A DNA stretch of 64,000 nt from an uncultured archaeon (lineage in GTDB: Archaea > Iainarchaeota > Iainarchaeia > Iainarchaeales > VGJJ01), in contig CAYZPC010000004.1 in NCBI GenBank assembly GCA_964480705.1, positions 387-64,386 on the forward strand, written 5' to 3'. Of the stretch, positions 1-64,000 are shown piece after piece. The number at the start of each line of letters is the position of its first letter. Position 1 is the first letter of the stretch. The position numbers were made by a program, and so were the translations under genes. The notes below the pieces were generated by a model. The model was not told the DNA's origin. It saw only the letters and a program-made list of their open reading frames with translations, and did not search any database.

Positions 1-339
1 TATGTATTCCTAGAATTTTTTTCAAGCACTGCGATGAGCCTCGTAGTGTTTGTCAGTCACAACCAAGGAAGGGGGATAACCCATGCGCGTCGAAGTCACC
101 GAGGAATTGCGTCTAAAGTTGCTTGAAGAAGAGTTTAAGCTCCGCTCAAAGCAGCCTACCGCTTGGACGAAAACAAAATTTCGCCCATACGCTAATTTCC
201 GCAGACCTAAGACGGAACAAGTTGTCCAGTAAGACAACTTGCCCGTGGGATTCCGAGAAAGTATTTCTCGGAAATAATTTCTTTTTCTATTTTGTTTTTC
301 GTTCACTATCCTTAAATAGCCGCTTTTCCTTTTCGAAGT

Positions 340-804
340 ATGGAAATTAACCGCGTCACGATTGGAATTGGATTGCTCATCATTGTCGGCCTCGCCGCAG
401 TGTATGTATTATCCCCCACCCTCTCCCCCACTGCTCTCGCCGCCGGAGCACTGCCCTCGGCATTACCCACCTACAATCCTTTCATCGGAAAAGTCACGCA
501 CGCGATTGAAAAAACATTTGCCAACAATCCTCAAGCCGTCGTTGAACAAACCGGACGCGTTGGTTTACTTCTACCGGGAGGAAACTCGGTGCAATTCGCT
601 ACTGACTCCACCACCTCCGATCAAGATGTTGTCATCATTCTCAACGCAACGACTAATACACTTACAAAATTCAATACTTATCCAACGTTTGTGCAGAACG
701 AGTTCACATACGTTCCCGCCGAACAGCTCGCAAATGAAGGGCCCTATATTGTTGCGCTATACCCTGCGGGATTTTATCTCATGCCCGTAAATGTGGAGAG
801 TTAA
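340..804 (+). CDS. hypothetical protein with an N-terminal TM/signal anchor, probably extracytoplasmic
   Basis: 154-aa ORF with an N-terminal hydrophobic helix (IGIGLLIIVGLAAVYVL); no recognisable motif. Confidence 0.4.
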   Translation: MEINRVTIGIGLLIIVGLAAVYVLSPTLSPTALAAGALPSALPTYNPFIGKVTHAIEKTFANNPQAVVEQTGRVGLLLPGGNSVQFATDSTTSDQDVVIILNATTNTLTKFNTYPTFVQNEFTYVPAEQLANEGPYIVALYPAGFYLMPVNVES

Positions 805-806
805 TC

Positions 807-1184
807 ATGCGCACCAACGAATGGTATGTGACAGTTGGCATGATATTGATTACCTATTTCACACTAGCCCTTCTCCCCAACTATCGATTATTCACCATGA
901 TTATTTTTTCATTTATTTTTGCTGCGATTGTCGCACGCGACGAATGGAGACTCGGCCGCATAGTGCTTCAAACCATTGTCCCGCTCCTAATTAGTGTGGT
1001 TCTCCTCTTCTCCGTTGCACTCGTGAGTTCTTCCCTCGATGCTAACTCCCCTCTTTCCTCCGGGCAAGCACCCGCGTTCGCACTCGCGTGTATTGTCCTG
1101 TTGTTTTTGAGTGTTCTGATTGGTGTTCCCCTCGCGTGGCTGGGTGCGCAGACGCGGCGTTTTTCAAATCCATCTCCTGCATAG
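807..1184 (+). CDS. hypothetical integral membrane protein (3–4 TM)
   Basis: 125-aa ORF with several hydrophobic helices; its 3' ~140 nt overlap convergently with the 3' end of the 1252-aa gene, so one of the two ends may be mis-called. Confidence 0.3.
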   Translation: MRTNEWYVTVGMILITYFTLALLPNYRLFTMIIFSFIFAAIVARDEWRLGRIVLQTIVPLLISVVLLFSVALVSSSLDANSPLSSGQAPAFALACIVLLFLSVLIGVPLAWLGAQTRRFSNPSPA

Positions 1185-4100
1185 CTGCTGCGCGGGGGAT
1201 TACTTGTTTTTGAATCACCACTTGATTTTTTTTCTTCCACTCTTTCCACCCTATCCACACAATAACGAGTAAAATTACTCCCGCTATCGGCCACACGACT
1301 GGAGGGAGGGAAATTAGCCCTGTTGCCTTGCTGCCATTCACAAACAATAACACACTCTGTGCCACAAAAAGACCTTTACCAAACTCGCCTTTTTCGTTCG
1401 CCGCATTAGCTTTTGCCACTGCTGATACAATATCCTCATTACTATTTCCGCTTGTTTCGCGCTTCAATTCAGCCACGCGCTCCACACTCGTATTTCGCAC
1501 GCTCCGCAGCGCACTTTCCATTTCTCCTTGAATTTGTTTCAATTCTTCACTCATTTCTTTCCATGTTTCTTGGTTTTTTCTCCATTCTTCTATTTGTTTT
1601 TCCTCGCTTAATTTTACCATCTTTTTTTCCATTGATGCAATTGTTTTTCCGTGGTTTGAAAGTATTTTTTTAGAATTTTTCAGCGAATCCTCCATTATAG
1701 GACAAATAAATCCAACTCCTGATAGTTTTTCACACCCCACACTAATTGCTTTCTCATATTCACTCGCCGCCTCACTTGCGTTCTTCCATATTTGCACATT
1801 TTCTTCCAACCAGTTGTTTTCACCACCGCTCTTTTTTTCATCCACACTCTTCTTGTTCTCTTTTTCATCAACCAATTTGACCAATGCTTCTCTCCATTTT
1901 GGAAAGTTCATTTTTTGGCGCGCTGCTTCTCCTGCGCGCACCCACAAATTATTTTCATCCGCTCCTTGCAGTGCGTGCATCCATTCGCTTTCCAATTGTG
2001 CAAACTCTTCTTCCAATAATTCTTTCTTGACCAGTAACCCACTGACTTCCATTTGCATCTCGCTCACTTTTTGCGCCAATGCTGCACTATTTTTTTCATT
2101 ATTCAACGCATACATTTTCATTTTGCTCTTTTTTGCCGCCGAACTAATCTCCTGAAAAGACGACTTTTCAAGCGCTTCCAGCTCTAACCTGAGATACTCT
2201 ACCGTGCTCAACCACTCTTCTAATCCTTCCTCTCGCTCCACCCGCACCCCATACGAACGCGTTCCTTGGGCAGGAATAACCTGCTTTACCAAAACTATCC
2301 CTCCGGCCGCATCCACTATTTCAGAAACTTTTTCTCCATTTTCATTCGAAATAAAAATACTATTCGCGCCTGCCCCACTCACCCCTGTAGAAATATTGGC
2401 CGTCACCTCTCCACTCAACCCATTTCGCACATTCACGCGATAGTATGTGAATTCTCTCCCCCATTCGGCGTGATGATTTTCAAGCGCCGTGTCTACGTGA
2501 ATGAGGTCGTTAACGCGGTATGATATTCGAACTTCCGTCGCTCCTTTCTCGAGGCGCGCGTTCCATTCTCCATTTTGAATACTCGCCGTTTTTCCACCCA
2601 CATAAACAAGCGGAAGCGCTTCCATCCCCGTTTCAGGAGGAAACCATTTTCCGCTTACTTGAATAGGATAAAAATGGGTTTCGAGCACGAAACGTTCATC
2701 CACCTGCGCATTATCACCAAGAGTGTTCACTCTCCACACTCTGCCAGTTTCGCGAACCCACGCCCCGCTCCCTTTTCCTCGAATAATAATGTCTTCTTTC
2801 CCAATGTTTTCCGACTCGAAAATCAACATCTCTCCATCCACCACTCCGCTCCACCCATCCGAAATTTCTTCAATACTTTCTATTCCTGGATTTGGAAGAA
2901 TAACCAAACTCCCTATACGCAGTTGTTCATTCCAATGCGCCCGCACCCTCACCTCAATCTCAACCCACTCTTCTTTTCCCATACTTATTTTTTCAGGATA
3001 AACGATTTTCCATTTTGCTTCGGCAAAAGCCCCATTAATCATTTCTCTAACTGCATTCTCTATTTCTGCTTGGCTATTTTCAAGCTCTCCAATTTCTTTC
3101 TGCAATTCCTCTGTGCGCAAGAATTCTTTTTCGCCCACCATCATTTCCTTTATTTGCTTCATTTTTTCTAAAGCATTTTTTTCCTCCGGCCAGTCTAGCG
3201 TATATGAGGCATTTTCGAGCGCGCGTTCATATTGCTGCATCACTGCTTTCAGCTCTTTCCATTCTTTTACTAAAAATTGGTTATCATATTCTCTCACGCG
3301 GCTCATCAGCGCCGCTTCACACGCATCGCTTTTTGCATTCTCAAAATACTCCACAAACCACTCCTCGCTTGTTAGTTCTGTGTCGAGCGCTTCCTCGACG
3401 TTATTCAATTTTTTCACGCATGCGCGCAGTCTGCCTTCATTCACGCTTCTGATTTTTTGATTAGCATTATTTTCAAGCAGAATGCGCTCATCCACTATTT
3501 TTGCACAATCATCTGCACTCACTTTGGTATTTTCTTCACTCCCCATTTTCCATTTTCCACATTCCGCGCCCATTTTTTCAAATAACATTTCTGTTTTTTC
3601 CATTTTTTCCCGAATACTTTCTCCTTTTCGCTGCCATTTTCTCCATTCAGCCGCACGTTTGCCTATTGGAACACTGTTTTGCACGCGTGCACTATGCAGC
3701 GCAGAATATTCATTTTTCCACTCCCGCACAATTTCAATAAAATCATCTTCTTTCACGTATTCGAATTCGACTAATTCATTCTCCCCGTTTAACACTCCAC
3801 TATTTTTCCATTTTTTTCCTTCGCTATCAATAATTCTCGCTTTTTCTTCCATTTCCACGATAGCCTCTGCTCCCTTCGCATTATTTTGTTCTTCTTCTGC
3901 GGCTAATTCACTAATAGCTGAATCAAATTTTCCCATTTTTTCCCACGCCTCAAAAATAATCCCATTTTGCGGAGCAGTAACCTGCTCGAGTTGTGCAATC
4001 ACTTCATTCGCACGAATCGTCGACACAAGTGAAAGCGCGTTGCCGCTTTTCCTTTTTCCTAGAAATGCACTTAGCGCGCCCTGCCACAATGGAGAAACCG

Positions 4101-4800
4101 CCATCAAAATCCGCACGCGATCCGGAACAGCAATATTCACGCCCGTGCGATACGTTCCATACACTGCATTCCATTCCACCCCATATTTGCCTGCTTTATT
4201 TTGTGAAATTTGTTTTCCAATATTTTCAAAATACTCTCGATTACTTTGCTGCATTTGCGACCATTCACTAACTGGATTTTGCGTTTCCATTCCGTGAACC
4301 ATTTGCACGATTTCCGCGTATTCTTCAAATGCTTTCGTATCTTTCACATTTTCCAATTCCAACTCCGCGCCCCGCACCACTGCTCTTTGCAGGGTGCGGT
4401 AGGTAAACTCCTGCGCCTCTTCACTATTTCTCAGCGCGCTCTGCAATTCACTCGCGCTTGCCACCGCTCCCGGAAGAATATCTGCAATACTCAATGCCGC
4501 ACAGCCGCGGTGAATCTGTTCAATGCTCGTCGATGCTGCCCGAATGGCACTCCACGCTCCTGCCACCCCTTTCCGTGCGCGGATGGAATCGCTTCCTACT
4601 GGAATTTGCTCAAACACACGCATGGGGTGAGTTTCGTCCAATCGCGCCTCGCATTCTTGAGGGGTTTTGCATTCCGGGATGAGCGAAGGCTGCGTATCAG
4701 TGGAGAGTAAACATAGCTGCGCCTCCCCTGGAGACAATTTTCCCTCCAAGCACCCGCTTCCTATTAGAATTAGCATTCCGAGCAAGATGATTTTGCGCAT
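1042..4800 (-). CDS. large secreted coiled-coil surface protein (1252 aa) with a signal peptide / lipobox-like Cys and a C-terminal TM helix followed by a KKK cluster
   Basis: N-terminus MRKIILLGMLILIGSGCLEGK (signal peptide, SGC lipobox-like); long E/K-rich heptad-like regions; C-terminal PPVVWPIAGVILLVIVWIGWKEWKKK; the plus-strand ORFs inside it are low-complexity antisense artefacts. Confidence 0.7.
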   Translation of the reverse strand: MRKIILLGMLILIGSGCLEGKLSPGEAQLCLLSTDTQPSLIPECKTPQECEARLDETHPMRVFEQIPVGSDSIRARKGVAGAWSAIRAASTSIEQIHRGCAALSIADILPGAVASASELQSALRNSEEAQEFTYRTLQRAVVRGAELELENVKDTKAFEEYAEIVQMVHGMETQNPVSEWSQMQQSNREYFENIGKQISQNKAGKYGVEWNAVYGTYRTGVNIAVPDRVRILMAVSPLWQGALSAFLGKRKSGNALSLVSTIRANEVIAQLEQVTAPQNGIIFEAWEKMGKFDSAISELAAEEEQNNAKGAEAIVEMEEKARIIDSEGKKWKNSGVLNGENELVEFEYVKEDDFIEIVREWKNEYSALHSARVQNSVPIGKRAAEWRKWQRKGESIREKMEKTEMLFEKMGAECGKWKMGSEENTKVSADDCAKIVDERILLENNANQKIRSVNEGRLRACVKKLNNVEEALDTELTSEEWFVEYFENAKSDACEAALMSRVREYDNQFLVKEWKELKAVMQQYERALENASYTLDWPEEKNALEKMKQIKEMMVGEKEFLRTEELQKEIGELENSQAEIENAVREMINGAFAEAKWKIVYPEKISMGKEEWVEIEVRVRAHWNEQLRIGSLVILPNPGIESIEEISDGWSGVVDGEMLIFESENIGKEDIIIRGKGSGAWVRETGRVWRVNTLGDNAQVDERFVLETHFYPIQVSGKWFPPETGMEALPLVYVGGKTASIQNGEWNARLEKGATEVRISYRVNDLIHVDTALENHHAEWGREFTYYRVNVRNGLSGEVTANISTGVSGAGANSIFISNENGEKVSEIVDAAGGIVLVKQVIPAQGTRSYGVRVEREEGLEEWLSTVEYLRLELEALEKSSFQEISSAAKKSKMKMYALNNEKNSAALAQKVSEMQMEVSGLLVKKELLEEEFAQLESEWMHALQGADENNLWVRAGEAARQKMNFPKWREALVKLVDEKENKKSVDEKKSGGENNWLEENVQIWKNASEAASEYEKAISVGCEKLSGVGFICPIMEDSLKNSKKILSNHGKTIASMEKKMVKLSEEKQIEEWRKNQETWKEMSEELKQIQGEMESALRSVRNTSVERVAELKRETSGNSNEDIVSAVAKANAANEKGEFGKGLFVAQSVLLFVNGSKATGLISLPPVVWPIAGVILLVIVWIGWKEWKKKNQVVIQKQVIPRAAAMQEMDLKNAASAHPATRGEHQSEHSKTTGQYTRVRTRVLARRKEGS

Positions 4801-4846
4801 GCACGCTCACGTTGCGCGGATGAATTAAAAATCTAGGGAAAATTTT

Positions 4847-5104
4847 TCACGTGCACTCATCAACCGCTGCTTTCCCATGACTCAAGTTTATTCCATTCAC
4901 TAAACAATCCACCTGCTCCTTGAGTAATTTGTTTTGCGCTTGAATTGATTCCGTGTTCTGCACTAATTGTGTTTTTCCGGGGTTAATCCAGGGAGACAGC
5001 GCATCGCTAATACTCGCCCCCAAAATAATTCCCACTAAAATGAGTCCAATTCCCAATGCCATTTTTCCCGAAATGCCTGACTTTTCTCTATTTTCACTGC
5101 TCAT
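4847..5104 (-). CDS. small membrane protein, hypothetical
   Basis: 85 aa with one TM helix (MALGIGLILVGIILGA), immediately upstream of the large surface-protein gene. Confidence 0.35.
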   Translation of the reverse strand: MSSENREKSGISGKMALGIGLILVGIILGASISDALSPWINPGKTQLVQNTESIQAQNKLLKEQVDCLVNGINLSHGKAAVDECT

Positions 5105-5148
5105 GCGTGTCCCTCTTTCTCATCATGGCAGGGTGATTAATAATCCCT

Positions 5149-5562
5149 TTGGTTTTGCCTTCTTTCATGCGCGCCCGCTGGTTTGCACCCTTGCTGAATC
5201 GGCCCGTGGGCGCTACTCAATTTCTCAAAGAACAATTTCCCGCTGTAAAGTTTCATTTAGAAAAACGTATTATCCGCGGCGGAAAAATGTACCGCTGGAT
5301 TCGATTTGATTTAGATGGAAAAACAGTTCTACGCGCACGCGCGGTTGTTGATTTACAAAAATCTCGGCCCGCCATTTCAAAAGCACTGCGCAAAACCGAT
5401 TTGCCAATTGGTTCTATCATTCAAAAATACCATGTCAAGCGCACGCGCCTTAAATCTACTACTCGCAGCCGCTCATTTCACTTTTTAGGGGATTTGCACG
5501 CGAGCGTGTGGGAGCGCTTCTACCATCTTCCCCCTACTCAGATTGATTCTTCATCTGATTGA
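5149..5562 (+). CDS. conserved hypothetical protein, tandem paralog A
   Basis: 137 aa; shares the motifs FDLxGxTxxRAR and RTRxxxTxRSRSFHFxGxLHxxxWERFYxLP with the next ORF. Confidence 0.5.
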   Translation: MVLPSFMRARWFAPLLNRPVGATQFLKEQFPAVKFHLEKRIIRGGKMYRWIRFDLDGKTVLRARAVVDLQKSRPAISKALRKTDLPIGSIIQKYHVKRTRLKSTTRSRSFHFLGDLHASVWERFYHLPPTQIDSSSD

Positions 5563-5629
5563 GGCGGACGCTCTCCCCTTTTCTCTTTATTTCCGCCCTC
5601 CTTATTAACAAAAAAAAGGTATATTCGCC

Positions 5630-6022
5630 ATGCGCCCGCCTGAAAAGAGATGGTACGCTTCCCTGCTAAAGCACCCGCGCGGAACAGCCGAGTTGATTCA
5701 CACTATTTTTCCTTCTGCGCAGTTTGTATTGGAGAAGCAAGAGAAAAAAACCAACAAACTTGTCCGGCATGTTCGATTCGATTTGCGGGGTCAAACTATC
5801 ATGCGTGCGCGTTCTGAAATTGATGTACTAAAGACATCTCCTAAAGTTTTGAAATTGTTGCAGGAAAATAAAATTCCTCTTGGAATAATTCTAAAAAAAT
5901 TTAATATTCGCCACACCCGCGTCAAATGCACCTCCCGCACGCGTTCATTTCATTTCATTGGCGAGTTGCATGGGAAAATTTGGGAACGATTTTACTATTT
6001 GCCAAAAGAAGATTCAAAATAA
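5630..6022 (+). CDS. conserved hypothetical protein, tandem paralog B
   Basis: 130 aa; collinear similarity to 5149..5562 (VRFDLRGQTIMRAR … TRSFHFIGELHGKIWERFYYLP). Confidence 0.5.
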   Translation: MRPPEKRWYASLLKHPRGTAELIHTIFPSAQFVLEKQEKKTNKLVRHVRFDLRGQTIMRARSEIDVLKTSPKVLKLLQENKIPLGIILKKFNIRHTRVKCTSRTRSFHFIGELHGKIWERFYYLPKEDSK

Positions 6023-6035
6023 TACTCCATTTTTT

Positions 6036-7184
6036 TCACTGCATGACGCCCATGTCATTTGGACTTTCTTTCACAGCTTGCGTGCCCTTTGAATACAATT
6101 CCGCATTCAAATTTTCCGGGGCGTGCTCCACATTCACGAGTTCAAAAAATTTATCAAAATCAATCCATGTTTTTTTGTTATACTTTTTCTTCGCAAGCAA
6201 AATAACATCGCTCGGAACATGTTCGCTGGCAAATTCATAATCGCCTTTCAAAAACTCCAGCACGCGCATTCCAAATTCTTTCACATATTCGTGCGTGGGC
6301 ATATGTTCGCGTGTCAATCGCTTCTGGCTTTCTCCCACGTGCATATACCCTTTGATTTCCACAAAATCCATGTCGGCCTTGCGAATCAACTCAGCATATT
6401 TTTCAGGAAGCACATCATTGATTCCTTTTACAATTGTTAAACGCGCGGTGGTGCGATATTTTTTCTCCGCACAATATTCCAAACTCTTCTGATAGCGCTC
6501 CCAATAATCATTGAACAATGGCACATCCACTTCTTTCAAAATTTCTTTCGTTGGCGCGTCCAAACTCAAATATAATTGTGTAATTGTGTGCAAATTCTTA
6601 ATCGCTTCCGGATACTGTGCATTCGTCACTAAAAATGTGGAAATTCCTTTCGCATGAAATGCTTTGCACAACTGATTCATCTTCGGATAAATAATGGGTT
6701 CGCCCGTCAAACTTAACGCGACGTGACCAACATGTTTGCTCTGTTCAAATGCGGCACGCGAAACTTTTTCATTTCCGCCAAACCCGTTTAGTAATGTGAG
6801 GTGCGCTTTGATTGCTTCTTCAATAATAAAATCAGGTTCATCGACTTCCCAATTCCATTCTTTTGAAACCGGTGCTTTGTACCCACGCCAACAAAATGTA
6901 CAGCGGTTGGCACAACTCATGTTAACCGTCATCTGCATGCATTTGTGGGATTGAATTCCATAAAATTTGAATTTGTAACAGCCGCCTTCTCCGCGCAGCA
7001 TGTTTTTAGTCCACCCGCACACTTTTACCGCGGAATGATTTCCCACGACGCGGTATTGCTGTTTCTCTAGCTCCGCGCGGTAGCGGGGGGATAACTGCCC
7101 GGCGTTTTCCCCACCCTCTTCTGACGTCTGAGCGCGGATATCTTCTGCCAAAATGGGGTTTTGCTCCAAAATAGGGAGGTTCAT
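6036..7184 (-). CDS. taw1: tRNA 4-demethylwyosine synthase (radical SAM), TYW1/Taw1
   Basis: Radical-SAM CxxxCxxC motif CANRCTFCWRG plus flanking TYW1-type motifs (YRVVGNHSAVKVCGWTK, GCYKFKFYGIQSHKC, LSLDAPTKE); start moved to the ATG at 7184 because the 65-aa upstream extension in the ORF track is GC-rich and non-protein-like. Confidence 0.85.
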   Translation of the reverse strand: MNLPILEQNPILAEDIRAQTSEEGGENAGQLSPRYRAELEKQQYRVVGNHSAVKVCGWTKNMLRGEGGCYKFKFYGIQSHKCMQMTVNMSCANRCTFCWRGYKAPVSKEWNWEVDEPDFIIEEAIKAHLTLLNGFGGNEKVSRAAFEQSKHVGHVALSLTGEPIIYPKMNQLCKAFHAKGISTFLVTNAQYPEAIKNLHTITQLYLSLDAPTKEILKEVDVPLFNDYWERYQKSLEYCAEKKYRTTARLTIVKGINDVLPEKYAELIRKADMDFVEIKGYMHVGESQKRLTREHMPTHEYVKEFGMRVLEFLKGDYEFASEHVPSDVILLAKKKYNKKTWIDFDKFFELVNVEHAPENLNAELYSKGTQAVKESPNDMGVMQ

Positions 7185-7189
7185 ACACT

Positions 7190-7485
7190 CAAATCCAGCC
7201 GAATCGTTAAAAACCGGCCCGCCGATACCCTCAAAAAGTCCAAAAGTGGGGGGTTTCCATGGCAAGTGAACCCCACGTCTATCGGAAGAGGCGGTTTGAG
7301 ACCCCGTACGAGTTTCGCAAGCGCCTCGAACAGGACGCCCTCCGCGACATCCGGCCGCACCCCAATCCAGACCGTCCACCCATCCGCCGTGCCCGGAGAA
7401 AACGCGAATAACATAACCTATTGGCCTTATTTTCCGCGCGCTTGGAAAACGTTTTTATATCCGCTTTACGTTCTTCCCGCACATA
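7190..7485. ncRNA. candidate structured non-coding RNA in a GC-rich divergent intergenic region; possibly SRP RNA or RNase P RNA, strand unresolved
   Basis: ~300-nt region with no convincing ORF, ~60% GC versus ~47% around it; several stable hairpins (e.g. GGGGGGUU…AACCCCAC); weak RNase-P-like motifs on the + strand (AAAGUCC near 7236; ACAUAAC…GGCCUUA near 7410) and SRP Alu-like CGGCGGAUGGGUGGA on the − strand; none decisive. Confidence 0.25.
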
Positions 7486-7500
7486 GGGGGTTTGTTTACT

Positions 7501-7770
7501 ATGTACAAGTATGCCATTGCCCGCCAGTTGGCGACCAAAAGAGTGATTACGAATCGAGGGGATGAAGTCGGACGCTTGTCAGACTTGCTTGTCGATGAGA
7601 ATTCGGGGAACATTGAAGCATTAATCGTCGAAGTGGACGCCGAGTCAAAAGTCATCAAACGAATGAATATGCAGGACCGCGTCATTCAAATTCCGTACGC
7701 TGCCGTCACCGCCGTTTCAGACGTTTTTATTGTTGACGAACGCGAAATTACTTCATTAGATGAGAAATAA
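7501..7770 (+). CDS. PRC-barrel domain protein
   Basis: 89 aa (MYKYAIARQLATKRVITNRGDEVGRLSDLLVDENSGNIEALIVE…), typical of small archaeal PRC-barrel proteins; ATG at 7501 chosen over the TTG at 7492. Confidence 0.6.
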   Translation: MYKYAIARQLATKRVITNRGDEVGRLSDLLVDENSGNIEALIVEVDAESKVIKRMNMQDRVIQIPYAAVTAVSDVFIVDEREITSLDEK

Positions 7771-7794
7771 GGGTTTGTTTCAACCAAACCCCCA

Positions 7795-8739
7795 CTATTT
7801 TTCATGGATGTCTAATTCTACCGTTCCATTTTCCGCATCAATGCGCGTGACGTAGGGCATTTTCTTCTTGATTTCATCCACTATTTTTCTCTCGGGGATT
7901 TTTTGTTTCAACCCGCGCTGCACTGCATCCAACAACAATTGCACTTCTTGAAAATTGGCATACACCCATTCCCCTTCCTTCTGCTTCGCTTCAATTTTTT
8001 TCTCCCATTCCTTCAATAATTCTTTTTGACGCTCTGCGTTCACGCGCAGCGCCTGCTTTTGCGATTCCAATTTGCTATCCACGAGTGGTTTTTTCCACTC
8101 CTCAATAATTTTTTCTTCCATTTCCGAAAAAATAGTTTGAATGGGAACTGCTTTTGAATTTTTTTCAAACACCGGGAGCAATTGCAATCGATTCTTTTCA
8201 GCTGTTAATGTGTATCCGTGGATTTTTTTTCCCAGCATCTCTTCAAGCGGATGTTTGTTCTTCCGTTCATTTTGCGGAGCCACATATTTCTCGCGCATTT
8301 TGAGGGTGCGTCCTTTCCATTCTTTGGCGCGGTGCACAAACTGAATAATATCTTTTTCATTCGTAATAATCAGGTTTCCTTCTCCAAATAATTCAACAAT
8401 AATGTTCGCACTATCTCCTCGCAACACGAGAATGCGGTCCATTCCTAATTGTTCTACGTGAACGATGCGCAAGTTATCCAACATTTTTTTGGTTGCGTTT
8501 ACAATCGGAGGCTGCTCTTCCGCATTTTCCCACTTTCTAGCAGATTCAATGAGCAAATGGGGGAGGGCGATGATTAATTGAATCGTATTCTGTTTCGTGT
8601 GAATTTTCAGCACGAATGTGTCCTCGTGCACGGCACGCAATTGCTGAACATATCCTCCTGACAACTCTTCATTCCATTTTTGGACAAGCGTGTGCAAAGT
8701 GACGCCGGGGACTTCGATGGTATTCGTACTCATACTCAT
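7795..8739 (-). CDS. NFACT-N-like protein (Rqc2/FbpA N-terminal domain homolog), short form
   Basis: 314 aa with N-terminal similarity to the NFACT-N / COG1293 family (…LKIHTKQNTIQLIIALPHLLIESARKW…) and a K/E-rich coiled-coil C-terminus; lacks the usual C-terminal domains. Confidence 0.45.
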   Translation of the reverse strand: MSMSTNTIEVPGVTLHTLVQKWNEELSGGYVQQLRAVHEDTFVLKIHTKQNTIQLIIALPHLLIESARKWENAEEQPPIVNATKKMLDNLRIVHVEQLGMDRILVLRGDSANIIVELFGEGNLIITNEKDIIQFVHRAKEWKGRTLKMREKYVAPQNERKNKHPLEEMLGKKIHGYTLTAEKNRLQLLPVFEKNSKAVPIQTIFSEMEEKIIEEWKKPLVDSKLESQKQALRVNAERQKELLKEWEKKIEAKQKEGEWVYANFQEVQLLLDAVQRGLKQKIPERKIVDEIKKKMPYVTRIDAENGTVELDIHEK

Positions 8740-8794
8740 TTCCTCTTTGTTTTCCTTTTTAGGATGCGCGGTCGGTGTGGGGGCATTTTTCTAT

Positions 8795-9376
8795 TTACAT
8801 GAACTGTTCATACGTTGCTGCGTTGAAACGGTAGAGTGCGCGCTTCAATTTTTTTCCATCAAACCGATATTTTTTGAAAACAAATGATTTGTCTCCATAG
8901 TATTTGAAAAAACCGTGATTTACACTCGGGTCCAGTAGGAGCGTTTTACCATTCACGTCCGTCATCACCACGGCGTGCGTGCGCAAGTCTTCCATCTCCA
9001 TGACATACACCATTGCTTTCTCATCACCCATTGCAAACAGTGCGGTGCACACGAGCACAGCTAAGTCTTCATCATCCGACACTTTGTGCGCGAGAATATC
9101 GGTGGGTGTGAGCCAGAAATTGATATTCAACTCATTCGGAGTGTAGCGGATTTCCTGCGTCACAAATTCAAACAATTGCTGTGCCGTAAACAAATAATCT
9201 TTTTCATACACAAATGTTTCAGGCTTGAATTTGGCCACGAGGCTTTGCACGCTCAAATCGTCCGGATTGATGAGGGCTTTAATCTCACCCACGGTGCGCT
9301 GCTCTTTCTGGTTGATAATGTCGGCATACTTGTCGAGCAGCATCTTGTAAAAAACAAGTTTATTGTCGGATTTCAT
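8795..9376 (-). CDS. transglutaminase-like (Cys-His-Asp papain-fold) superfamily protein
   Basis: 193 aa with a candidate catalytic triad in the order and spacing of the transglutaminase-like fold: VLVCTALFAMGD … THAVVMTD … LLLDPS. Confidence 0.45.
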   Translation of the reverse strand: MKSDNKLVFYKMLLDKYADIINQKEQRTVGEIKALINPDDLSVQSLVAKFKPETFVYEKDYLFTAQQLFEFVTQEIRYTPNELNINFWLTPTDILAHKVSDDEDLAVLVCTALFAMGDEKAMVYVMEMEDLRTHAVVMTDVNGKTLLLDPSVNHGFFKYYGDKSFVFKKYRFDGKKLKRALYRFNAATYEQFM

Positions 9377-9462
9377 ACACGTTCATATACATAAGTTGGC
9401 GGGACTTTTAACCCCTCCTTCGATGCAAGGGGGTTTTTATTGCCGATTTAAATGGTTTCTCC

Positions 9463-9867
9463 ATGCACTCCCGCGCCCAAGTTGGACTCGAATACTTGGT
9501 TTTCACCGCATTCCTCCTGCTCATGTCCGCACTCCTTTTTGCGTACGCGTATTCCAGCTACACCAATACCATTCAGGTTGTTCAAGCCCAATCCGCCGTG
9601 GATGCCCTCGCATCCGGAATTGACTTTGTGTACGCCAAAGGCCCCGGCAATGCGGTGGTGATTGATGTTAAACTTCCCGTTGGCCTCACTGAATTCCGCG
9701 TCGACCAAAATGTGGTGCGCGTCACCCTATCTCACTACGGCTCCACGTCCACGCTCTTTGCATTCACCAAAGCACAAATCGATCCAAACTATTTGTATTT
9801 CCAGGAAGGACAATACTCCCTCCGCGTGGCCATGGGTGATGCGAACGCGAGCGTGACCAATGTATGA
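9463..9867 (+). CDS. type IV pilin-like protein with a class III signal peptide (Q at +1)
   Basis: MHSRA|QVGLEYLVFTAFLLLMSALLF: short basic N-terminus, a G/A–Q cleavage-site motif, then a hydrophobic helix; first gene of a translationally coupled operon. Confidence 0.65.
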   Translation: MHSRAQVGLEYLVFTAFLLLMSALLFAYAYSSYTNTIQVVQAQSAVDALASGIDFVYAKGPGNAVVIDVKLPVGLTEFRVDQNVVRVTLSHYGSTSTLFAFTKAQIDPNYLYFQEGQYSLRVAMGDANASVTNV

Positions 9868-11582
9868 TGACCTTTTTGCAAGCAAAAAGCTCAACCAAAA
9901 AAAGCTTTTTAGAAAAAAGTTTGATCAAAAAGGCTCATCAAAAGCCAACGCGGGGATTTGCAAAGCAAATCCCCAGTAGTTGTCTGCCGACGCGCGGGGG
10001 CGGAACCCCGCGAGGGCAGGTATCCACTGAAATGCTTCTCGCCGTGCTCATGGTTCTCTTCATTTTTCTCATCGTTCTCCTTTTCATTGAACAAACCAAA
10101 GCCGATGCGCTGCGCAATCAGCAAAATGTACAAGAAGATGAAGTCTGCGCCAAACTCACCACGATTATTACCTACATGAGTTCCAATCCCCCCTACACGG
10201 AAACTATTTTTGAATTACGTTTAGATACGAATGTCATTAATGGAAAAATTTTTGTGGGCGATTCATTTTGTGGATTTTTAGGGCGCGCGCAAAACGTACA
10301 ATTGTATCCGGGAAAAGTCAAAGCATTTGATGTGAATGGGGTGGTAGTGCTCACGAATGATACTAACTATTCTCCACTCACTCCTCCGAGTGGTCCGCCC
10401 AACTCCGGTTCCAATCAGAGCGGTGGCATTTTGCTCTTAATTGATGACCAAAACAACACGTGGTCGAGTGAAGTACAATCCGATGATGCATTGTACGCAG
10501 CATCTGAAGATGACGCAAGTGAAGATCCGGATTGGGTTGAATTTCGCTTCACTAACTTAGGTTTGACGCAAGCCAATGTCATTAATGACGTGCGCTTCCT
10601 CGCTAAACATTTTGAATCCAGCCACTTGGGATTAAACGGAAACAAAAACCGCGTGCAATGCTGGGATGGCGCCGCGTGGACAGACATTGAAGCCTACACT
10701 CCCGTTTTCACAGAAACCTATTACCAATCCGGAAACCTCATCTCGTGTATTTCGGATTGGAATGCTGCCAACTCTGCCAAATTTAGAATGACGTATGAAC
10801 CCAATGGGGTGGGGGACACGATTTCAATTGATTACGGTCGCGTGGATGTAAATTATTCCCAAGTGGGTTCGCTCATTGATTTATGGGAACTCTCAACGGA
10901 CTTGCCGCAACCCGTTGATTTTCGCACGGACATCAACACGACCGCCAACACATTCGGTTGGAGTGTGGGAGATGACGGGTGGGATTGGCAGGCGAACACG
11001 TATGGAGGTTCACTGGCTGCTGTAGAATTTAACGCCGACCCCAATGCGGATGGAAATGCATCAGACTCTCGTGTTTCCACGGACAAACGCCTCGTCATAA
11101 AACTCGGCGGAGGAGTGAGCGGTGCTCCGGCAGACCCGGATGATAATTCTACCATTGGAATGGGCGCGAGCGGAGCCTATGGTGTGCAATTTGACTTGAA
11201 CGCCGACCAATGGACGCTCATTCAAGGGGGTTCTCAACTTCTCTTCACATTCACTTACACGATTGACGCGGACGCGGGGTGGGGAAATAGTTTAGATGCA
11301 GGAGAAGAAGGCTGGGTGAAAGTTCGCTTCACGGATGATGCCAACAATTCATTTTATTTGGGCAGCGACCTCGACCAAAATGTGGATGAAGATGCTACTA
11401 ATGAAATTTGGTGGAGTTATCAACCAACTGACGACACGGGATTTTTCTATGAAGATGTGTCTGCGTACGCTTCGGGCGCGGGAACATATTACATTGACAT
11501 TGGTGGCGGTCTCTCGGATTGGGATAATATTCGTGAAGGACTGGGAATCTATATAGACAACATCAACCTGGTGGTGATCTAA
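9864..11582 (+). CDS. large (572 aa) pilin-like protein with an internal class III signal motif
   Basis: ATGA start/stop overlap with the upstream gene; motif PRG|QVSTEMLLAVLMVLFIFLIVLLF lies 55 aa from the only upstream ATG; the rest is a Thr/Asn/Asp/Gly-rich β-type extracellular region. Confidence 0.5.
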   Translation: MMTFLQAKSSTKKSFLEKSLIKKAHQKPTRGFAKQIPSSCLPTRGGGTPRGQVSTEMLLAVLMVLFIFLIVLLFIEQTKADALRNQQNVQEDEVCAKLTTIITYMSSNPPYTETIFELRLDTNVINGKIFVGDSFCGFLGRAQNVQLYPGKVKAFDVNGVVVLTNDTNYSPLTPPSGPPNSGSNQSGGILLLIDDQNNTWSSEVQSDDALYAASEDDASEDPDWVEFRFTNLGLTQANVINDVRFLAKHFESSHLGLNGNKNRVQCWDGAAWTDIEAYTPVFTETYYQSGNLISCISDWNAANSAKFRMTYEPNGVGDTISIDYGRVDVNYSQVGSLIDLWELSTDLPQPVDFRTDINTTANTFGWSVGDDGWDWQANTYGGSLAAVEFNADPNADGNASDSRVSTDKRLVIKLGGGVSGAPADPDDNSTIGMGASGAYGVQFDLNADQWTLIQGGSQLLFTFTYTIDADAGWGNSLDAGEEGWVKVRFTDDANNSFYLGSDLDQNVDEDATNEIWWSYQPTDDTGFFYEDVSAYASGAGTYYIDIGGGLSDWDNIREGLGIYIDNINLVVI

Positions 11583-11583
11583 T

Positions 11584-12738
11584 ATGGATGCTCCCCGCGC
11601 TGCGATTCCAACACGCTTCGATTTGAAATGGCTCATTGGTCCATTTGCTATTATTCTAGCCGCCGCGCTCATCGCATTCTATCTTCCCACTATTCCTTCT
11701 TCCACGAACGCGCCGGTGACTCCGCTCGAACAGCCGGTGCTGGTGGACATCCCCATTGATGTTGACGCGGCCAAATTAGAAGCCGCGGCACAGTGTTCGC
11801 TTTCTTTCTCGTGTGACCAAGTCGATTGTTTGGAAAAAGTCCTCACGCACATTGATTCGGCAACCGTTTCCATTGACGCGGTGCTGCGCACGCCCGCTCC
11901 CAAAGTATTGCGCGACCATCTTCGACTTGCTATCAAACGAGGCGTGCGCGTGCAACTGGTTCTCGATCCCACTCTCAACCCTAAATTTTATTTACAGGAC
12001 GCTCACGTCCGCGTCAAACAAGTCAGCCGATTTGTAGCCACCAATTTCATGATTATTGACTCATCCATTGTCGTGCACGGCACCGACCCTCGAACGTATG
12101 CGGCTTCTCCCGATGTGATTAGTGTTTCATGCTCTGAGTTAGAACGCGAACCGTATTTAGTTTTGTTCAACCGCGTCTGGCAGGAAGAAAGCAACCCCTT
12201 TGTTTCAGAATCCAATCAAGAAGAAATTGTCCCCGATTCGGCATTAAGTTCTCCGAGCGGAGATGTTTGCACTGAATCCGCGTGCGGTAATGACACGTAC
12301 ACGTGCGTGGGCACCACGAAAGTGTATCAGGATTATTTCTGCGACTCGGGCGCGTGTGCATATCAAATTATTCCACTCGTGTATAGTTCTGACTGCGGAT
12401 ACACCAACCCTGGCTTTGATCCGAATGGAGATCCACTCATTATTATTACGGAAACAGAAGTGGACGAAGGACAAATTGCCAATGAATTCATTGAATTCAC
12501 TGCTCTCAAGCCCGTTGAATTGACAGGATTTACTCTCTTGAGAAATAATAACACGCTCATCACATTCACGGAAGCATTTATTCTCAATGGCGCCGCGCGC
12601 GTGTACACGGGACCGGGTACCACAACTACTACGGTGGTGTATCTCGACCAGTCCTCTCCATTATGGAATGTTTCAGGCACCACCGCCACGCTGCTCAACC
12701 CCAATCAATTTGTGGTGGCGGAGAGAACATTCGACTGA
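11584..12738 (+). CDS. membrane-anchored protein with a degenerate PLD-like (HKD-lacking) domain and a C-terminal lamin-tail-like domain
   Basis: N-terminal TM (LIGPFAIILAAALIAFYL); PLD-fold-like segment RGVRVQLVLDP…RFVATNFMIIDSSIVVHGT with the catalytic H and K replaced (A, N); C-terminus NEFIEFTALKPVELTGFTLL… resembles LTD. Confidence 0.5.
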   Translation: MDAPRAAIPTRFDLKWLIGPFAIILAAALIAFYLPTIPSSTNAPVTPLEQPVLVDIPIDVDAAKLEAAAQCSLSFSCDQVDCLEKVLTHIDSATVSIDAVLRTPAPKVLRDHLRLAIKRGVRVQLVLDPTLNPKFYLQDAHVRVKQVSRFVATNFMIIDSSIVVHGTDPRTYAASPDVISVSCSELEREPYLVLFNRVWQEESNPFVSESNQEEIVPDSALSSPSGDVCTESACGNDTYTCVGTTKVYQDYFCDSGACAYQIIPLVYSSDCGYTNPGFDPNGDPLIIITETEVDEGQIANEFIEFTALKPVELTGFTLLRNNNTLITFTEAFILNGAARVYTGPGTTTTTVVYLDQSSPLWNVSGTTATLLNPNQFVVAERTFD

Positions 12739-12747
12739 GGTCTCGGC

Positions 12748-13266
12748 ATGAAACCCGCACGCACTTTTTCTCACTCCTGTTCGCGCGCCCAAGCCACGCT
12801 TCCAGATATTCTCATGGCAACCATTCTTTTTCTTCTCATTTTAGTGGGCATTCTCACCTATTCTCAAAACACTCAAACGGCGGCACAAGACACAGTGGGG
12901 AGACAGCGCCTCGACGGTGTCACATCAACCATCGCCGAATTCATTATCAAAAACCCCGGCACCCCCTCCAATTGGGAGTTGCTCAATGACATTAACGCAG
13001 TCACTCAATTCGGTCTCGCCCAAAAGGACCGGGTGTTGGATTCGCAAAAAGTAGTAGCATTCATTAATTACTCCAACCTCGACTATACTGCCGTAAAATC
13101 CCGACTCAATATTCCTGGGTATGAATTTTACGTCCAACTTACCGGGGGAACGACACTCGATGCGGGACAATATCCTCCCGCCGACAAACCCGTGAGTGTG
13201 GTGCAGCGCCTTGTGACAATTAATGGAATTGAAACCACGTTCAAACTGATGGTGTATGAACCATAA
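12748..13266 (+). CDS. type IV pilin-like protein (class III signal peptide)
   Basis: MKPARTFSHSCSRA|QATLPDILMATILFLLILVGILTY. Confidence 0.6.
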   Translation: MKPARTFSHSCSRAQATLPDILMATILFLLILVGILTYSQNTQTAAQDTVGRQRLDGVTSTIAEFIIKNPGTPSNWELLNDINAVTQFGLAQKDRVLDSQKVVAFINYSNLDYTAVKSRLNIPGYEFYVQLTGGTTLDAGQYPPADKPVSVVQRLVTINGIETTFKLMVYEP

Positions 13267-16200
13267 TTTTTTTGAAAAAAAATCCCGCGCATTCGCGTTC
13301 AGCGCAGACGTCGTCCTCGCACTCATCCTCGTTACCAGCTTGTTTGTTTTTCTCTCCGCTCCCACTCAACCGGCGGCAAAGCTAGAAGAACGCCGCGTCG
13401 CCGACCAGTATGTGGATGACTTGTTTGTAGCACTCGACCACTCCGGTTTTATGTCACACGAATTAGATGTGAATGGGTATTCCATCGCCACTCTTCAAAA
13501 TGTGCACACGCGCGCAACATCACTTTTGCCCTCCAATTATTCGGCGTATCTCACCCTCACGCGTTATCCAGTGGATGTAAACTCCTGCCGCTCCGGCCAA
13601 GATTTCCAATCGTGTTTTCCCGATGCAAACGTTGCTTCTCTTTCCTATGGAACGGCACTCTCTCCTACTGCTGAATTTGTTCACGGCCGCCGCGTCTTTT
13701 TACAACAACAACCCGCGTCGCAGTGCAGCGCCTCTCCATCCGCCGCATCCTCCAATTGGCCCTTCGCTCTTTTTCCGGCGCAAGAACCTTACACCGCGTA
13801 TTTTTCCCACGATGTCAACCTAACATTTGATGTAAATGTTTCTCCCTCCGGTCCCCTCACGTGTGACCAAAATATTACTATTTCTTTGCAAATTTCTGGA
13901 AACACGGGCGCGCGAAAACCATTAGACATGGTCCTCGTTTTCGACCGCTCGGGAAGTATGTCGTGGGATGGACAAGAAGACACGACTGATGCATTTGGAA
14001 TCGCATTGTCTTCTAATGCCGCATTTATCGCAGACAGCACCTCGGGTTTGCGCGACATCAACATCATTAATCCTGGTTTGCCCAACCTACTTGGAACCTA
14101 CAACTCTCCCGGCACCGCGCGCGACGTGGATGTGAGCGGCAACTACGCTTATCTTGCGGACGGGACATCCGGTTTACGAATCGTAAACGTTTCAACGCTC
14201 ACCGCACCCACTTCCGTTGCCACCCTCGATGTGGGGGGCGATTCATACGGGGTTTTCACGCAAGACACACTCACGTATGTTGCCACGTATGGCACCAGCA
14301 CCACCGACCAAAGCAACATTGTCACTGCCAATCGAGATTTAGAAATTGGACAAAGCGCCTCCAACGCCACAGCTGCACAGTCGTTCCAACCCTCGCTTGA
14401 TTTTATTACCGGTGCAACAGTACACGTGCGCCGCGTGGGAAATCCCTCTGGAAATCTCTCGGTGAATCTCCGCTCTTCTCTCTCCGGAGCAGACTTAGCC
14501 ACCGCCACCATCACACCCGCGAGTCTCACGACATCCTACCAAGATATTGAGGTCACATTTCCCTCACTCGCGCAAGTAACGGGCGGCTCCACCTACTATC
14601 TCGTCCTCACCACCACTGCAAACAATTCATCCAACTATTACCAGTGGGGCGGCCGCGGCACAAATGGGTATGCGAATGGAACAGCTTATCAAAATAGTAC
14701 CAACCAAAGCCACGACATGCGTTTCCGCACGCACTACATTCCTGGTCTTATCAAAATTGACACTACCACCAAAAATTCTCCGAGCATTTTAGGAGCAGCC
14801 ACCCTCACGGCACCCTGGCGCGTGTTGGTGGAAAATGATTACGCATACGTTGCAGATGGTTCTGCCGGCATGCGCGTGTTTGATGTTTCAGCAGACACGC
14901 CCGTGGAAATAGGTTCATACAATACTCCCGGAACCGCCTACGATGTGACACTCGATGGAACATATGCCATTGTCTCAGATGGAACATCCGGCATTCGCAT
15001 CCTGGATGTTTCAACACCATCTTCTCCTACTTCGATTGCCACCTACAACACTCCCGGCACGGCCTACGCTGCGCGCGTGGACGCTGGCATTGCGTACGTG
15101 GCGGATGGAAGCTCAATACAAGTGATTGATATTTCCACTCCATCATCGCCCACCTTCTTGCGCTCGTACGCCACTCCCTACAATTACCGTGACCTCGAAA
15201 TCCAAAATGGGTGGGGATTTATTGCGGTGGATTCAAGCATCGAAGGATTAATGACATTCAACCTGTCTCTGGGTCCCAAAATTAATCAAGCCCAAGTAGC
15301 AGCTCAAACATTTGTTGATTTTAATGCGTGGGATTCAAACAATGATCAACTCGGCCTAGTCAGCTACTCCAGCTCAGCCACGACCGACCAAACACTCACC
15401 GGAAATTATGCACTTATCCGCTCCGACATTAATGCGCTTGTCGCAAGCGGGGGAACTGCCACTGGAGATGGAATCAACGCCGCCACGACTGAACTTATTA
15501 GTGCACGCCACAATCCTTCCGCGCTCAAATTCCAAATCCTCATGTCAGATGGTTTAACCAACTCGGGAGCGAACAGCGCAACTGCTGCCATTACTGCTGC
15601 CAACAATGGTATAGTGATTTACACCATTGGTTTCGGTGCAGAAGCCGATGTCGCTGAACTCAACAATATTGCCACCATCACGGGAGGAAAATATTATTCT
15701 GCATTAGACCAGAATGCGCTCATTGATGTGTACAATCTCATTGCCCAAGACATTCAGCTCATTGCCACGGACGCAAACGTGGTTGCTAACATTCCCACGG
15801 ATGTAAATATTGTGAGCGATGGAAATGGCTCCTTCATCAATGGAAATCTCATCTTTGATATCAACACGCAGGAACCCCAACCCTGGACCGTTGATTATAC
15901 GATTATTATTCCCTGCACATCTCAACTTGCATGCACCTCCACCCTCATTTCCGTTCCAAGTCCGGGAACCCAATTCCAATACGTGGACGCGAATGGAAAC
16001 ACCATTGTCATTGACTGGAACGTGTTCGAAACACAATCCTTCAATTATTACGATTTGAACCTTGAAATCGTTTCAGGAGATTTAGTCAGCACCAACAACA
16101 CTGACCTCACGGTAAAAGTATCCAGCGTTGGAAACCTAGACACGAATGCCACTTCCGTTTCATTCTACCAAAATGATCCCTCGTTTGGAAACCTACTCGC

Positions 16201-16426
16201 AACCAGTTCGGTTCCCGCACTCTGCGGCGCACTCAATCCCGGGTGCGTGACTTCGGATTATTTGTTCACGAGCAACGTGTCTGCGGAAGGAGAATTATGG
16301 GCTGTTGTGAATCCTAATCAGACGATTCCAGAATGTACCTACAATGATCGCGACGTGCTATTCTGCTATCAAAATCCCTCCACACAATTTTTCACGCTGG
16401 ATTATTGGGTGTGGTTGAATGAGTGA
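13256..16426 (+). CDS. giant pilin-like adhesin: class III signal peptide + vWA (MIDAS) domain interrupted by an LVIVD-repeat β-propeller
   Basis: N-terminus KKSRAFAFSADVVLALILVTSLFVFL; MIDAS motif LDMVLVFDRSGSMSWDG at ~aa 225; ~470-aa insertion with repeated YAYLADGTSGLRIVNVS / YAIVSDGTSGIRILDVSTPSSP units (LVIVD-like); remainder of the vWA fold (LGLVSYSS…TATGDGINAA…ILMSDGLTNSG…VIYTIGFG). Confidence 0.75.
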   Translation: MNHNFFEKKSRAFAFSADVVLALILVTSLFVFLSAPTQPAAKLEERRVADQYVDDLFVALDHSGFMSHELDVNGYSIATLQNVHTRATSLLPSNYSAYLTLTRYPVDVNSCRSGQDFQSCFPDANVASLSYGTALSPTAEFVHGRRVFLQQQPASQCSASPSAASSNWPFALFPAQEPYTAYFSHDVNLTFDVNVSPSGPLTCDQNITISLQISGNTGARKPLDMVLVFDRSGSMSWDGQEDTTDAFGIALSSNAAFIADSTSGLRDINIINPGLPNLLGTYNSPGTARDVDVSGNYAYLADGTSGLRIVNVSTLTAPTSVATLDVGGDSYGVFTQDTLTYVATYGTSTTDQSNIVTANRDLEIGQSASNATAAQSFQPSLDFITGATVHVRRVGNPSGNLSVNLRSSLSGADLATATITPASLTTSYQDIEVTFPSLAQVTGGSTYYLVLTTTANNSSNYYQWGGRGTNGYANGTAYQNSTNQSHDMRFRTHYIPGLIKIDTTTKNSPSILGAATLTAPWRVLVENDYAYVADGSAGMRVFDVSADTPVEIGSYNTPGTAYDVTLDGTYAIVSDGTSGIRILDVSTPSSPTSIATYNTPGTAYAARVDAGIAYVADGSSIQVIDISTPSSPTFLRSYATPYNYRDLEIQNGWGFIAVDSSIEGLMTFNLSLGPKINQAQVAAQTFVDFNAWDSNNDQLGLVSYSSSATTDQTLTGNYALIRSDINALVASGGTATGDGINAATTELISARHNPSALKFQILMSDGLTNSGANSATAAITAANNGIVIYTIGFGAEADVAELNNIATITGGKYYSALDQNALIDVYNLIAQDIQLIATDANVVANIPTDVNIVSDGNGSFINGNLIFDINTQEPQPWTVDYTIIIPCTSQLACTSTLISVPSPGTQFQYVDANGNTIVIDWNVFETQSFNYYDLNLEIVSGDLVSTNNTDLTVKVSSVGNLDTNATSVSFYQNDPSFGNLLATSSVPALCGALNPGCVTSDYLFTSNVSAEGELWAVVNPNQTIPECTYNDRDVLFCYQNPSTQFFTLDYWVWLNE

Positions 16427-17429
16427 ACGCTCCACTTTGCGCGGACAACGAGGAGTACTATTCACCTTTCTCACTTTCCTCTTCATCAGCGCAGTCGTAG
16501 GATTAATTGTCTTCAACACTAACCTCTCAAACCGCACATCCACTTCCACCGTTGAAATTTCCGTTCTCAACGCCATCAACGCCAAATACGATGACATTAC
16601 CGATGACATTATCACGCTCGACCACCCCATTGGAATTCCATCCATTCACCAGCGCATTCTGCCCTTCACTCATTCCACGGACAAAAACACCATTACTTTT
16701 CTCCAAACCCTCCCCATTGCCAGCGGAAAACTTTCTCTCTATTACGATTTGATTAACGCCTACGCTATTTTCGTCCGCGACCAAAACACATCCCGAACAT
16801 ACGATGGAGTGGATGTTGACATTGACGTACCCAAACCCCCTGCATGGGGAGGCGCTGCCCAATCTGCAGGATTCAACATTCTTCCCCAGTGTGTACAATA
16901 TCGCATTCTGGATACGAACACGATTAATTTTTCCAGCGACAGTACGATTGGATGCGAAACCGATTTCTCAATGCGCACCCACGTTTCGCGCATCGACATC
17001 AACATCTACCTCCCCACAACCACTGATGATTACAACGGCGCCACATGCTCATTCAATGGAACATTCTCCTGCCCGCACGAGGATTTCAACGCGCAGAATG
17101 GTCCATTTATTTCCATATTATTTTTCGATTCCAATTGTACAAACTGCACTCTCTCAACTAGTGACAAAAACATCTCCGGACACTTTGACCCGGACATCGT
17201 GAGCACGATAACCTATGCGTGTACGTCCGGAAACTGCAACTCTCAACCGCTCACATTCACTTTCTCCGATGGTCTCGAAATTAATCACGGCGGAACGGCC
17301 GCGACTCTCTCGATGGGCGTTTCATTTACGGAAAGTATACGCACGTTCTACTACCAAGATGCTAATTATTCCGTCAGCAAGAGTGGATTTGATACGATTA
17401 AAAGCAACGTCGTGGTGTTCCCCCAATGA
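16419..17429 (+). CDS. type IV pilin-like protein (class III signal peptide), 336 aa
   Basis: MSERSTLRG|QRGVLFTFLTFLFISAVVGLIVF; overlaps the upstream stop. Confidence 0.6.
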   Translation: MSERSTLRGQRGVLFTFLTFLFISAVVGLIVFNTNLSNRTSTSTVEISVLNAINAKYDDITDDIITLDHPIGIPSIHQRILPFTHSTDKNTITFLQTLPIASGKLSLYYDLINAYAIFVRDQNTSRTYDGVDVDIDVPKPPAWGGAAQSAGFNILPQCVQYRILDTNTINFSSDSTIGCETDFSMRTHVSRIDINIYLPTTTDDYNGATCSFNGTFSCPHEDFNAQNGPFISILFFDSNCTNCTLSTSDKNISGHFDPDIVSTITYACTSGNCNSQPLTFTFSDGLEINHGGTAATLSMGVSFTESIRTFYYQDANYSVSKSGFDTIKSNVVVFPQ

Positions 17430-18556
17430 GCCCCGGCGATGCTGCTACTATTCTAATCGCCCTCATCGTGACGGGTGCCATTGCATACTTTTTTGTCTTG
17501 CCCTCTCTGCAAACAAATGCTTCTTCCGCATCGGCTGAATTATTCGTCGAAGCTCCCTCCACCACACTCCCCAATCAATCCATCAACGTCACCATTGCCG
17601 CTAAATACGCCGAAGGAAAAACCATTCAAGCCACATCTGATGGACAAGCCAAAACATTTTCATGCGCCACCACGCCGTGCATTTTCTCCACCACGTTTTC
17701 CTATGCTCAACCCGGAGAAAAAACCATTTTAGTGCAATTAGATTCGCTCACGGAAACACGCACGATTAACGTGACGGCAGTCTCCAAACGCTGTCTCGAT
17801 GGCACCGTAGACGGAACGTGTTCCGCGCCCCCATTTTTTTGCGAAAACGCTCAACTGGTTTCCAATTGCACTCGCTGCGGCTGCCCCTCGGGAGAAGAAT
17901 GCATCTCCAACACGTGCACAAAACCCCCACTCACCTTTTCCATTCCTCTTGTTACCATTCCCGAAAATGTTTACACCACTGCCGTGGCGGCGGTGAATTA
18001 TTCTATTCAAAACACTTCCTCATTTGACGCGGATGGATTATTTTTACTCGTTGCCCAATCGTACTCTTCTTCGGAACAACTCCTTGATGAGCGCGCGCAG
18101 CAGATTCAACTCCACGATTTAGCGCCGGGAACAATTCACACGGGAACCGTGTCCATTTTGTTTCCGCTCAACACAACCAGTTTGCGCTTGCGCTTGTACG
18201 ACAACCCTTCTTCTTACCCTTCATCTACTCTCCTCGCCGAATCCGCTCGAGAAAATGTTCGCGTCACCACCGACACGACACCGCCCCTTCCCCCCACGCA
18301 ACTGGCTTCATCTTCCTCTGCCGGAGAAACACTTCTAACATGGACCGCATCCCCTTCCTCGGATGTAAAAAAATATATCATCTTTCAAGAAAACTTTTCC
18401 AACGGGGGATTCACCACCTATTCTACCGCGGGAGAAACCACCTCCACCCAGTTTTCTATTTCTTCTCCATCCTCTCCACTCGCCTACGTGGTTCGTGCCA
18501 TAGATGGTGCGGGAAACCAGAGTGAACCCACCTCTCCTGTGGTCGTTTCCTCTTAG
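17426..18556 (+). CDS. membrane-anchored protein with a Cys-rich segment and a C-terminal fibronectin type III-like domain
   Basis: N-terminal TM (ATILIALIVTGAIAYFFVL); Cys cluster CLDGTVDGTCSAPPFFCENAQLVSNCTRCGCPSGEECISNTC; FN3-like C-terminus (PPTQLASSSSAGETLLTWTASPSSDVKKYIIFQE…YVVRAIDGAGNQSEP); ATGA overlap with the upstream gene. Confidence 0.55.
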   Translation: MSPGDAATILIALIVTGAIAYFFVLPSLQTNASSASAELFVEAPSTTLPNQSINVTIAAKYAEGKTIQATSDGQAKTFSCATTPCIFSTTFSYAQPGEKTILVQLDSLTETRTINVTAVSKRCLDGTVDGTCSAPPFFCENAQLVSNCTRCGCPSGEECISNTCTKPPLTFSIPLVTIPENVYTTAVAAVNYSIQNTSSFDADGLFLLVAQSYSSSEQLLDERAQQIQLHDLAPGTIHTGTVSILFPLNTTSLRLRLYDNPSSYPSSTLLAESARENVRVTTDTTPPLPPTQLASSSSAGETLLTWTASPSSDVKKYIIFQENFSNGGFTTYSTAGETTSTQFSISSPSSPLAYVVRAIDGAGNQSEPTSPVVVSS

Positions 18557-18585
18557 GTTAAATACTCTAACTCATTTTTTCGGGC

Positions 18586-19197
18586 ATGGCCGACGCTCCC
18601 CCTGCCAGACCTGGATTATTTGCCGGGCTCGCCAAAATTCTTCATCTGCACCAGCTGCCGCAAGCCGCTCCAGGAACTAAAACTATTTCACCTAAAGGAG
18701 ATAGTGTGGTGATGGTGCCTCCCGTGCGCGCACCCGCGTCCTCTGCGAACACTTCCAAAACGCTTCCCACCCGTGCACCCATTCCTTCCCCCGTTTCTTC
18801 ACCCGCAAGCACGATGACTGCTCCGGTGTCGCGTCCAACTTCCCCTACACAACCAGCAGCTCCTCGTGCTCTCCCACACGCGACTGTTCCATCGGCAGGA
18901 TTATCCTCCATGGGAAACACGCACCCCAAGTGGGCCGTTTCACACGAAGTGAATCCTCCGCACACGCACGCACAACCCGGCGTATCAAAAGGAGTCATCG
19001 TCACCGATTACGATCGCATTCTCGATTTAGTAAAAGCCCGCCACCCCATCAAGTTGGATGAAATCGCGCGCCTTCTCTCTCTCAAAGAAGAATTAGTCGC
19101 ACAAGAATTGCAAACACTAGAAGACAATGGTTTAGTTGACGTGAAATATCCTGCATTTGGAGAACCACTCATCTATTTCAAAACACCCGAGGCCTGA
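18586..19197 (+). CDS. Pro/Ser/Thr-rich protein with a C-terminal winged-helix-like domain
   Basis: Low-complexity P/S/T-rich N-terminal 140 aa; C-terminus DRILDLVKARHPIKLDEIARLLSLKEELVAQELQTLEDNGLVDV reads as HTH/wHTH; sits immediately before the ATPase gene. Confidence 0.4.
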   Translation: MADAPPARPGLFAGLAKILHLHQLPQAAPGTKTISPKGDSVVMVPPVRAPASSANTSKTLPTRAPIPSPVSSPASTMTAPVSRPTSPTQPAAPRALPHATVPSAGLSSMGNTHPKWAVSHEVNPPHTHAQPGVSKGVIVTDYDRILDLVKARHPIKLDEIARLLSLKEELVAQELQTLEDNGLVDVKYPAFGEPLIYFKTPEA

Positions 19198-19200
19198 CGC

Positions 19201-20691
19201 ATGACATTCCAACGCATCGAAACGTATCCCATTCAAGCGGACATCACGGTGAGTGTGGACATTGGAAAAGATGACGTGGAGTTCGTCAAACGATACATTT
19301 TGCACACGCCCGAGTTTGGACTCGGAACGCGAGCGATGCTAAACGATTTGAAATCACGCATCGTGACAGAAGTAAACATCTCCTCCGAAAAAATGCTCGA
19401 TGCCAAATTTGTCGCCGAACTCAAAAAAACGTTTCACGAAAAAGCAGCCGTGCTCCTCGCGCGCGAACTCCCCGAACTCACGCAAGACGCGCGAGATCAA
19501 CTCTCCTCTGTCATTCTTAATGAAATGGTGGGACTGGGTCCCATTGAATTTCTCCTCGCGGATGGAAACCTCGAAGAAATTGTCGTGAACGCGGCCACAG
19601 AACCTGTGTGGGTGTATCACAAAAAACATGGCTGGTTGAAAACAAACATCATCATTACTCCAGAAGCCGAGATTCAAAATTACGCTAGCATCATTGCCCG
19701 CCGCGTTGGAAAACAAGTCACGGTGCTCAATCCCCTTCTCGATGCACACTTAGTCACAGGAGACCGTGCCAACTCCACACTCTTTCCAATTTCCTCGCGC
19801 GGAAACACGATTACTATTCGTCGTTTTCGCCGCGACCCGTGGACGGTAACCGATTTCATTGACACCAAAACATCCAACGCGGCATCCATGGCCATGCTCT
19901 GGCTCGCCATGGAATACGAACTAAACATCATTGTGTCCGGTGGAACTGGATCGGGAAAAACAACTCTCCTCAACGTCATGCTCCCATTCATACAGCCTAA
20001 CCAGCGTGTGCTAACCATTGAAGACACGCGCGAATTACAATTGCCTGACTTCCTGCACTGGGTCCCCATGACCACGCGCGAACCCAACTCCGAAGGAAAG
20101 GGCGGCGTGGGCATGCTTGATTTGCTCGTGAACTCCCTGCGAATGCGACCGGACCGAATCATTGTAGGTGAAATTCGTCGTCAGAGGGAAGCTGAAGTCA
20201 TGTTTGAAGCCATGCACACTGGACACTCGGTTTACGCGACGGTGCACGCCAACACCGCCGATGAAACCATTACGCGATTAGTAAGTCCGCCGATTGAAAT
20301 TCCCCCCTCTCTCTTAGAGGCCGTGCACTTGAACGTGGTCATGTTCCGTAATCGAAGATTAGGAGTGCGCCGTATCCTCCAACTTGCCGAATTCGTTCCT
20401 CAAAAAGCGGGAAGCGAAGGAAAAATACAAATCAAACCAAACATTTTGTACCGCTGGAGAGCATCCACGGACACTATTGAAAAATACGCGGAAAGTATTC
20501 GATTGTTTGATGAATTAGGCTTACATACGGGATACTCGGCGCAGGAACTCACCCAAAATTTATCTGAAAAACAACGCATCCTCGAATGGTTAGGCAAACA
20601 AAAAATACGCGACATTAATGAAGTGGGAAAAGTCATGGCAGAATATTATGCGGAACCCGAAACCGTGTTGAAACGCGCAGGAATCAAGTGA
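19201..20691 (+). CDS. type IV filament assembly ATPase (FlaI/TadA/VirB11 family)
   Basis: Walker A GGTGSGKTT; Asp box TIEDTRELQL; Walker B/His box region RPDRIIVGEIR…; 496 aa, typical for archaeal secretion-superfamily ATPases. Confidence 0.85.
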   Translation: MTFQRIETYPIQADITVSVDIGKDDVEFVKRYILHTPEFGLGTRAMLNDLKSRIVTEVNISSEKMLDAKFVAELKKTFHEKAAVLLARELPELTQDARDQLSSVILNEMVGLGPIEFLLADGNLEEIVVNAATEPVWVYHKKHGWLKTNIIITPEAEIQNYASIIARRVGKQVTVLNPLLDAHLVTGDRANSTLFPISSRGNTITIRRFRRDPWTVTDFIDTKTSNAASMAMLWLAMEYELNIIVSGGTGSGKTTLLNVMLPFIQPNQRVLTIEDTRELQLPDFLHWVPMTTREPNSEGKGGVGMLDLLVNSLRMRPDRIIVGEIRRQREAEVMFEAMHTGHSVYATVHANTADETITRLVSPPIEIPPSLLEAVHLNVVMFRNRRLGVRRILQLAEFVPQKAGSEGKIQIKPNILYRWRASTDTIEKYAESIRLFDELGLHTGYSAQELTQNLSEKQRILEWLGKQKIRDINEVGKVMAEYYAEPETVLKRAGIK

Positions 20692-20801
20692 GGTCTGCGC
20701 ATGATTGCACACTTAAACATCGGCCTTTTTTGCTTCGCAAAAAACCCCGGGGAAAATTTTGCATGTGTTTTGCATTACCTGTTCAAGTGGAGTGATCGTT
20801 C

Positions 20802-21695
20802 ATGATTGCACACTTTAACATGCCCCTGAATGTGCTGCCCATGCCCATGCTCCGATGGGCGAGCAAACATTTGCTTGGACTCGGCACCCAATTTGGAAAA
20901 CTCATGCCGCTCTCCGACAGCGACATGAAAAAAGCCGAAATACCCATGTCGGCAAAAGAATACTCCACCATGAGCCTCGTGATTGTTATTTTTTATTTCA
21001 TCTTTTTCGGATTCCTATTTTTTGTCATGACATTCCGATTATTTTCAAGTCTGGACATTCTTCTCCCATTAGGAGTTAGCTTTCTTTTTTCTATTTTAGT
21101 ATTAGTCCAACTCATCACATTTCCCATTATTCGCGTCACCAAAAAAGTCCGAGACTTAGACCGAAATCTCGTGTTTGCCCTGCGCACCATTCTCGTACAG
21201 CTTCGCTCGGGAGTAAGTTTGTTTGAATCCATGAAACTAGTGGGAGAAGGAAACTACGGCGCCGTGTCACGAGAATTCAAACGAGCCGTTGACCAAATTT
21301 CAACGGGAACGATTCAAGAAATTGCCCTCGAACGCATTGCAGAGTACAATCCGAGCATATTTTTTAGACGAGCCATCTGGCAAATCGTAAATGGAATGCG
21401 CGCCGGAGCAGACATTACAGTCGTATTGGGAGAAAGTGTGGACACTCTCACGGAAGCACAATCCATTCAAATTCGCAATTATGAAAGTCAAATGAAAATA
21501 CTCTCACTCGTTTACATGATGCTCGGCGTCATCGTTCCCGCGCTGGGAATCACCTTCCTCATCGTGCTCTCCTCTTTTCCCCAAATCAAAATCACCGAAC
21601 TCTATTTTTGGATTCTCCTCGCGGGAGTGAGCATCGCCCAATTCATGTATTTAGGTATTGTCAAAAGCAAGCGCCCGACGCTGCTGGGTGATTAA
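20802..21695 (+). CDS. pilus platform membrane protein, single T2SSF domain (TadB/EpdJ-like)
   Basis: 297 aa with TM helices and a GspF-type motif ALRTILVQLRSGVSLFESMKLV. Confidence 0.7.
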   Translation: MIAHFNMPLNVLPMPMLRWASKHLLGLGTQFGKLMPLSDSDMKKAEIPMSAKEYSTMSLVIVIFYFIFFGFLFFVMTFRLFSSLDILLPLGVSFLFSILVLVQLITFPIIRVTKKVRDLDRNLVFALRTILVQLRSGVSLFESMKLVGEGNYGAVSREFKRAVDQISTGTIQEIALERIAEYNPSIFFRRAIWQIVNGMRAGADITVVLGESVDTLTEAQSIQIRNYESQMKILSLVYMMLGVIVPALGITFLIVLSSFPQIKITELYFWILLAGVSIAQFMYLGIVKSKRPTLLGD

Positions 21696-21697
21696 AC

Positions 21698-22714
21698 ATG
21701 CCCTCCTCGCGCAACGATTTCATTTTTCTCCGCGCCATTATCGAAGCGTTTGAAACAGAGTTCGCCTACTTGGGAGTGCGAATCTCCTCGCGAAAATTCG
21801 TTCTCAACATGCTCATGTTTGCCTTCGCCGCGAGCGTGGGCTCCACTATTTTTACCAGCCTCGTGCTGCGCTGGCCATACTTTTTAGTGGTAGTGGGATT
21901 TTTCGCCACATTCATCCTCGTCATGGGGGGAATCTACATGTTTTTGGACTTGCAAGCCGAATCCCGCGGACGACAAGTCGAACGCGTTCTCCCCGATGCA
22001 TTGCAACTCATCGCCAGCAACATCAAATCCGGACTCACCACGGAACGCGCGCTCCTCGTTTCCGCGCGGCCGGAATTTGGTCCGCTTGAAACAGAGTTCA
22101 AACGCATCTCCACCCGAATACTATCGGGTGTTCCCATCGAGAAAGCCATCATGGAAGTGCCCAAACACATCAAATCAACTCTTGTTGAACGCACGATGTG
22201 GCTGCTCGCGCGCGGAATATCTTCCGGAGGAGAAATTGCGGATTTATTATTACAACTCTCCCGCAACCTTCGCTCCCAACTCACTCTGCAAAGCGAAGCC
22301 CGCGCATCTATCTCCATTTATGTTATTTTGATATTCTTCTCCGCCGCGTTTGGAGGGCCTGCACTTTATGCCGTGTCAAGTTTCATTGTCGAAGTCATGA
22401 GCTCGCAAATAGGAAACCAGCCCCAAATTGATCCAGGTGCGTTAGCCGCCGCGGGCGCACGATCATCTTCATTAGGCGCATTTGTGGGAGGAAGCTCTGG
22501 AATCATTTCCCCTGAATTCATCACCATGTTCGCGCAAATCATGTTATTTGTGGGAGGAATATTTGCCTCGCTCATTTTAGGGGCGATAGCCACCGGAAAA
22601 GAAAAAGATGGAATCAAATATTTGCCATTCGTCATGCTCTGCTCGTTCGGATTATTTTTCCTCATACGATTTGTGTTACACTCCGCATTTGGAACACTCT
22701 TGTTAGGCGGATAA
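21698..22714 (+). CDS. pilus platform membrane protein, single T2SSF domain (TadC/EpdK-like)
   Basis: 338 aa; LPDALQLIASNIKSGLTTERALLV…; polytopic membrane protein; adjacent to the TadB-like gene. Confidence 0.7.
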   Translation: MPSSRNDFIFLRAIIEAFETEFAYLGVRISSRKFVLNMLMFAFAASVGSTIFTSLVLRWPYFLVVVGFFATFILVMGGIYMFLDLQAESRGRQVERVLPDALQLIASNIKSGLTTERALLVSARPEFGPLETEFKRISTRILSGVPIEKAIMEVPKHIKSTLVERTMWLLARGISSGGEIADLLLQLSRNLRSQLTLQSEARASISIYVILIFFSAAFGGPALYAVSSFIVEVMSSQIGNQPQIDPGALAAAGARSSSLGAFVGGSSGIISPEFITMFAQIMLFVGGIFASLILGAIATGKEKDGIKYLPFVMLCSFGLFFLIRFVLHSAFGTLLLGG

Positions 22715-22760
22715 ATCGTTCGTGTGGCGCACACGAAATTATTATTGTGTAAATGGTACA

Positions 22761-23474
22761 CTACACTTGCGAGAATAATTCTTCTTTGGGAAGGACTTCA
22801 ATTCCGTGCGCAGTGATTCGTACGGGGCGGAGTTTGTCGCTGATTTTAGTATCGCGCATTTTGAGAATACCAATACTTCTCACAAAACGATTTTCCACGC
22901 GCGTGTGGTACAAGAGAACAACTCCATCCGCCACATATTCTTCCAATCCAAACAATCCTTCGTGCTGTCCCGTGGTGGATTCGTTGGTGACTATCGTGGT
23001 GACGTTTAATTTTTTCAACATTTTTCCCAAACTCAGGATGCGTTTTCGTGCATCTAATTCGCGTTCAAAATACAAATGAAAAATGACACCGGGGTCGATG
23101 ATGAGCCGCGATGCTTTGTGTTTCGCAACTAAATCCTCAATACTGTCTCTCAACTTGTCAAAATCATACAACTCAACGGTTTGCATGATTATTTTTCCTT
23201 TCTTAATCATCCCTTCCAAATCCCACCCAAAAATAGCGGCCGTCTCCATAAGCTCTTCAGGCTTTTCTTCCAGTGAAATAAACACGCCCGTTTCATTGTG
23301 TTTAGCCGCTCCATTGTACAAATATTGCAGGCAAAAAATGGTTTTTCCCGCTCCGGGGTCTCCCGTTAATACGACTAAATTTCCTTTCGGAATACCCCCC
23401 TCAATCAACTCGTCTAAACCCATGACTTCGGTCGGGGTGCGTTGCACGATGGCGTTGCCCATGACACTTTTCAC
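22761..23474 (-). CDS. KaiC/RecA-superfamily ATPase, FlaH-like
   Basis: Walker A LVVLTGDPGAGKTIF; Walker B-like ASRLIIDPG; ~230 aa as in FlaH; the true start may be the internal MGLDELIEGGIP (23423). Confidence 0.7.
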   Translation of the reverse strand: MKSVMGNAIVQRTPTEVMGLDELIEGGIPKGNLVVLTGDPGAGKTIFCLQYLYNGAAKHNETGVFISLEEKPEELMETAAIFGWDLEGMIKKGKIIMQTVELYDFDKLRDSIEDLVAKHKASRLIIDPGVIFHLYFERELDARKRILSLGKMLKKLNVTTIVTNESTTGQHEGLFGLEEYVADGVVLLYHTRVENRFVRSIGILKMRDTKISDKLRPVRITAHGIEVLPKEELFSQV

Positions 23475-23552
23475 ATTTCCTTAGATATATACCCATCGGG
23501 TGTGCAATTGCAGGCACTTTAACACACCCGCTTTCGCCGGAAACATGAACGT

Positions 23553-23561
23553 TTATATATC
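23553..23561 (+). promoter_or_regulatory. TATA box-like element of the major pilin gene
   Basis: TTTATATAT ~60 nt upstream of the ATG at 23618; SD AAGGAGGAG at 23601–23609 in the predicted 5'UTR. Confidence 0.4.
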
Positions 23562-23617
23562 GCGATTTGTTACCCTATCCAGCCAATTACCTTTCTTTGC
23601 AAAGGAGGAGAAAAAAT

Positions 23618-24079
23618 ATGAATTTCAAGAAACGAGGACAATCGGCACTCGAATACTTGATGACCTACGGCTGGGCCTTGGTCGTTATTGTAATTGCAGT
23701 TGCTGCATTAGTTGTATTAATTAATCCGAGTACGATTCAAGGAAATCAATGTGACGCTAAAATTGGACCGTTTACAGTTAGTCAAAGTCAAGTGACTGCT
23801 GCAACAACGCAGTTAGTTTTAGTTAATCAAACCGGACAGGGCGTGACATTAACTGATGTTAACGTTAGTGGTACGCACGGTGGTTCAACAACATACAATG
23901 ACACAGGTTCAACGTTTACTTCTGGAACGGTATTAAGCCCTAACCAGACAGTTACTGTGGTTGTTAATCAAACACCTGACATTAACACTGGATCATACAA
24001 TCTAACATATCAGTTGACGTATGATGCTGGTCAGTTACAAGGTGTTACCGCTTCAGGAAGCTGCCGCGGTACAATATAA
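23618..24079 (+). CDS. major type IV pilin (class III signal peptide, Q+1; DUF361-like)
   Basis: MNFKKRG|QSALEYLMTYGWALVVIVIAVAALVVLI (textbook archaeal prepilin N-terminus); 153 aa, Thr/Asn/Gly-rich β domain; own promoter, strong SD, downstream terminator. Confidence 0.8.
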   Translation: MNFKKRGQSALEYLMTYGWALVVIVIAVAALVVLINPSTIQGNQCDAKIGPFTVSQSQVTAATTQLVLVNQTGQGVTLTDVNVSGTHGGSTTYNDTGSTFTSGTVLSPNQTVTVVVNQTPDINTGSYNLTYQLTYDAGQLQGVTASGSCRGTI

Positions 24080-24094
24080 TTTGATTCATTTTCA

Positions 24095-24135
24095 GGGTTG
24101 TGCTCCGAAAGGAGCCACCCTTCTTTTTTTATTCT
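24095..24135 (+). terminator. hairpin + T-tract terminator after the major pilin gene
   Basis: GGGTTGTGCTCC-GAAA-GGAGCCACCC stem-loop followed by TTCTTTTTTTATTCT. Confidence 0.5.
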
Positions 24136-24155
24136 CGGTTTAACTCGTTTCTCGC

Positions 24156-24824
24156 ATGCCCAACTCATCTTTTCCCTCGCGCGCGGCAGTATCCAATTCT
24201 CCCCCTGAAAAATCGGCGCTCTCCGATGAACAACTCTCCGAACTTTTACGCCCGGGAAAAGATTTTGAAAATGCGCTCGGAGCATCCATCAAAACGCTTC
24301 CAGCAGGAACCACTAACCTTCTCATCGTGCGCCTCAAAGATTATGCCACCACGCCGCGCGCACTCTTAACCTATTTTGCGCAGGAAAAAATGCCCGGCGT
24401 ATATGTGAGCGTGAACAAACCCTACATGGACATTGTGAAAACCCTCCCAAACAAAGAAACATCCATTCCTCAAACACAATTCGTGGATGCGATCACTGCC
24501 CTTACCGGAAGAGGGGTTGAAGACAATCAAGTTGTCACGTTCATTGACTCTCCACTTGCGCTCGTGGAACTCAACCTCGCCATCTCGGATCGAATGAAAG
24601 GACTCGTGAGCAATCAAAAATTCTTAATACTCGATTCCGTGTCCACGCTCCTCGTGTATAATACTCCTCAATCCGTCGAAAAATTTTGCCACACGGTGAT
24701 TGCCAAAAACCGCGCGGAAAATGTGCTAGGATTATTCCTCATGATTGAATCCGAAGACCATCGCGGGGTAGTGGAAACGCTCGCGCAGTTTGTGGACAAT
24801 GTCATTACCGTCAAACCGCAATAA
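24156..24824 (+). CDS. degenerate KaiC/RecA-like protein lacking a P-loop
   Basis: KaiC-like topology (…FLILDSVSTLLV… Walker-B-like; LGLFLMIESEDHRGVVETLAQFVDNVI) but no GxxGxGKT motif. Confidence 0.4.
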   Translation: MPNSSFPSRAAVSNSPPEKSALSDEQLSELLRPGKDFENALGASIKTLPAGTTNLLIVRLKDYATTPRALLTYFAQEKMPGVYVSVNKPYMDIVKTLPNKETSIPQTQFVDAITALTGRGVEDNQVVTFIDSPLALVELNLAISDRMKGLVSNQKFLILDSVSTLLVYNTPQSVEKFCHTVIAKNRAENVLGLFLMIESEDHRGVVETLAQFVDNVITVKPQ

Positions 24825-24848
24825 TTTTTTCTAACTTTCAACGAAATA

Positions 24849-26024
24849 CTAGAACTCGACGACAACGCCCCAATTTTTGACGCACAACTCGCTCAATTCG
24901 CGCTTCAATTTTTCGGCCGCGTGCGAAAGATGTTCCTCTTCCTGCAAGTGCTCCGCGGCCACGCGCAATGACTCTTCTATTCCTCGCTGCGCCTCCGCTG
25001 CCTTGCTTTCCAAACCCACTTTCATGGAAAACAATTCGTGCTCCTGATACGCATTCACATTCCAACGAATCGCCTCATCCAACTGAATGAGTTGTTCAAA
25101 AAACAAAATGAATGATTCTTCTTCCAGTGCGTTCTCCAGCACGCTGCGAATCTCCTCGCGCTTTTCACTATTCGAAATCTCTGGCAATGATTCAACCGCC
25201 ATGCGTAGCAGCATGACTAATCCGGCGCCATGCACATCGCGCTGCACTGCATTTAGGGGATTGGCTAAATACCATTGCAACATTCGCATCTGCGCATTCT
25301 CCATTTCCTGAAAACGCGGTACATGTTCATTCAAATATTCTAAACACGGACGCACGCGCTCCCATGTTTCCAACCATGCTTGCGTGCGCGCCGTTTTTTC
25401 CTGCGTGAGTTTGTGAAACGACTCCTGCAAACGCATAAACGTATCAAACCCTCGGTGCTGCGAAAGCAATTCCAAGGATTGCTGCGCGGACATTAATGCA
25501 TTCTCCCACAACTGCGCATCCCTCTCCGCACTTTGCCGCGCGACAGCCATTTGGTTGCGCTGCACGAAAAGTTCGGCAATCATTTCCGCCAACTCATTTG
25601 GTTTAACTGCCGGGTGCTTTGACAAACCCTGCACGGTGATGCGGCGCATATCAATCAACACTTCATCGGCTTCCGCGAGCCAACCCTGAATCTGCGGAGG
25701 CACATTTTCTCCCCATCTGCGTTGAAGTAAAGGAACTATTTTCTCTGACCACTCTTGATGCGTGTGCGCCGCATACTTCAACAATTTTTGTTCACTCATG
25801 GGGGGAAGATGCTTCTCTAGTAATTGTGCTAACTCAGCGTCACCCATTTGTTCGGCATGTCTCGCGAGGCGCGTCACCACATGTTTCACCTGCGCGGCGC
25901 GCAACGCTAACGATTGAACCACTTTTCCCTGGTCTTTAGACAATCTTTCTTCAAAAAAAGCCCGGGCTTCCGCAAAGGAAATTTTCTGTCCGCTCTGCGT
26001 GTCTTTGCCCCACATACTGCTCAA
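24849..26024 (-). CDS. hypothetical α-helical protein (391 aa)
   Basis: Long ORF, charged/helical composition, no recognisable motif. Confidence 0.5.
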   Translation of the reverse strand: MSSMWGKDTQSGQKISFAEARAFFEERLSKDQGKVVQSLALRAAQVKHVVTRLARHAEQMGDAELAQLLEKHLPPMSEQKLLKYAAHTHQEWSEKIVPLLQRRWGENVPPQIQGWLAEADEVLIDMRRITVQGLSKHPAVKPNELAEMIAELFVQRNQMAVARQSAERDAQLWENALMSAQQSLELLSQHRGFDTFMRLQESFHKLTQEKTARTQAWLETWERVRPCLEYLNEHVPRFQEMENAQMRMLQWYLANPLNAVQRDVHGAGLVMLLRMAVESLPEISNSEKREEIRSVLENALEEESFILFFEQLIQLDEAIRWNVNAYQEHELFSMKVGLESKAAEAQRGIEESLRVAAEHLQEEEHLSHAAEKLKRELSELCVKNWGVVVEF

Positions 26025-26189
26025 CTTTCAGAACGGCGCGCGAATATATAATGGCCATTACTTCTGACGCAAAAGAAAGGGATATTGCTCTCGCCCTCTG
26101 ACACAATTACTGTGCTAAAGTACACGCGAATATCCGCCTGATTTAAAAAGGGCGAATTATTACTCAGACTGATAGTTGAGGGATGTACC

Positions 26190-26822
26190 ATGAAGATGAT
26201 TGGGATTGTAACAATGTTATTGCTTGGAATGCTTATACTCGTTCCAATTGTGTCTGCGAACGTGGTTACGACTACGATGACGTGGTTCGTTGCCTCGGCG
26301 AAATCAATTTCAGTATCATACGGTTCGCCTTGTACTTCTTCAGCGTTCTTCTTTGTTGAAACAAACGCCCAGTTTGACCCGGATTCGGATGGAAATGCTG
26401 CGCGAGTGGTGCCTACCTCTACCCGAATTGCGGACAGCAACTGTCAGTCATCCTCACAAGCTAGTATGGTTGTTACCAACACGGGAACAAGCACTCTGAA
26501 TGTGGATGCAAACTTTGGTTCGGCATTTGCAGGAGCCGATACTAACATTGTGTTAAAAGTGTGGCAAGGAACCGGAACAGGTTGTGGAACATTTGGATTA
26601 GGCGGCTGGGAAGCCACGTGTTCGGTTGTTACTGTAACATCCGCTCCCAACACGACAACGTGCCGAAACTTCAATGAACATAATGAACTTGCCGGTGCGC
26701 GAGTCATCACCAACTTAGCAGCCTTTGCCTCTCAGCAGCTCTGCTATTCGGGTGACTTTAACGCGTATGTGAGTGCAGGAGACCACAACGGATCGTTCCA
26801 GTTGGGTTCCGAATTCAGTTAA
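26190..26822 (+). CDS. secreted Thr/Ser/Gly-rich protein (Sec signal peptide)
   Basis: MKMIGIVTMLLLGMLILVPIVSA|NVV signal peptide; 210 aa β-type composition with 6 Cys. Confidence 0.5.
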   Translation: MKMIGIVTMLLLGMLILVPIVSANVVTTTMTWFVASAKSISVSYGSPCTSSAFFFVETNAQFDPDSDGNAARVVPTSTRIADSNCQSSSQASMVVTNTGTSTLNVDANFGSAFAGADTNIVLKVWQGTGTGCGTFGLGGWEATCSVVTVTSAPNTTTCRNFNEHNELAGARVITNLAAFASQQLCYSGDFNAYVSAGDHNGSFQLGSEFS

Positions 26823-26843
26823 TGGAATATATTCAACTCGTGT

Positions 26844-26890
26844 GTCCGCCTCATTTGGCGGACCACCATTTCTTTTTTCTCTTTTTTCCC
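26844..26890 (+). terminator. hairpin + T-tract terminator
   Basis: GTCCGCC-TCATTT-GGCGGAC followed by TTTCTTTTTTCTCTTTTTTCCC. Confidence 0.45.
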
Positions 26891-26951
26891 TTTGAAAAGT
26901 CAAAGATTTATTAATGCGAGGAGTATTCTCGTAGCGTTGGAGGAGTAAGAT

Positions 26952-27974
26952 ATGTCGAAACTATTTGCCGGGGGCGCATTCAAATCATCAAACAAATTAT
27001 TGTGGGGCGGAATTGCTATCATTGCCCTTGTCGGAGTATATTTCCTGTTCATGGTAAACCCTGCAGCGTCTGCGACGACAGACACTTCAACTAATTCATT
27101 AGGGACTATTCCTTCCGATTCAAGTGCATCGCCCATTTCGGCCAATACCACTGAGAATTTTTCTGAATCATTGAAGAGCGAGCTCAGTAAAGCCCGCTAC
27201 GTGAAAGAAGTATTCAAAATTAATCGTGTTGTGCTCGACTTATATGAAAAAGCAGCCATTTTTCGCGGAGAAACACTCGAGGAAGTAACTGAATTTTTTT
27301 ACAATTGCTGCGGACTCACGCAAGAAAGCGATATTTTTGCTGAATTGCCCCCTGTTCCTGCAGACTTTGCTGAAGTTGCGTATCAACTGCAAACGGGAAG
27401 ACTCTATCAAATTGGCGCATTAGGCGCAGAATATTATACGCAGCCTGAATTTTATTTTCAAGGAAACCTCACTGCATTAGTGAATCGACGACTCGCATTC
27501 CGTGCGTGGAGCGAACCCCAATTGCAATACTGGGGAGACTACGGCTTGAGTGTTTATCCCTCCACTCAAAACACCGATGTTGTCAAATCGACTCGACCCA
27601 CATTTACCGCAGTCATGTTTGCCAGCACGCCCTGGAATATTCAGAATTACATTGGAATGCAATTGATTGCCGACAGCAAGTCGAAAGAATATTTTGATAT
27701 CAAAATCTCCGAAGTGCGCACGGGACAACCCTACTTTTTACTCGAACCCACATTCCCCTATTTTTATCGAAATTGGGCAACCAAAGTGGTTATCGAAGGA
27801 AAAGTCAAACCGGACACGCCGCCCGGGGACTATGTCATTAACATCAACCCAACGCTCCCCCCATCGGAATTAAACATAACCTGGGCGGACCAGCATCCCG
27901 GATTATACGCCACGTACGGTGCATTATTCCCCGAAGATGGGTATGGTAAATTGTTCATCACGGTCTCCCCGTGA
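26952..27974 (+). CDS. N-terminally membrane-anchored extracellular protein, hypothetical
   Basis: 340 aa; TM LLWGGIAIIALVGVYFLFMV then a Thr/Ser-rich linker and a globular domain. Confidence 0.5.
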   Translation: MSKLFAGGAFKSSNKLLWGGIAIIALVGVYFLFMVNPAASATTDTSTNSLGTIPSDSSASPISANTTENFSESLKSELSKARYVKEVFKINRVVLDLYEKAAIFRGETLEEVTEFFYNCCGLTQESDIFAELPPVPADFAEVAYQLQTGRLYQIGALGAEYYTQPEFYFQGNLTALVNRRLAFRAWSEPQLQYWGDYGLSVYPSTQNTDVVKSTRPTFTAVMFASTPWNIQNYIGMQLIADSKSKEYFDIKISEVRTGQPYFLLEPTFPYFYRNWATKVVIEGKVKPDTPPGDYVININPTLPPSELNITWADQHPGLYATYGALFPEDGYGKLFITVSP

Positions 27975-28019
27975 TGGGCAAACCCACGCTTAATTAAATA
28001 CCAATTCATTCGCTTCTCC

Positions 28020-30026
28020 ATGTTTTCATGGACACGCGTCGCGCGACTCAGTGTAGCGGTGTTGCTCGCTTTCATCCTATTTTTTCCCGTCGCCACCGCA
28101 AACACGTCCACCACCACCGCCACATGGGTTCCGGGAGGAGATGTGGCATACACGGTCACACTCTCCTATCCGCAGTGTCCGCTCGCCAATGGAAACACCC
28201 AAATCCGCGCAGATGTAGAAGGAACCAACAACGGACAAATCATTGATGATGCCGTCGTGTATGCCACGATTCGAAAACCCGATTTGAGTACAACGGATGT
28301 CAATTTTTCAAACGATGGAAATGGAACGTACACGTACACGTACAACTTTGACCAAAATGGAACATACTTCATTGATGCAACCGCATTCAAATCTCCCTCA
28401 TCTTCAGGAGATGTGAATGGATATGTGTATCTAAACAACACGGATTTCAACATCACATTCATCAACAATGGATTCTCTCTCGACATTGGTGCGTTGGGAG
28501 AAATACAAAACTTTGTTTACAACACGGATGATGTGCTCGTGTTTGATTTGAACGCGAACACCACGCTCTATTATCCGAGCGGCTCTGTTGCGGATGCAAA
28601 CTTGACCATGACGCAAAATAATACCGGAGAATATGTTCGTTCATTCTTTGGACCATCTCCCGCAGGAAATTATTCCGTCACGAGCACATTCCAATGCGGC
28701 GCGCGCTATCACCAAAACACGGGAGGAACATTTACCGTAAACGCAGCCGCATCTTCCGGCGGGGGAAGCAGTGGCGGAGGAGATTCAGGCAGCGGGGGAG
28801 GCGGAGGAGGCGGTGGCGCGGGCGGTGGCGCAGGACCACGCTCACGCATTGTGTCCATTGACTTTCAACCGGTACTTGGAAAGGGAGCGCCTTCGCGAAT
28901 GCTCGCCACCGTACAAAATCTCACGAGCAGTGTAGTGGACTACACCCTCACTTACACCATTCAAACTCCCTCCGGACTTTTTTCAATAGGTGAAAGCGAC
29001 ATTATTGCAGTGGGGCCCTACGGCATAACAACCGTGGCAATCGAAGAAGCATTCATGCCCCTCGAGACAGGAACATACGTGCTCAACGCGGAATTATTCC
29101 GAATGAACACGATTGCACGCTTCGACACGTACGAACAAACGTATCTCGTGGAAGGAGAACACGCCGTTACATTAGACGTAGCGCCCTCTTCTGATAAAAC
29201 AGCCGTGGGACTAAGCTATCCCTTTTCCATTAATTTAGTCAACAATGGAGACTTCCTCGAAGAAAATGTTCAACTAACGTGGTATTTGATTAACGCGGAT
29301 GGAGAAGAATACATTCGCTCCACGCACAGCGTGGATCTTTCTCCCAATGAAACGGCGTCGCTTCCCTATTCTCCATTTATTCCCATCAATTCTCCCATGG
29401 GGCTGCACCAGTTAGTAGTGGAAATGCACGCCTATAATTTGACGCAAACTGCCACGGTCATTTTCACTGTGTCCTCGCCCAATGATTACTATTCGCAAGT
29501 CATCGCTGATTTAGAATTACGCATTTCTCAACTCGATGAAAAACTCGATGACTTATCTCAACGCGGATTTGACACGGCTGCGTTGGAATTAATTTTGCTC
29601 GACATTCGAACGGATGTGGCGCGCACCAAAGGAATGCTCCTCGCGGGAGAATTTGACACGCTAAATGACAACCTCATTGATTTATCCGGACGCGTAACGC
29701 GGTTAGCGGCAGAAGTGGACTCACTTGAGCAACAATCTCCCCTCCTCTCGCGCGAAGGACTCACTCTTCTGCTCTACATTGGCGCGGGGCTTTTGCTCGG
29801 AGCATTTGCGTGGCTGCTGCACTGGTTGTTGGAAAAAGAACGCAAGGAACGAGGCAAACGTGGGGGAGTAGTGCTTGTTCCCGCTTCTCCTGGCTGGCTC
29901 ACTTCCCTCTTAGGAGTGAATAATTGTTACATCCTCGCATCCGAACGCGAGAAGTTGAAGCGTAAGCCTTTAATAGACCGGATAATTGGATTGATGGAAG
30001 GTGAGTCTTCGCATGATAACCAGTGA
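28020..30026 (+). CDS. cell-surface protein with signal peptide, Gly-rich linker and C-terminal TM anchor
   Basis: Signal peptide MFSWTRVARLSVAVLLAFILFFPVATA; (G/S)-linker SGGGSSGGGDSGSGGGGGGGGAGGGAG; coiled-coil then TM LTLLLYIGAGLLLGAFAWLLHWLL + EKERKERGKRGG. Confidence 0.6.
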   Translation: MFSWTRVARLSVAVLLAFILFFPVATANTSTTTATWVPGGDVAYTVTLSYPQCPLANGNTQIRADVEGTNNGQIIDDAVVYATIRKPDLSTTDVNFSNDGNGTYTYTYNFDQNGTYFIDATAFKSPSSSGDVNGYVYLNNTDFNITFINNGFSLDIGALGEIQNFVYNTDDVLVFDLNANTTLYYPSGSVADANLTMTQNNTGEYVRSFFGPSPAGNYSVTSTFQCGARYHQNTGGTFTVNAAASSGGGSSGGGDSGSGGGGGGGGAGGGAGPRSRIVSIDFQPVLGKGAPSRMLATVQNLTSSVVDYTLTYTIQTPSGLFSIGESDIIAVGPYGITTVAIEEAFMPLETGTYVLNAELFRMNTIARFDTYEQTYLVEGEHAVTLDVAPSSDKTAVGLSYPFSINLVNNGDFLEENVQLTWYLINADGEEYIRSTHSVDLSPNETASLPYSPFIPINSPMGLHQLVVEMHAYNLTQTATVIFTVSSPNDYYSQVIADLELRISQLDEKLDDLSQRGFDTAALELILLDIRTDVARTKGMLLAGEFDTLNDNLIDLSGRVTRLAAEVDSLEQQSPLLSREGLTLLLYIGAGLLLGAFAWLLHWLLEKERKERGKRGGVVLVPASPGWLTSLLGVNNCYILASEREKLKRKPLIDRIIGLMEGESSHDNQ

Positions 30027-30285
30027 ACTCCTGATATCCGTTGGACTATTTGTGGTGCAAATGGTCATCGCCGTGTATCTCATACGCTATTCCAACCAGC
30101 AGCTCATGAAGAGCATTTCCGGCTTGCGAGACAAAAACTTAGAATTGATGAAACTCAACGCGCGATTAACCAAAACAGTCATCATGAATGAAGACAGCTT
30201 CCGAAAAGAACTCGATGGACTGCGCAAAGGTGCTCGATCAAGTGAGAAAACGGTTGTACAGCCTGTTGCGGCAAAGGCCGAGTGA
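30001..30285 (+). CDS. small TM + coiled-coil protein, tandem paralog 1
   Basis: 94 aa; shares the VAVYLIRYSNQQL core with the next ORF; 26-nt overlap with the upstream gene. Confidence 0.4.
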   Translation: MSLRMITSELLISVGLFVVQMVIAVYLIRYSNQQLMKSISGLRDKNLELMKLNARLTKTVIMNEDSFRKELDGLRKGARSSEKTVVQPVAAKAE

Positions 30286-30297
30286 GCGTGAGTTCAC

Positions 30298-30540
30298 ATG
30301 CCTTTCGCTGAAATCATTGTTTCGGTTGGATTCTTTGTCATGGCCATGCTCGTGGCCGTGTACCTCATACGCTATTCTAACCAGCAGCTCACGCGCTGCC
30401 TGACTTCATTGGAAGAAAAACACAATGAACTCGTTGATTTGAATGGAAAACTCGCCAAGCAAATATTTTCATCCGACAAAAAATTACGCGATGATTTAGA
30501 AGCCGTGAAACGCGCGCACAAGAAAGCAAACGCGTCATGA
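30298..30540 (+). CDS. small TM + coiled-coil protein, tandem paralog 2
   Basis: 80 aa; MPFAEIIVSVGFFVMAMLVAVYLIRYSNQQL…. Confidence 0.4.
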   Translation: MPFAEIIVSVGFFVMAMLVAVYLIRYSNQQLTRCLTSLEEKHNELVDLNGKLAKQIFSSDKKLRDDLEAVKRAHKKANAS

Positions 30541-30576
30541 TGTCGAATTAAAACACTTTTATTTTATTTTTCTACT

Positions 30577-31050
30577 ATGGGACAAGCCGAACGCGACAGA
30601 ATTCTAGAAAAATTCCGCGAAATGAACATTCCATTCGAACATCTCACGCATGAGCCCGTGTACACCAGTGAGCAAGCCATGCGCGCACGCAATGGAGAAT
30701 TGCACAATGGGGTGAAAGCTATGGTTTGCAAAACCGAACGCGGAACCATTCTCGCGCTATTGGCTGCGGACATGAAATTGGACATGGAAAAACTCGCGAA
30801 GTTAATTTTGTTCAAAAAATTATCCTTGGGAAGCAAAGAACGCGTACTCGCCGCGACAAACTGCGAACCCGGCTCGGTTCCCCCATTTGGTTTTGCGACA
30901 CCGCTTCCTACTTACATTGATGAATCCGTTTTCGACCACGAATGGGCGGAATTTAACATTGGTTTGCTCACGGAAAGCGTAAAGGTGCGCACCGAGGATT
31001 TGCGGAAAATACTGCCGCAGAAACTGCTTCAGTTTGCGGTGAAAGGGTAA
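30577..31050 (+). CDS. YbaK/ProX-type aminoacyl-tRNA deacylase
   Basis: 157 aa with YbaK-family hallmarks (…GVKAMVCKTERG…, GSVPPFGF). Confidence 0.65.
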   Translation: MGQAERDRILEKFREMNIPFEHLTHEPVYTSEQAMRARNGELHNGVKAMVCKTERGTILALLAADMKLDMEKLAKLILFKKLSLGSKERVLAATNCEPGSVPPFGFATPLPTYIDESVFDHEWAEFNIGLLTESVKVRTEDLRKILPQKLLQFAVKG

Positions 31051-31211
31051 CACCCCCCCAATTGCCGTTTTTTGGTCGGATTGAGAGTGTTTTCCAAAGG
31101 GTATTTTCCCAGCAAGCGAGGGGTTCGTTTATAATCCCTTCCCAGGGGTTTTCACGTATAACACGGCCAAAAAGGCCCAATGACCCCTGAAAAAGGGTGA
31201 GGTGAAACAAT

Positions 31212-31574
31212 ATGAGTACTGCATTTGAAGTTCCTGCCGAAGTCAAGGAAAAACAAGCCGAATTCTTGCAGGAATTAGTCAAAAAGAAAGGAAAAATCCG
31301 CATTGGTGTGAATGAAGTCACCAAAGCCATTGAGCGCGATACCGCAAAATTGGTTATTATTGCCAAAGACGTCAGCCCCGCTGAGCTTATCATGCACATC
31401 CCTTTGCTCTGCAAAGACAAGAAAGTTCCCTACTCCTACGCAGACACGCGAAAGGACTTAGGAACAGCCATCGGAATTGGAGTGGGAGCCGCTGCGGTTG
31501 CCATCACCGAAGCCGGGGACGCGCAACAAGGTTTAGAACAATTAATCAAAAAGGTCCAGGCACTGGCCAAGTAA
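31212..31574 (+). CDS. rpl7ae: ribosomal protein L7Ae
   Basis: 120 aa; KGKIRIGVNEVTKAIERDTAKLVIIAKDVSP…VPYSYADTRKDLGTAIGI. Confidence 0.9.
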   Translation: MSTAFEVPAEVKEKQAEFLQELVKKKGKIRIGVNEVTKAIERDTAKLVIIAKDVSPAELIMHIPLLCKDKKVPYSYADTRKDLGTAIGIGVGAAAVAITEAGDAQQGLEQLIKKVQALAK

Positions 31575-31589
31575 AAGGGATGATGACAC

Positions 31590-31799
31590 ATGGCTGAACT
31601 CGGAACACCGGCAGAAGTGGTCGAAGTCGTCAAACGCACAGGTGTGCACGGCGAAATTGCCCAAGTATTGTGCCGCATTTTAGACGGACCTGAAAAAGGA
31701 CGCGTAAAACGACGCAATGTCAAAGGAAACTTACGCGTGGGCGACAAACTCATTTTGTTAAACACGGAACGCGAAGCCAAGGAAATTCGCGCACACTAA
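31590..31799 (+). CDS. rps28e: ribosomal protein S28e
   Basis: 69 aa; [32 protein letters not shown]…. Confidence 0.85.
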
Positions 31800-31812
31800 G
31801 GGGGAATGAAAC

Positions 31813-32052
31813 ATGGACTGCTCATTTTGCGGAAAACTAATCCCTCGAGGAACCGGACTCATGTTCGTTCGAAAGACGGGACAAGTATACACGTTCTGCT
31901 CACGAAAGTGCGAACACAACATGATTCACTTAGGACGACAATCTCGAAAAACGCAGTGGACAAAAGACTACGCGAAAACAAAAACATCGAACATTGCCAT
32001 CCGAGCGCACGAGCAAGCCTCCAAAGCTTCTCCTGCAGCTGAGAAAAAATAG
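31813..32052 (+). CDS. rpl24e: ribosomal protein L24e
   Basis: CSFCGKLIPRGTGLMFVRKTGQVYTFCSRKCEHN zinc ribbon. Confidence 0.85.
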   Translation: MDCSFCGKLIPRGTGLMFVRKTGQVYTFCSRKCEHNMIHLGRQSRKTQWTKDYAKTKTSNIAIRAHEQASKASPAAEKK

Positions 32053-32066
32053 TGGTTGTGAATGCA

Positions 32067-32561
32067 ATGATGGAACGAACCCTCGTGTTGTTGAAGCCGG
32101 ACGCCGTGCAGCGTGCCCTCTCCGGAAGAATCATTCAACGATTTGAGGACGTGGGATTGAAAATCATTGGAATGAAAATGGTTCAAGCCTCGCGCGAACA
32201 CGCCACGACACACTACGCTGACGTGGGCGTGCGACGCGGACAAAAAATTCTCGACCAAAACGTGAACTTTTTGCAGGAAGGGCCGGTTATTGCACTCGTG
32301 CTAGAAGGAATTCAAGCAATCGAATTAGTCCGAAAAATGGTTGGAAGCACGGAATCAAAAGCCGCCCAACCCGGAACGATTCGCGGAGACTTTTCGCACC
32401 AAAGTTATGCGTACGCGGACGCACAAAACCAAGTCATCAAGAATTTGATTCACGCCTCTTCTTCATTGGATGATGCCAAAAAAGAAGTCGCCTTGTGGTT
32501 CAACGAAAGCGAATTGTGCAACTACAAAACCGTTCACGAAAAACACACGTTCGGAAAATAA
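32067..32561 (+). CDS. ndk: nucleoside diphosphate kinase
   Basis: ERTLVLLKPDAVQR…, active-site region NLIHASSS; canonical L7Ae-S28e-L24e-Ndk neighbourhood; ATG at 32067 preferred to the GTG at 32052. Confidence 0.9.
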   Translation: MMERTLVLLKPDAVQRALSGRIIQRFEDVGLKIIGMKMVQASREHATTHYADVGVRRGQKILDQNVNFLQEGPVIALVLEGIQAIELVRKMVGSTESKAAQPGTIRGDFSHQSYAYADAQNQVIKNLIHASSSLDDAKKEVALWFNESELCNYKTVHEKHTFGK

Positions 32562-32606
32562 CGTTTTATCAAAAAGTTTAATCAAAAAATATTTTTTGTT
32601 TGTATT

Positions 32607-32999
32607 TTATTCTTCTATTTTTTCGCTTGAATTATCTTCTTCCAAGTACATTTCTAATTTTTCAACAATGTTGTCCCATTTCATCATGAGATTTTTTCCC
32701 TGGTGATTTTTTGAAACTTCAATTTCACTAATGTTCGCCAAAATGTCATCCAACTCATCATTGAAATCAAATTTGGTGAAGGGTGTGAGAAAGTGGGCCG
32801 TTGCATTAATCGCATTAGGAGAAACGGGAGTGGATAAAATCATTCGCAACAGCAAAAAAGCCAAATCTTCTTTCATTTTCCGATTGCGCGTTCCTTTTGC
32901 TGAAAAATATTCGCGCAGTGCTTTCAGCTCACTCTCCACGTGAACGTGTTCCTCGGCATCGCTTTCGAGTTGGTCATTTTCGACTATTTTTTCAGTCAT
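32607..32999 (-). CDS. acidic hypothetical protein
   Basis: ~130 aa from an internal Met; no motif recognised; the longer track ORF would overlap dut. Confidence 0.3.
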   Translation of the reverse strand: MTEKIVENDQLESDAEEHVHVESELKALREYFSAKGTRNRKMKEDLAFLLLRMILSTPVSPNAINATAHFLTPFTKFDFNDELDDILANISEIEVSKNHQGKNLMMKWDNIVEKLEMYLEEDNSSEKIEE

Positions 33000-33034
33000 A
33001 CACATGCTTTTATTGCTCAAAATTATATTACGGT

Positions 33035-33460
33035 ATGCGGGTTCTCCTCCAAAAACTCTCGCCTGAAGCCATTTTGCCCAAATACGCCCTCGCACATGAC
33101 GCGGGAATGGACTTATTTTCAAACGAAACCATTGTTTTGCAGCCCCACGAAAAAAAAACCATCAAGACTGGAATTGCATTAGCCATTCCTCCCGGACACG
33201 TGGGGTTAGTCTGGGACAAAAGTGGTTTAGCGAGCAAATTTCACCTGCACACGTTTGCAGGAGTCATTGATGAAGCGTACCGCGGAGAACTGCAAGTCGT
33301 CTTAGGAAACTTTGGCACTGTCCCCTACACGATAGAAAAGGGAACCAAAATTGCCCAATTGCTCATTCAGCCCATTGTTCACGCTCAACTCGAAGAAGTA
33401 ACCTCTCTCGATCAAACTGAGCGCGGAACAGGCGGGTTTGGAAGCACGGGATTGCGCTAA
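33035..33460 (+). CDS. dut: dUTP diphosphatase
   Basis: dUTPase motifs AGMDL, GLVWDKSGL, IDEAYRGE, ERGTGGFGSTG. Confidence 0.8.
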   Translation: MRVLLQKLSPEAILPKYALAHDAGMDLFSNETIVLQPHEKKTIKTGIALAIPPGHVGLVWDKSGLASKFHLHTFAGVIDEAYRGELQVVLGNFGTVPYTIEKGTKIAQLLIQPIVHAQLEEVTSLDQTERGTGGFGSTGLR

Positions 33461-33519
33461 CGGCTCGTTCTCACGCACGCCCTGTGATGTTTTTAACTGC
33501 ATGAGGCGTATGTATTGCT

Positions 33520-34116
33520 ATGATTCTCTCCGATGGCGAAATCAAAGAACTCGTGCAGCAGGGAAACATCTACGTTCCCACGGACAACCACCCCATTGAG
33601 TTGGATTTACAAATGGGGCCCTCCTCATTGGACCTGCGATTGGGTCCCGAAATATTATTGTTTGACAACCACGCGATGCGACTCATTGACTTGTCCGAAA
33701 AAGCCCCTCCTCGCATGAGACGGGTGCAAATTGATGAAAAAGAAGGATTTGTTTTACACCCTGGTGAGTTTGTGTTGGGAACAACGGTTGAAGCGGTCAA
33801 AATTCCCGTAGAATTGGTGGGAAGACTCGAAGGACGCTCTTCCCTCGGGCGATTGGGGCTTGTAATTCACGCCACCGCCGGGTTCATCGATCCCGGTTTT
33901 GAGGGCCAAATCACGTTAGAAATGCAAAACATTGGGTCACAACCCCTGCTCTTACGGCCTTACCAGCGCGTGTGCCAACTCTGCTTCATCCGCATGAGCA
34001 AAGTCCCCGAAATGCCCTATTTCAAGAAGAAAGACAACAAATACCACGGCCAGTTTGGACCGGTGGCCTCGCGCATTGCCCGAGAACAGCGCCCCACGCG
34101 GGAAAATACGTTATAA
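33520..34116 (+). CDS. dcd: dCTP deaminase
   Basis: GRSSLGRLGLVIHATAGFIDPGFEGQITLEMQN. Confidence 0.85.
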   Translation: MILSDGEIKELVQQGNIYVPTDNHPIELDLQMGPSSLDLRLGPEILLFDNHAMRLIDLSEKAPPRMRRVQIDEKEGFVLHPGEFVLGTTVEAVKIPVELVGRLEGRSSLGRLGLVIHATAGFIDPGFEGQITLEMQNIGSQPLLLRPYQRVCQLCFIRMSKVPEMPYFKKKDNKYHGQFGPVASRIAREQRPTRENTL

Positions 34117-34248
34117 CCCTGCCCAACGCCACTTAGACTGATTTTTAAAGGATTTGGCGGGTCTTCAGTATAGAAGTTGTCGCTGGACCCACGTCGAAAT
34201 TGACAATCGACTCTGGCTGCAACCTGTATTCCGGGAAAGTGAAACCAG

Positions 34249-36030
34249 ATGTCTACTACACCAAACCAATTGCGCACGCCCATTGTCGCAGTCTTAGGAC
34301 ACGTGGACGCGGGAAAAACGAGTTTCCTCGACAAAGTTCGCTCCACCAACGTCGCGGCCAAAGAAGCCGGATTCATTACACAGCACATTGGAGCAACCGA
34401 AGTTCCGGTGCAAACCATCAAGGATATTGCCGGACCCCTCGTGCAAAAATTTGGATTCAACCTCAACATTCCCGGCCTTTTGTTCATTGACACGCCCGGT
34501 CACGAAGCATTTACTAATTTGCGCGAACGCGGAAGCAGCATTGCCGATTTGGCGGTGTTAATGGTGGACGCGCAAAAAGGATTGCAGCCGCAAACCAAAG
34601 AAGCCATGACCATTTTGCGCAACTACAAGGTGCCGTTCATCGTGTGCGTGAACAAAATAGACATCATTGATGGATATGACTCAAAATCGGGAAGTTTTTT
34701 GGCCAACCTCGCACAGCAAACACACGCAGTACAAGCAAAACTAGATGAACGATTGTACACGATTCTCGGAGAATTGTTTACCGCGGGATTTCAGAGCGAA
34801 CGCTTTGATCGAGTGCGCGACACCACAAAAGAAATTGCGATGATTCCCATTTGCGCAAACACCGGAGAAGGTTTGCCCGAGACACTTGTTTTCCTCGCGG
34901 GATTAGCTCAAAAGTTTTTGGAACAAAACCTCAAACTCGAAGCGAATGGTCCGGCGAAAGGAACGTGCTTAGAAGTGCGCGAAGAAAAAGGATTGGGAAC
35001 AACCTTGGATGTCATTTTGTATGATGGAAAATTGAGTGTGGGAGACGTGTTTGTCATCGCGGGAAAAAATGGTGTGATTGAAACAAAAGTCCGCGCACTC
35101 TTGCGGCCGAACGTGCTCACCGATATTCGTGCAGCGGAAAAGTTTGTAAACGTAAAAGAAGTGTACGCTGCCACCGGAGTAAAAATTTCTGCACCCAATT
35201 TAGACGAAGCATTGGCCGGAAGCCCATTCTTGGTTGTGAAAAATGGAAATGAAAAAGAAATAATTGAAAAAGAAGTCAAGCGCATCAAGATTGAAAGCGA
35301 TAGCATGGGAATCATTCTCAAAACAGACACGCTTGGAAGCCTCGAAGCATTAGTGAAACTCGTGCAATCGCACCAAATTAAAGTCAAGCGCGCCGACGTG
35401 GGAGAAGTCACGCGACGCGATATTATGGAAGCAGCCGCGATTCGAGCCAAAGAACCCTATTTAGGAGTCATTTTTGCATTCAACACTCTTGTACAGGATG
35501 CGGCGCGCAAAGACGCCCAACTCGCAAGCGTTCCCTTGTTTGAAAGCAACATTGTGTATTCCATCACCGAAGAATATGTGAAATGGGTTCAAACACAAGA
35601 AGCCGAGAAAAACAAACGCTTACTCGAACAAGCCATGTTCCCCGCTAAAATACAATTTTTGGCAGGATATGCGTTTCGAAATTCTAAACCCGCTGTAGTG
35701 GGTGTGCGCGTGCTCGAAGGGCGATTGAAAAATGGAATCGAACTCATGAATGAAAAAGGTGAACTCATTGGACGCGTTCAAGCAATACAATCCGAAAATG
35801 AATCCGTGAACATTGCACAAAAAAATGACGAAGTGGCCGTGTCCATCAGCGATGCGGTAGTCGGTCGAAACTTATTCGAAAATGATATTTTGTACACCGT
35901 GCTCACGCCCAACATGCTCCTCACACTCAAAAAAATAAACGCTCAACTCACGGAAGATGAAAAAGATTTACTCACACACATCACGACACAACTGACTTCA
36001 CACTCCTCAACAAATGAGAGGGAGGAATAA
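34249..36030 (+). CDS. infB: translation initiation factor aIF5B (IF-2 homolog)
   Basis: G-domain VLGHVDAGKTSFLD, DTPGHEAF, NKID; 593 aa. Confidence 0.9.
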   Translation: MSTTPNQLRTPIVAVLGHVDAGKTSFLDKVRSTNVAAKEAGFITQHIGATEVPVQTIKDIAGPLVQKFGFNLNIPGLLFIDTPGHEAFTNLRERGSSIADLAVLMVDAQKGLQPQTKEAMTILRNYKVPFIVCVNKIDIIDGYDSKSGSFLANLAQQTHAVQAKLDERLYTILGELFTAGFQSERFDRVRDTTKEIAMIPICANTGEGLPETLVFLAGLAQKFLEQNLKLEANGPAKGTCLEVREEKGLGTTLDVILYDGKLSVGDVFVIAGKNGVIETKVRALLRPNVLTDIRAAEKFVNVKEVYAATGVKISAPNLDEALAGSPFLVVKNGNEKEIIEKEVKRIKIESDSMGIILKTDTLGSLEALVKLVQSHQIKVKRADVGEVTRRDIMEAAAIRAKEPYLGVIFAFNTLVQDAARKDAQLASVPLFESNIVYSITEEYVKWVQTQEAEKNKRLLEQAMFPAKIQFLAGYAFRNSKPAVVGVRVLEGRLKNGIELMNEKGELIGRVQAIQSENESVNIAQKNDEVAVSISDAVVGRNLFENDILYTVLTPNMLLTLKKINAQLTEDEKDLLTHITTQLTSHSSTNEREE

Positions 36031-36033
36031 ACC

Positions 36034-36429
36034 ATGAACATAGTCGTATCAGACCCGAAAACAAGAAAGGCCCACGTCAAGAAAGTGGAAAGCATGCCCT
36101 ACCAGGGAGCTAAACTCGGACAAGAAGTGGATTTGAGTGAACTCGGGTTAGACGGGTACAAAGGAATCATTACCGGAGGAAGCGACAAAACAGGAACGCC
36201 CATGCGAACCAACTTTCCCGGAACCGGACGAAAAAAATTACTCATCTATCCGGGTGTGGGATTCCGAAAAGGAGAGAAAGGAGAACGACGCAAACGACCC
36301 TTGCGCGGAAACGTGGTGGCGAATGATATCCATCAATTGAATATCAAAGTCACACATCACGGAAGCCAGACGCTGGACGAGTTATTGCCGATGGCCCCCA
36401 AAGAAAAGAAGGAAGCCAAGAAAGAATAA
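36034..36429 (+). CDS. rps6e: ribosomal protein S6e
   Basis: 131 aa; …GYKGIITGGSDKTGTPMR…. Confidence 0.8.
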   Translation: MNIVVSDPKTRKAHVKKVESMPYQGAKLGQEVDLSELGLDGYKGIITGGSDKTGTPMRTNFPGTGRKKLLIYPGVGFRKGEKGERRKRPLRGNVVANDIHQLNIKVTHHGSQTLDELLPMAPKEKKEAKKE

Positions 36430-36528
36430 CCGTGAAGTTACCCATTAAGCCAATTACCCATCCAAAAGGCAGTTCCTATTGGCCGCGGGGATTGGCTTAA
36501 AGAAACTTCCCACCCCTTTCCACGTAAT

Positions 36529-37926
36529 ATGCCCCGCACAAAGAAAACAACCGAACCTGTCGCAGGCGAACAACCCCCCGTCTTGGAAAAAGTTCCAAAG
36601 ACACGAAAAAAGGGAGGGCTTTCTTCCGCAGGAGCTGCATTGGCAGCCCAATCCGATGAAAATGAAACCAAGACAAGTGAAAAAACAACTCACGCTCAAC
36701 CGAGTGCACACGCTCAACCGGGGAAAACACGCGCACACGATGATGTATTGCAAGCCGAAGTCAACATTGGACTCACAGGTCATGTGGATCATGGTAAAAC
36801 GAGTTTGACGAAAGCGCTGAGCGGAAAATGGACTGACACGCACTCGGAAGAACTGAAGAGAGGAATCTCCATCCGATTAGGTTACGCGGACACGACATTC
36901 TATGAATACGCGGGAAAAAATTCTCCTGAAAAATTTGGCGTGCATGCGGAAAAAGATGGAGTAAAAGGAAAAGTTCTGCGAAAAGTCTCCTTCATTGATG
37001 CGCCGGGACACGAAACACTCATGACAACGATGCTCTCCGGCGCTGCGTTGATGAATGGTGCTCTTCTCGTTATTGCCGCTAATGAAACATGCCCGCAACC
37101 CCGCACGGCCGAACACTTAATGGCCTTACAAATCGGGGGAATCAAAAATATTATTGTGGTGCAAAACAAAGTGGATTTAGTCGACAAAAAACGTGCCCTC
37201 GAGTCACACAACGAGATTAAAAAATTCTTGAAAGAATACGGGTATGAAAACGCGCCCATTGTTCCCATTTCAGCTAATTTTAATGCCAACATTGACGCGC
37301 TGATTAATACTATCCAACAGCACATTCCCACTCCCGCATTCGAGGAAAAAAAACCCTTGAAAATGTACATCTCCCGCTCATTCGACGTCAACAAACCGGG
37401 AACGCCCATTGAAAAATTACAAGGAGGCGTGTTAGGAGGAAGTATCGTGCAGGGAACTCTCTCTCCACATCAAAAAGTAGAAATCACTCCCGGAGTAAAT
37501 GGAAAACCCATTCAAATTGAAGCATTATCCCTCAACATTGCAACCGGACACTTGAATCAAGCACGCCCCGGCGGACTAATCGCAATGGGAACGATGCTCG
37601 ACCCAGGAATTACAAGCATGGACAAATTCAAAGGACAAATTGTCTGCGCCCCCGGTTCATTGCCCGCGCCAACGGATTATTTGAGCATTGATTTCAACGA
37701 GCTTCCCCGATTGCTAGGAGAAAAACTTCCATTCCCCCACACGAAAGAGCTCATGGTGCTTACGATTGGAACCAACACATTAGTGGGAGAAATTTCTCTC
37801 GTGAAAAAAAATCAGATTGACATGATTCTGAAAGGAAAAATGACGATTGAAAAAGGACAAAAAATTGCCATTTCCCGCCGAGATAAGGCGGGATGGCGAC
37901 TCGCAGGATGGGGCGTGGCGCGATAA
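36529..37926 (+). CDS. eif2g: translation initiation factor aIF2 gamma subunit, with an unusual ~75-aa Lys/Thr/Ala-rich N-terminal extension
   Basis: VNIGLTGHVDHGKTSL, DAPGHE, NKVD, Cys knuckle CPQPRTAEH; the extension has no canonical internal start. Confidence 0.85.
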   Translation: MPRTKKTTEPVAGEQPPVLEKVPKTRKKGGLSSAGAALAAQSDENETKTSEKTTHAQPSAHAQPGKTRAHDDVLQAEVNIGLTGHVDHGKTSLTKALSGKWTDTHSEELKRGISIRLGYADTTFYEYAGKNSPEKFGVHAEKDGVKGKVLRKVSFIDAPGHETLMTTMLSGAALMNGALLVIAANETCPQPRTAEHLMALQIGGIKNIIVVQNKVDLVDKKRALESHNEIKKFLKEYGYENAPIVPISANFNANIDALINTIQQHIPTPAFEEKKPLKMYISRSFDVNKPGTPIEKLQGGVLGGSIVQGTLSPHQKVEITPGVNGKPIQIEALSLNIATGHLNQARPGGLIAMGTMLDPGITSMDKFKGQIVCAPGSLPAPTDYLSIDFNELPRLLGEKLPFPHTKELMVLTIGTNTLVGEISLVKKNQIDMILKGKMTIEKGQKIAISRRDKAGWRLAGWGVAR

Positions 37927-37928
37927 TA

Positions 37929-38543
37929 TTACGCGCCGCTCGCCAACATCGCCGCTAAAGCGGCACCGGCAATAATTCCGCCCAGCACAAACACAATGAG
38001 AAGGGGCAGTAGCACTACTACTACACTTTTCATCGTGTTCAATTTGTTAGCCACTGAAACTAAAATGACCATCAAATACATGGAGTAGAGGAACCACCCA
38101 AGATTAATGAGTGCACCAATCAAGGGAATAATTCCGAGAATGGAAACAATAATGTTGGCCACAATCATGGGAACCAACAGTTTTGCGCCCAAAAAATAAT
38201 TAGCTTCAAACGTTCCGGTGCCTCCTACTACTTTAGCCACCAAATACATGACGCCGTATCCAATGTAGCTTCCAATTAATGTCACGAGCGCCATGACAAT
38301 GGGCATAATGATCACGGCTAACAAGCCGAGTCCGGCAATCAAACCAAAAACCAAATTATTCTGCGCCGCATTTCCAGCCACTGCACCAATGATGCCACCC
38401 AACACGGCGACACCCACACCCAACAATAAACCAATAATGGCACCATAAATAGCAAAACGCTTGTGCGCCCATTCCATATTCGTCTTTTTCACTTCGCTCC
38501 CCATTTTTTCGCGGGGGTGAAGAATAATCTCAAACAGTTCCAT
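37929..38543 (-). CDS. polytopic membrane protein (Yip1-like?), hypothetical
   Basis: 204 aa, 5 predicted TM helices. Confidence 0.45.
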   Translation of the reverse strand: MELFEIILHPREKMGSEVKKTNMEWAHKRFAIYGAIIGLLLGVGVAVLGGIIGAVAGNAAQNNLVFGLIAGLGLLAVIIMPIVMALVTLIGSYIGYGVMYLVAKVVGGTGTFEANYFLGAKLLVPMIVANIIVSILGIIPLIGALINLGWFLYSMYLMVILVSVANKLNTMKSVVVVLLPLLIVFVLGGIIAGAALAAMLASGA

Positions 38544-38686
38544 GCAACCCTCTCCTTGTCTGTGTAGACAAAAACATACGCACCAAGCCAGTATTTAAAG
38601 GAAAAGACTCCCCAAGCATTGGAGAAAGGTGATTATACATCGAGATTCCACGAGTAGCATTAGACACCAACATCCTCCTCGACGCC

Positions 38687-39019
38687 GTGCGGCTGAAAAT
38701 ACGCGTGGTAGAGGACATTCGCACGCTGGTTGGAAACTGCACCCTGGTGGTGCCCATCCAAGTGAAGCAGGAATTGCAAACACTCTCCATTGAAAAAGGA
38801 AAAAATGGCCTGGCCGCGCGAATTGCCCTGGAAACACTTTCCCAAAATGGGATCAAAACCGTTTCCGCCAGTGGAGAAGGGGGAGACCAAGCCCTGCTGG
38901 ATTTGGCTCAAAAAGGCTATATTGTGGCAACCAATGACCGAGGGCTCCGCCAAAGCCTTAAAAATACTCCCCAGCGAGTCATTGTGATACGCCAGTCCAA
39001 ATACGTGGCCTGGTTATAA
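38687..39019 (+). CDS. PIN-domain protein, N-terminus uncertain
   Basis: The in-frame upstream translation ALDTNILLDAV (PIN motif 1) lies before the first canonical start (GTG at 38687); …IVATNDRGLRQSL later; usual PIN position upstream of rpoE. Confidence 0.5.
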   Translation: MRLKIRVVEDIRTLVGNCTLVVPIQVKQELQTLSIEKGKNGLAARIALETLSQNGIKTVSASGEGGDQALLDLAQKGYIVATNDRGLRQSLKNTPQRVIVIRQSKYVAWL

Positions 39020-39050
39020 TGCATTTAACCGCCAAAACAGGGGTCAAACC

Positions 39051-39644
39051 ATGTACACGCTTGCTACGATTCGAGACACCATCCGCGTTCCGCCCAACAA
39101 ATTTTCAAGCGACTTGAACCAATCTATTCTAACGATTGTGCGAAGCGACTTGGAAGGACTCGTTGATTCGGATTTAGGCGTAGTCGTCGCGGTCACCGAA
39201 GCCAAGCGAAGAGGCGAAGGAAAAATTGTTCCCGGAGACGCTTCAGCCTATTTTGATTCTGAAATTACACTCTTGACATACAAGCCGCACGTCAATGAAA
39301 CGGTGGAAGGATTTATTTCCGAAGCCACTGAATTCGGCGCATTTTTGAAAACAGGCCCCGTTGAAGGATTAATTCACGTTTCACAAATTGCAGACGATTT
39401 CATTACATACGATGCTAAAGTCCCCGGATTCGTGGGACGCGACAGTAAACGCACCCTCAAAGTGGGCGACCAAGTCACGGCACGAATTGTCTCGGTGTCG
39501 ATGAAGAATACGATTCCCGATTCAAAGATTGGTTTAACGATGCGACAGCCCGGATTAGGAAAGAAAGAATGGGCCAAGCTCAAAAAAGTTGTTCGCGGAG
39601 AAAAGAAAGGAAAAGCCCCGCCTAAGGGAGGCGACTCCGAATGA
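39051..39644 (+). CDS. rpoE: DNA-directed RNA polymerase subunit E' (Rpo7)
   Basis: S1/OB architecture; …GFVGRDSKRTLKVGDQVTARIVSV…. Confidence 0.85.
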   Translation: MYTLATIRDTIRVPPNKFSSDLNQSILTIVRSDLEGLVDSDLGVVVAVTEAKRRGEGKIVPGDASAYFDSEITLLTYKPHVNETVEGFISEATEFGAFLKTGPVEGLIHVSQIADDFITYDAKVPGFVGRDSKRTLKVGDQVTARIVSVSMKNTIPDSKIGLTMRQPGLGKKEWAKLKKVVRGEKKGKAPPKGGDSE

Positions 39645-39835
39645 GTAAAGAAAAAGCCTGCCGCGCATGCCACAAGCTTTCCGAAGACGTGAAAGAATGC
39701 CCTGTGTGCAAGAGCACCGACTTGACAACGTTCTGGTCAGGATTTGTTTTGTTTGTCAACTCCGAAAAGAGTGAAATTGCTCAAAAAATGGGAATCAAGA
39801 CAAATGGAAAATACGCACTGCGCTTGAGCCGCTAA
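39641..39835 (+). CDS. spt4: transcription elongation factor Spt4 / RpoE''
   Basis: 64 aa zinc ribbon CRACHKL…CPVCKS; overlaps the rpoE stop. Confidence 0.75.
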   Translation: MSKEKACRACHKLSEDVKECPVCKSTDLTTFWSGFVLFVNSEKSEIAQKMGIKTNGKYALRLSR

Positions 39836-39852
39836 TCTCTGGGGGAACATGT

Positions 39853-40170
39853 ATGAGTATGGAAATCGAAATCGAAGGACGACACAAAAACAATTTGCTT
39901 CACCGCGAAGAAATAAACTTTGAAGTGTTGAATGTCAAAAAAACTCCCTCCCGAAAAGAAATCCGCTCCGCATTAGCCGGAAAATTGGGTGCGAATGAAG
40001 AATTAGTCATGATTGACGAAATCGACCACGAATTTGGAAGCATGCGCATCGTTGGATTTGCCAAACGATACGACTCCATTGAAGATTTGAAACGAATTGA
40101 GCCCACACACATGCGAAAACGCCACGGCGATGCCGACGAAAAAGCAGCCGTTGCTGCAAAGGGGGAATAA
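39853..40170 (+). CDS. rps24e: ribosomal protein S24e
   Basis: 105 aa; LLHREEINFEVL…TPSRKEIRSALA. Confidence 0.85.
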   Translation: MSMEIEIEGRHKNNLLHREEINFEVLNVKKTPSRKEIRSALAGKLGANEELVMIDEIDHEFGSMRIVGFAKRYDSIEDLKRIEPTHMRKRHGDADEKAAVAAKGE

Positions 40171-40173
40171 ATC

Positions 40174-40374
40174 ATGGCCGGAAAAGAAGCAGCCAAAAAA
40201 GGCAGTGCCGAAAAAAAATTCAGCAAATCAACCCTCTACGAAAGCAAGGGTGAACACGTTAAACGCATGCGAAAAGCCTGCCCCAAATGCGGACCGGGCG
40301 TTTTCCTCGCACAACATTCGACGCGAGAATCATGCGGAAACTGCGGGTTTAGCGAATGGAAAACCAAAGCGTAA
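40174..40374 (+). CDS. rps27ae: ribosomal protein S27ae
   Basis: 66 aa; C4 zinc ribbon CPKCGPG…CGNCG. Confidence 0.8.
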   Translation: MAGKEAAKKGSAEKKFSKSTLYESKGEHVKRMRKACPKCGPGVFLAQHSTRESCGNCGFSEWKTKA

Positions 40375-40418
40375 CGGCCTTTTTAGAAAAAAGCCCGGGG
40401 AAAAAAGGAGGGCATTGA

Positions 40419-40922
40419 TTGTATTTTCTTTCTCCCTCCTGGCTGATTATTCTCAGCATTATTGCCTATTTTGTCCTGAAAAAACCATTTGACAAACTAT
40501 TTGGAAACGTGAACGTGCACACGGACGTGCCACGAGGATTTTTCATTTTTTTTCAACTACTTCTGGTGGGCCTGCTCCTCGACAGCGTGTCGCGCACACT
40601 CGGAATTAACGACACGGCTCCCGTGGAAGTGTTCGCACAAACACTCTCCTCTCAACAATGGAGCGGGGCGCTGCAAATAATCATTAGTGCACTCGGAGAA
40701 GAATTATTTTTCAGGGGAATTATTTTCAACGTGCTGGGAAGCATTCCCTCCATTCTAATTTTTGGTGCGGCACACGCAGGATATGGCTCACTCGTACAAT
40801 TACTTGGAGCATTTGCCGCCGGATTCATCCTCATCCGCGCACGTGAACAATACGGGAGCATTTTCCCCGGCCTCCTGGGACACGCGTTATATAATCTCGC
40901 AGCGGTATTCGTGTTATTGTAA
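40419..40922 (+). CDS. CPBP-family (CAAX) intramembrane metalloprotease
   Basis: EELFFRG motif, FGAAHAGYG, conserved H (GHALYN). Confidence 0.65.
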   Translation: MYFLSPSWLIILSIIAYFVLKKPFDKLFGNVNVHTDVPRGFFIFFQLLLVGLLLDSVSRTLGINDTAPVEVFAQTLSSQQWSGALQIIISALGEELFFRGIIFNVLGSIPSILIFGAAHAGYGSLVQLLGAFAAGFILIRAREQYGSIFPGLLGHALYNLAAVFVLL

Positions 40923-40937
40923 AATCTCAACAAGGTA

Positions 40938-41927
40938 TTGAGGAAAAAAACCATGTACGCACTCGGAATTGAAAGCACCGCCCACACATTTGGAGTGGGA
41001 ATCGTGGATGACGCGTGCAACGTTCTCGCGAATGAAAAAATGGCATACACGCATCCAGACGCGGGAATTCATCCCCGCCTTGCTGCCGAATATCATCTTG
41101 CGAACGGGGGAAATGTTCTCCGCGCCGCACTCGAGAAAGCAAACCTAACCATGAAAGACATTGATGTAGTGGGGTTTGCACAAGGACCGGGATTAGGGCC
41201 GTGTTTGCGCGTGGGAGCAATTACCGCACGCTACCTTTCTTCACGCTACACTATTCCAATACTGGGCGTCAACCACTGCGTGGCACACGTTGAAATAGGA
41301 AAAGTCAAAACACCCGCACGTGATCCAGTAGTAGTGTACACGTCCGGGGCGAACACGCAAATTATCTCCGAAGAAAATGGAAAATATCGCGTGTTAGGCG
41401 AAACACTCGACATGGGAGTGGGAAACGCCCTCGACCAATTCGGACGAAAACTCGGATTAGGATTTCCTGCCGGTCCAGTCATTGACCAAAAATATTTCCT
41501 AGGGAAAAAATACATTCCGCTTCCTTATTCGGTAAAGGGAATGGACCTCGTTTTCGCCGGACTATTAACCGAGGCACAACGTCAAATAGGAAAACACGAT
41601 GTGGACGATTTGTGCTACTCCTTCATGCATACTGCATTCTGCATGGTAGCCGAAGTCACGGAGCGCGCACTCGCTCACGCGGAAAAAAAAGAAGTATTAG
41701 TCACGGGAGGAGTGGCCGCGTCTAAAGCACTCGCAACTATTCTCCAAAAACTCTGCGATGAAAGAGGAGCCACATTACACGTGGTGCCGCGCGCGTACGC
41801 CATGGACAATGGAGCGATGATCGCGTGGCAAACACTCATTGAACACCGTGGGGGGAGAAAACAAGCCATTTCGGAAACAAACGTGAACCAGCGCTTTCGC
41901 ACCGACCACGTGGATATTTTCTGGTAG
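40938..41927 (+). CDS. kae1: tRNA N6-adenosine threonylcarbamoyltransferase Kae1 (unfused)
   Basis: ALGIESTAHTFGVGIV…, HCVAH metal-binding motif, GGVAAS. Confidence 0.9.
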   Translation: MRKKTMYALGIESTAHTFGVGIVDDACNVLANEKMAYTHPDAGIHPRLAAEYHLANGGNVLRAALEKANLTMKDIDVVGFAQGPGLGPCLRVGAITARYLSSRYTIPILGVNHCVAHVEIGKVKTPARDPVVVYTSGANTQIISEENGKYRVLGETLDMGVGNALDQFGRKLGLGFPAGPVIDQKYFLGKKYIPLPYSVKGMDLVFAGLLTEAQRQIGKHDVDDLCYSFMHTAFCMVAEVTERALAHAEKKEVLVTGGVAASKALATILQKLCDERGATLHVVPRAYAMDNGAMIAWQTLIEHRGGRKQAISETNVNQRFRTDHVDIFW

Positions 41928-41946
41928 TTTTTTTTTTTTTTTTTTT
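41928..41946. terminator. T19 homopolymer between convergent genes (bidirectional T/A-tract terminator)
   Basis: 19 consecutive T starting right after the kae1 stop; A19 on the other strand after ribL. Confidence 0.5.
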
Positions 41947-41956
41947 AACTAATTTG

Positions 41957-42439
41957 TTAGTTGCTATTTTTTTCGTTCACGATGCGGGATTTCCATTTGG
42001 ATGACTTGTGAATATGCGGCGCATGGGAGGGTGCGCGAATAATGCTACAAATGAGTCCGCGCGCGGCCAACTTTTTTTGCAATTCTTTTTCATTCACCTT
42101 TTGATCATAACCCAAAACAATCAACTCAGGGCGTAACTGCACCACTTTGTCCAGAATGTCTCCTTTTCCACCTAATACCGCAGCATCCACTCCTTTTAGT
42201 GCGCGCACCATCTGCACACGGATGCGTTCTGGAAAAATGGGAGCGTGATGTTTGACGCGCTTCACCGTTGAATCGCGCGAAACAATCACTGTTAATTTTT
42301 TTCCATGTCGTTTTGCAAAATCCAAATAGCGAATGTGTCCCAAATGCAACACGTCAAATGTTCCTTGTGCTAACACGTGTGAAAATTTTGTTTGTTTGCG
42401 GGAATTTTGCATGGTTGCGCGTGTTTTCATGCAATTCAT
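41957..42439 (-). CDS. ribL: FAD synthetase (archaeal RibL, cytidylyltransferase-like)
   Basis: GTFDVLHLGHIRYL nucleotidyltransferase motif; 160 aa. Confidence 0.8.
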   Translation of the reverse strand: MNCMKTRATMQNSRKQTKFSHVLAQGTFDVLHLGHIRYLDFAKRHGKKLTVIVSRDSTVKRVKHHAPIFPERIRVQMVRALKGVDAAVLGGKGDILDKVVQLRPELIVLGYDQKVNEKELQKKLAARGLICSIIRAPSHAPHIHKSSKWKSRIVNEKNSN

Positions 42440-42514
42440 AATGTAGCAAACCTTTATATAGCACGAATTATTGACTGGACTAACAAATTATCTATCCATG
42501 GAGGATGATACCTA

Positions 42515-42715
42515 ATGGCACGAAGACGAAGACGCGCTGCAGCATCTACTGCACGCCGAACATCACGACGACGAACCGCTCGACGCAGTACCGCAAAAAC
42601 GGCACGACGATCAACTGCTCGCCGACGAACCGCACGCCGAGCAACCACTGCCCGACGCAGCACATCTCGACGAACAAGCACGCGACGCCGCGCGCGACGA
42701 AGCCGAAGAGCATAA
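42515..42715 (+). CDS. 66-aa arginine-rich repeat protein (RRSTARR/TARR units), possibly nucleic-acid binding
   Basis: ATG with SD GGAGG 10 nt upstream; 25 Arg in 66 aa; downstream imperfect hairpin + T-tracts; the mirror ORF on the − strand was rejected. Confidence 0.4.
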   Translation: MARRRRRAAASTARRTSRRRTARRSTAKTARRSTARRRTARRATTARRSTSRRTSTRRRARRSRRA

Positions 42716-42755
42716 TTTTGAGAATGGGCCCCTAGCGGCCATTCTTATTCTTTTT

Positions 42756-43055
42756 TTATACCAACTTTTTTTTGCGATTTAGACGACGAGCCACTCTAAA
42801 CGGGCGCGTCTGGCGATGAACCCAAATAGCCATTCCCACTAGGATAAGGAAAGCCGTCACGTTCCACGGAAAAGCCACCACATTCCAGTCGGGGTCCAAG
42901 TAAATAGCAATGGCTGCCGCAATTCCCACCGAAAGAATAATCTCAACCAGGCTCAACAAGGGAATGCGATAATCGGATTTCCACTGCCCCCACTTAAACC
43001 TAAAAATGGCTCTCCATGAAACATTCTCTCTGGAAAATGATTTGCTCTGCTTCAT
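42756..43055 (-). CDS. small 2-TM membrane protein, hypothetical
   Basis: Start MKQSKS… overlaps the stop of the upstream gene (ATGA). Confidence 0.4.
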   Translation of the reverse strand: MKQSKSFSRENVSWRAIFRFKWGQWKSDYRIPLLSLVEIILSVGIAAAIAIYLDPDWNVVAFPWNVTAFLILVGMAIWVHRQTRPFRVARRLNRKKKLV

Positions 43056-44875
43056 CACGGACACGCATCCCGAATAATATGGTTGAAAATATTGTCGCAT
43101 AACTCCGGTCCATTCGACGCCCCGGCTAAATAATCCCAGCACGTGTCGCGGGCAAGTCGGGCTTCATTCATGTCCTCAACAGGTTTCATTGGAATCGTCC
43201 CACAAATGGTCAAATTAGGAATTTTGTATCCCACTTTTGCGTAACACAATCCTTTTTCTTGCTGCGCGGGAATATACGCACACGCTGCCAATGAAAGCGT
43301 TACTTCCGCAACATCCGTGATACAATCATACTGCGTCACCAGGTTAGTGGTTATTTTGGTGCAATACTGCCAGTCTCCCAGCGATTTTGCCAACGCAAGG
43401 ACGCAGGGTTCTTTCATTTCTTTGTTAATTACTTTTTCACACAAGGCTTTCTGCTTCAAACTAATTGCCAAATCCGAATAACATTGGTCGCGTCCTAGGA
43501 CGTTAGTGATTGCTTCACACGCTGACGCATTTCCGGAAGCCGCTGCGACTTGCCCCACGCACGCGTCGCGGGTGGATTTATCTAAAATAGATTGACACAC
43601 AACCTCATTTTTTGTTTTAGTGGCAATCGACAAATAACAATTGTCCTTTGACGTGTCATTGGTGATTTCTCCACATCCTTGCGCATTCAACGCGGCTGTG
43701 CTCACGGTAAAATAACACGTATTCTTAGCATCCGGTGCATCCACGTTTGCGCAGAGCGTTGTTTGATTGGTGTCCAATGCAACGGTGGCGAAGCATTTGT
43801 CGGCATACGCAAATGATTCTGTGACAATGTTCAATTCTCCGCAAACAACAGAGTTGTGCGTCTGAATCGCCACTCCCAAAATACAACTCTCGCGCGCCAC
43901 ACCAGAAAGAATGTAACACGCTTCCTTCGTGCCCTTTCCCGCGACTACATCCGTGTAGCAGGTTTGGCGTTTCTCTTCTTCTTCAATTTTATTGCAAATA
44001 TTTTCATCCTTAATGCTTTTGGCAACTGCTGCAAAACAGTCATCTCTTTTTTCCAAATTAAGAATGCCGCTGCACAAATCAACCTGCTTATTGTTTACGG
44101 CTAAACTTTTCAAACAATCATCTTTCTTAGCCAAATCATTCAAACTCGCACACGAGTTGCTCGCTGCAGCCGCTGCCAACGCTTGCGACAAGCAAGATGC
44201 GCGAATGGCCTGCGTCGAAATAGCATTACACAATGATGCATTGGCCTGTGCAATAGCCACTTTCAACACACAATCTTCGCGTGACACGGAATCTGAAATA
44301 CGCAAGCAAGCGGCACTACTCTTAGCCTGCACGGCCGTGAGAATAAAACAATCCTCTCGCTTCTCTTCAGACGTAATCAGTTCACACACTTCGGGGCTGG
44401 ATGCTGCCTGTGCTAATTCCGTGAAACAATCGGTCTGCGCCGTATTCGTCAAATAACAAAATGCTTCATTCTTCTGAATGCGTGCCGCGTTACGGTAGCA
44501 ATCTTCCTGCGCAGCCGTGTCCGTTATTGCAGAGCATGAATCCACTTGGTTGAATGCCCCTGGCGCGGCATCGGCACAACTGTGCTGTGCACTATCATTC
44601 TGAATGAGCAAGCACACTAACCCATCTTTGGTTGCAAGTGCAACGCCGCGAATACAATCATCTTTGGTGTTTGCGGCAATGATGTGATTGCAAATTCCCT
44701 CATCTTTTTGGGCGAGTGCCGCGTCGCGGTAACAATTATCCTGCGACACCGTGTCGGTGAGAGCGATGCATGAAACAGTGTTGGCTCCCGCATTTGGGTC
44801 CAAAAAAATCTGGTCGATACACCCCGATGCGAAAATGATAATCAGAATAGGGATGAGGGTAGTGGGTTGCATCAT
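43055..44875 (-). CDS. secreted Cys-rich tandem-repeat protein (606 aa; ~30 units of ~18–19 aa)
   Basis: Signal peptide MMQPTTLIPILIIIFASGC; repeating C-x2-I-x5-7-(R/K)(D/E)xC-x4-(V/L)A units; >60 Cys. Confidence 0.7.
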   Translation of the reverse strand: MMQPTTLIPILIIIFASGCIDQIFLDPNAGANTVSCIALTDTVSQDNCYRDAALAQKDEGICNHIIAANTKDDCIRGVALATKDGLVCLLIQNDSAQHSCADAAPGAFNQVDSCSAITDTAAQEDCYRNAARIQKNEAFCYLTNTAQTDCFTELAQAASSPEVCELITSEEKREDCFILTAVQAKSSAACLRISDSVSREDCVLKVAIAQANASLCNAISTQAIRASCLSQALAAAAASNSCASLNDLAKKDDCLKSLAVNNKQVDLCSGILNLEKRDDCFAAVAKSIKDENICNKIEEEEKRQTCYTDVVAGKGTKEACYILSGVARESCILGVAIQTHNSVVCGELNIVTESFAYADKCFATVALDTNQTTLCANVDAPDAKNTCYFTVSTAALNAQGCGEITNDTSKDNCYLSIATKTKNEVVCQSILDKSTRDACVGQVAAASGNASACEAITNVLGRDQCYSDLAISLKQKALCEKVINKEMKEPCVLALAKSLGDWQYCTKITTNLVTQYDCITDVAEVTLSLAACAYIPAQQEKGLCYAKVGYKIPNLTICGTIPMKPVEDMNEARLARDTCWDYLAGASNGPELCDNIFNHIIRDACP

Positions 44876-44920
44876 AGCCCATCGGCAAAGGGCTATTTAA
44901 GGGTGCATTTTGGCGTTTTT

Positions 44921-45439
44921 TTAGACCGCGAGAATAGCAATCAACCCCACTCCCACCAAACGGAAAAGTATCGTTTGATTCGCCAGCCAAATGAGTGCGG
45001 ACGTGAGGATGGCAATCGGCCACGTGAGGACATACCCAGCTAGCTTGATTAATTTGCTCCCCATTGAAAGATTGCCTGAAGCGGTTTCACTAAAACGACG
45101 GGAAATAGCCGTGGGAATGTTGGTTGCGTCGGTCGTAGACGGAATGGCATGAAAGCCAATGGAGATGGCGAGCCAAAATAACACTGCTGCCAGCAAACTG
45201 TTTGTTTCTCCTGCTTGGTTAGCTGCTTGAAAAAATAAAAAACTCAAAATAGTTCCCGCCGCGAGAGGAGCAAACGCAATCATCCATGCATTGCGCGCGT
45301 TGGTGGGATCGTGCACCACCACTCCAGAGTTTGAACGCACGTGCACGCGATGCACTTTCACATTTCCTATTACGCACGCGAGGGCATGTGCTCCTTCGTG
45401 CACCCACACGCCTGGAAAAAAAATGCTCAGGGTGTTCAT
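44921..45439 (-). CDS. membrane protein with an HExxH zinc-metalloprotease motif
   Basis: VWVHEGAHALA near the N-terminus, then 4 TM helices. Confidence 0.45.
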   Translation of the reverse strand: MNTLSIFFPGVWVHEGAHALACVIGNVKVHRVHVRSNSGVVVHDPTNARNAWMIAFAPLAAGTILSFLFFQAANQAGETNSLLAAVLFWLAISIGFHAIPSTTDATNIPTAISRRFSETASGNLSMGSKLIKLAGYVLTWPIAILTSALIWLANQTILFRLVGVGLIAILAV

Positions 45440-45442
45440 TCA

Positions 45443-45904
45443 TCATCGCCGCTCTTTGAGCAAGGGTTTGTTCTCGTCTACTTCCATTCCAAATGCTTTG
45501 TCAATCTCTCGCGCGGTTTCCTGCATGCGCATGAAAATACGTTTGATATCTTCCTCCACTTCCTGCACCGTTCGCACCATACTTCGCGAGCGCGCAAAAT
45601 AATTTCGTCCTTGCTTTACTACTAAACCGGATAATTGTAAATTATTCAAGTGATGAATCACCGCGCCGCGGGAAAGTTGTATTTTTTCTGCAATATCCGT
45701 GGAAGAAATTCCTTTTCCATCTTCGGTTGCTTTTACAATAATTTTGAAAATATCTAAGGTGGCCTTGTCCTTGTTCACGGGACTCAAACCTAGTGATTGG
45801 CACAACCACTCCATTTCTTGTTCGGTATTTCTCTCGAAAGGGGGGTCGATGCGGCGGATTACTATTCTAAACGTGGTGCGGCGAATGCCATCCATACCCT
45901 GCAT
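45443..45904 (-). CDS. winged-helix transcriptional regulator, divergent from grpE
   Basis: HTH ISSTDIAEKIQLSRGAVIHHLNNLQLSGLVVKQGRNYFA (ArsR/Phr-like); start taken at an internal Met. Confidence 0.5.
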   Translation of the reverse strand: MQGMDGIRRTTFRIVIRRIDPPFERNTEQEMEWLCQSLGLSPVNKDKATLDIFKIIVKATEDGKGISSTDIAEKIQLSRGAVIHHLNNLQLSGLVVKQGRNYFARSRSMVRTVQEVEEDIKRIFMRMQETAREIDKAFGMEVDENKPLLKERR

Positions 45905-45970
45905 GGACACCAATACCCTTAAAAAAGGAATGATTGGAAAAGACAGTATATGTCTAAAATTATTAGACAA

Positions 45971-46538
45971 AATGGTGTTTAATATGTTCAAAACCCCCGA
46001 AAAAGCCCATTTGCCGCCCACGGAAGGAGCGTCTCCCGCCGAGGAAAAGGTGCGCGAACTCACGGAGACTGTGCAGCGCGTCCAAGCGGATTTCGAAAAT
46101 TACCGTAAACGCGCTCAAAATGAGCAGACCATCACCTATTTGCGCGGCAAGGCCGCGGCGTTGAAAGACATGTTAAGCATCATCGACACGCTCGATTCGG
46201 CGATAAGCAAAGAAAAAGATGGCACGCGCCACGCGCTAGAAAACATTCGCACGCACATGCTGCACATTCTATCGCAGAGCGGAGTGAAACCCATTCACAC
46301 GGTTGGAAAAATTTTCGACCCTTTCACGAGCGAATGCTTGATGCAGGGAAACGATCCCACCAAAAATGAAGATATTGTATTGGACGAAATGCAGCGCGGA
46401 TATTATTTTCACGAAGACGTTTTACGACCGGCGAAAGTGAAAGTAAACAAACGCCGCGAAGAAGAAAATGAAAATGAAAACAAAATGAATAATGATAATC
46501 AATCAAACAATACTACCGGAGGAATCAACCATGAGTAA
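45971..46538 (+). CDS. grpE: nucleotide exchange factor GrpE
   Basis: [16 protein letters not shown]…, C-terminal β domain; start at ATG 45971 to avoid the regulator on the other strand. Confidence 0.8.
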
Positions 46539-48390
46539 AGTAATTGGAATCGATTTAGGAACATCAAACTCGGCCGCGGCCGTATTAGAAGGAGGAAAAC
46601 CCCGCATCATTCCGAGTGCGGAAGGAAACACTCTCTATGGAAAAGCATTCCCCTCCGTGGTTGCATTCACGAAAGATGGACAAGTTCTTGTAGGTGAACC
46701 CGCGCGCCGACAAGCCGTATCCAATCCGGATGGAACCGTCATGGCCGCGAAACGAAAAATGGGAACCAATCATGCGTATAAAATAAACGGAAAAGATTAC
46801 ACTCCGCAGCAAATCTCTGCATTCATTTTACAAAAAATCAAAAAAGACGCGGAATCATTCCTAGGTGAAAAAGTCGACAAAGCTGTTATCACCGTTCCTG
46901 CGTATTTTGATGACAACCAGCGACAAGCCACGAAGGATGCAGGACAAATTGCCGGTCTTGAAGTCATTCGAATTGTAAACGAACCCACCGCGGCCTCACT
47001 CGCGTATGGTTTGGACAAAAAAAATTCCGAACAAAAAATTCTCGTGTTTGATTTAGGAGGCGGAACACTCGATGTCACCGTAATGGAATTCGGTGATGGC
47101 GTGTTTGAAGTTCGCTCCACGAGCGGAGATACGCAACTCGGCGGAACCGACATGGATGCAGCGGTGATCAATTGGATTGTTTCTGAATTTTCACGCACTG
47201 AACGCGCGGATTTGAGCAAAGACAAAGTAGCCATGCAGCGCGTCCGCGAAGCAGCGGAGAAAGCCAAAATTGAACTCTCCACCACGCTCGAAACGGAAAT
47301 TAATCTTCCATACATTACTGCGGATGCCAGCGGGCCCAAACACTTAGTCATGAAATTTAACCGCGCCAAGCTCGAAGAACTGGTGCAGCCCATTGTAAAG
47401 CGCTGCGAAAAGCCAGTAAATCAAGCCCTCGCGGATGCTAAACTTCTCCCCGCAGACATTTCGCGCGTCATTTTAGTTGGCGGACCCACGCGCATGCCTA
47501 TTGTGCAGCAATTCGTGGAACGCATTTTGGGAACCAAAACCGAACATGGAGTGGACCCCATGGAATGTGTGGCAATGGGTGCTGCCGTGCAAGCGGGCGT
47601 GTTGAGCGGAGAAATCAAGGACGTTCTATTGCTGGATGTCACTCCCCTCTCGCTTGGAATTGAAACCCTTGGGGGAGTCATGACCAAACTCGTTGAACGA
47701 AACACGACGATTCCTCACAAGAAGAGCCAAATCTTCTCAACGGCTGCGGACAATCAACCCGGGGTTGAAATCAAAGTGTATCAAGGAGAACGCGCCATGG
47801 CAGCGGACAACAAGTTGTTAGGAACATTTGTCCTGCAAGGAATCCCCCCCGCTCCGCGCGGCGTGCCGCAAATTGAAGTCTCATTTGATTTAGATGCAAA
47901 TGGAATCATGCACGTCTCTGCAAAGGACATGGGAACAGGAAAGGAACAGCGAATTCAAATTATTGCTGCCCAAAAATTAGATGAAAATGAAATCAAGCGC
48001 ATGCAAAAATCCGCCGAAGAATTTGCAGAAGCCGACAAAAAACGCAAAGAAGAAGTCGAAATAGTCAACCAAGCCGATGCCACCGTTTATCAAACGGAAA
48101 AAATGCTGGACGAAATGAAAGACAAGATTTCCGCACCAAACAAGAGCATGGTGGAGGCAGGGTTAAAAGAATTGAAAGACATGTTAGGACAAGAGCCTAA
48201 ACCCGTCGCACAATTGAAAACAAAATTAGAACAATTCAACAAAGACTTAATGAAAATAGGACAGGACATTTATGGAAAGCAAGGAAATAGTGCTCAATCA
48301 ACGGGAGGACAACATGAAGCAAATGAAACAAACGAAAGCGGAAATTCCGATGCCGTGGACGCTGACTTCAAAGTCAACGAAGGCAAGTAA
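46531..48390 (+). CDS. dnaK: chaperone DnaK (Hsp70), bacterial type
   Basis: [30 protein letters not shown]; SD GGAGG 7 nt upstream. Confidence 0.95.
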
Positions 48391-48515
48391 AATTCAAAAG
48401 AATAAAACGCTCGATGACCAGCGAAAGTTCATGGCCGCATGAACACGCGTTGAGCGGATTTTTATTCTGCATTGCATTTCATTCCATTTATTCACACTCA
48501 AACACGTGAGCACGC

Positions 48516-49682
48516 ATGGCTTCCAAAGACTATTACGCAACACTCGGACTCTCCAAGAACGCCAGCGATGCCGACATCAAATCGGCGTACAAAAAACTCG
48601 CGAAACAATGGCATCCGGATGTGAACAAGAGCCCAGAAGCCACCGAAAAATTCAAAGAAATTAGCGAAGCATATTCCATTCTCTCGGATTCACAAAAAAG
48701 ACAAACATACGACCAGTTTGGCAGCGACGCATTCTCTGGAGGAGGATTTGGAGGCGGCTCAGGCGGATTTCCAGGCGGAGGCGCCGGGTTTGATTTCTCT
48801 GACTTATTCCGCGAAGGATTTGGGGGCGCAGGAGGATATTCCTCCATGGATGACCTCTTGCGAAGCGCATTCGGAGAAGGATTTTCCGCGCAGCGTGAGC
48901 AAGCACAACCATTGCACGTGCGCACGGACGTAGAATTAACATTTGAAGAAGCCGCATTCGGCACCACTAAAACGATTGAGTTTGAACGACTATCCCCCTG
49001 CGACACATGCTCGGGAAGCGGGTCCGCGAGCGGAAAAAAACAGACGTGCACCACGTGTAAAGGGCGCGGCATGCACACGCAAACGCGCCGAACGCCTTTT
49101 GGAATTTTTCAAACCACGGGAACATGCTCCACGTGCGGGGGAACCGGACACTCGATTTCAGATCCATGCAAAACATGCAAAGGAAAAGGACACGTGAAAA
49201 AATGGCAAAAACTAGATGTCAAAATTCCCGCAGGAGTGGACACGGGAAATCATCTTCGACTTGCGAAACAAGGACACGTTCAACATGGAAAACATGGCGA
49301 CGTGTATGTAGTGCTGCACGTGCGACCGCACCCGGTATTTAGACGCGATGGCAGTGATGTGTATGTGGAACAGCCCATCTCGTACGCTGACGCGGTGTTA
49401 GGCGGAGAAGTGGACGTTCCATTGCTCGGAGGAAAAACTGCCACACTCACCATTCCCGCGGGAACTAAACCCGGAAAAGTGTTTCGAATGAAAGACAAAG
49501 GAATCAAATTCCTAAACGAGGATGCATTTGGAGATGAATTCGTGCGCGTAGAAATTGACGTTCCCGAAAAATTGAGCGCGGAAGAAAAAGCATTGCTGGA
49601 TGAGTTTCGAGCGCTTCACCAGCACGGAACCCCCAAATCAGCAGGAAAAAAGTCCAAAAAGAAAGGATTCTTTGGAATCTGA
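48516..49682 (+). CDS. dnaJ: co-chaperone DnaJ
   Basis: J-domain HPD (QWHPDVN), G/F region, four CxxCxGxG repeats. Confidence 0.9.
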   Translation: MASKDYYATLGLSKNASDADIKSAYKKLAKQWHPDVNKSPEATEKFKEISEAYSILSDSQKRQTYDQFGSDAFSGGGFGGGSGGFPGGGAGFDFSDLFREGFGGAGGYSSMDDLLRSAFGEGFSAQREQAQPLHVRTDVELTFEEAAFGTTKTIEFERLSPCDTCSGSGSASGKKQTCTTCKGRGMHTQTRRTPFGIFQTTGTCSTCGGTGHSISDPCKTCKGKGHVKKWQKLDVKIPAGVDTGNHLRLAKQGHVQHGKHGDVYVVLHVRPHPVFRRDGSDVYVEQPISYADAVLGGEVDVPLLGGKTATLTIPAGTKPGKVFRMKDKGIKFLNEDAFGDEFVRVEIDVPEKLSAEEKALLDEFRALHQHGTPKSAGKKSKKKGFFGI

Positions 49683-49753
49683 CCCGTTTTTTTCCTTTTT
49701 TGACAGGCTTGGCTTCATGCCTTTAAACCCTTTTCTGCGGCCAAATACATAGT

Positions 49754-52141
49754 ATGGCTGCCATTACCGAGAAACACTGGGACAAAGCCTGGGAAGCCCC
49801 CCTCTTAGAGAAATGGAAAGCTTCCGACGCGTACAAATTTGACATGAATGGGAAAAAACCCGTATTCTCGATTGACACGCCTCCACCCTACATTAATGCA
49901 CCCATTCACATGGGACATGCAGTCACGTATTCTATCATGGACTTTTTTGCGCGATACAAACGCAAAACAGGATACCGCGTGCTTTTCCCTTTGGGAATGG
50001 ACCGAAACGGTTTGCCCATTGAAAATGCAGCGGAAAAAAAATACAAAGTTCGCTTGCACGAAGTCGAGCGAAACAAATTCCTGGAAATGTGCCAAACGCT
50101 TTTGAATGAAAGCAGCACGGCATCAATTCATTCATTCTACCGCGCGGGAATCAGTTTTTGCTCATGGAACGTGGGAGCGGGAATTGGAGAAATGTACGAA
50201 ACGGATTCGAAACAATACCGCACGCTCACGCAAGAGACGTTCATTGATTTGTGGAACAAAGGATTAGTATACGAGGATTCGCGCCTGAATAATTATTGCC
50301 CCGGCTGCCGCACGACACTTTCCGATAGCGAAATTGAACGCACCGAAAAAGAAACATTCCTCAATCAGGTTATTTTCACGGAAACAAGCACGAATGAGAA
50401 ACTCATTATTGCCACGACGCGACCGGAGTTATTGTGCACGGCCGCGATGATTATTTTCAACCCCGCCGACAAGCGTTACACGCACTTAGAAGGAAAAAAA
50501 GCACGAACACCATTCTTTGAGAGTGAAGTGCCCATTGTCTCCCACCCCATGGCCGACCCGGCTTTTGGAACGGGATTAGTGTTCATGTCCCGCTCTGCCG
50601 GAGACACGGACGCGATACGCTTTCTCATCGAAATGGGAATTGAAGCCCAATCCTGTATCGACCAAACCGGACGAATGACAGAAGTCGCGGGAGAATTGAA
50701 AGGACTCAAAACAAAAGAAGCGCGCGAAAAAATCATCCAAGAAATGGAAGCACGCGGTTTGCTCGTCAAAAAAGAAAAAATAATGCACTCGGTCCCCATT
50801 TGCGAACGTAGTAAAGACGTGATTGAATTCATCACGATGCCCGAGTTGTACGTTAAACAAATGCACGTGAAAAAAGAAATGATCGACATTGCAAACGACT
50901 TAGACTTCTACGATGCATCCTCGCGGCAGATTTTAGTCGACTGGATTAACAACATCAAAATTGACTGGCCTATTTCACGAAGACGCTACTATGGAACGGA
51001 AATCCCCTTATGGTATTGCGCCGCATGCCGACACCCTCACGTGCCTGAAAAAGGAACGTATGTTCAGCCCTGGAAAGAAAAAGCCCCGTTTGAAAAATGC
51101 CAAAAGTGCAAACACACTGAATTCGTGGGAGAAACCCGCGTATTTGATACGTGGTTTGATTCCTCCAACTCGGGAGCGTACATCTTAGGAAAAGGACGGA
51201 ATGATGAATTCTTCAAAACGCATTTGCCCGTCACGCTGCGCCCGCAAGGAAAAGAAATCATCCGGACGTGGTTGTATTATTCGCTCTTGAAGCACTATTT
51301 GCTGCACGGAAAATCATTGTTTGATGTGGCATGGATTAACTATCATATTTTGGATGAAAAAGGAAACAAGATGAGCAAATCATTAGGAAATGTCATTGAC
51401 CCTGCGGAAATCATTGACCGATTTGGCGCGGAACCCTTCCGATTATGGATTGCCACTGAAGGAAACATTTCACGCACCGATTTAGCGTGCAGCTTACAAC
51501 GCATCGAAGGAGCGGGAAAAACACTCACCAAGTTTTGGAACGTCGCGCGATTCATCTCGGGATTTGAACGACCGATTCAAACGCCTAAATTACAACCATT
51601 AGATGAATGGATCATTCACGAATTAAACAACGTCATTGAAACCTCGCGCAAGGGATTTGAAAACTATGATTATTTTACTCCCGCATCTACCATGAAAGCA
51701 TTCTTATGGGACGCGTTCGCCTCCCACTATTTGGAATTAGTCAAAAACCGCGCGTACAATGAAGGGGGGTTATTCTCCAAAGAAGAATCCAACTCCGCCA
51801 AGTGGACATTGCATTACTGCCTCGACACCCTATTGCAATTATTTTCACCCATTTTACCTATGTTCACCGCATACATGAGTGAGGCGCTGTATTCCAAGAA
51901 TGTTCACGCGGGAGACTATCCTGCTATCATGAAGGTAAATTCCCCCGCATTTGAAAGCGAAAAATTATTCGACATGGACTCGCAAATCTGGAAAGCCAAG
52001 AAAGACAGCGGGGGTTCACTCAAGACACCGCTCCAAAAAATGGTGCTGACAACTGAATTCAAATCCATCGAGAAAGACCTCGCCCTCGCCCATTCGGCAC
52101 AAAACGTTTCATTTGGAAACGCGTTTGAACTAGAACTTTAA
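49754..52141 (+). CDS. valS: class I aminoacyl-tRNA synthetase, most likely valyl-tRNA synthetase
   Basis: HIGH (PIHMGHA) and KMSKS motifs, editing-domain-sized insert, FDTWFDSS; 795 aa; ValRS versus Ile/LeuRS not formally resolved. Confidence 0.55.
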   Translation: MAAITEKHWDKAWEAPLLEKWKASDAYKFDMNGKKPVFSIDTPPPYINAPIHMGHAVTYSIMDFFARYKRKTGYRVLFPLGMDRNGLPIENAAEKKYKVRLHEVERNKFLEMCQTLLNESSTASIHSFYRAGISFCSWNVGAGIGEMYETDSKQYRTLTQETFIDLWNKGLVYEDSRLNNYCPGCRTTLSDSEIERTEKETFLNQVIFTETSTNEKLIIATTRPELLCTAAMIIFNPADKRYTHLEGKKARTPFFESEVPIVSHPMADPAFGTGLVFMSRSAGDTDAIRFLIEMGIEAQSCIDQTGRMTEVAGELKGLKTKEAREKIIQEMEARGLLVKKEKIMHSVPICERSKDVIEFITMPELYVKQMHVKKEMIDIANDLDFYDASSRQILVDWINNIKIDWPISRRRYYGTEIPLWYCAACRHPHVPEKGTYVQPWKEKAPFEKCQKCKHTEFVGETRVFDTWFDSSNSGAYILGKGRNDEFFKTHLPVTLRPQGKEIIRTWLYYSLLKHYLLHGKSLFDVAWINYHILDEKGNKMSKSLGNVIDPAEIIDRFGAEPFRLWIATEGNISRTDLACSLQRIEGAGKTLTKFWNVARFISGFERPIQTPKLQPLDEWIIHELNNVIETSRKGFENYDYFTPASTMKAFLWDAFASHYLELVKNRAYNEGGLFSKEESNSAKWTLHYCLDTLLQLFSPILPMFTAYMSEALYSKNVHAGDYPAIMKVNSPAFESEKLFDMDSQIWKAKKDSGGSLKTPLQKMVLTTEFKSIEKDLALAHSAQNVSFGNAFELEL

Positions 52142-52165
52142 ATAGGACAACCGGTTCATGCGCAC

Positions 52166-52726
52166 ATGCGCGCGCCCATTCTACTCGCCAGCGTTTTGCT
52201 CATCCTTTTTGCTAGTGGATGTATCTTTGGGGGAGACGCCACCAATACTGCCCAACAACTCGCCGGGGTGCGCGACTCCTACATTTCAAATGGACTCCTC
52301 GCGCCCACATCCCCATCGGCACGCGAGCAATACCGCGATGAAATCCTCCCTTTTCGTGCAACCATTAACAGTGTGCCCGGAAGCGAAGGAGACGCGCTGA
52401 AAGCCTACTTGAATGGAAGCCTATCTCTTCTCGCCATGGTGCAAGCAACGGATGACGCTCTCGCGCTCATTCAAAAAATCAATTTTGACGCGCCTGATTG
52501 CGGAACCAATTCTTCATTGTCTAAATCCATCAAACTCCTCGCGGAGGCGCAAACGCACGCCGAATCAACCTATGATTATTTTTCCCGCGTGCAGGAAAAC
52601 TCCTCCATGGCAAACGAGTTGGGCGCCGACTACGTGCTAAACGCCGCCGAAACTGCTCAAGGAGTCGCACAAACCCACGCGGAACGAATAAACGAACTTA
52701 AAACCGTGTGCGGATTAACCGTATAA
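52166..52726 (+). CDS. secreted/lipobox protein, hypothetical
   Basis: MRAPILLASVLLILFASGC signal peptide + Cys; helical. Confidence 0.45.
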   Translation: MRAPILLASVLLILFASGCIFGGDATNTAQQLAGVRDSYISNGLLAPTSPSAREQYRDEILPFRATINSVPGSEGDALKAYLNGSLSLLAMVQATDDALALIQKINFDAPDCGTNSSLSKSIKLLAEAQTHAESTYDYFSRVQENSSMANELGADYVLNAAETAQGVAQTHAERINELKTVCGLTV

Positions 52727-53418
52727 TGCCCCCCCAAAAAAAGAAAGCAAAAATGATTTCTGAAATTATTTCCATTGGAGCGGAAGCCACTCTTGAAAAA
52801 AAGAAACTATTTGGAAAAAATACTATTGTAAAAACACGCGTCGTGAAAGGATACCGAAACCCTTTGCTAGACGCTCCCCTGCGGCGTGAACGAACATCTC
52901 ACGAAGCAAAAATGCTCCACACTGTCAAAAAAATAGGCGTGTCCACCCCAATGGTGTATTTAGTGGACGCGCCCAAGAGCACCATCTACATGGAATACGT
53001 GGACGCGCCCCGACTGAAACATGTTTTGTTAGATGCAAAAATAAAAAATGTTGAAAAAATGCGCTTGTGCGAAGAATATGGCAAAATCATTGCCACGATG
53101 CACGCACACCATTTGATTCATGGAGATTTAACCACGTCAAACGTTCTCGTGCGCAAAATGAAAACGAATTCAAAACTAAAATCAAATGAAAAATCGAAAA
53201 ATGAACTCGTGATGATTGACTTCGGACTCGCCGCGTACTCGCATAAAGCTGAAGATGCCGCGGTTGATTTAGTTAATTTGAAAAAAACATTCTCCGCTAC
53301 GCATTCCACGATTGAAAAAGGATGGGAAGAAATCCAACGAGGGTATTTGGAAAACGGCGGCGCGAAGAGTGTGCTCAAAAAAATGGACGAAGTGGAAAGT
53401 AGAATTCGTTACGCGTGA
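52708..53418 (+). CDS. bud32: Kae1-associated kinase Bud32 (unfused)
   Basis: Short RIO-like kinase with HGDLTTSNVLV catalytic loop and DFGLA; the true start may be the internal MISEIIS (52753). Confidence 0.75.
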   Translation: MRINRIMPPQKKKAKMISEIISIGAEATLEKKKLFGKNTIVKTRVVKGYRNPLLDAPLRRERTSHEAKMLHTVKKIGVSTPMVYLVDAPKSTIYMEYVDAPRLKHVLLDAKIKNVEKMRLCEEYGKIIATMHAHHLIHGDLTTSNVLVRKMKTNSKLKSNEKSKNELVMIDFGLAAYSHKAEDAAVDLVNLKKTFSATHSTIEKGWEEIQRGYLENGGAKSVLKKMDEVESRIRYA

Positions 53419-53433
53419 AATTTTCAGCAAAAA

Positions 53434-53970
53434 TTATTTAGGCAATTGTTTTTGACGCGTTTTATCAATGTAAAAATTAATGACGTCATGATAGGCCGCA
53501 ATTGATTTGGTGTACGTGTTGTAAAACACTTTATGACGAAAACCTAATTTTTCTTTCAAAAAAGAAATAACTCCAGGGATGGACGATTTGCTGCCGCTGT
53601 GCCACACTTGCTCCATGCGCACGCGCACTACTTTTCTTTCCGCGGGAGAAAAAACCATTGCTGCTGCGAGTGCGCGAGACAACGCGAGCTGCTGAATTTT
53701 ATTCATGATTTTTATTTCAATCACATGAATGTTCTGCTCTGCTTTCCGGCGAACGGTTTCGCTCAACGGGTCGCGCGTTCGGCGAAGAATCTGCTCATCG
53801 TTAACCATCTCCTCAATCAGGGGCAAAAACTCTTTGCGAATCGTCTCATGTTTGGCTCCCAACAAGGCTCGCTTCCGGATGCGCTGAATCTGCGTAATCT
53901 TCTGAAAAAAAGACTTTTTACGCAAACGAACCGGTTGAGCGGGTTTGGGGGTGAATTTTGGAGGTCGCAC
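53434..53970 (-). CDS. basic hypothetical protein
   Basis: 178 aa, K/R-rich; no motif recognised. Confidence 0.35.
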   Translation of the reverse strand: MRPPKFTPKPAQPVRLRKKSFFQKITQIQRIRKRALLGAKHETIRKEFLPLIEEMVNDEQILRRTRDPLSETVRRKAEQNIHVIEIKIMNKIQQLALSRALAAAMVFSPAERKVVRVRMEQVWHSGSKSSIPGVISFLKEKLGFRHKVFYNTYTKSIAAYHDVINFYIDKTRQKQLPK

Positions 53971-54145
53971 GTGAAACCTAGTAAAACGACCTTTATAGGG
54001 CTTTTACCCGTTCAGCACGGTAAAACCTATATAAACCCTCCCCAGGGGAAAGTCTGTATCTTGGTTCTAACCAAGCTTGGGGCATTCCTCAAAAGATGCC
54101 CTTGGTGGCCACGCTCAATGAGGGTGGTTTTTGGAGATGATAACT

Positions 54146-54559
54146 ATGGCTGCAAAGCAGGAAAAGCAGGGCCAGTACGTGGACTACTCCCTGAAAGAAA
54201 TCGAAGAATTGATTGTCCAATTATCCAATCAGGGTATGAACCCCGCGCAGATTGGACTCGCATTGCGAGACCAGTACGGCATTCCCAATGTGAAAGCCGC
54301 GACGCAAAAACGCGTGAATGAAATTCTCACCGAGAAAAAACTCGCGACAGACATTCCCATTGACATGCTCAACTTGATTGAACGAAGTGTGGCACTGCAA
54401 AAACACATGACTGCGAATAAGAAAGACTACTCTGCGCAGCGCGGATACCGCATCACGGTGTCAAAAATCAGACGATTAGCACATTATTACGTTAAAGCGG
54501 GCAAACTCCCAGCCGGATGGAAATTCACGGCGGAAACAGCCGCATTGCTGGTGAAATAG
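54146..54559 (+). CDS. rps15: ribosomal protein S15 (uS15 / S13e type)
   Basis: S13e N-terminal domain (QGMNPAQIGLALRDQYGIPNVK) + S15 fold. Confidence 0.85.
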   Translation: MAAKQEKQGQYVDYSLKEIEELIVQLSNQGMNPAQIGLALRDQYGIPNVKAATQKRVNEILTEKKLATDIPIDMLNLIERSVALQKHMTANKKDYSAQRGYRITVSKIRRLAHYYVKAGKLPAGWKFTAETAALLVK

Positions 54560-54571
54560 GGGGGATGACAC

Positions 54572-55207
54572 ATGCAAATGATTGACGAACCAACCAATAA
54601 GAAAGAAAACAAAAAAGAAAGTGCAGCACCCCGCGCCCGCAAGCGAAAGGGTGTGGATAAATGGAAAACCAAGAAATGGTTCACCGTTTTAGCACCGGCG
54701 AATTTCAACAACGCCGTTATCGCACACACGCCCGGCGAAGAGCCCGAAGGACTCATGGGACGCACCGTCATGGTGTCAGCTCGCGAACTCACGGGAAACA
54801 TTAAGAAAAACCAACTCATGCTGGGATTCAAAGTCAACAATGTGCAAGGTTTGAACGCGTACACGCGATTCGAACACATTGAAGTACAACCCTCTGCATT
54901 GCGACGATTGGTGCGCAGACGCTCATCCAAAGTGGAGAGCGTGGACGATGTGTTATGCAAAGACGGTGTGCGCGCACGAATTAAGAGCGTAGCATTAACC
55001 GCCAACAAAATCTCTCGACCCCAGCAAGCAGCGGTGCGACGCATCCTGCACGCAGAGGCTGCCGAATTTGCTGCCGGAAATGATTTCGAAGCCGTGCTCA
55101 ATCAATGCGCGACAAGCGAACCTATCGCTAAAGCCATTGAGAAAGCCCGAAAAATTGCCCCGATGAAGCGCGTGGACGTGTTAAAAGTCACGCGCCTCGC
55201 GGAGTAA
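54572..55207 (+). CDS. rps3ae: ribosomal protein S3Ae (eS1)
   Basis: …KWKTKKWFTVLAPANFNNAVIAHTPG…, 211 aa. Confidence 0.85.
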   Translation: MQMIDEPTNKKENKKESAAPRARKRKGVDKWKTKKWFTVLAPANFNNAVIAHTPGEEPEGLMGRTVMVSARELTGNIKKNQLMLGFKVNNVQGLNAYTRFEHIEVQPSALRRLVRRRSSKVESVDDVLCKDGVRARIKSVALTANKISRPQQAAVRRILHAEAAEFAAGNDFEAVLNQCATSEPIAKAIEKARKIAPMKRVDVLKVTRLAE

Positions 55208-55232
55208 TCCCTGAGGAAGTGAACCATTCCCC

Positions 55233-55907
55233 ATGTTTTTGGAAGAATGGGTCATTGTTTTCGCAGTGCTGGCGTTTGTATTAGTACTTATTCTCCGCAA
55301 ACGCCTACTCAAACCAACGGCCATTGCCACCGGACTCGTTACTGCGTTGTTTGTAGCGTGGCGCGGCGGCTTGGGAGCATTTTTTGCTATTATTCTATTT
55401 TTCCTGATCGGAGAATTTGTCACACGAATGATAAGAGACAAACACGCGAGTAAAAAACACGGCACGCGCTCCACGAGCAACATTGTGGGAAACATTGGGC
55501 CGGCGATTATTGCATTAGCCATCAACCCATCTCCCTTCAACATCATGTTTTTTGCCTCACTCTCCGCCGCATTCGCCGACACGCTATCAAGTGAAATTGG
55601 CGTGCTCTCGCGCGAACAGCCCCTCCTGATAACAACTCTCAAACCCGTCACCCCGGGAACCGATGGTGGCGTTTCCACTCTCGGATTTGCCGCCGCCGCG
55701 CTGGGAGGGCTCATCTATGCGCTGATTGCATTCGGCGTGAGCGGAAATGTATTTTTGTCCGCCATGGTATTCGCCGCGGGCGTTTTTGGATCCGTGTTAG
55801 ATAGTTTTTTGGGCGCTACCCTGCAATCGCGCGGATACTTGGATAATAATTTGGTTAATTTTGTTTCCTCGTTGAGCGTGGGAATTATTTTCGCGCTTGT
55901 GTTCTAA
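55233..55907 (+). CDS. DUF92/TMEM19-family membrane protein
   Basis: Polytopic; …SEIGVLSREQP… motif region. Confidence 0.5.
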   Translation: MFLEEWVIVFAVLAFVLVLILRKRLLKPTAIATGLVTALFVAWRGGLGAFFAIILFFLIGEFVTRMIRDKHASKKHGTRSTSNIVGNIGPAIIALAINPSPFNIMFFASLSAAFADTLSSEIGVLSREQPLLITTLKPVTPGTDGGVSTLGFAAAALGGLIYALIAFGVSGNVFLSAMVFAAGVFGSVLDSFLGATLQSRGYLDNNLVNFVSSLSVGIIFALVF

Positions 55908-55929
55908 TTCAGCAAGATCTTTTTGTGTG

Positions 55930-56625
55930 CTATGCCTGCAAAAGACTGTTTAGCGTATACTCCACAATGGTTCTCTCGGCAGGAGGAGCATTTTTCAAAA
56001 TATTTTCTTTGAGAGCTTGAATGTCCACTTTTTTTTCGTGCAAAGCATGCTGTAATTTTTTTCGGCTGAAAAAATTAATCTCCTCAATCTCCACAAAAAT
56101 GGGTTTGCCATTTTGATTAATCACGTTTACTGGATGGTTGCTCACCCAAATACCCGACTCTCGCTTAATCTGCTCGACAATATCTTGCTGCTTGATTGCG
56201 AATGACGCGTGCGGAAGCCCGCCCGCGAAAATGGGGTCGGTGTAAAAAGTGTGGTGGAAAAGCTTGTAATCGTGCGAACGATTTCGGATAATTTCAGAAG
56301 TCATTCCCAATTCTTGCTTGCCGTCAATCGTGGCAACCGCCAGACTCAGGGGTTTAATCCCATATTGAGGATACAATGCGTAAAAAATTTTGTGAAAAAC
56401 ATATTTCCAAATGGTATTCGTTCGGTCAATGCCCGTGCGAAAAAATACCCTCTTGTTCTTGCCCGTTCGAATCAGGTACACGCGCGCTTCCTGTGAGGGA
56501 CTTTTTCTGAAAACGCGACGAATATTGGAACGCTCCGAATACGGGCGCGGGCCCCTCATTATAGGAGGTTTTGCTTTCGGCTTTTTACTTGCCGTGCGGC
56601 GCACGATGCGAGGAGGGTCAGGCAT
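55930..56625 (-). CDS. hypothetical protein with a basic N-terminus
   Basis: 231-aa ORF; no motif recognised. Confidence 0.35.
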   Translation of the reverse strand: MPDPPRIVRRTASKKPKAKPPIMRGPRPYSERSNIRRVFRKSPSQEARVYLIRTGKNKRVFFRTGIDRTNTIWKYVFHKIFYALYPQYGIKPLSLAVATIDGKQELGMTSEIIRNRSHDYKLFHHTFYTDPIFAGGLPHASFAIKQQDIVEQIKRESGIWVSNHPVNVINQNGKPIFVEIEEINFFSRKKLQHALHEKKVDIQALKENILKNAPPAERTIVEYTLNSLLQA

Positions 56626-56671
56626 GTTTCCAAAAGGAAAAATGCTTTCTTAATAATTGCGTTTTCGCACA

Positions 56672-57763
56672 CTATTCTGCGCGAATGCCTGCTTGCTCGG
56701 CAGAGGAAATGGGACTCACACTACTGGAAATCCCTTTTCCAAATGAAGCGCCCGCGGAAAAGAGCAAATCCCAAATGGTCAACTCTTTTTCCAAATAATA
56801 TCGCACGCTCGGCTTTCCTTCAATGCCCATCATTTCGCCCGCTTTCATTAATGCTTCCTCGCGCGTGAGCGCAGCATCAATCAAACCCGCGTTCAATGCT
56901 TGTCTTCCGGAGAGAATGCGACCATCCAGCACTTCCGCAAATAATGTGGGGTTTATTTTTTCGCCGCGAAATGCTAACACATCATTTTTGAATGATTCAA
57001 AGGCTTCATCCACAATCATTTGCATAATTTGTTTTTCTTCATCCGTAAACTCATTGAAGGGAGAACCAATGTCTTTCAACTCGCCCGTTTTCACGGTATT
57101 CATTTTCACACCCACTTTTTGCATTAACTCTTCAAGGGTGGGCTGCATGGAAATAACGCCAATGCTTCCCGTAATGGAATCGGCGTCCGCGGTCGCATAA
57201 TCGGTTGCGGAAGCAATGTAATACGCTCCACTCGCACCCACGTCACCTATCCAGCTCATGACGGGCTTCTCCAGCAAGCGAATTTTGGACACCACTTGCT
57301 TGCTTGCCACCACGCTTCCGCCGCCGGAATCAATATCCAAGAAAATAACCCCTACTGCTGGGTCGGCTTCGGCTTCTTCGAGAGCAGCAATAATTTCTGG
57401 AAAACCCGTGGTGTCCTTACTTGAATACGAGGCAATTTCTCCCTGAATGGGGATAATAGCTACTTCACTTGCTCCACCGAATGAAAAACCACTGGATGAC
57501 GAACTGCTTGATGATGAAGATGAAAATCCTCCGAGCAAAAACAATGCTACGTAAAACATGAGCAAAAAAGCCAATCCCAGCACAATCCAATCTCTCATTG
57601 ACCGGCCTCGCGTACGAGAATGAGGGGAGGGAGTGGTCTCCAACGCCTCATCGTCCATCCAGGGAGTAATTTTAGGGTCGCGCTCTGCTGCCGAAGACTG
57701 CGCTCCCGCGCTGGCGGAAGCCGATTGTTTGGACCAGGAAAGCGGTTTAGAAGGGACAGTCAT
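56672..57763 (-). CDS. sppA: signal peptide peptidase SppA (S49 family)
   Basis: ClpP/crotonase-like fold with catalytic Ser region (…IGDVGASGAYYIA…), N-terminal TM anchor. Confidence 0.75.
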   Translation of the reverse strand: MTVPSKPLSWSKQSASASAGAQSSAAERDPKITPWMDDEALETTPSPHSRTRGRSMRDWIVLGLAFLLMFYVALFLLGGFSSSSSSSSSSSGFSFGGASEVAIIPIQGEIASYSSKDTTGFPEIIAALEEAEADPAVGVIFLDIDSGGGSVVASKQVVSKIRLLEKPVMSWIGDVGASGAYYIASATDYATADADSITGSIGVISMQPTLEELMQKVGVKMNTVKTGELKDIGSPFNEFTDEEKQIMQMIVDEAFESFKNDVLAFRGEKINPTLFAEVLDGRILSGRQALNAGLIDAALTREEALMKAGEMMGIEGKPSVRYYLEKELTIWDLLFSAGASFGKGISSSVSPISSAEQAGIRAE

Positions 57764-57842
57764 GCGGGTATTCTCCTTTTGGCGAGCAATACTCTATCGT
57801 GCACCCATTTCCTTTTAATCCGGTTCCGCATGTTGTGAGAGT

Positions 57843-58355
57843 ATGGATCCCCTGTGGATTTACCTCTTTTTTACGGCACTGCCATTATACGTGGCTAATT
57901 CTTCCGCCATGCTCTTCGGAGGGAAAACCCCCATTGATGGAAACAAAAACTGGGACGATGGCCGGCCCATTTTTGGAAAAGGAAAAACATGGAAAGGAAC
58001 CGGAATGGGCGTGCTCATTGGAACATTCACCGGACTCATTCTGAATTATTTTTTCCCCGCACTCACCCTGGTTGTTTCCAGCGAGTACGTGGCATATGCT
58101 TTCCTTCTTTCCATCGGAGGATTAGTGGGGGATATTGCGGGAAGCTTCATTAAACGACGAATGAATATCGCGCGCGGAGAGTCCGCGCAAATACTCGACC
58201 AATTGGATTTTGTGGTGGGGGGAGTCGTGTTCAGCATTGCCATTTCAAAACCCGACTGGACCGGGCTCATTCTCCTCGTGATGATCACCCCATTCATGCA
58301 TTTGGCATTCAACCGACTCGCGTACATGCTTGGAATCAAAAACGTGCCGTGGTGA
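57843..58355 (+). CDS. carS: CDP-archaeol synthase
   Basis: 170-aa DUF46-type membrane protein (…PIDGNKNWDDGRPIFGKGKTWKG…). Confidence 0.65.
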   Translation: MDPLWIYLFFTALPLYVANSSAMLFGGKTPIDGNKNWDDGRPIFGKGKTWKGTGMGVLIGTFTGLILNYFFPALTLVVSSEYVAYAFLLSIGGLVGDIAGSFIKRRMNIARGESAQILDQLDFVVGGVVFSIAISKPDWTGLILLVMITPFMHLAFNRLAYMLGIKNVPW

Positions 58356-58381
58356 AGCATTAAGAAGAATCATTTGATTGA

Positions 58382-58900
58382 TTGCACATGGCAGCTAATA
58401 TGATGCACACCACCCTGCGTCGATTTTTGTTTCGCTTTTTTGCTATCTTTCTAGTAGTAGAAGTAATTTTGAGTATTTTTCCTCCAGTATTTTTCCAAGA
58501 ATGGTTGGCGCGCATTATTGGAAATATGCTTGACATTCCCGTGCAAGGGGTATTTGTGCACGTGAATAATTTGCGATTTGAAATAAGCGCATTCTGCACC
58601 GGACTCTCTACCATTGGATTGTGGTTAGGATTAGTGTATGGTTTTCCATTTCCTCCCGCGCGGGAAAAAACGCGCTACGCACTTGCAGGTGGGGGAATTA
58701 TTTTGCTCGCGAATGTGATTCGACTCGTTGGAATCGTTTACGTGGGAATGCTATCTTCCTTTGCTGCCGTGGACACGTTGCATACTATTACGTGGTTTGT
58801 GATGAGCGCCCTTGTCTGCGGGATGTGGTATTATTTGCTCGCGAAAAAAATAGGAACATTCGATTCCAAAAAAATAGCCCAAAAGTTACTCGAAATGTAA
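58382..58900 (+). CDS. exosortase/archaeosortase-family protein, short form
   Basis: Conserved exosortase-like motifs EISAFCTGLST (Cys) and ANVIRLVG (Arg); 172 aa, multi-TM. Confidence 0.5.
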   Translation: MHMAANMMHTTLRRFLFRFFAIFLVVEVILSIFPPVFFQEWLARIIGNMLDIPVQGVFVHVNNLRFEISAFCTGLSTIGLWLGLVYGFPFPPAREKTRYALAGGGIILLANVIRLVGIVYVGMLSSFAAVDTLHTITWFVMSALVCGMWYYLLAKKIGTFDSKKIAQKLLEM

Positions 58901-58934
58901 AAAAGAGCGAGTGGAGGCGCGGGGTGCACACTGA

Positions 58935-60671
58935 TTATTGTGCAGGAGCATCTTTCTCATGATGCTTTTTGGGCGCGAGAACCACTTTAATAATTTCCTG
59001 GAACGCGGGGCGGGAAATCAACACACCCATCAAAATTCCCGCGATGGTGGTGATGGCAAAACCGCTCAACTTTCCAATTCCGCTTCCCAACACGAGCAAG
59101 GGAATAATCGCCGCTAGTCCGGTTGACGCAGACGCGGCCACAATGAAAAATGCGCGCTTGGCCTTAGACAACCAGCCCTTCTCATCTTGCGCTTCCTCCG
59201 TGTCTCCCTGCAAAATTTCATCCGTCATGATGACTTCACTATCCACGCCCGTTCCAACGGCCGCGAGAATTCCAGCCATGGATGCTAAATCCAAATTCCA
59301 CTTTACTAATGCGGCGAAACCCAAAATCATCAACACTTCCGACAAACCCACTACCAATACGGGGGCAACTACTTTCCATTTTCGATAGCGAATGTACACA
59401 ATCAACGAGACCACGGCCAATGCGAGCAAACCCATAATCCACACATTCGTCAAAAACTGCTCACCCAATGCAGGAGAAACCGTTTGCTTGTTAATGGCAA
59501 TAATGGGAATGGGCAGCGCACCACTTTTCAACAAAATTCGCAAATCATCCAAACGCTGTTTAGCAATCGCTGCATTGGGGGCCGTGCCCTGAATGACTAA
59601 GAACTGAAGGGGCTTCACTTCTTCTTTGGTTGCAATAAAGGGATCATTGCCCGTAATGCTGGGAGAAAGTGCAATCACATCGCGCAAACCCGAAACATCA
59701 GTAATCCATGGAGTGGTTTTACTTACGGTGACTTTAGTAATGGGTAAATCCGTTGTGGCATCCAACGCGGCGTAGGAAACATCATCTAATGTGGATGGAA
59801 CGAGAACGGATTTGAATTTGCTCTCCGCATTCTGAATGACTGAGAGCTGTGCGGCCGAAAAACCATTGGAATCGGGTTGAACTAATTCCAAATCCGCATT
59901 CTCCAAAATTTCCTGTGTCGAAATAGTCGAAGGAAAATCATGCGCGCCCAAATCAAGCTTGGCATCATCATCGCGCTGCGTGGAGGAGGGGTACACTACG
60001 ATTGCTGTGCTCGGTCGGTCAATGAAAAAATACGTGAAAGCACAATCCCACTCGGCTTGATTGTTGGAGAAGCCGGACTGCACGCACTGGTGGAATGACG
60101 CTTCCGAAAATGCGCGCGCGGCGCGGTCATTCAACAAAAAAGGAAGCGTCCACGCGTAACTATCTCCAATTCCAGTGGGGTGGGCACCATACCCTTGCTG
60201 CGCATTCTCCACGACTTGAACAATTTCACTTCCATCAAAAACAAGGACACCATTCAAAAACGATTCAAAACGACCCTGCTTGAGCAAGAGGGATTGAAGG
60301 TTACTCACTTCTGCGGGGTCGGTCTCCGCGACCTGCGCGAGAACCAAACTATTTCCCGTGTTGTTAACTACTACGTCTTTGATTCCCGTGGGGTTCAAAC
60401 GCTTCTCCACAATCAAGCGGATTTCACTCATCTCTTGCTGACTTGCCGGTTGGGCGAGCTGTAACTGAAACAATGTTCCACCGGAGAATTCGCTGCCCAA
60501 TTTGAGATTGTGGCCAATCGTAAAACCATTGGAGAAATCAATCTTCACAATGGCCGCGAGGGACATCACCATAATGAGGGCCCACGCCCAGACTTTCCAA
60601 CTAGAATACCATTTCTTCGAACTCATTCTTAGGCCTCGTGCAAGTTTCCGTGTTTCTTCTCCCAATACCAC
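58935..60671 (-). CDS. secD: protein-export membrane protein SecD
   Basis: 578 aa; periplasmic domain + C-terminal 6-TM bundle; follows secF. Confidence 0.7.
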   Translation of the reverse strand: MVLGEETRKLARGLRMSSKKWYSSWKVWAWALIMVMSLAAIVKIDFSNGFTIGHNLKLGSEFSGGTLFQLQLAQPASQQEMSEIRLIVEKRLNPTGIKDVVVNNTGNSLVLAQVAETDPAEVSNLQSLLLKQGRFESFLNGVLVFDGSEIVQVVENAQQGYGAHPTGIGDSYAWTLPFLLNDRAARAFSEASFHQCVQSGFSNNQAEWDCAFTYFFIDRPSTAIVVYPSSTQRDDDAKLDLGAHDFPSTISTQEILENADLELVQPDSNGFSAAQLSVIQNAESKFKSVLVPSTLDDVSYAALDATTDLPITKVTVSKTTPWITDVSGLRDVIALSPSITGNDPFIATKEEVKPLQFLVIQGTAPNAAIAKQRLDDLRILLKSGALPIPIIAINKQTVSPALGEQFLTNVWIMGLLALAVVSLIVYIRYRKWKVVAPVLVVGLSEVLMILGFAALVKWNLDLASMAGILAAVGTGVDSEVIMTDEILQGDTEEAQDEKGWLSKAKRAFFIVAASASTGLAAIIPLLVLGSGIGKLSGFAITTIAGILMGVLISRPAFQEIIKVVLAPKKHHEKDAPAQ

Positions 60672-61693
60672 AACAAAATGGGGGCGTTGGTCAACCAGGT
60701 GGCAACCAAATCGCCCACCATACCAAACAACACCACTGCGGAGATTTCAAAAATAATACTAATCTGAGCAAAATAGGAAACAATCAGCATGGCAAACATG
60801 GCGCCCATCACGGTTGCGGAAACGGTGAGGCCGGTTTGCAATGTGTCATTGCAGCGCGCCAGAACATCCTTGTCTTTGCGTTTCAACACGCGCGTGGTCA
60901 ACAGAACATCGGTGTCCACACTAAAACCCACGAGCATGAGCAATGATGCCACTGTCGAAAGAGTAAATGAAAAACCAAAAAGAGTGGAGAGCGCGACCGC
61001 GGTGAGCATGTCAAACAACGCTGCTTCCACAATGGCAAGAGAAGGAATGAGCTCGCGGAAGAAAATGAACACAACAATCGTGAGCAAAATAATAGACGCA
61101 ATGCCCACTTGCAATGCATTCATCAAAAAGTCTTTTCCAACCGTGGGGGCGACTTCTTCCGTTGTAAAAGGAGTGTCGGCGGGTAAATTGAATGAAGAAA
61201 TAAGGGTTTCCCTGACTTGCGTGGAGATGCGCTGGCTCTCTTCATTAATGGCTTGCGCGGCGAGCGTGATTAAATCAGTGATATCATCCGAATCAGAGGT
61301 TTTTCCCATGAGTTGCAATGCACTGGCTAATTTTTGTTTAGCCAATTCAGGAGAAGAATCCTTGCTCACGATGGCCTCATCCAACAACACGCGCGCATCG
61401 GAAATATTCTTGGGTTCCGCATACTCAATGCGCGTGCTACTACCAAAAGGAGAACTCACGCTAACCACCTTCACTTCAGGCAGGTTTAGTGTGTTTGTCA
61501 ACAGCGCAGAAACGGCTTGGTCGTCCAGCGCATCCGTGTTCACAATCACGCGTGTGCCCCCCACAAAGTCCAATCCGAGGGTGACTTGAGGGTAGACAAA
61601 TAGAATAAAGAGGAAAATGACCGTCAGGGCAGCGGGCAAGAGCATGAGGCGCTTGTAATTTTTATCATAGAGTTTGAAGCCCATACTATTCAC
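60629..61693 (-). CDS. secF: protein-export membrane protein SecF
   Basis: 354 aa; LDFVGGT motif region; C-terminal TM bundle. Confidence 0.7.
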   Translation of the reverse strand: MNSMGFKLYDKNYKRLMLLPAALTVIFLFILFVYPQVTLGLDFVGGTRVIVNTDALDDQAVSALLTNTLNLPEVKVVSVSSPFGSSTRIEYAEPKNISDARVLLDEAIVSKDSSPELAKQKLASALQLMGKTSDSDDITDLITLAAQAINEESQRISTQVRETLISSFNLPADTPFTTEEVAPTVGKDFLMNALQVGIASIILLTIVVFIFFRELIPSLAIVEAALFDMLTAVALSTLFGFSFTLSTVASLLMLVGFSVDTDVLLTTRVLKRKDKDVLARCNDTLQTGLTVSATVMGAMFAMLIVSYFAQISIIFEISAVVLFGMVGDLVATWLTNAPILLWYWEKKHGNLHEA

Positions 61694-61790
61694 CTATACC
61701 ACGCATACATTGCCCAAAAGCCTTATAATTCGCCCTTCGACGCTCAACGGCCGGCACGGGCTTATAAAAGGCTCCTCGCACGTTCCTTTT

Positions 61791-62777
61791 ATGCAACTCT
61801 ACTCCCTGGAAGCGCCGGAAAAGCTGATTGAAAGCGCCTTCACCCACGCACGCAAACTGCCTCCCATGAAACGCACTCGAAATAGTGCCGTTCAAAATAG
61901 AAAGGAAAAAGTCGTGCGAAAAATGGAAGCATTCTATGATTATTTAGACAAGCAACTCGAACGAATGGAACAGTCGGTGCCGCGATTTGACACGTTGCAT
62001 GCATTCTACAAAGAATTATTGCCCGAAACCATGGAAGTGGGAAAAATGAAACAAGCCGCCTCGCAGATTGTGAGCGTGCGACGCTTGTTGAAACGACAAC
62101 TAGTTGAAGGAAAGAGACACATGCACTCCCCCTCCACGGATGCCATTGCACACATGCACGCGGCTTCCGCAAAATACTTTGGAAGAAGTGCGAGCATTGT
62201 GAAAAGTCTGAAAGCAAATGTAGAATTGCTGAAACACGCCAACCAAATGATGAAAGAAGTGCCCGATGTAAAAGTAGAAATGCCCACATTGATTTTGGCG
62301 GGATTTCCCAACACGGGAAAAACAACCATGCTAAAACGAATGACGGGAAGCAAAGCTCAAATTGCCGCATACCCGTTTACGACCAAATCATTGCAACTTG
62401 GATATTTCACCATGAAGTACCGCGAATTCCAAGTGATGGACACGCCCGGACTATTGGACCGCGAAGACGATGATTACAACCCCATTGAAAAGAAAGCCCT
62501 CGCCGCACTCCGACATTTGGCCACGTGCGTGGTGTTTGTGGTTGATCCTACTCCTGCGTCGGGATACACGCTGGATCAACAAGTAAGGTTGTATGAGCGA
62601 TTACAGAAGCAAATCCCCGTGAAATATTTAGTGGTGTTAAACAAGTGCGATTTAGCCACTGTTGAACAACTATCCGAAGCGCAGCGCGTGTTTGGCGCAG
62701 ATGCCATGCGCGAAGGGGAAGGAATTGAGAGCAATTTGAAAGAAAACCTCTGGCGCGCGCTCGGGTTTTCACGCTAA
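61791..62777 (+). CDS. Nog1-like GTP-binding protein
   Basis: G1 GFPNTGKTT, G3 DTPGLLDR, G4 NKCD; start at an internal Met to avoid overlap with secF. Confidence 0.6.
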   Translation: MQLYSLEAPEKLIESAFTHARKLPPMKRTRNSAVQNRKEKVVRKMEAFYDYLDKQLERMEQSVPRFDTLHAFYKELLPETMEVGKMKQAASQIVSVRRLLKRQLVEGKRHMHSPSTDAIAHMHAASAKYFGRSASIVKSLKANVELLKHANQMMKEVPDVKVEMPTLILAGFPNTGKTTMLKRMTGSKAQIAAYPFTTKSLQLGYFTMKYREFQVMDTPGLLDREDDDYNPIEKKALAALRHLATCVVFVVDPTPASGYTLDQQVRLYERLQKQIPVKYLVVLNKCDLATVEQLSEAQRVFGADAMREGEGIESNLKENLWRALGFSR

Positions 62778-62901
62778 ACGCGTGAGGGCGATGGGTTTAA
62801 GAAACTCATAACCATTCGGAGTATGGTGTCCTTTTACTGGACACTATGCCTTGACATCGGCGACTCGTTAAAAGGTCAATCGGAGTAGGTGACTACCTAT
62901 T

Positions 62902-63186
62902 ATGCCAAAGAAAAAAATAGACATTCAAGCAGTGAAGAGCGACATTACGGCCATCGCAGAACTCATGGGGGGTGTTGTAGAAGACAATGCCGTTCCACGA
63001 AACATTCGAGCGGCAGTGGATGAAGCGAAAAAAACAATATTGTCTGCGACAGACGATGTGGCTATTTCGCGCGCGATTTATTTGCTGGATGATGTGAGCA
63101 ATGACATTAATTTGCCCGCGCACGCACGAACCGACCTGTGGACGATTATCTCCGAACTCGAGACATTGAAAGAAAAGTTCGGGTAA
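62902..63186 (+). CDS. UPF0147-family small archaeal protein
   Basis: 94-aa helical protein, family-typical size and composition. Confidence 0.55.
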   Translation: MPKKKIDIQAVKSDITAIAELMGGVVEDNAVPRNIRAAVDEAKKTILSATDDVAISRAIYLLDDVSNDINLPAHARTDLWTIISELETLKEKFG

Positions 63187-63191
63187 TCCAC

Positions 63192-64000
63192 GTGAACACG
63201 GAAGAAACGATTCAAACACCAACCCTTTCTCCTTCTCCATTAAAAGAGACGTCCGAATCAACCATTACTCCTTCGCTTGAAAAAATAGAACCATCAGCCA
63301 AACCCGCATTGCACGCGCGCGAAACCATTCTTGCCCACGCGGAAAAAAAAGGCCTCATGCTGCATCCGAGCGCGTTAGAATTACTCACGCAAACACACGC
63401 ATTTTCAACTATCCTCGACCAACTCGCCACCGAAAACACGTTCATGATTACTCACGTGCACGTCGAACGAAAAATAAAATCAAACACGCGAATGGAATTG
63501 TACTCGACAACGCCGCAAAGCGTGCCATCGACACCTAAACCACTCGCGACAGAATATTCTTCCAATTATCGCATTTTGCACCACTTGAATTATTCAGGAG
63601 AGTCTGTTTCCAAAGGAAAAGCACAGGATTTTTTGCAACTATTTCAAGACAAATATTCTTTTTTACACGGCGAACTCAAAAATCGCGGATACCAGCCACG
63701 CTCACTCGCTAAAATAGACCGGCAAGGAAGAGACAGCGAATTTGACGTTGTCATCATGGTCACCGAAAAAACCCTCACCAAAAATGGACACATTTTGTTG
63801 AGCGTGGAAGACATGGAGGGACAAGGAAAAGCCCTCATCCCCGCATCGGATGAAGAGCTCATCGCGAAAGCAAAACGCTTGACGGTGGATGATGTAATTG
63901 GAATGAAATGCAAACTCGCACGGACGGGAGAATTAATGATTGTCAAAGACTTTTCATGGCCGGACTTGCCCCAACGCAAAGCCAAAACAAGCGATGTGGA
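63192..64000 (+). CDS. polB: DNA polymerase II small subunit (PolD DP1), N-terminal part; runs off the window
   Basis: Open frame to the window edge; N-terminal linker then an OB-fold-like segment (HILLSVEDMEGQGKALIP… MKCKLARTGELMIVKD); start codon uncertain (GTG 63192 or a later ATG). Confidence 0.4.
   Translation, partial: MNTEETIQTPTLSPSPLKETSESTITPSLEKIEPSAKPALHARETILAHAEKKGLMLHPSALELLTQTHAFSTILDQLATENTFMITHVHVERKIKSNTRMELYSTTPQSVPSTPKPLATEYSSNYRILHHLNYSGESVSKGKAQDFLQLFQDKYSFLHGELKNRGYQPRSLAKIDRQGRDSEFDVVIMVTEKTLTKNGHILLSVEDMEGQGKALIPASDEELIAKAKRLTVDDVIGMKCKLARTGELMIVKDFSWPDLPQRKAKTSDV

Follow-up and report, generated by a model that had tools for sequence, protein, structure and literature searches.

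A gene for a Cys-repeat protein lies in a 64-kb window, the whole stretch of archaeal DNA that was analysed, together with the genes and sequence elements listed in Table 1. The open reading frame (ORF) begins with ATG on the minus strand and encodes 606 aa, as stated in the initial annotation; a second ATG at 44872 is possibly the real start. We consider the ORF to be a real gene, which probably encodes a surface protein held by a lipid anchor in a small DPANN archaeon. The placement in DPANN is supported by orthologues from Candidatus Iainarchaeum genomes. The protein contains 45 Cys residues, not the more than 60 counted earlier, and 4 His residues, and its smallest Cys-Cys spacing is 10. 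The mature form is acidic (pI 4.7) with six N-x-S/T sequons. No identical copy of the protein was on record in an exact look-up in the assembly collection, and no tRNA or Rfam family was detected in the 64-kb window.

Table 1 Features at the Cys-repeat locus (positions in the window).
Feature	Position	Strand	Basis
2-TM protein gene, 99 aa	42756..43055	-	TM prediction; orthologues in five loci; ATG overlaps the repeat-gene stop codon by one base
Cys-repeat protein gene, 606 aa	43055..44875	-	ORF list and sequence, stop codon included; full-length orthologues with the same Cys spacing
Repeat array, 22 units of ~26 aa, C-x11-C-x13 (residues 36–606)	43058..44770	-	Cys spacing; double-unit profile; AF2 secondary structure
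Unit 21 (residues 558–592), 9-residue insertion CGTIPMKPVEDMNEARLARDTC, spacing 21	43100..43204	-	Spacing 21 in all orthologues
Unit 13 (residues 345–374), 4-residue insertion between its Cys, spacing 16	43754..43843	-	Spacing 16 in all five orthologues
Signal peptide MMQPTTLIPILIIIFASG followed by C, lipobox-like A-S-G-C19	44819..44875	-	Hydropathy; G18 and C19 invariant in aligned relatives
TATA-box-like TTAAATAG	44893..44900	-	Lies 17 nt before the start codon and 20 nt before the second ATG
Polytopic membrane protein gene, 172 aa, Peptidase_M50B-like / DUF3267-like	44921..45439	-	Pfam; TM segments; six-orthologue alignment
Winged-HTH regulator gene, ArsR/MarR-like	45443..46063	-	Pfam HTH_24 and HTH_5; syntenic in five loci

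TM prediction agrees with the earlier proposal of a small 2-TM protein encoded directly downstream. This protein has basic N- and C-terminal tails, is 47–66% identical in five loci, and carries a conserved YLDP[DE]xN[VA]VPFPWN in its outside loop, which reads YLDPDWNVVAFPWNV here. The junction of the two genes is cc-gTGATGaag, with the stop codon TGA at 43057..43055 and the ATG at 43055..43053, and is thus a 1-nt TGATG overlap rather than the ATGA overlap initially described; an alternative GTG start at 43058 would extend it to a 4-nt GTGA overlap. Co-transcription of the two genes is supported by a stop/start overlap or a gap of ≤15 nt in all five related loci. All five related loci carry the same octamer TTAAATAG 20–22 nt before their start codons, with differing flanks. 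From this conservation and general knowledge of archaeal promoters, TTAAATAG may function as a promoter of the repeat gene's own, which would imply a nearly leaderless mRNA.

The initial annotation divided the protein into ~30 units of 18–19 aa. The Cys spacings instead alternate between 12 and 14, giving 22 units with a period of ~26 aa, and a double-unit profile matches the protein 11 times, equal to 22 units. The strikingly regular Cys pattern reported earlier holds: 38 of the 44 intervals between successive Cys residues measure exactly 12 or 14, far above the mean of 2.6 and the maximum of 11 in 100,000 shuffles. The proposed Cys motif likewise exists, although two positions of the earlier version were shifted by one residue, and it actually reads C-x2-[ILV]-x5-[RKQ]-[DE]-x-C-[YFV]-x2-[VAL]-A. 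The last unit stops right past its second Cys (…RDAC-P-stop). In the orthologue alignment, the insertion of unit 21 is well conserved and contains several invariant residues. The repeat units are mutually ~25% identical and are old; Tandem Repeats Finder detected no tandem repeat at the DNA level. No paralogue with the same Cys pattern is present elsewhere within the 64-kb window.

Five orthologues from Candidatus Iainarchaeum-type genomes, at 32–58% identity, retain all 45 Cys residues and every irregular spacing unchanged, and the 45 Cys residues are invariant in the six-orthologue alignment while adjacent residues vary. Across the wider family, only about a dozen Cys substitutions are found in 821 aligned four-unit stretches from ~150 members, and another core position, I4, is Ile in just 61%. 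Since the Cys residues are invariant in the orthologues and rarely substituted in the family, and I4 is so much less constrained, they seem to be chemically required and not mere hydrophobic filler.

Structure prediction gave an all-alpha model even in the absence of an alignment (AF2, pLDDT 68), and a confident all-alpha solenoid with a family alignment of 60 sequences (pLDDT 88.6, pTM 0.62, 76% helix). Each predicted unit pairs a 6-residue helix with a 15-residue one, and each helix bears one Cys; the first Cys sits at residue 4 of the short helix in 19 of the 22 units, and the second at residue 7 of the long helix in 19 of 22. In the model, the alpha/alpha hairpins are stacked into a superhelix, as in the Sel1-like repeat (SLR) proteins of the Hcp type. 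The fixed position of Cys in each helix of this model, along with the 45 Cys invariant in six orthologues, supports the cysteine-held solenoid envisaged in the initial annotation.

The repeat protein represents one orthologue within a very large family that lacks a database name and comprises archaeal lipoproteins and membrane-anchored proteins built from this repeat. A profile built from the repeats in the window retrieved 7,300 protein clusters (at 50% identity) at E≤1e-3, 2,658 at ≤1e-10 and 199 at ≤1e-30 in an exhaustive HMMER search, on which family detection is based throughout. Word-indexed homology searches found no relatives with the single protein or with a 10-row profile, and one 114-aa match with an 80-row, 104-column profile, because the relatives share too few exact 5-mers. 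The family consensus from 1,131 units is C-[ED]-K-I-x-D-x3-[KR]-D-x-C-Y-x2-[VIL]-A-x4-D-x-S-[LI]. Among the top 150 members, 14 and 12 are the prevailing Cys spacings, and the present protein shares the family pattern of tandem ~26-aa units with alternating 12/14 Cys spacings. Named taxa include Diapherotrites, Iainarchaeum and Altiarchaeota. All named members sampled are annotated as hypothetical, save one from Altiarchaeota that is titled after its N-terminal zinc ribbon, a domain that stands there instead of a lipobox or anchor. We found no description of this repeat in the literature. A family of thousands of clusters with a simple architecture is missing from Pfam, NCBIfam and the PDB.

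The hydropathy profile shows the N-terminal hydrophobic segment on which the initial annotation based a secreted protein. The segment ends in a lipobox-like ASG before C19, and lipid anchoring is therefore more probable than free secretion. With the N-terminal context FASG-C19, the protein appears to carry the kind of export signal or membrane anchor expected of the family, in which 73 of the best 152 members contain a lipobox-like [LVIFMAT][ASTVIGL][GAS]C within the first 45 aa. The archaeal lipobox is defined as [LVI]-[ASTVI]-[GAS]-C after a hydrophobic signal segment (PMC12462473). S-G-C fits this definition at positions −2, −1 and +1, whereas position −3 departs from the strict archaeal and bacterial motif, being Ala here and Ser or Thr in the orthologues. 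As in the lipoproteins of the AliA/AliB pathway in Haloferax volcanii, a hydrophobic N-terminal signal precedes [small]-[small]-G-C with an invariant Cys; those lipoproteins, however, carry Leu, Val or Ile at −3. AliA has been reported in Euryarchaeota and DPANN (PMC12462473). Judged from the sequence, the protein is probably lipid-anchored via Cys19. An extracellular location is suggested by the lipobox-like motif, by the acidic mature protein with its sequons, and by the accessory domains of extracellular types (fn3, TSP3_bac, SdrD_B and CarboxypepD_reg) that Pfam identifies among 60 family members.

Taken together, our slightly favoured reading is that this Iainarchaeota (DPANN) archaeon displays the protein on its cell surface as an extracellular, lipid-anchored solenoid that contains one disulfide within each repeat and acts as a rigid scaffold for binding. 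The Sec-type signal peptide with its lipobox-like A-S-G-C would direct export, and lipidation of Cys19 would probably anchor the protein. The remainder would fold into a long alpha-solenoid of 22 units of 26 residues, each comprising the short helix, a loop and the long helix. The two invariant Cys residues of a unit, located on the core-facing sides of the helices, would most likely form one disulfide, so that 22 staples stiffen the thin solenoid outside the cell and insertions are allowed only within the disulfide-closed loop. The putative TATA-like promoter would drive the repeat gene together with the gene for the small 2-TM membrane protein. By analogy with other alpha/alpha solenoids, the product is most likely a non-enzymatic scaffold that may mediate adhesion or organise partners in the envelope. 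DPANN genomes are tiny, and dependence on cell-cell contact with hosts is assumed for many of these archaea. To our knowledge, most of their surface proteins remain unannotated.

The genes upstream of the TATA-like octamer suggest another possible role. The M50B-like protein matches PF13398 with E=1.6e-5 and 25.2 bits, just below the cutoff of 26, and neither an NCBIfam match nor a PDB relative was found. It is predicted to contain 3–4 TM segments, and FPGVxxHExAHALAC with its HExxH motif (HEGAH) is invariant in six orthologues. The winged-HTH (wHTH) gene, the true start of which is probably internal at about 45904, terminates 3 nt upstream of the M50B-like gene, and grpE-dnaK-dnaJ runs divergently from it. 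In such an arrangement, the solenoid could be an extracellular sensor arm, and the lipoprotein and the 2-TM protein could control the HExxH protease, which would act on the wHTH protein or its membrane tether and thereby tune grpE-dnaK-dnaJ, as an archaeal counterpart to envelope signalling of the BlaR1/BlaI or RseA/RseP type. The co-directional wHTH, M50B-like, repeat and 2-TM genes, separated by 3 nt and 45 nt and joined by the 1-nt overlap, would fit this scheme, and the four-gene order is the same in five loci though the repeat proteins have diverged to the extent given above. The invariant HExxH and further His/Asp residues of the protease-like protein, the highly conserved outside loop of the 2-TM protein and the divergent chaperone genes point in the same direction. 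On the other hand, gene order is kept over the whole ~15-kb region in the five loci, including the genes for ValRS, a RIO-type kinase and a RibL-like protein. Since such unrelated housekeeping genes are also syntenic, synteny alone says little about function, and the linkage may be mere inheritance. The conserved TATA-like box between the protease-like and repeat genes suggests separate transcription units, the M50B match is below the Pfam cutoff, and nothing points to membrane association or cleavage of the wHTH protein. A general link of the repeat family to M50B-like or 2-TM neighbours is also contradicted by distant members, which lack them (loci L006, L007, L009, L011 and L012). We therefore regard a signalling role as unlikely. 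A more ambitious version, in which the 26-residue two-Cys unit defines an undescribed class of minimal disulfide-stapled alpha-solenoid and a major DPANN surface family, and the 22-unit member forms with the 2-TM protein, the HExxH protease and the wHTH protein an extracytoplasmic sensing pathway controlling the Hsp70 (grpE-dnaK-dnaJ) operon, seems to us decidedly speculative. A PADLOC search for anti-phage defence systems with the operon proteins yielded only generic wHTH similarity (Csa3/CasR-type) and, for the repeat protein, a single 18.9-bit match to HamC over 38 residues.

The arrangement of the Cys residues bears on whether they form disulfides or bind metal. The array of the repeat protein opens with a first-type Cys and closes just past a second-type Cys, and among 246 family arrays, 214 begin with the first type, 189 finish with the second type and 177 have an even Cys count. 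The step from the second Cys of a unit to the first Cys of the following unit is constant at 14, and insertions fall in the first-to-second spacing. Co-loss of Cys partners was observed four times within units and never between units in the 821 four-unit stretches; these numbers are tiny, and since Cys is almost never lost, the co-loss and long-spacing analyses are underpowered for the pairing. On these sequence patterns, the most likely state would be one intra-unit disulfide per repeat, between the first and the second Cys, 12 residues apart. Many DPANN archaea inhabit anoxic water or reducing habitats, and extracellular disulfides therefore need not arise spontaneously; among the window ORFs scanned against Pfam, no disulfide-forming enzyme was recognised. 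Such reducing habitats would suit a solenoid in which Cys residues of neighbouring units coordinate metal, such as in interhelical Zn or Fe-S sites, for metal storage, metal sensing or electron conduction. The absolute invariance of the 44 regularly spaced Cys residues is consistent with metal binding, 22 pairs could in principle form 11 four-Cys sites, and one Sel1-like solenoid shows a metal site (PMC3851747). However, CxxC and CxC are absent and, given the minimum Cys spacing and the scarcity of His, the protein does not resemble classical metal sites. Moreover, the number of units is odd in 59 of 156 family arrays, which does not fit obligatory two-unit Cys4 sites, the location is predicted to be extracellular, and neither Pfam nor NCBIfam matches any metal-binding family. 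We consider metal binding quite improbable.

If the disulfide staples are real, these units would be among the shortest natural alpha/alpha solenoid repeats, and a natural counterpart of designed helical-repeat proteins. The profile and motif would provide a handle for annotating a sizeable share of the DPANN "dark" surface proteome, and the question would arise of how 22 Cys pairs are oxidised outside these cells.

The searches agree with the initial annotation that the protein does not match TPR, HEAT or Sel1 repeats. Pfam gave no match at E≤1, including the HEAT/ARM/LRV and TPR models, and NCBIfam gave none; in 60 family members, Sel1, TPR, HEAT-type and LRV families are absent from the Pfam results at E≤0.01. 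The repeat profile found no PDB sequence at E≤10, and a 13-bit match to a hydrogenase subunit in a single-sequence search of the PDB was due to chance. Foldseek against the PDB with both AF2 models returned generic TPR, HAT and HEAT solenoids at TM-scores ≤0.23 and rmsd >22 Å, and hhalign of the repeat profile with the TPR protein of locus L006 gave a probability of 0.15%. None of these searches specifically assigns the protein to a known repeat family. It is highly improbable that the protein belongs, as a strongly diverged member, to a known alpha/alpha class (Sel1-like, TPR, HEAT or 24-residue LRV), making a new family unneeded: the helix-loop-helix architecture, the best Foldseek matches and the paired Cys of the Hcp proteins would agree with such an origin, but the sequence and structure searches described above and the 26-aa period, compared with 34 aa and a distinct consensus in TPR and 36–38 up to ~44 aa in Sel1-like repeats (PF08238; PMC3851747), speak against it. 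The TPR, HAT and HEAT solenoids resemble the repeat protein in their stacked antiparallel helix pairs, whereas their repeats are 34–40+ aa long, mostly cytoplasmic and devoid of conserved Cys.

The closest functional parallel is provided by Helicobacter HcpB and HcpC, in which disulfides lock a Sel1-like solenoid (PMC3851747). Like the predicted fold here, these proteins are exported alpha/alpha solenoids of helix-loop-helix units (PMC3851747). Paired Cys residues tether neighbouring helices in each unit, as our sequence-based pairing would have it; one inter-helix loop is constant in length and the other variable, and a role as an interaction scaffold is presumed. Unlike the Hcp proteins, in which the disulfides have been observed, the repeat protein has a short period with one helix of just 6 residues, no SLR signature (Pfam Sel1), an archaeal host, a lipobox-like anchor and 22 units per chain. 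It would work in an Hcp/Sel1-like manner yet lies outside that family, and a binding-scaffold function may be proposed by this analogy. Nothing known is overturned, since the Hcp proteins already exemplify helical repeats stapled by Cys at the surface of cells. A tentative further parallel is the LRV repeat of Azotobacter, with 24 residues in alpha and 3-10 helices and no known paired Cys. LRV is absent from the Pfam results for the repeat protein and from the top 50 Foldseek matches; its repeat is similarly very short (24 aa against 26 aa here) and likewise alternates a longer with a very short helix.

The open reading frame (ORF) of the 606-residue repeat protein proved real, and the initial annotation was correct in substance on this protein but wrong in its counts. 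Instead of more than 60 Cys residues and ~30 units of 18–19 residues, we counted 45 Cys residues (7.4%) and 22 units of ~26 residues with two Cys each. This unit is defined by the Cys-Cys spacings past Cys19, which alternate 12, 14, 12, 14, and so on. The deviant spacings (10, 11, 16, 13, and 21) all occur at the '12' position, and the 22nd unit stops short directly after its second Cys. Spacings of exactly 12 or 14 make up 38 of 44, against a mean of 2.6 and a maximum of 11 in 100,000 shuffled versions of the sequence. A profile made from ten double units matched the protein 11 times, and the internal consensus is C-x2-[ILV]-x5-[RKQ]-[DE]-x-C-[YFV]-x2-[VAL]-A. Since the pairwise identity among units is only ~25% and no repeat is detectable in the DNA, the sequence indicates an old array with no recent expansion.

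Word-indexed homology searches with the repeat protein or its profiles missed the wider family, because the relatives have few exact 5-mers in common. An exhaustive HMMER search of 50%-identity cluster representatives, with a profile of the protein's own double units, detected 7,300 representatives at E ≤ 1e-3, 2,658 at E ≤ 1e-10, and 199 at E ≤ 1e-30. Repeat proteins of low identity thus form a blind spot for the 5-mer word index; exhaustive HMMER found thousands of clusters easily. In the best 150 members, the commonest Cys spacings are 14 (1,838 times) and 12 (1,515 times), and 1,131 canonical units give the consensus C-[ED]-K-I-x-D-x3-[KR]-D-x-C-Y-x2-[VIL]-A-x4-D-x-S-[LI]. All named proteins among thirty sampled members are called 'hypothetical protein' except one from Altiarchaeota, which is named for an N-terminal zinc ribbon located ahead of the repeats. 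Three other family loci have archaeal-type neighbors (RFC-like ATPase, Hjc, NurA/HerA/Rad50, and FKBP26), in line with the taxa named in the sample (Diapherotrites, Iainarchaeum, and Altiarchaeota); two more loci were uninformative. No Pfam model covers the repeat at E ≤ 1 in the repeat protein or at E ≤ 0.01 in 60 members, a few of which carry accessory domains of extracellular types (fn3, TSP3_bac, SdrD_B, and CarboxypepD_reg). The repeat protein has no NCBIfam match, the repeat profile has no match among PDB sequences at E ≤ 10, and we found no description of the repeat in the literature. The 26-residue two-Cys unit, the family size, and its occurrence in archaea (DPANN) appear to have been neither described nor annotated. 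At the metagenomic locus L006, the distant member P0001 follows directly behind a shorter paralogue. A DsbD_TM (CcdA-like) gene lies ~6 kb upstream of this pair (L006 1..75), which may hint at a thiol-redox partner.

By its sequence, the DNA of the window is archaeal. It carries genes for Kae1, a RibL-like cytidylyltransferase, Rpo7, aIF2-gamma, aIF5B, and ribosomal proteins S6e and S3Ae, together with CDP-archaeol synthase, SecD/F, and grpE-dnaK-dnaJ. Orthologues of the repeat protein turned up at four loci when one genome per species was scanned: two are labelled Candidatus Iainarchaeum (including the complete 1.05-Mb genome CP064981.1), and the other two carry the label 'uncultured archaeon'. 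A Logan assembly supplied a fifth locus. Iainarchaeum is placed in the DPANN phylum Iainarchaeota (formerly Diapherotrites). The orthologues are 57–58% (L002 and L004) or 32–34% (L001, L003, and L005) identical to the repeat protein, which is the fastest-evolving gene of the neighborhood, with 32–34% identity where its neighbors show 42–65%. Each has 45 Cys residues in its coding region, with the spacings of the window including 10, 11, 16, 13/14, and 21. All 45 Cys residues are invariant in the alignment; most other positions are variable.

The gene order (wHTH, 172-residue HExxH membrane protein, repeat protein, 2-TM protein, RibL-like protein) is the same in all five loci, and grpE-dnaK-dnaJ is divergent from the wHTH gene there. 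The 99-residue product of the 2-TM gene has basic tails and two TM helices. The ATG of this gene (43055..43053) has one base in common with the repeat-gene stop codon (TGATG), or, with the alternative GTG at 43058, forms a GTGA overlap, in place of the ATGA overlap annotated initially. Since the 2-TM start has a one-base overlap with the stop codon at three loci and lies 13–15 nt behind it at the others, the two genes are almost certainly co-transcribed, as had been proposed. The octamer TTAAATAG is located 20–22 nt upstream of the repeat-gene start in all six loci despite diverged flanks. The window has it 17 nt ahead of the first ATG and 20 nt ahead of the second (44872), which fits this spacing better. 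By analogy with known archaeal promoters, TTAAATAG looks like a TATA box for a nearly leaderless transcript.

Features in the window and at the metagenomic locus L006
Feature	Positions	Strand	Remarks
Repeat-protein ORF	43055..44875 (ATG at 44875, TGA at 43057..43055)	minus	606 aa
2-TM gene	42756..43055	minus	
Octamer TTAAATAG	44893..44900	minus	invariant in the window and the five orthologue loci (L001–L005)
HExxH polytopic membrane protein	44921..45439	minus	172 aa; Peptidase_M50B/DUF3267-like
Winged-HTH (wHTH) regulator gene	45443..46063	minus	divergent from grpE-dnaK-dnaJ
grpE-dnaK-dnaJ	45699..49682	plus	divergent from wHTH gene
Arginine-rich ORF (MARRRRRAAASTARRTSRRRTARRSTAKTARRSTARRRTARR…)	42515..42715	plus	66 aa, extremely arginine-rich; between 2-TM and RibL-like genes
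Surface/pilus-type gene cluster	9463..23474		assigned by Pfam
ORF without Pfam match at E ≤ 1e-4	1042..4800	minus	1252 aa
Paralogue at L006	5317..5991		224 aa; directly upstream of P0001
P0001 at L006	6001..8784		927 aa

The HExxH protein scores 25.2 bits against Peptidase_M50B, just below the cutoff of 26, and has the invariant motifs FPGVxxHExAHALAC, VKVH, SGxVVHD, and FHAIPSTxD; no solved structural relative was found. This small putative intramembrane metalloprotease adjoins the gene of a probable lipoprotein in an archaeon, and the identity of the archaeal lipoprotein signal peptidase is not yet established (PMC12462473). Because the long ORFs of grpE and the wHTH gene lie on opposite strands and overlap, the true start of each is probably internal. 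The wHTH protein may regulate the Hsp70 operon of this DPANN lineage. The tight spacing and conserved order of the genes make it attractive to consider the repeat protein, HExxH protease, 2-TM protein, and wHTH regulator beside the Hsp70 operon as a sensing module. However, three things weaken this reading: a conserved putative promoter separates the genes, the entire region is syntenic, and the distant family members lack HExxH, 2-TM, and wHTH neighbors at the other loci examined.

The N-terminus of the repeat protein (MMQPTTLIPILIIIFASG followed by Cys) matches a relaxed lipobox with invariant Gly18 and Cys19. Canonical lipoboxes occur in the wider family, where 73 of the 152 best members have a lipobox-like motif, usually LSGC or FSGC, within residues 1–45. 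In archaeal lipobox proteins, archaeol is attached through a thioether, and the lipidation factor AliA has been reported in DPANN (PMC12462473). We infer that the repeat protein is exported and anchored via lipidation at Cys19. Since the Cys residues are completely invariant, whereas the core position I4 is Ile in only 61%, conservation indicates that they are chemically required. A metal-binding solenoid is disfavored because the protein would be extracellular, has no CxxC (the shortest Cys spacing is 10), and contains only four His residues, and because 59 of 156 family arrays have an odd number of units, which speaks against obligatory two-unit Cys4 sites. Disulfides are favored instead, and the pairing would be within the unit, from the first to the second Cys. 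Several observations favor this pairing. The array opens with a first-type Cys, and the chain ends two residues past a second-type Cys; of 246 family arrays, 214 open with the first type, 189 close with the second type, and 177 contain an even number of Cys residues. Rare Cys losses coincided with loss of the intra-unit partner four times and of the inter-unit partner never. Length variation is confined to the stretch from the first to the second Cys; the distance from the second Cys to the next first Cys is constant at 14.

AlphaFold2 predicted an all-helical structure from the single sequence (pLDDT 68). With 60 family sequences, the mean pLDDT was 88.6 and the pTM 0.62, with 419 residues at 90 or above; residues 31–606 are 76% helical in the model. 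In the predicted unit, a short helix of 6 residues is joined by a 3-residue loop to a long helix of 15 residues, which is followed by a 2-residue turn. The first Cys occupies position 4 of the short helix and the second Cys position 7 of the long helix, each in 19 of 22 units. Both are in register with hydrophobic positions that are conserved (short helix, L/I26–C1–I4; long helix, C13–Y14–V17–A18), so that, by helix periodicity, both Cys sidechains should point into the interhelical core. A divergent Sel1, TPR, or LRV member is disfavored by the period of ~26 residues and by negative sequence tests, including an hhalign comparison of the repeat profile with a TPR protein (probability 0.15%), and the Foldseek matches listed from the PDB were all generic TPR, HAT, or HEAT solenoids (TM-scores ≤ 0.23, rmsd above 22 Å).

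By analogy with other alpha/alpha solenoids, the repeat protein most likely serves at the cell surface as a rigid scaffold for binding, with no enzymatic role. The nearest analogues are the Hcp proteins of Helicobacter, in which disulfides lock the Sel1-like repeats (PMC3851747); a Cys-stapled helical repeat protein on the cell surface is already known as a kind of solution. Since the unit number and the insertions of units 13 and 21 are kept across the orthologues, the sequences suggest that the protein has a specific partner and is not a generic coat.

The arginine-rich ORF sits in a locally GC-rich stretch of ~230 nt. Similar R/T/A/S-rich ORFs occupy the same place on the strand opposite to the repeat gene in all four loci examined for it (L001, L002, L003, and L004), and the ORF may encode a conserved protamine-like small basic protein. 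In the surface/pilus-type cluster, several ORFs have no Pfam match; the others encode a 1056-residue protein that contains a VWA domain and LVIVD repeats, a Lamin-tail-domain protein, a T2SSE-type ATPase, two T2SSF-type membrane proteins, and a KaiC-like ATPase.
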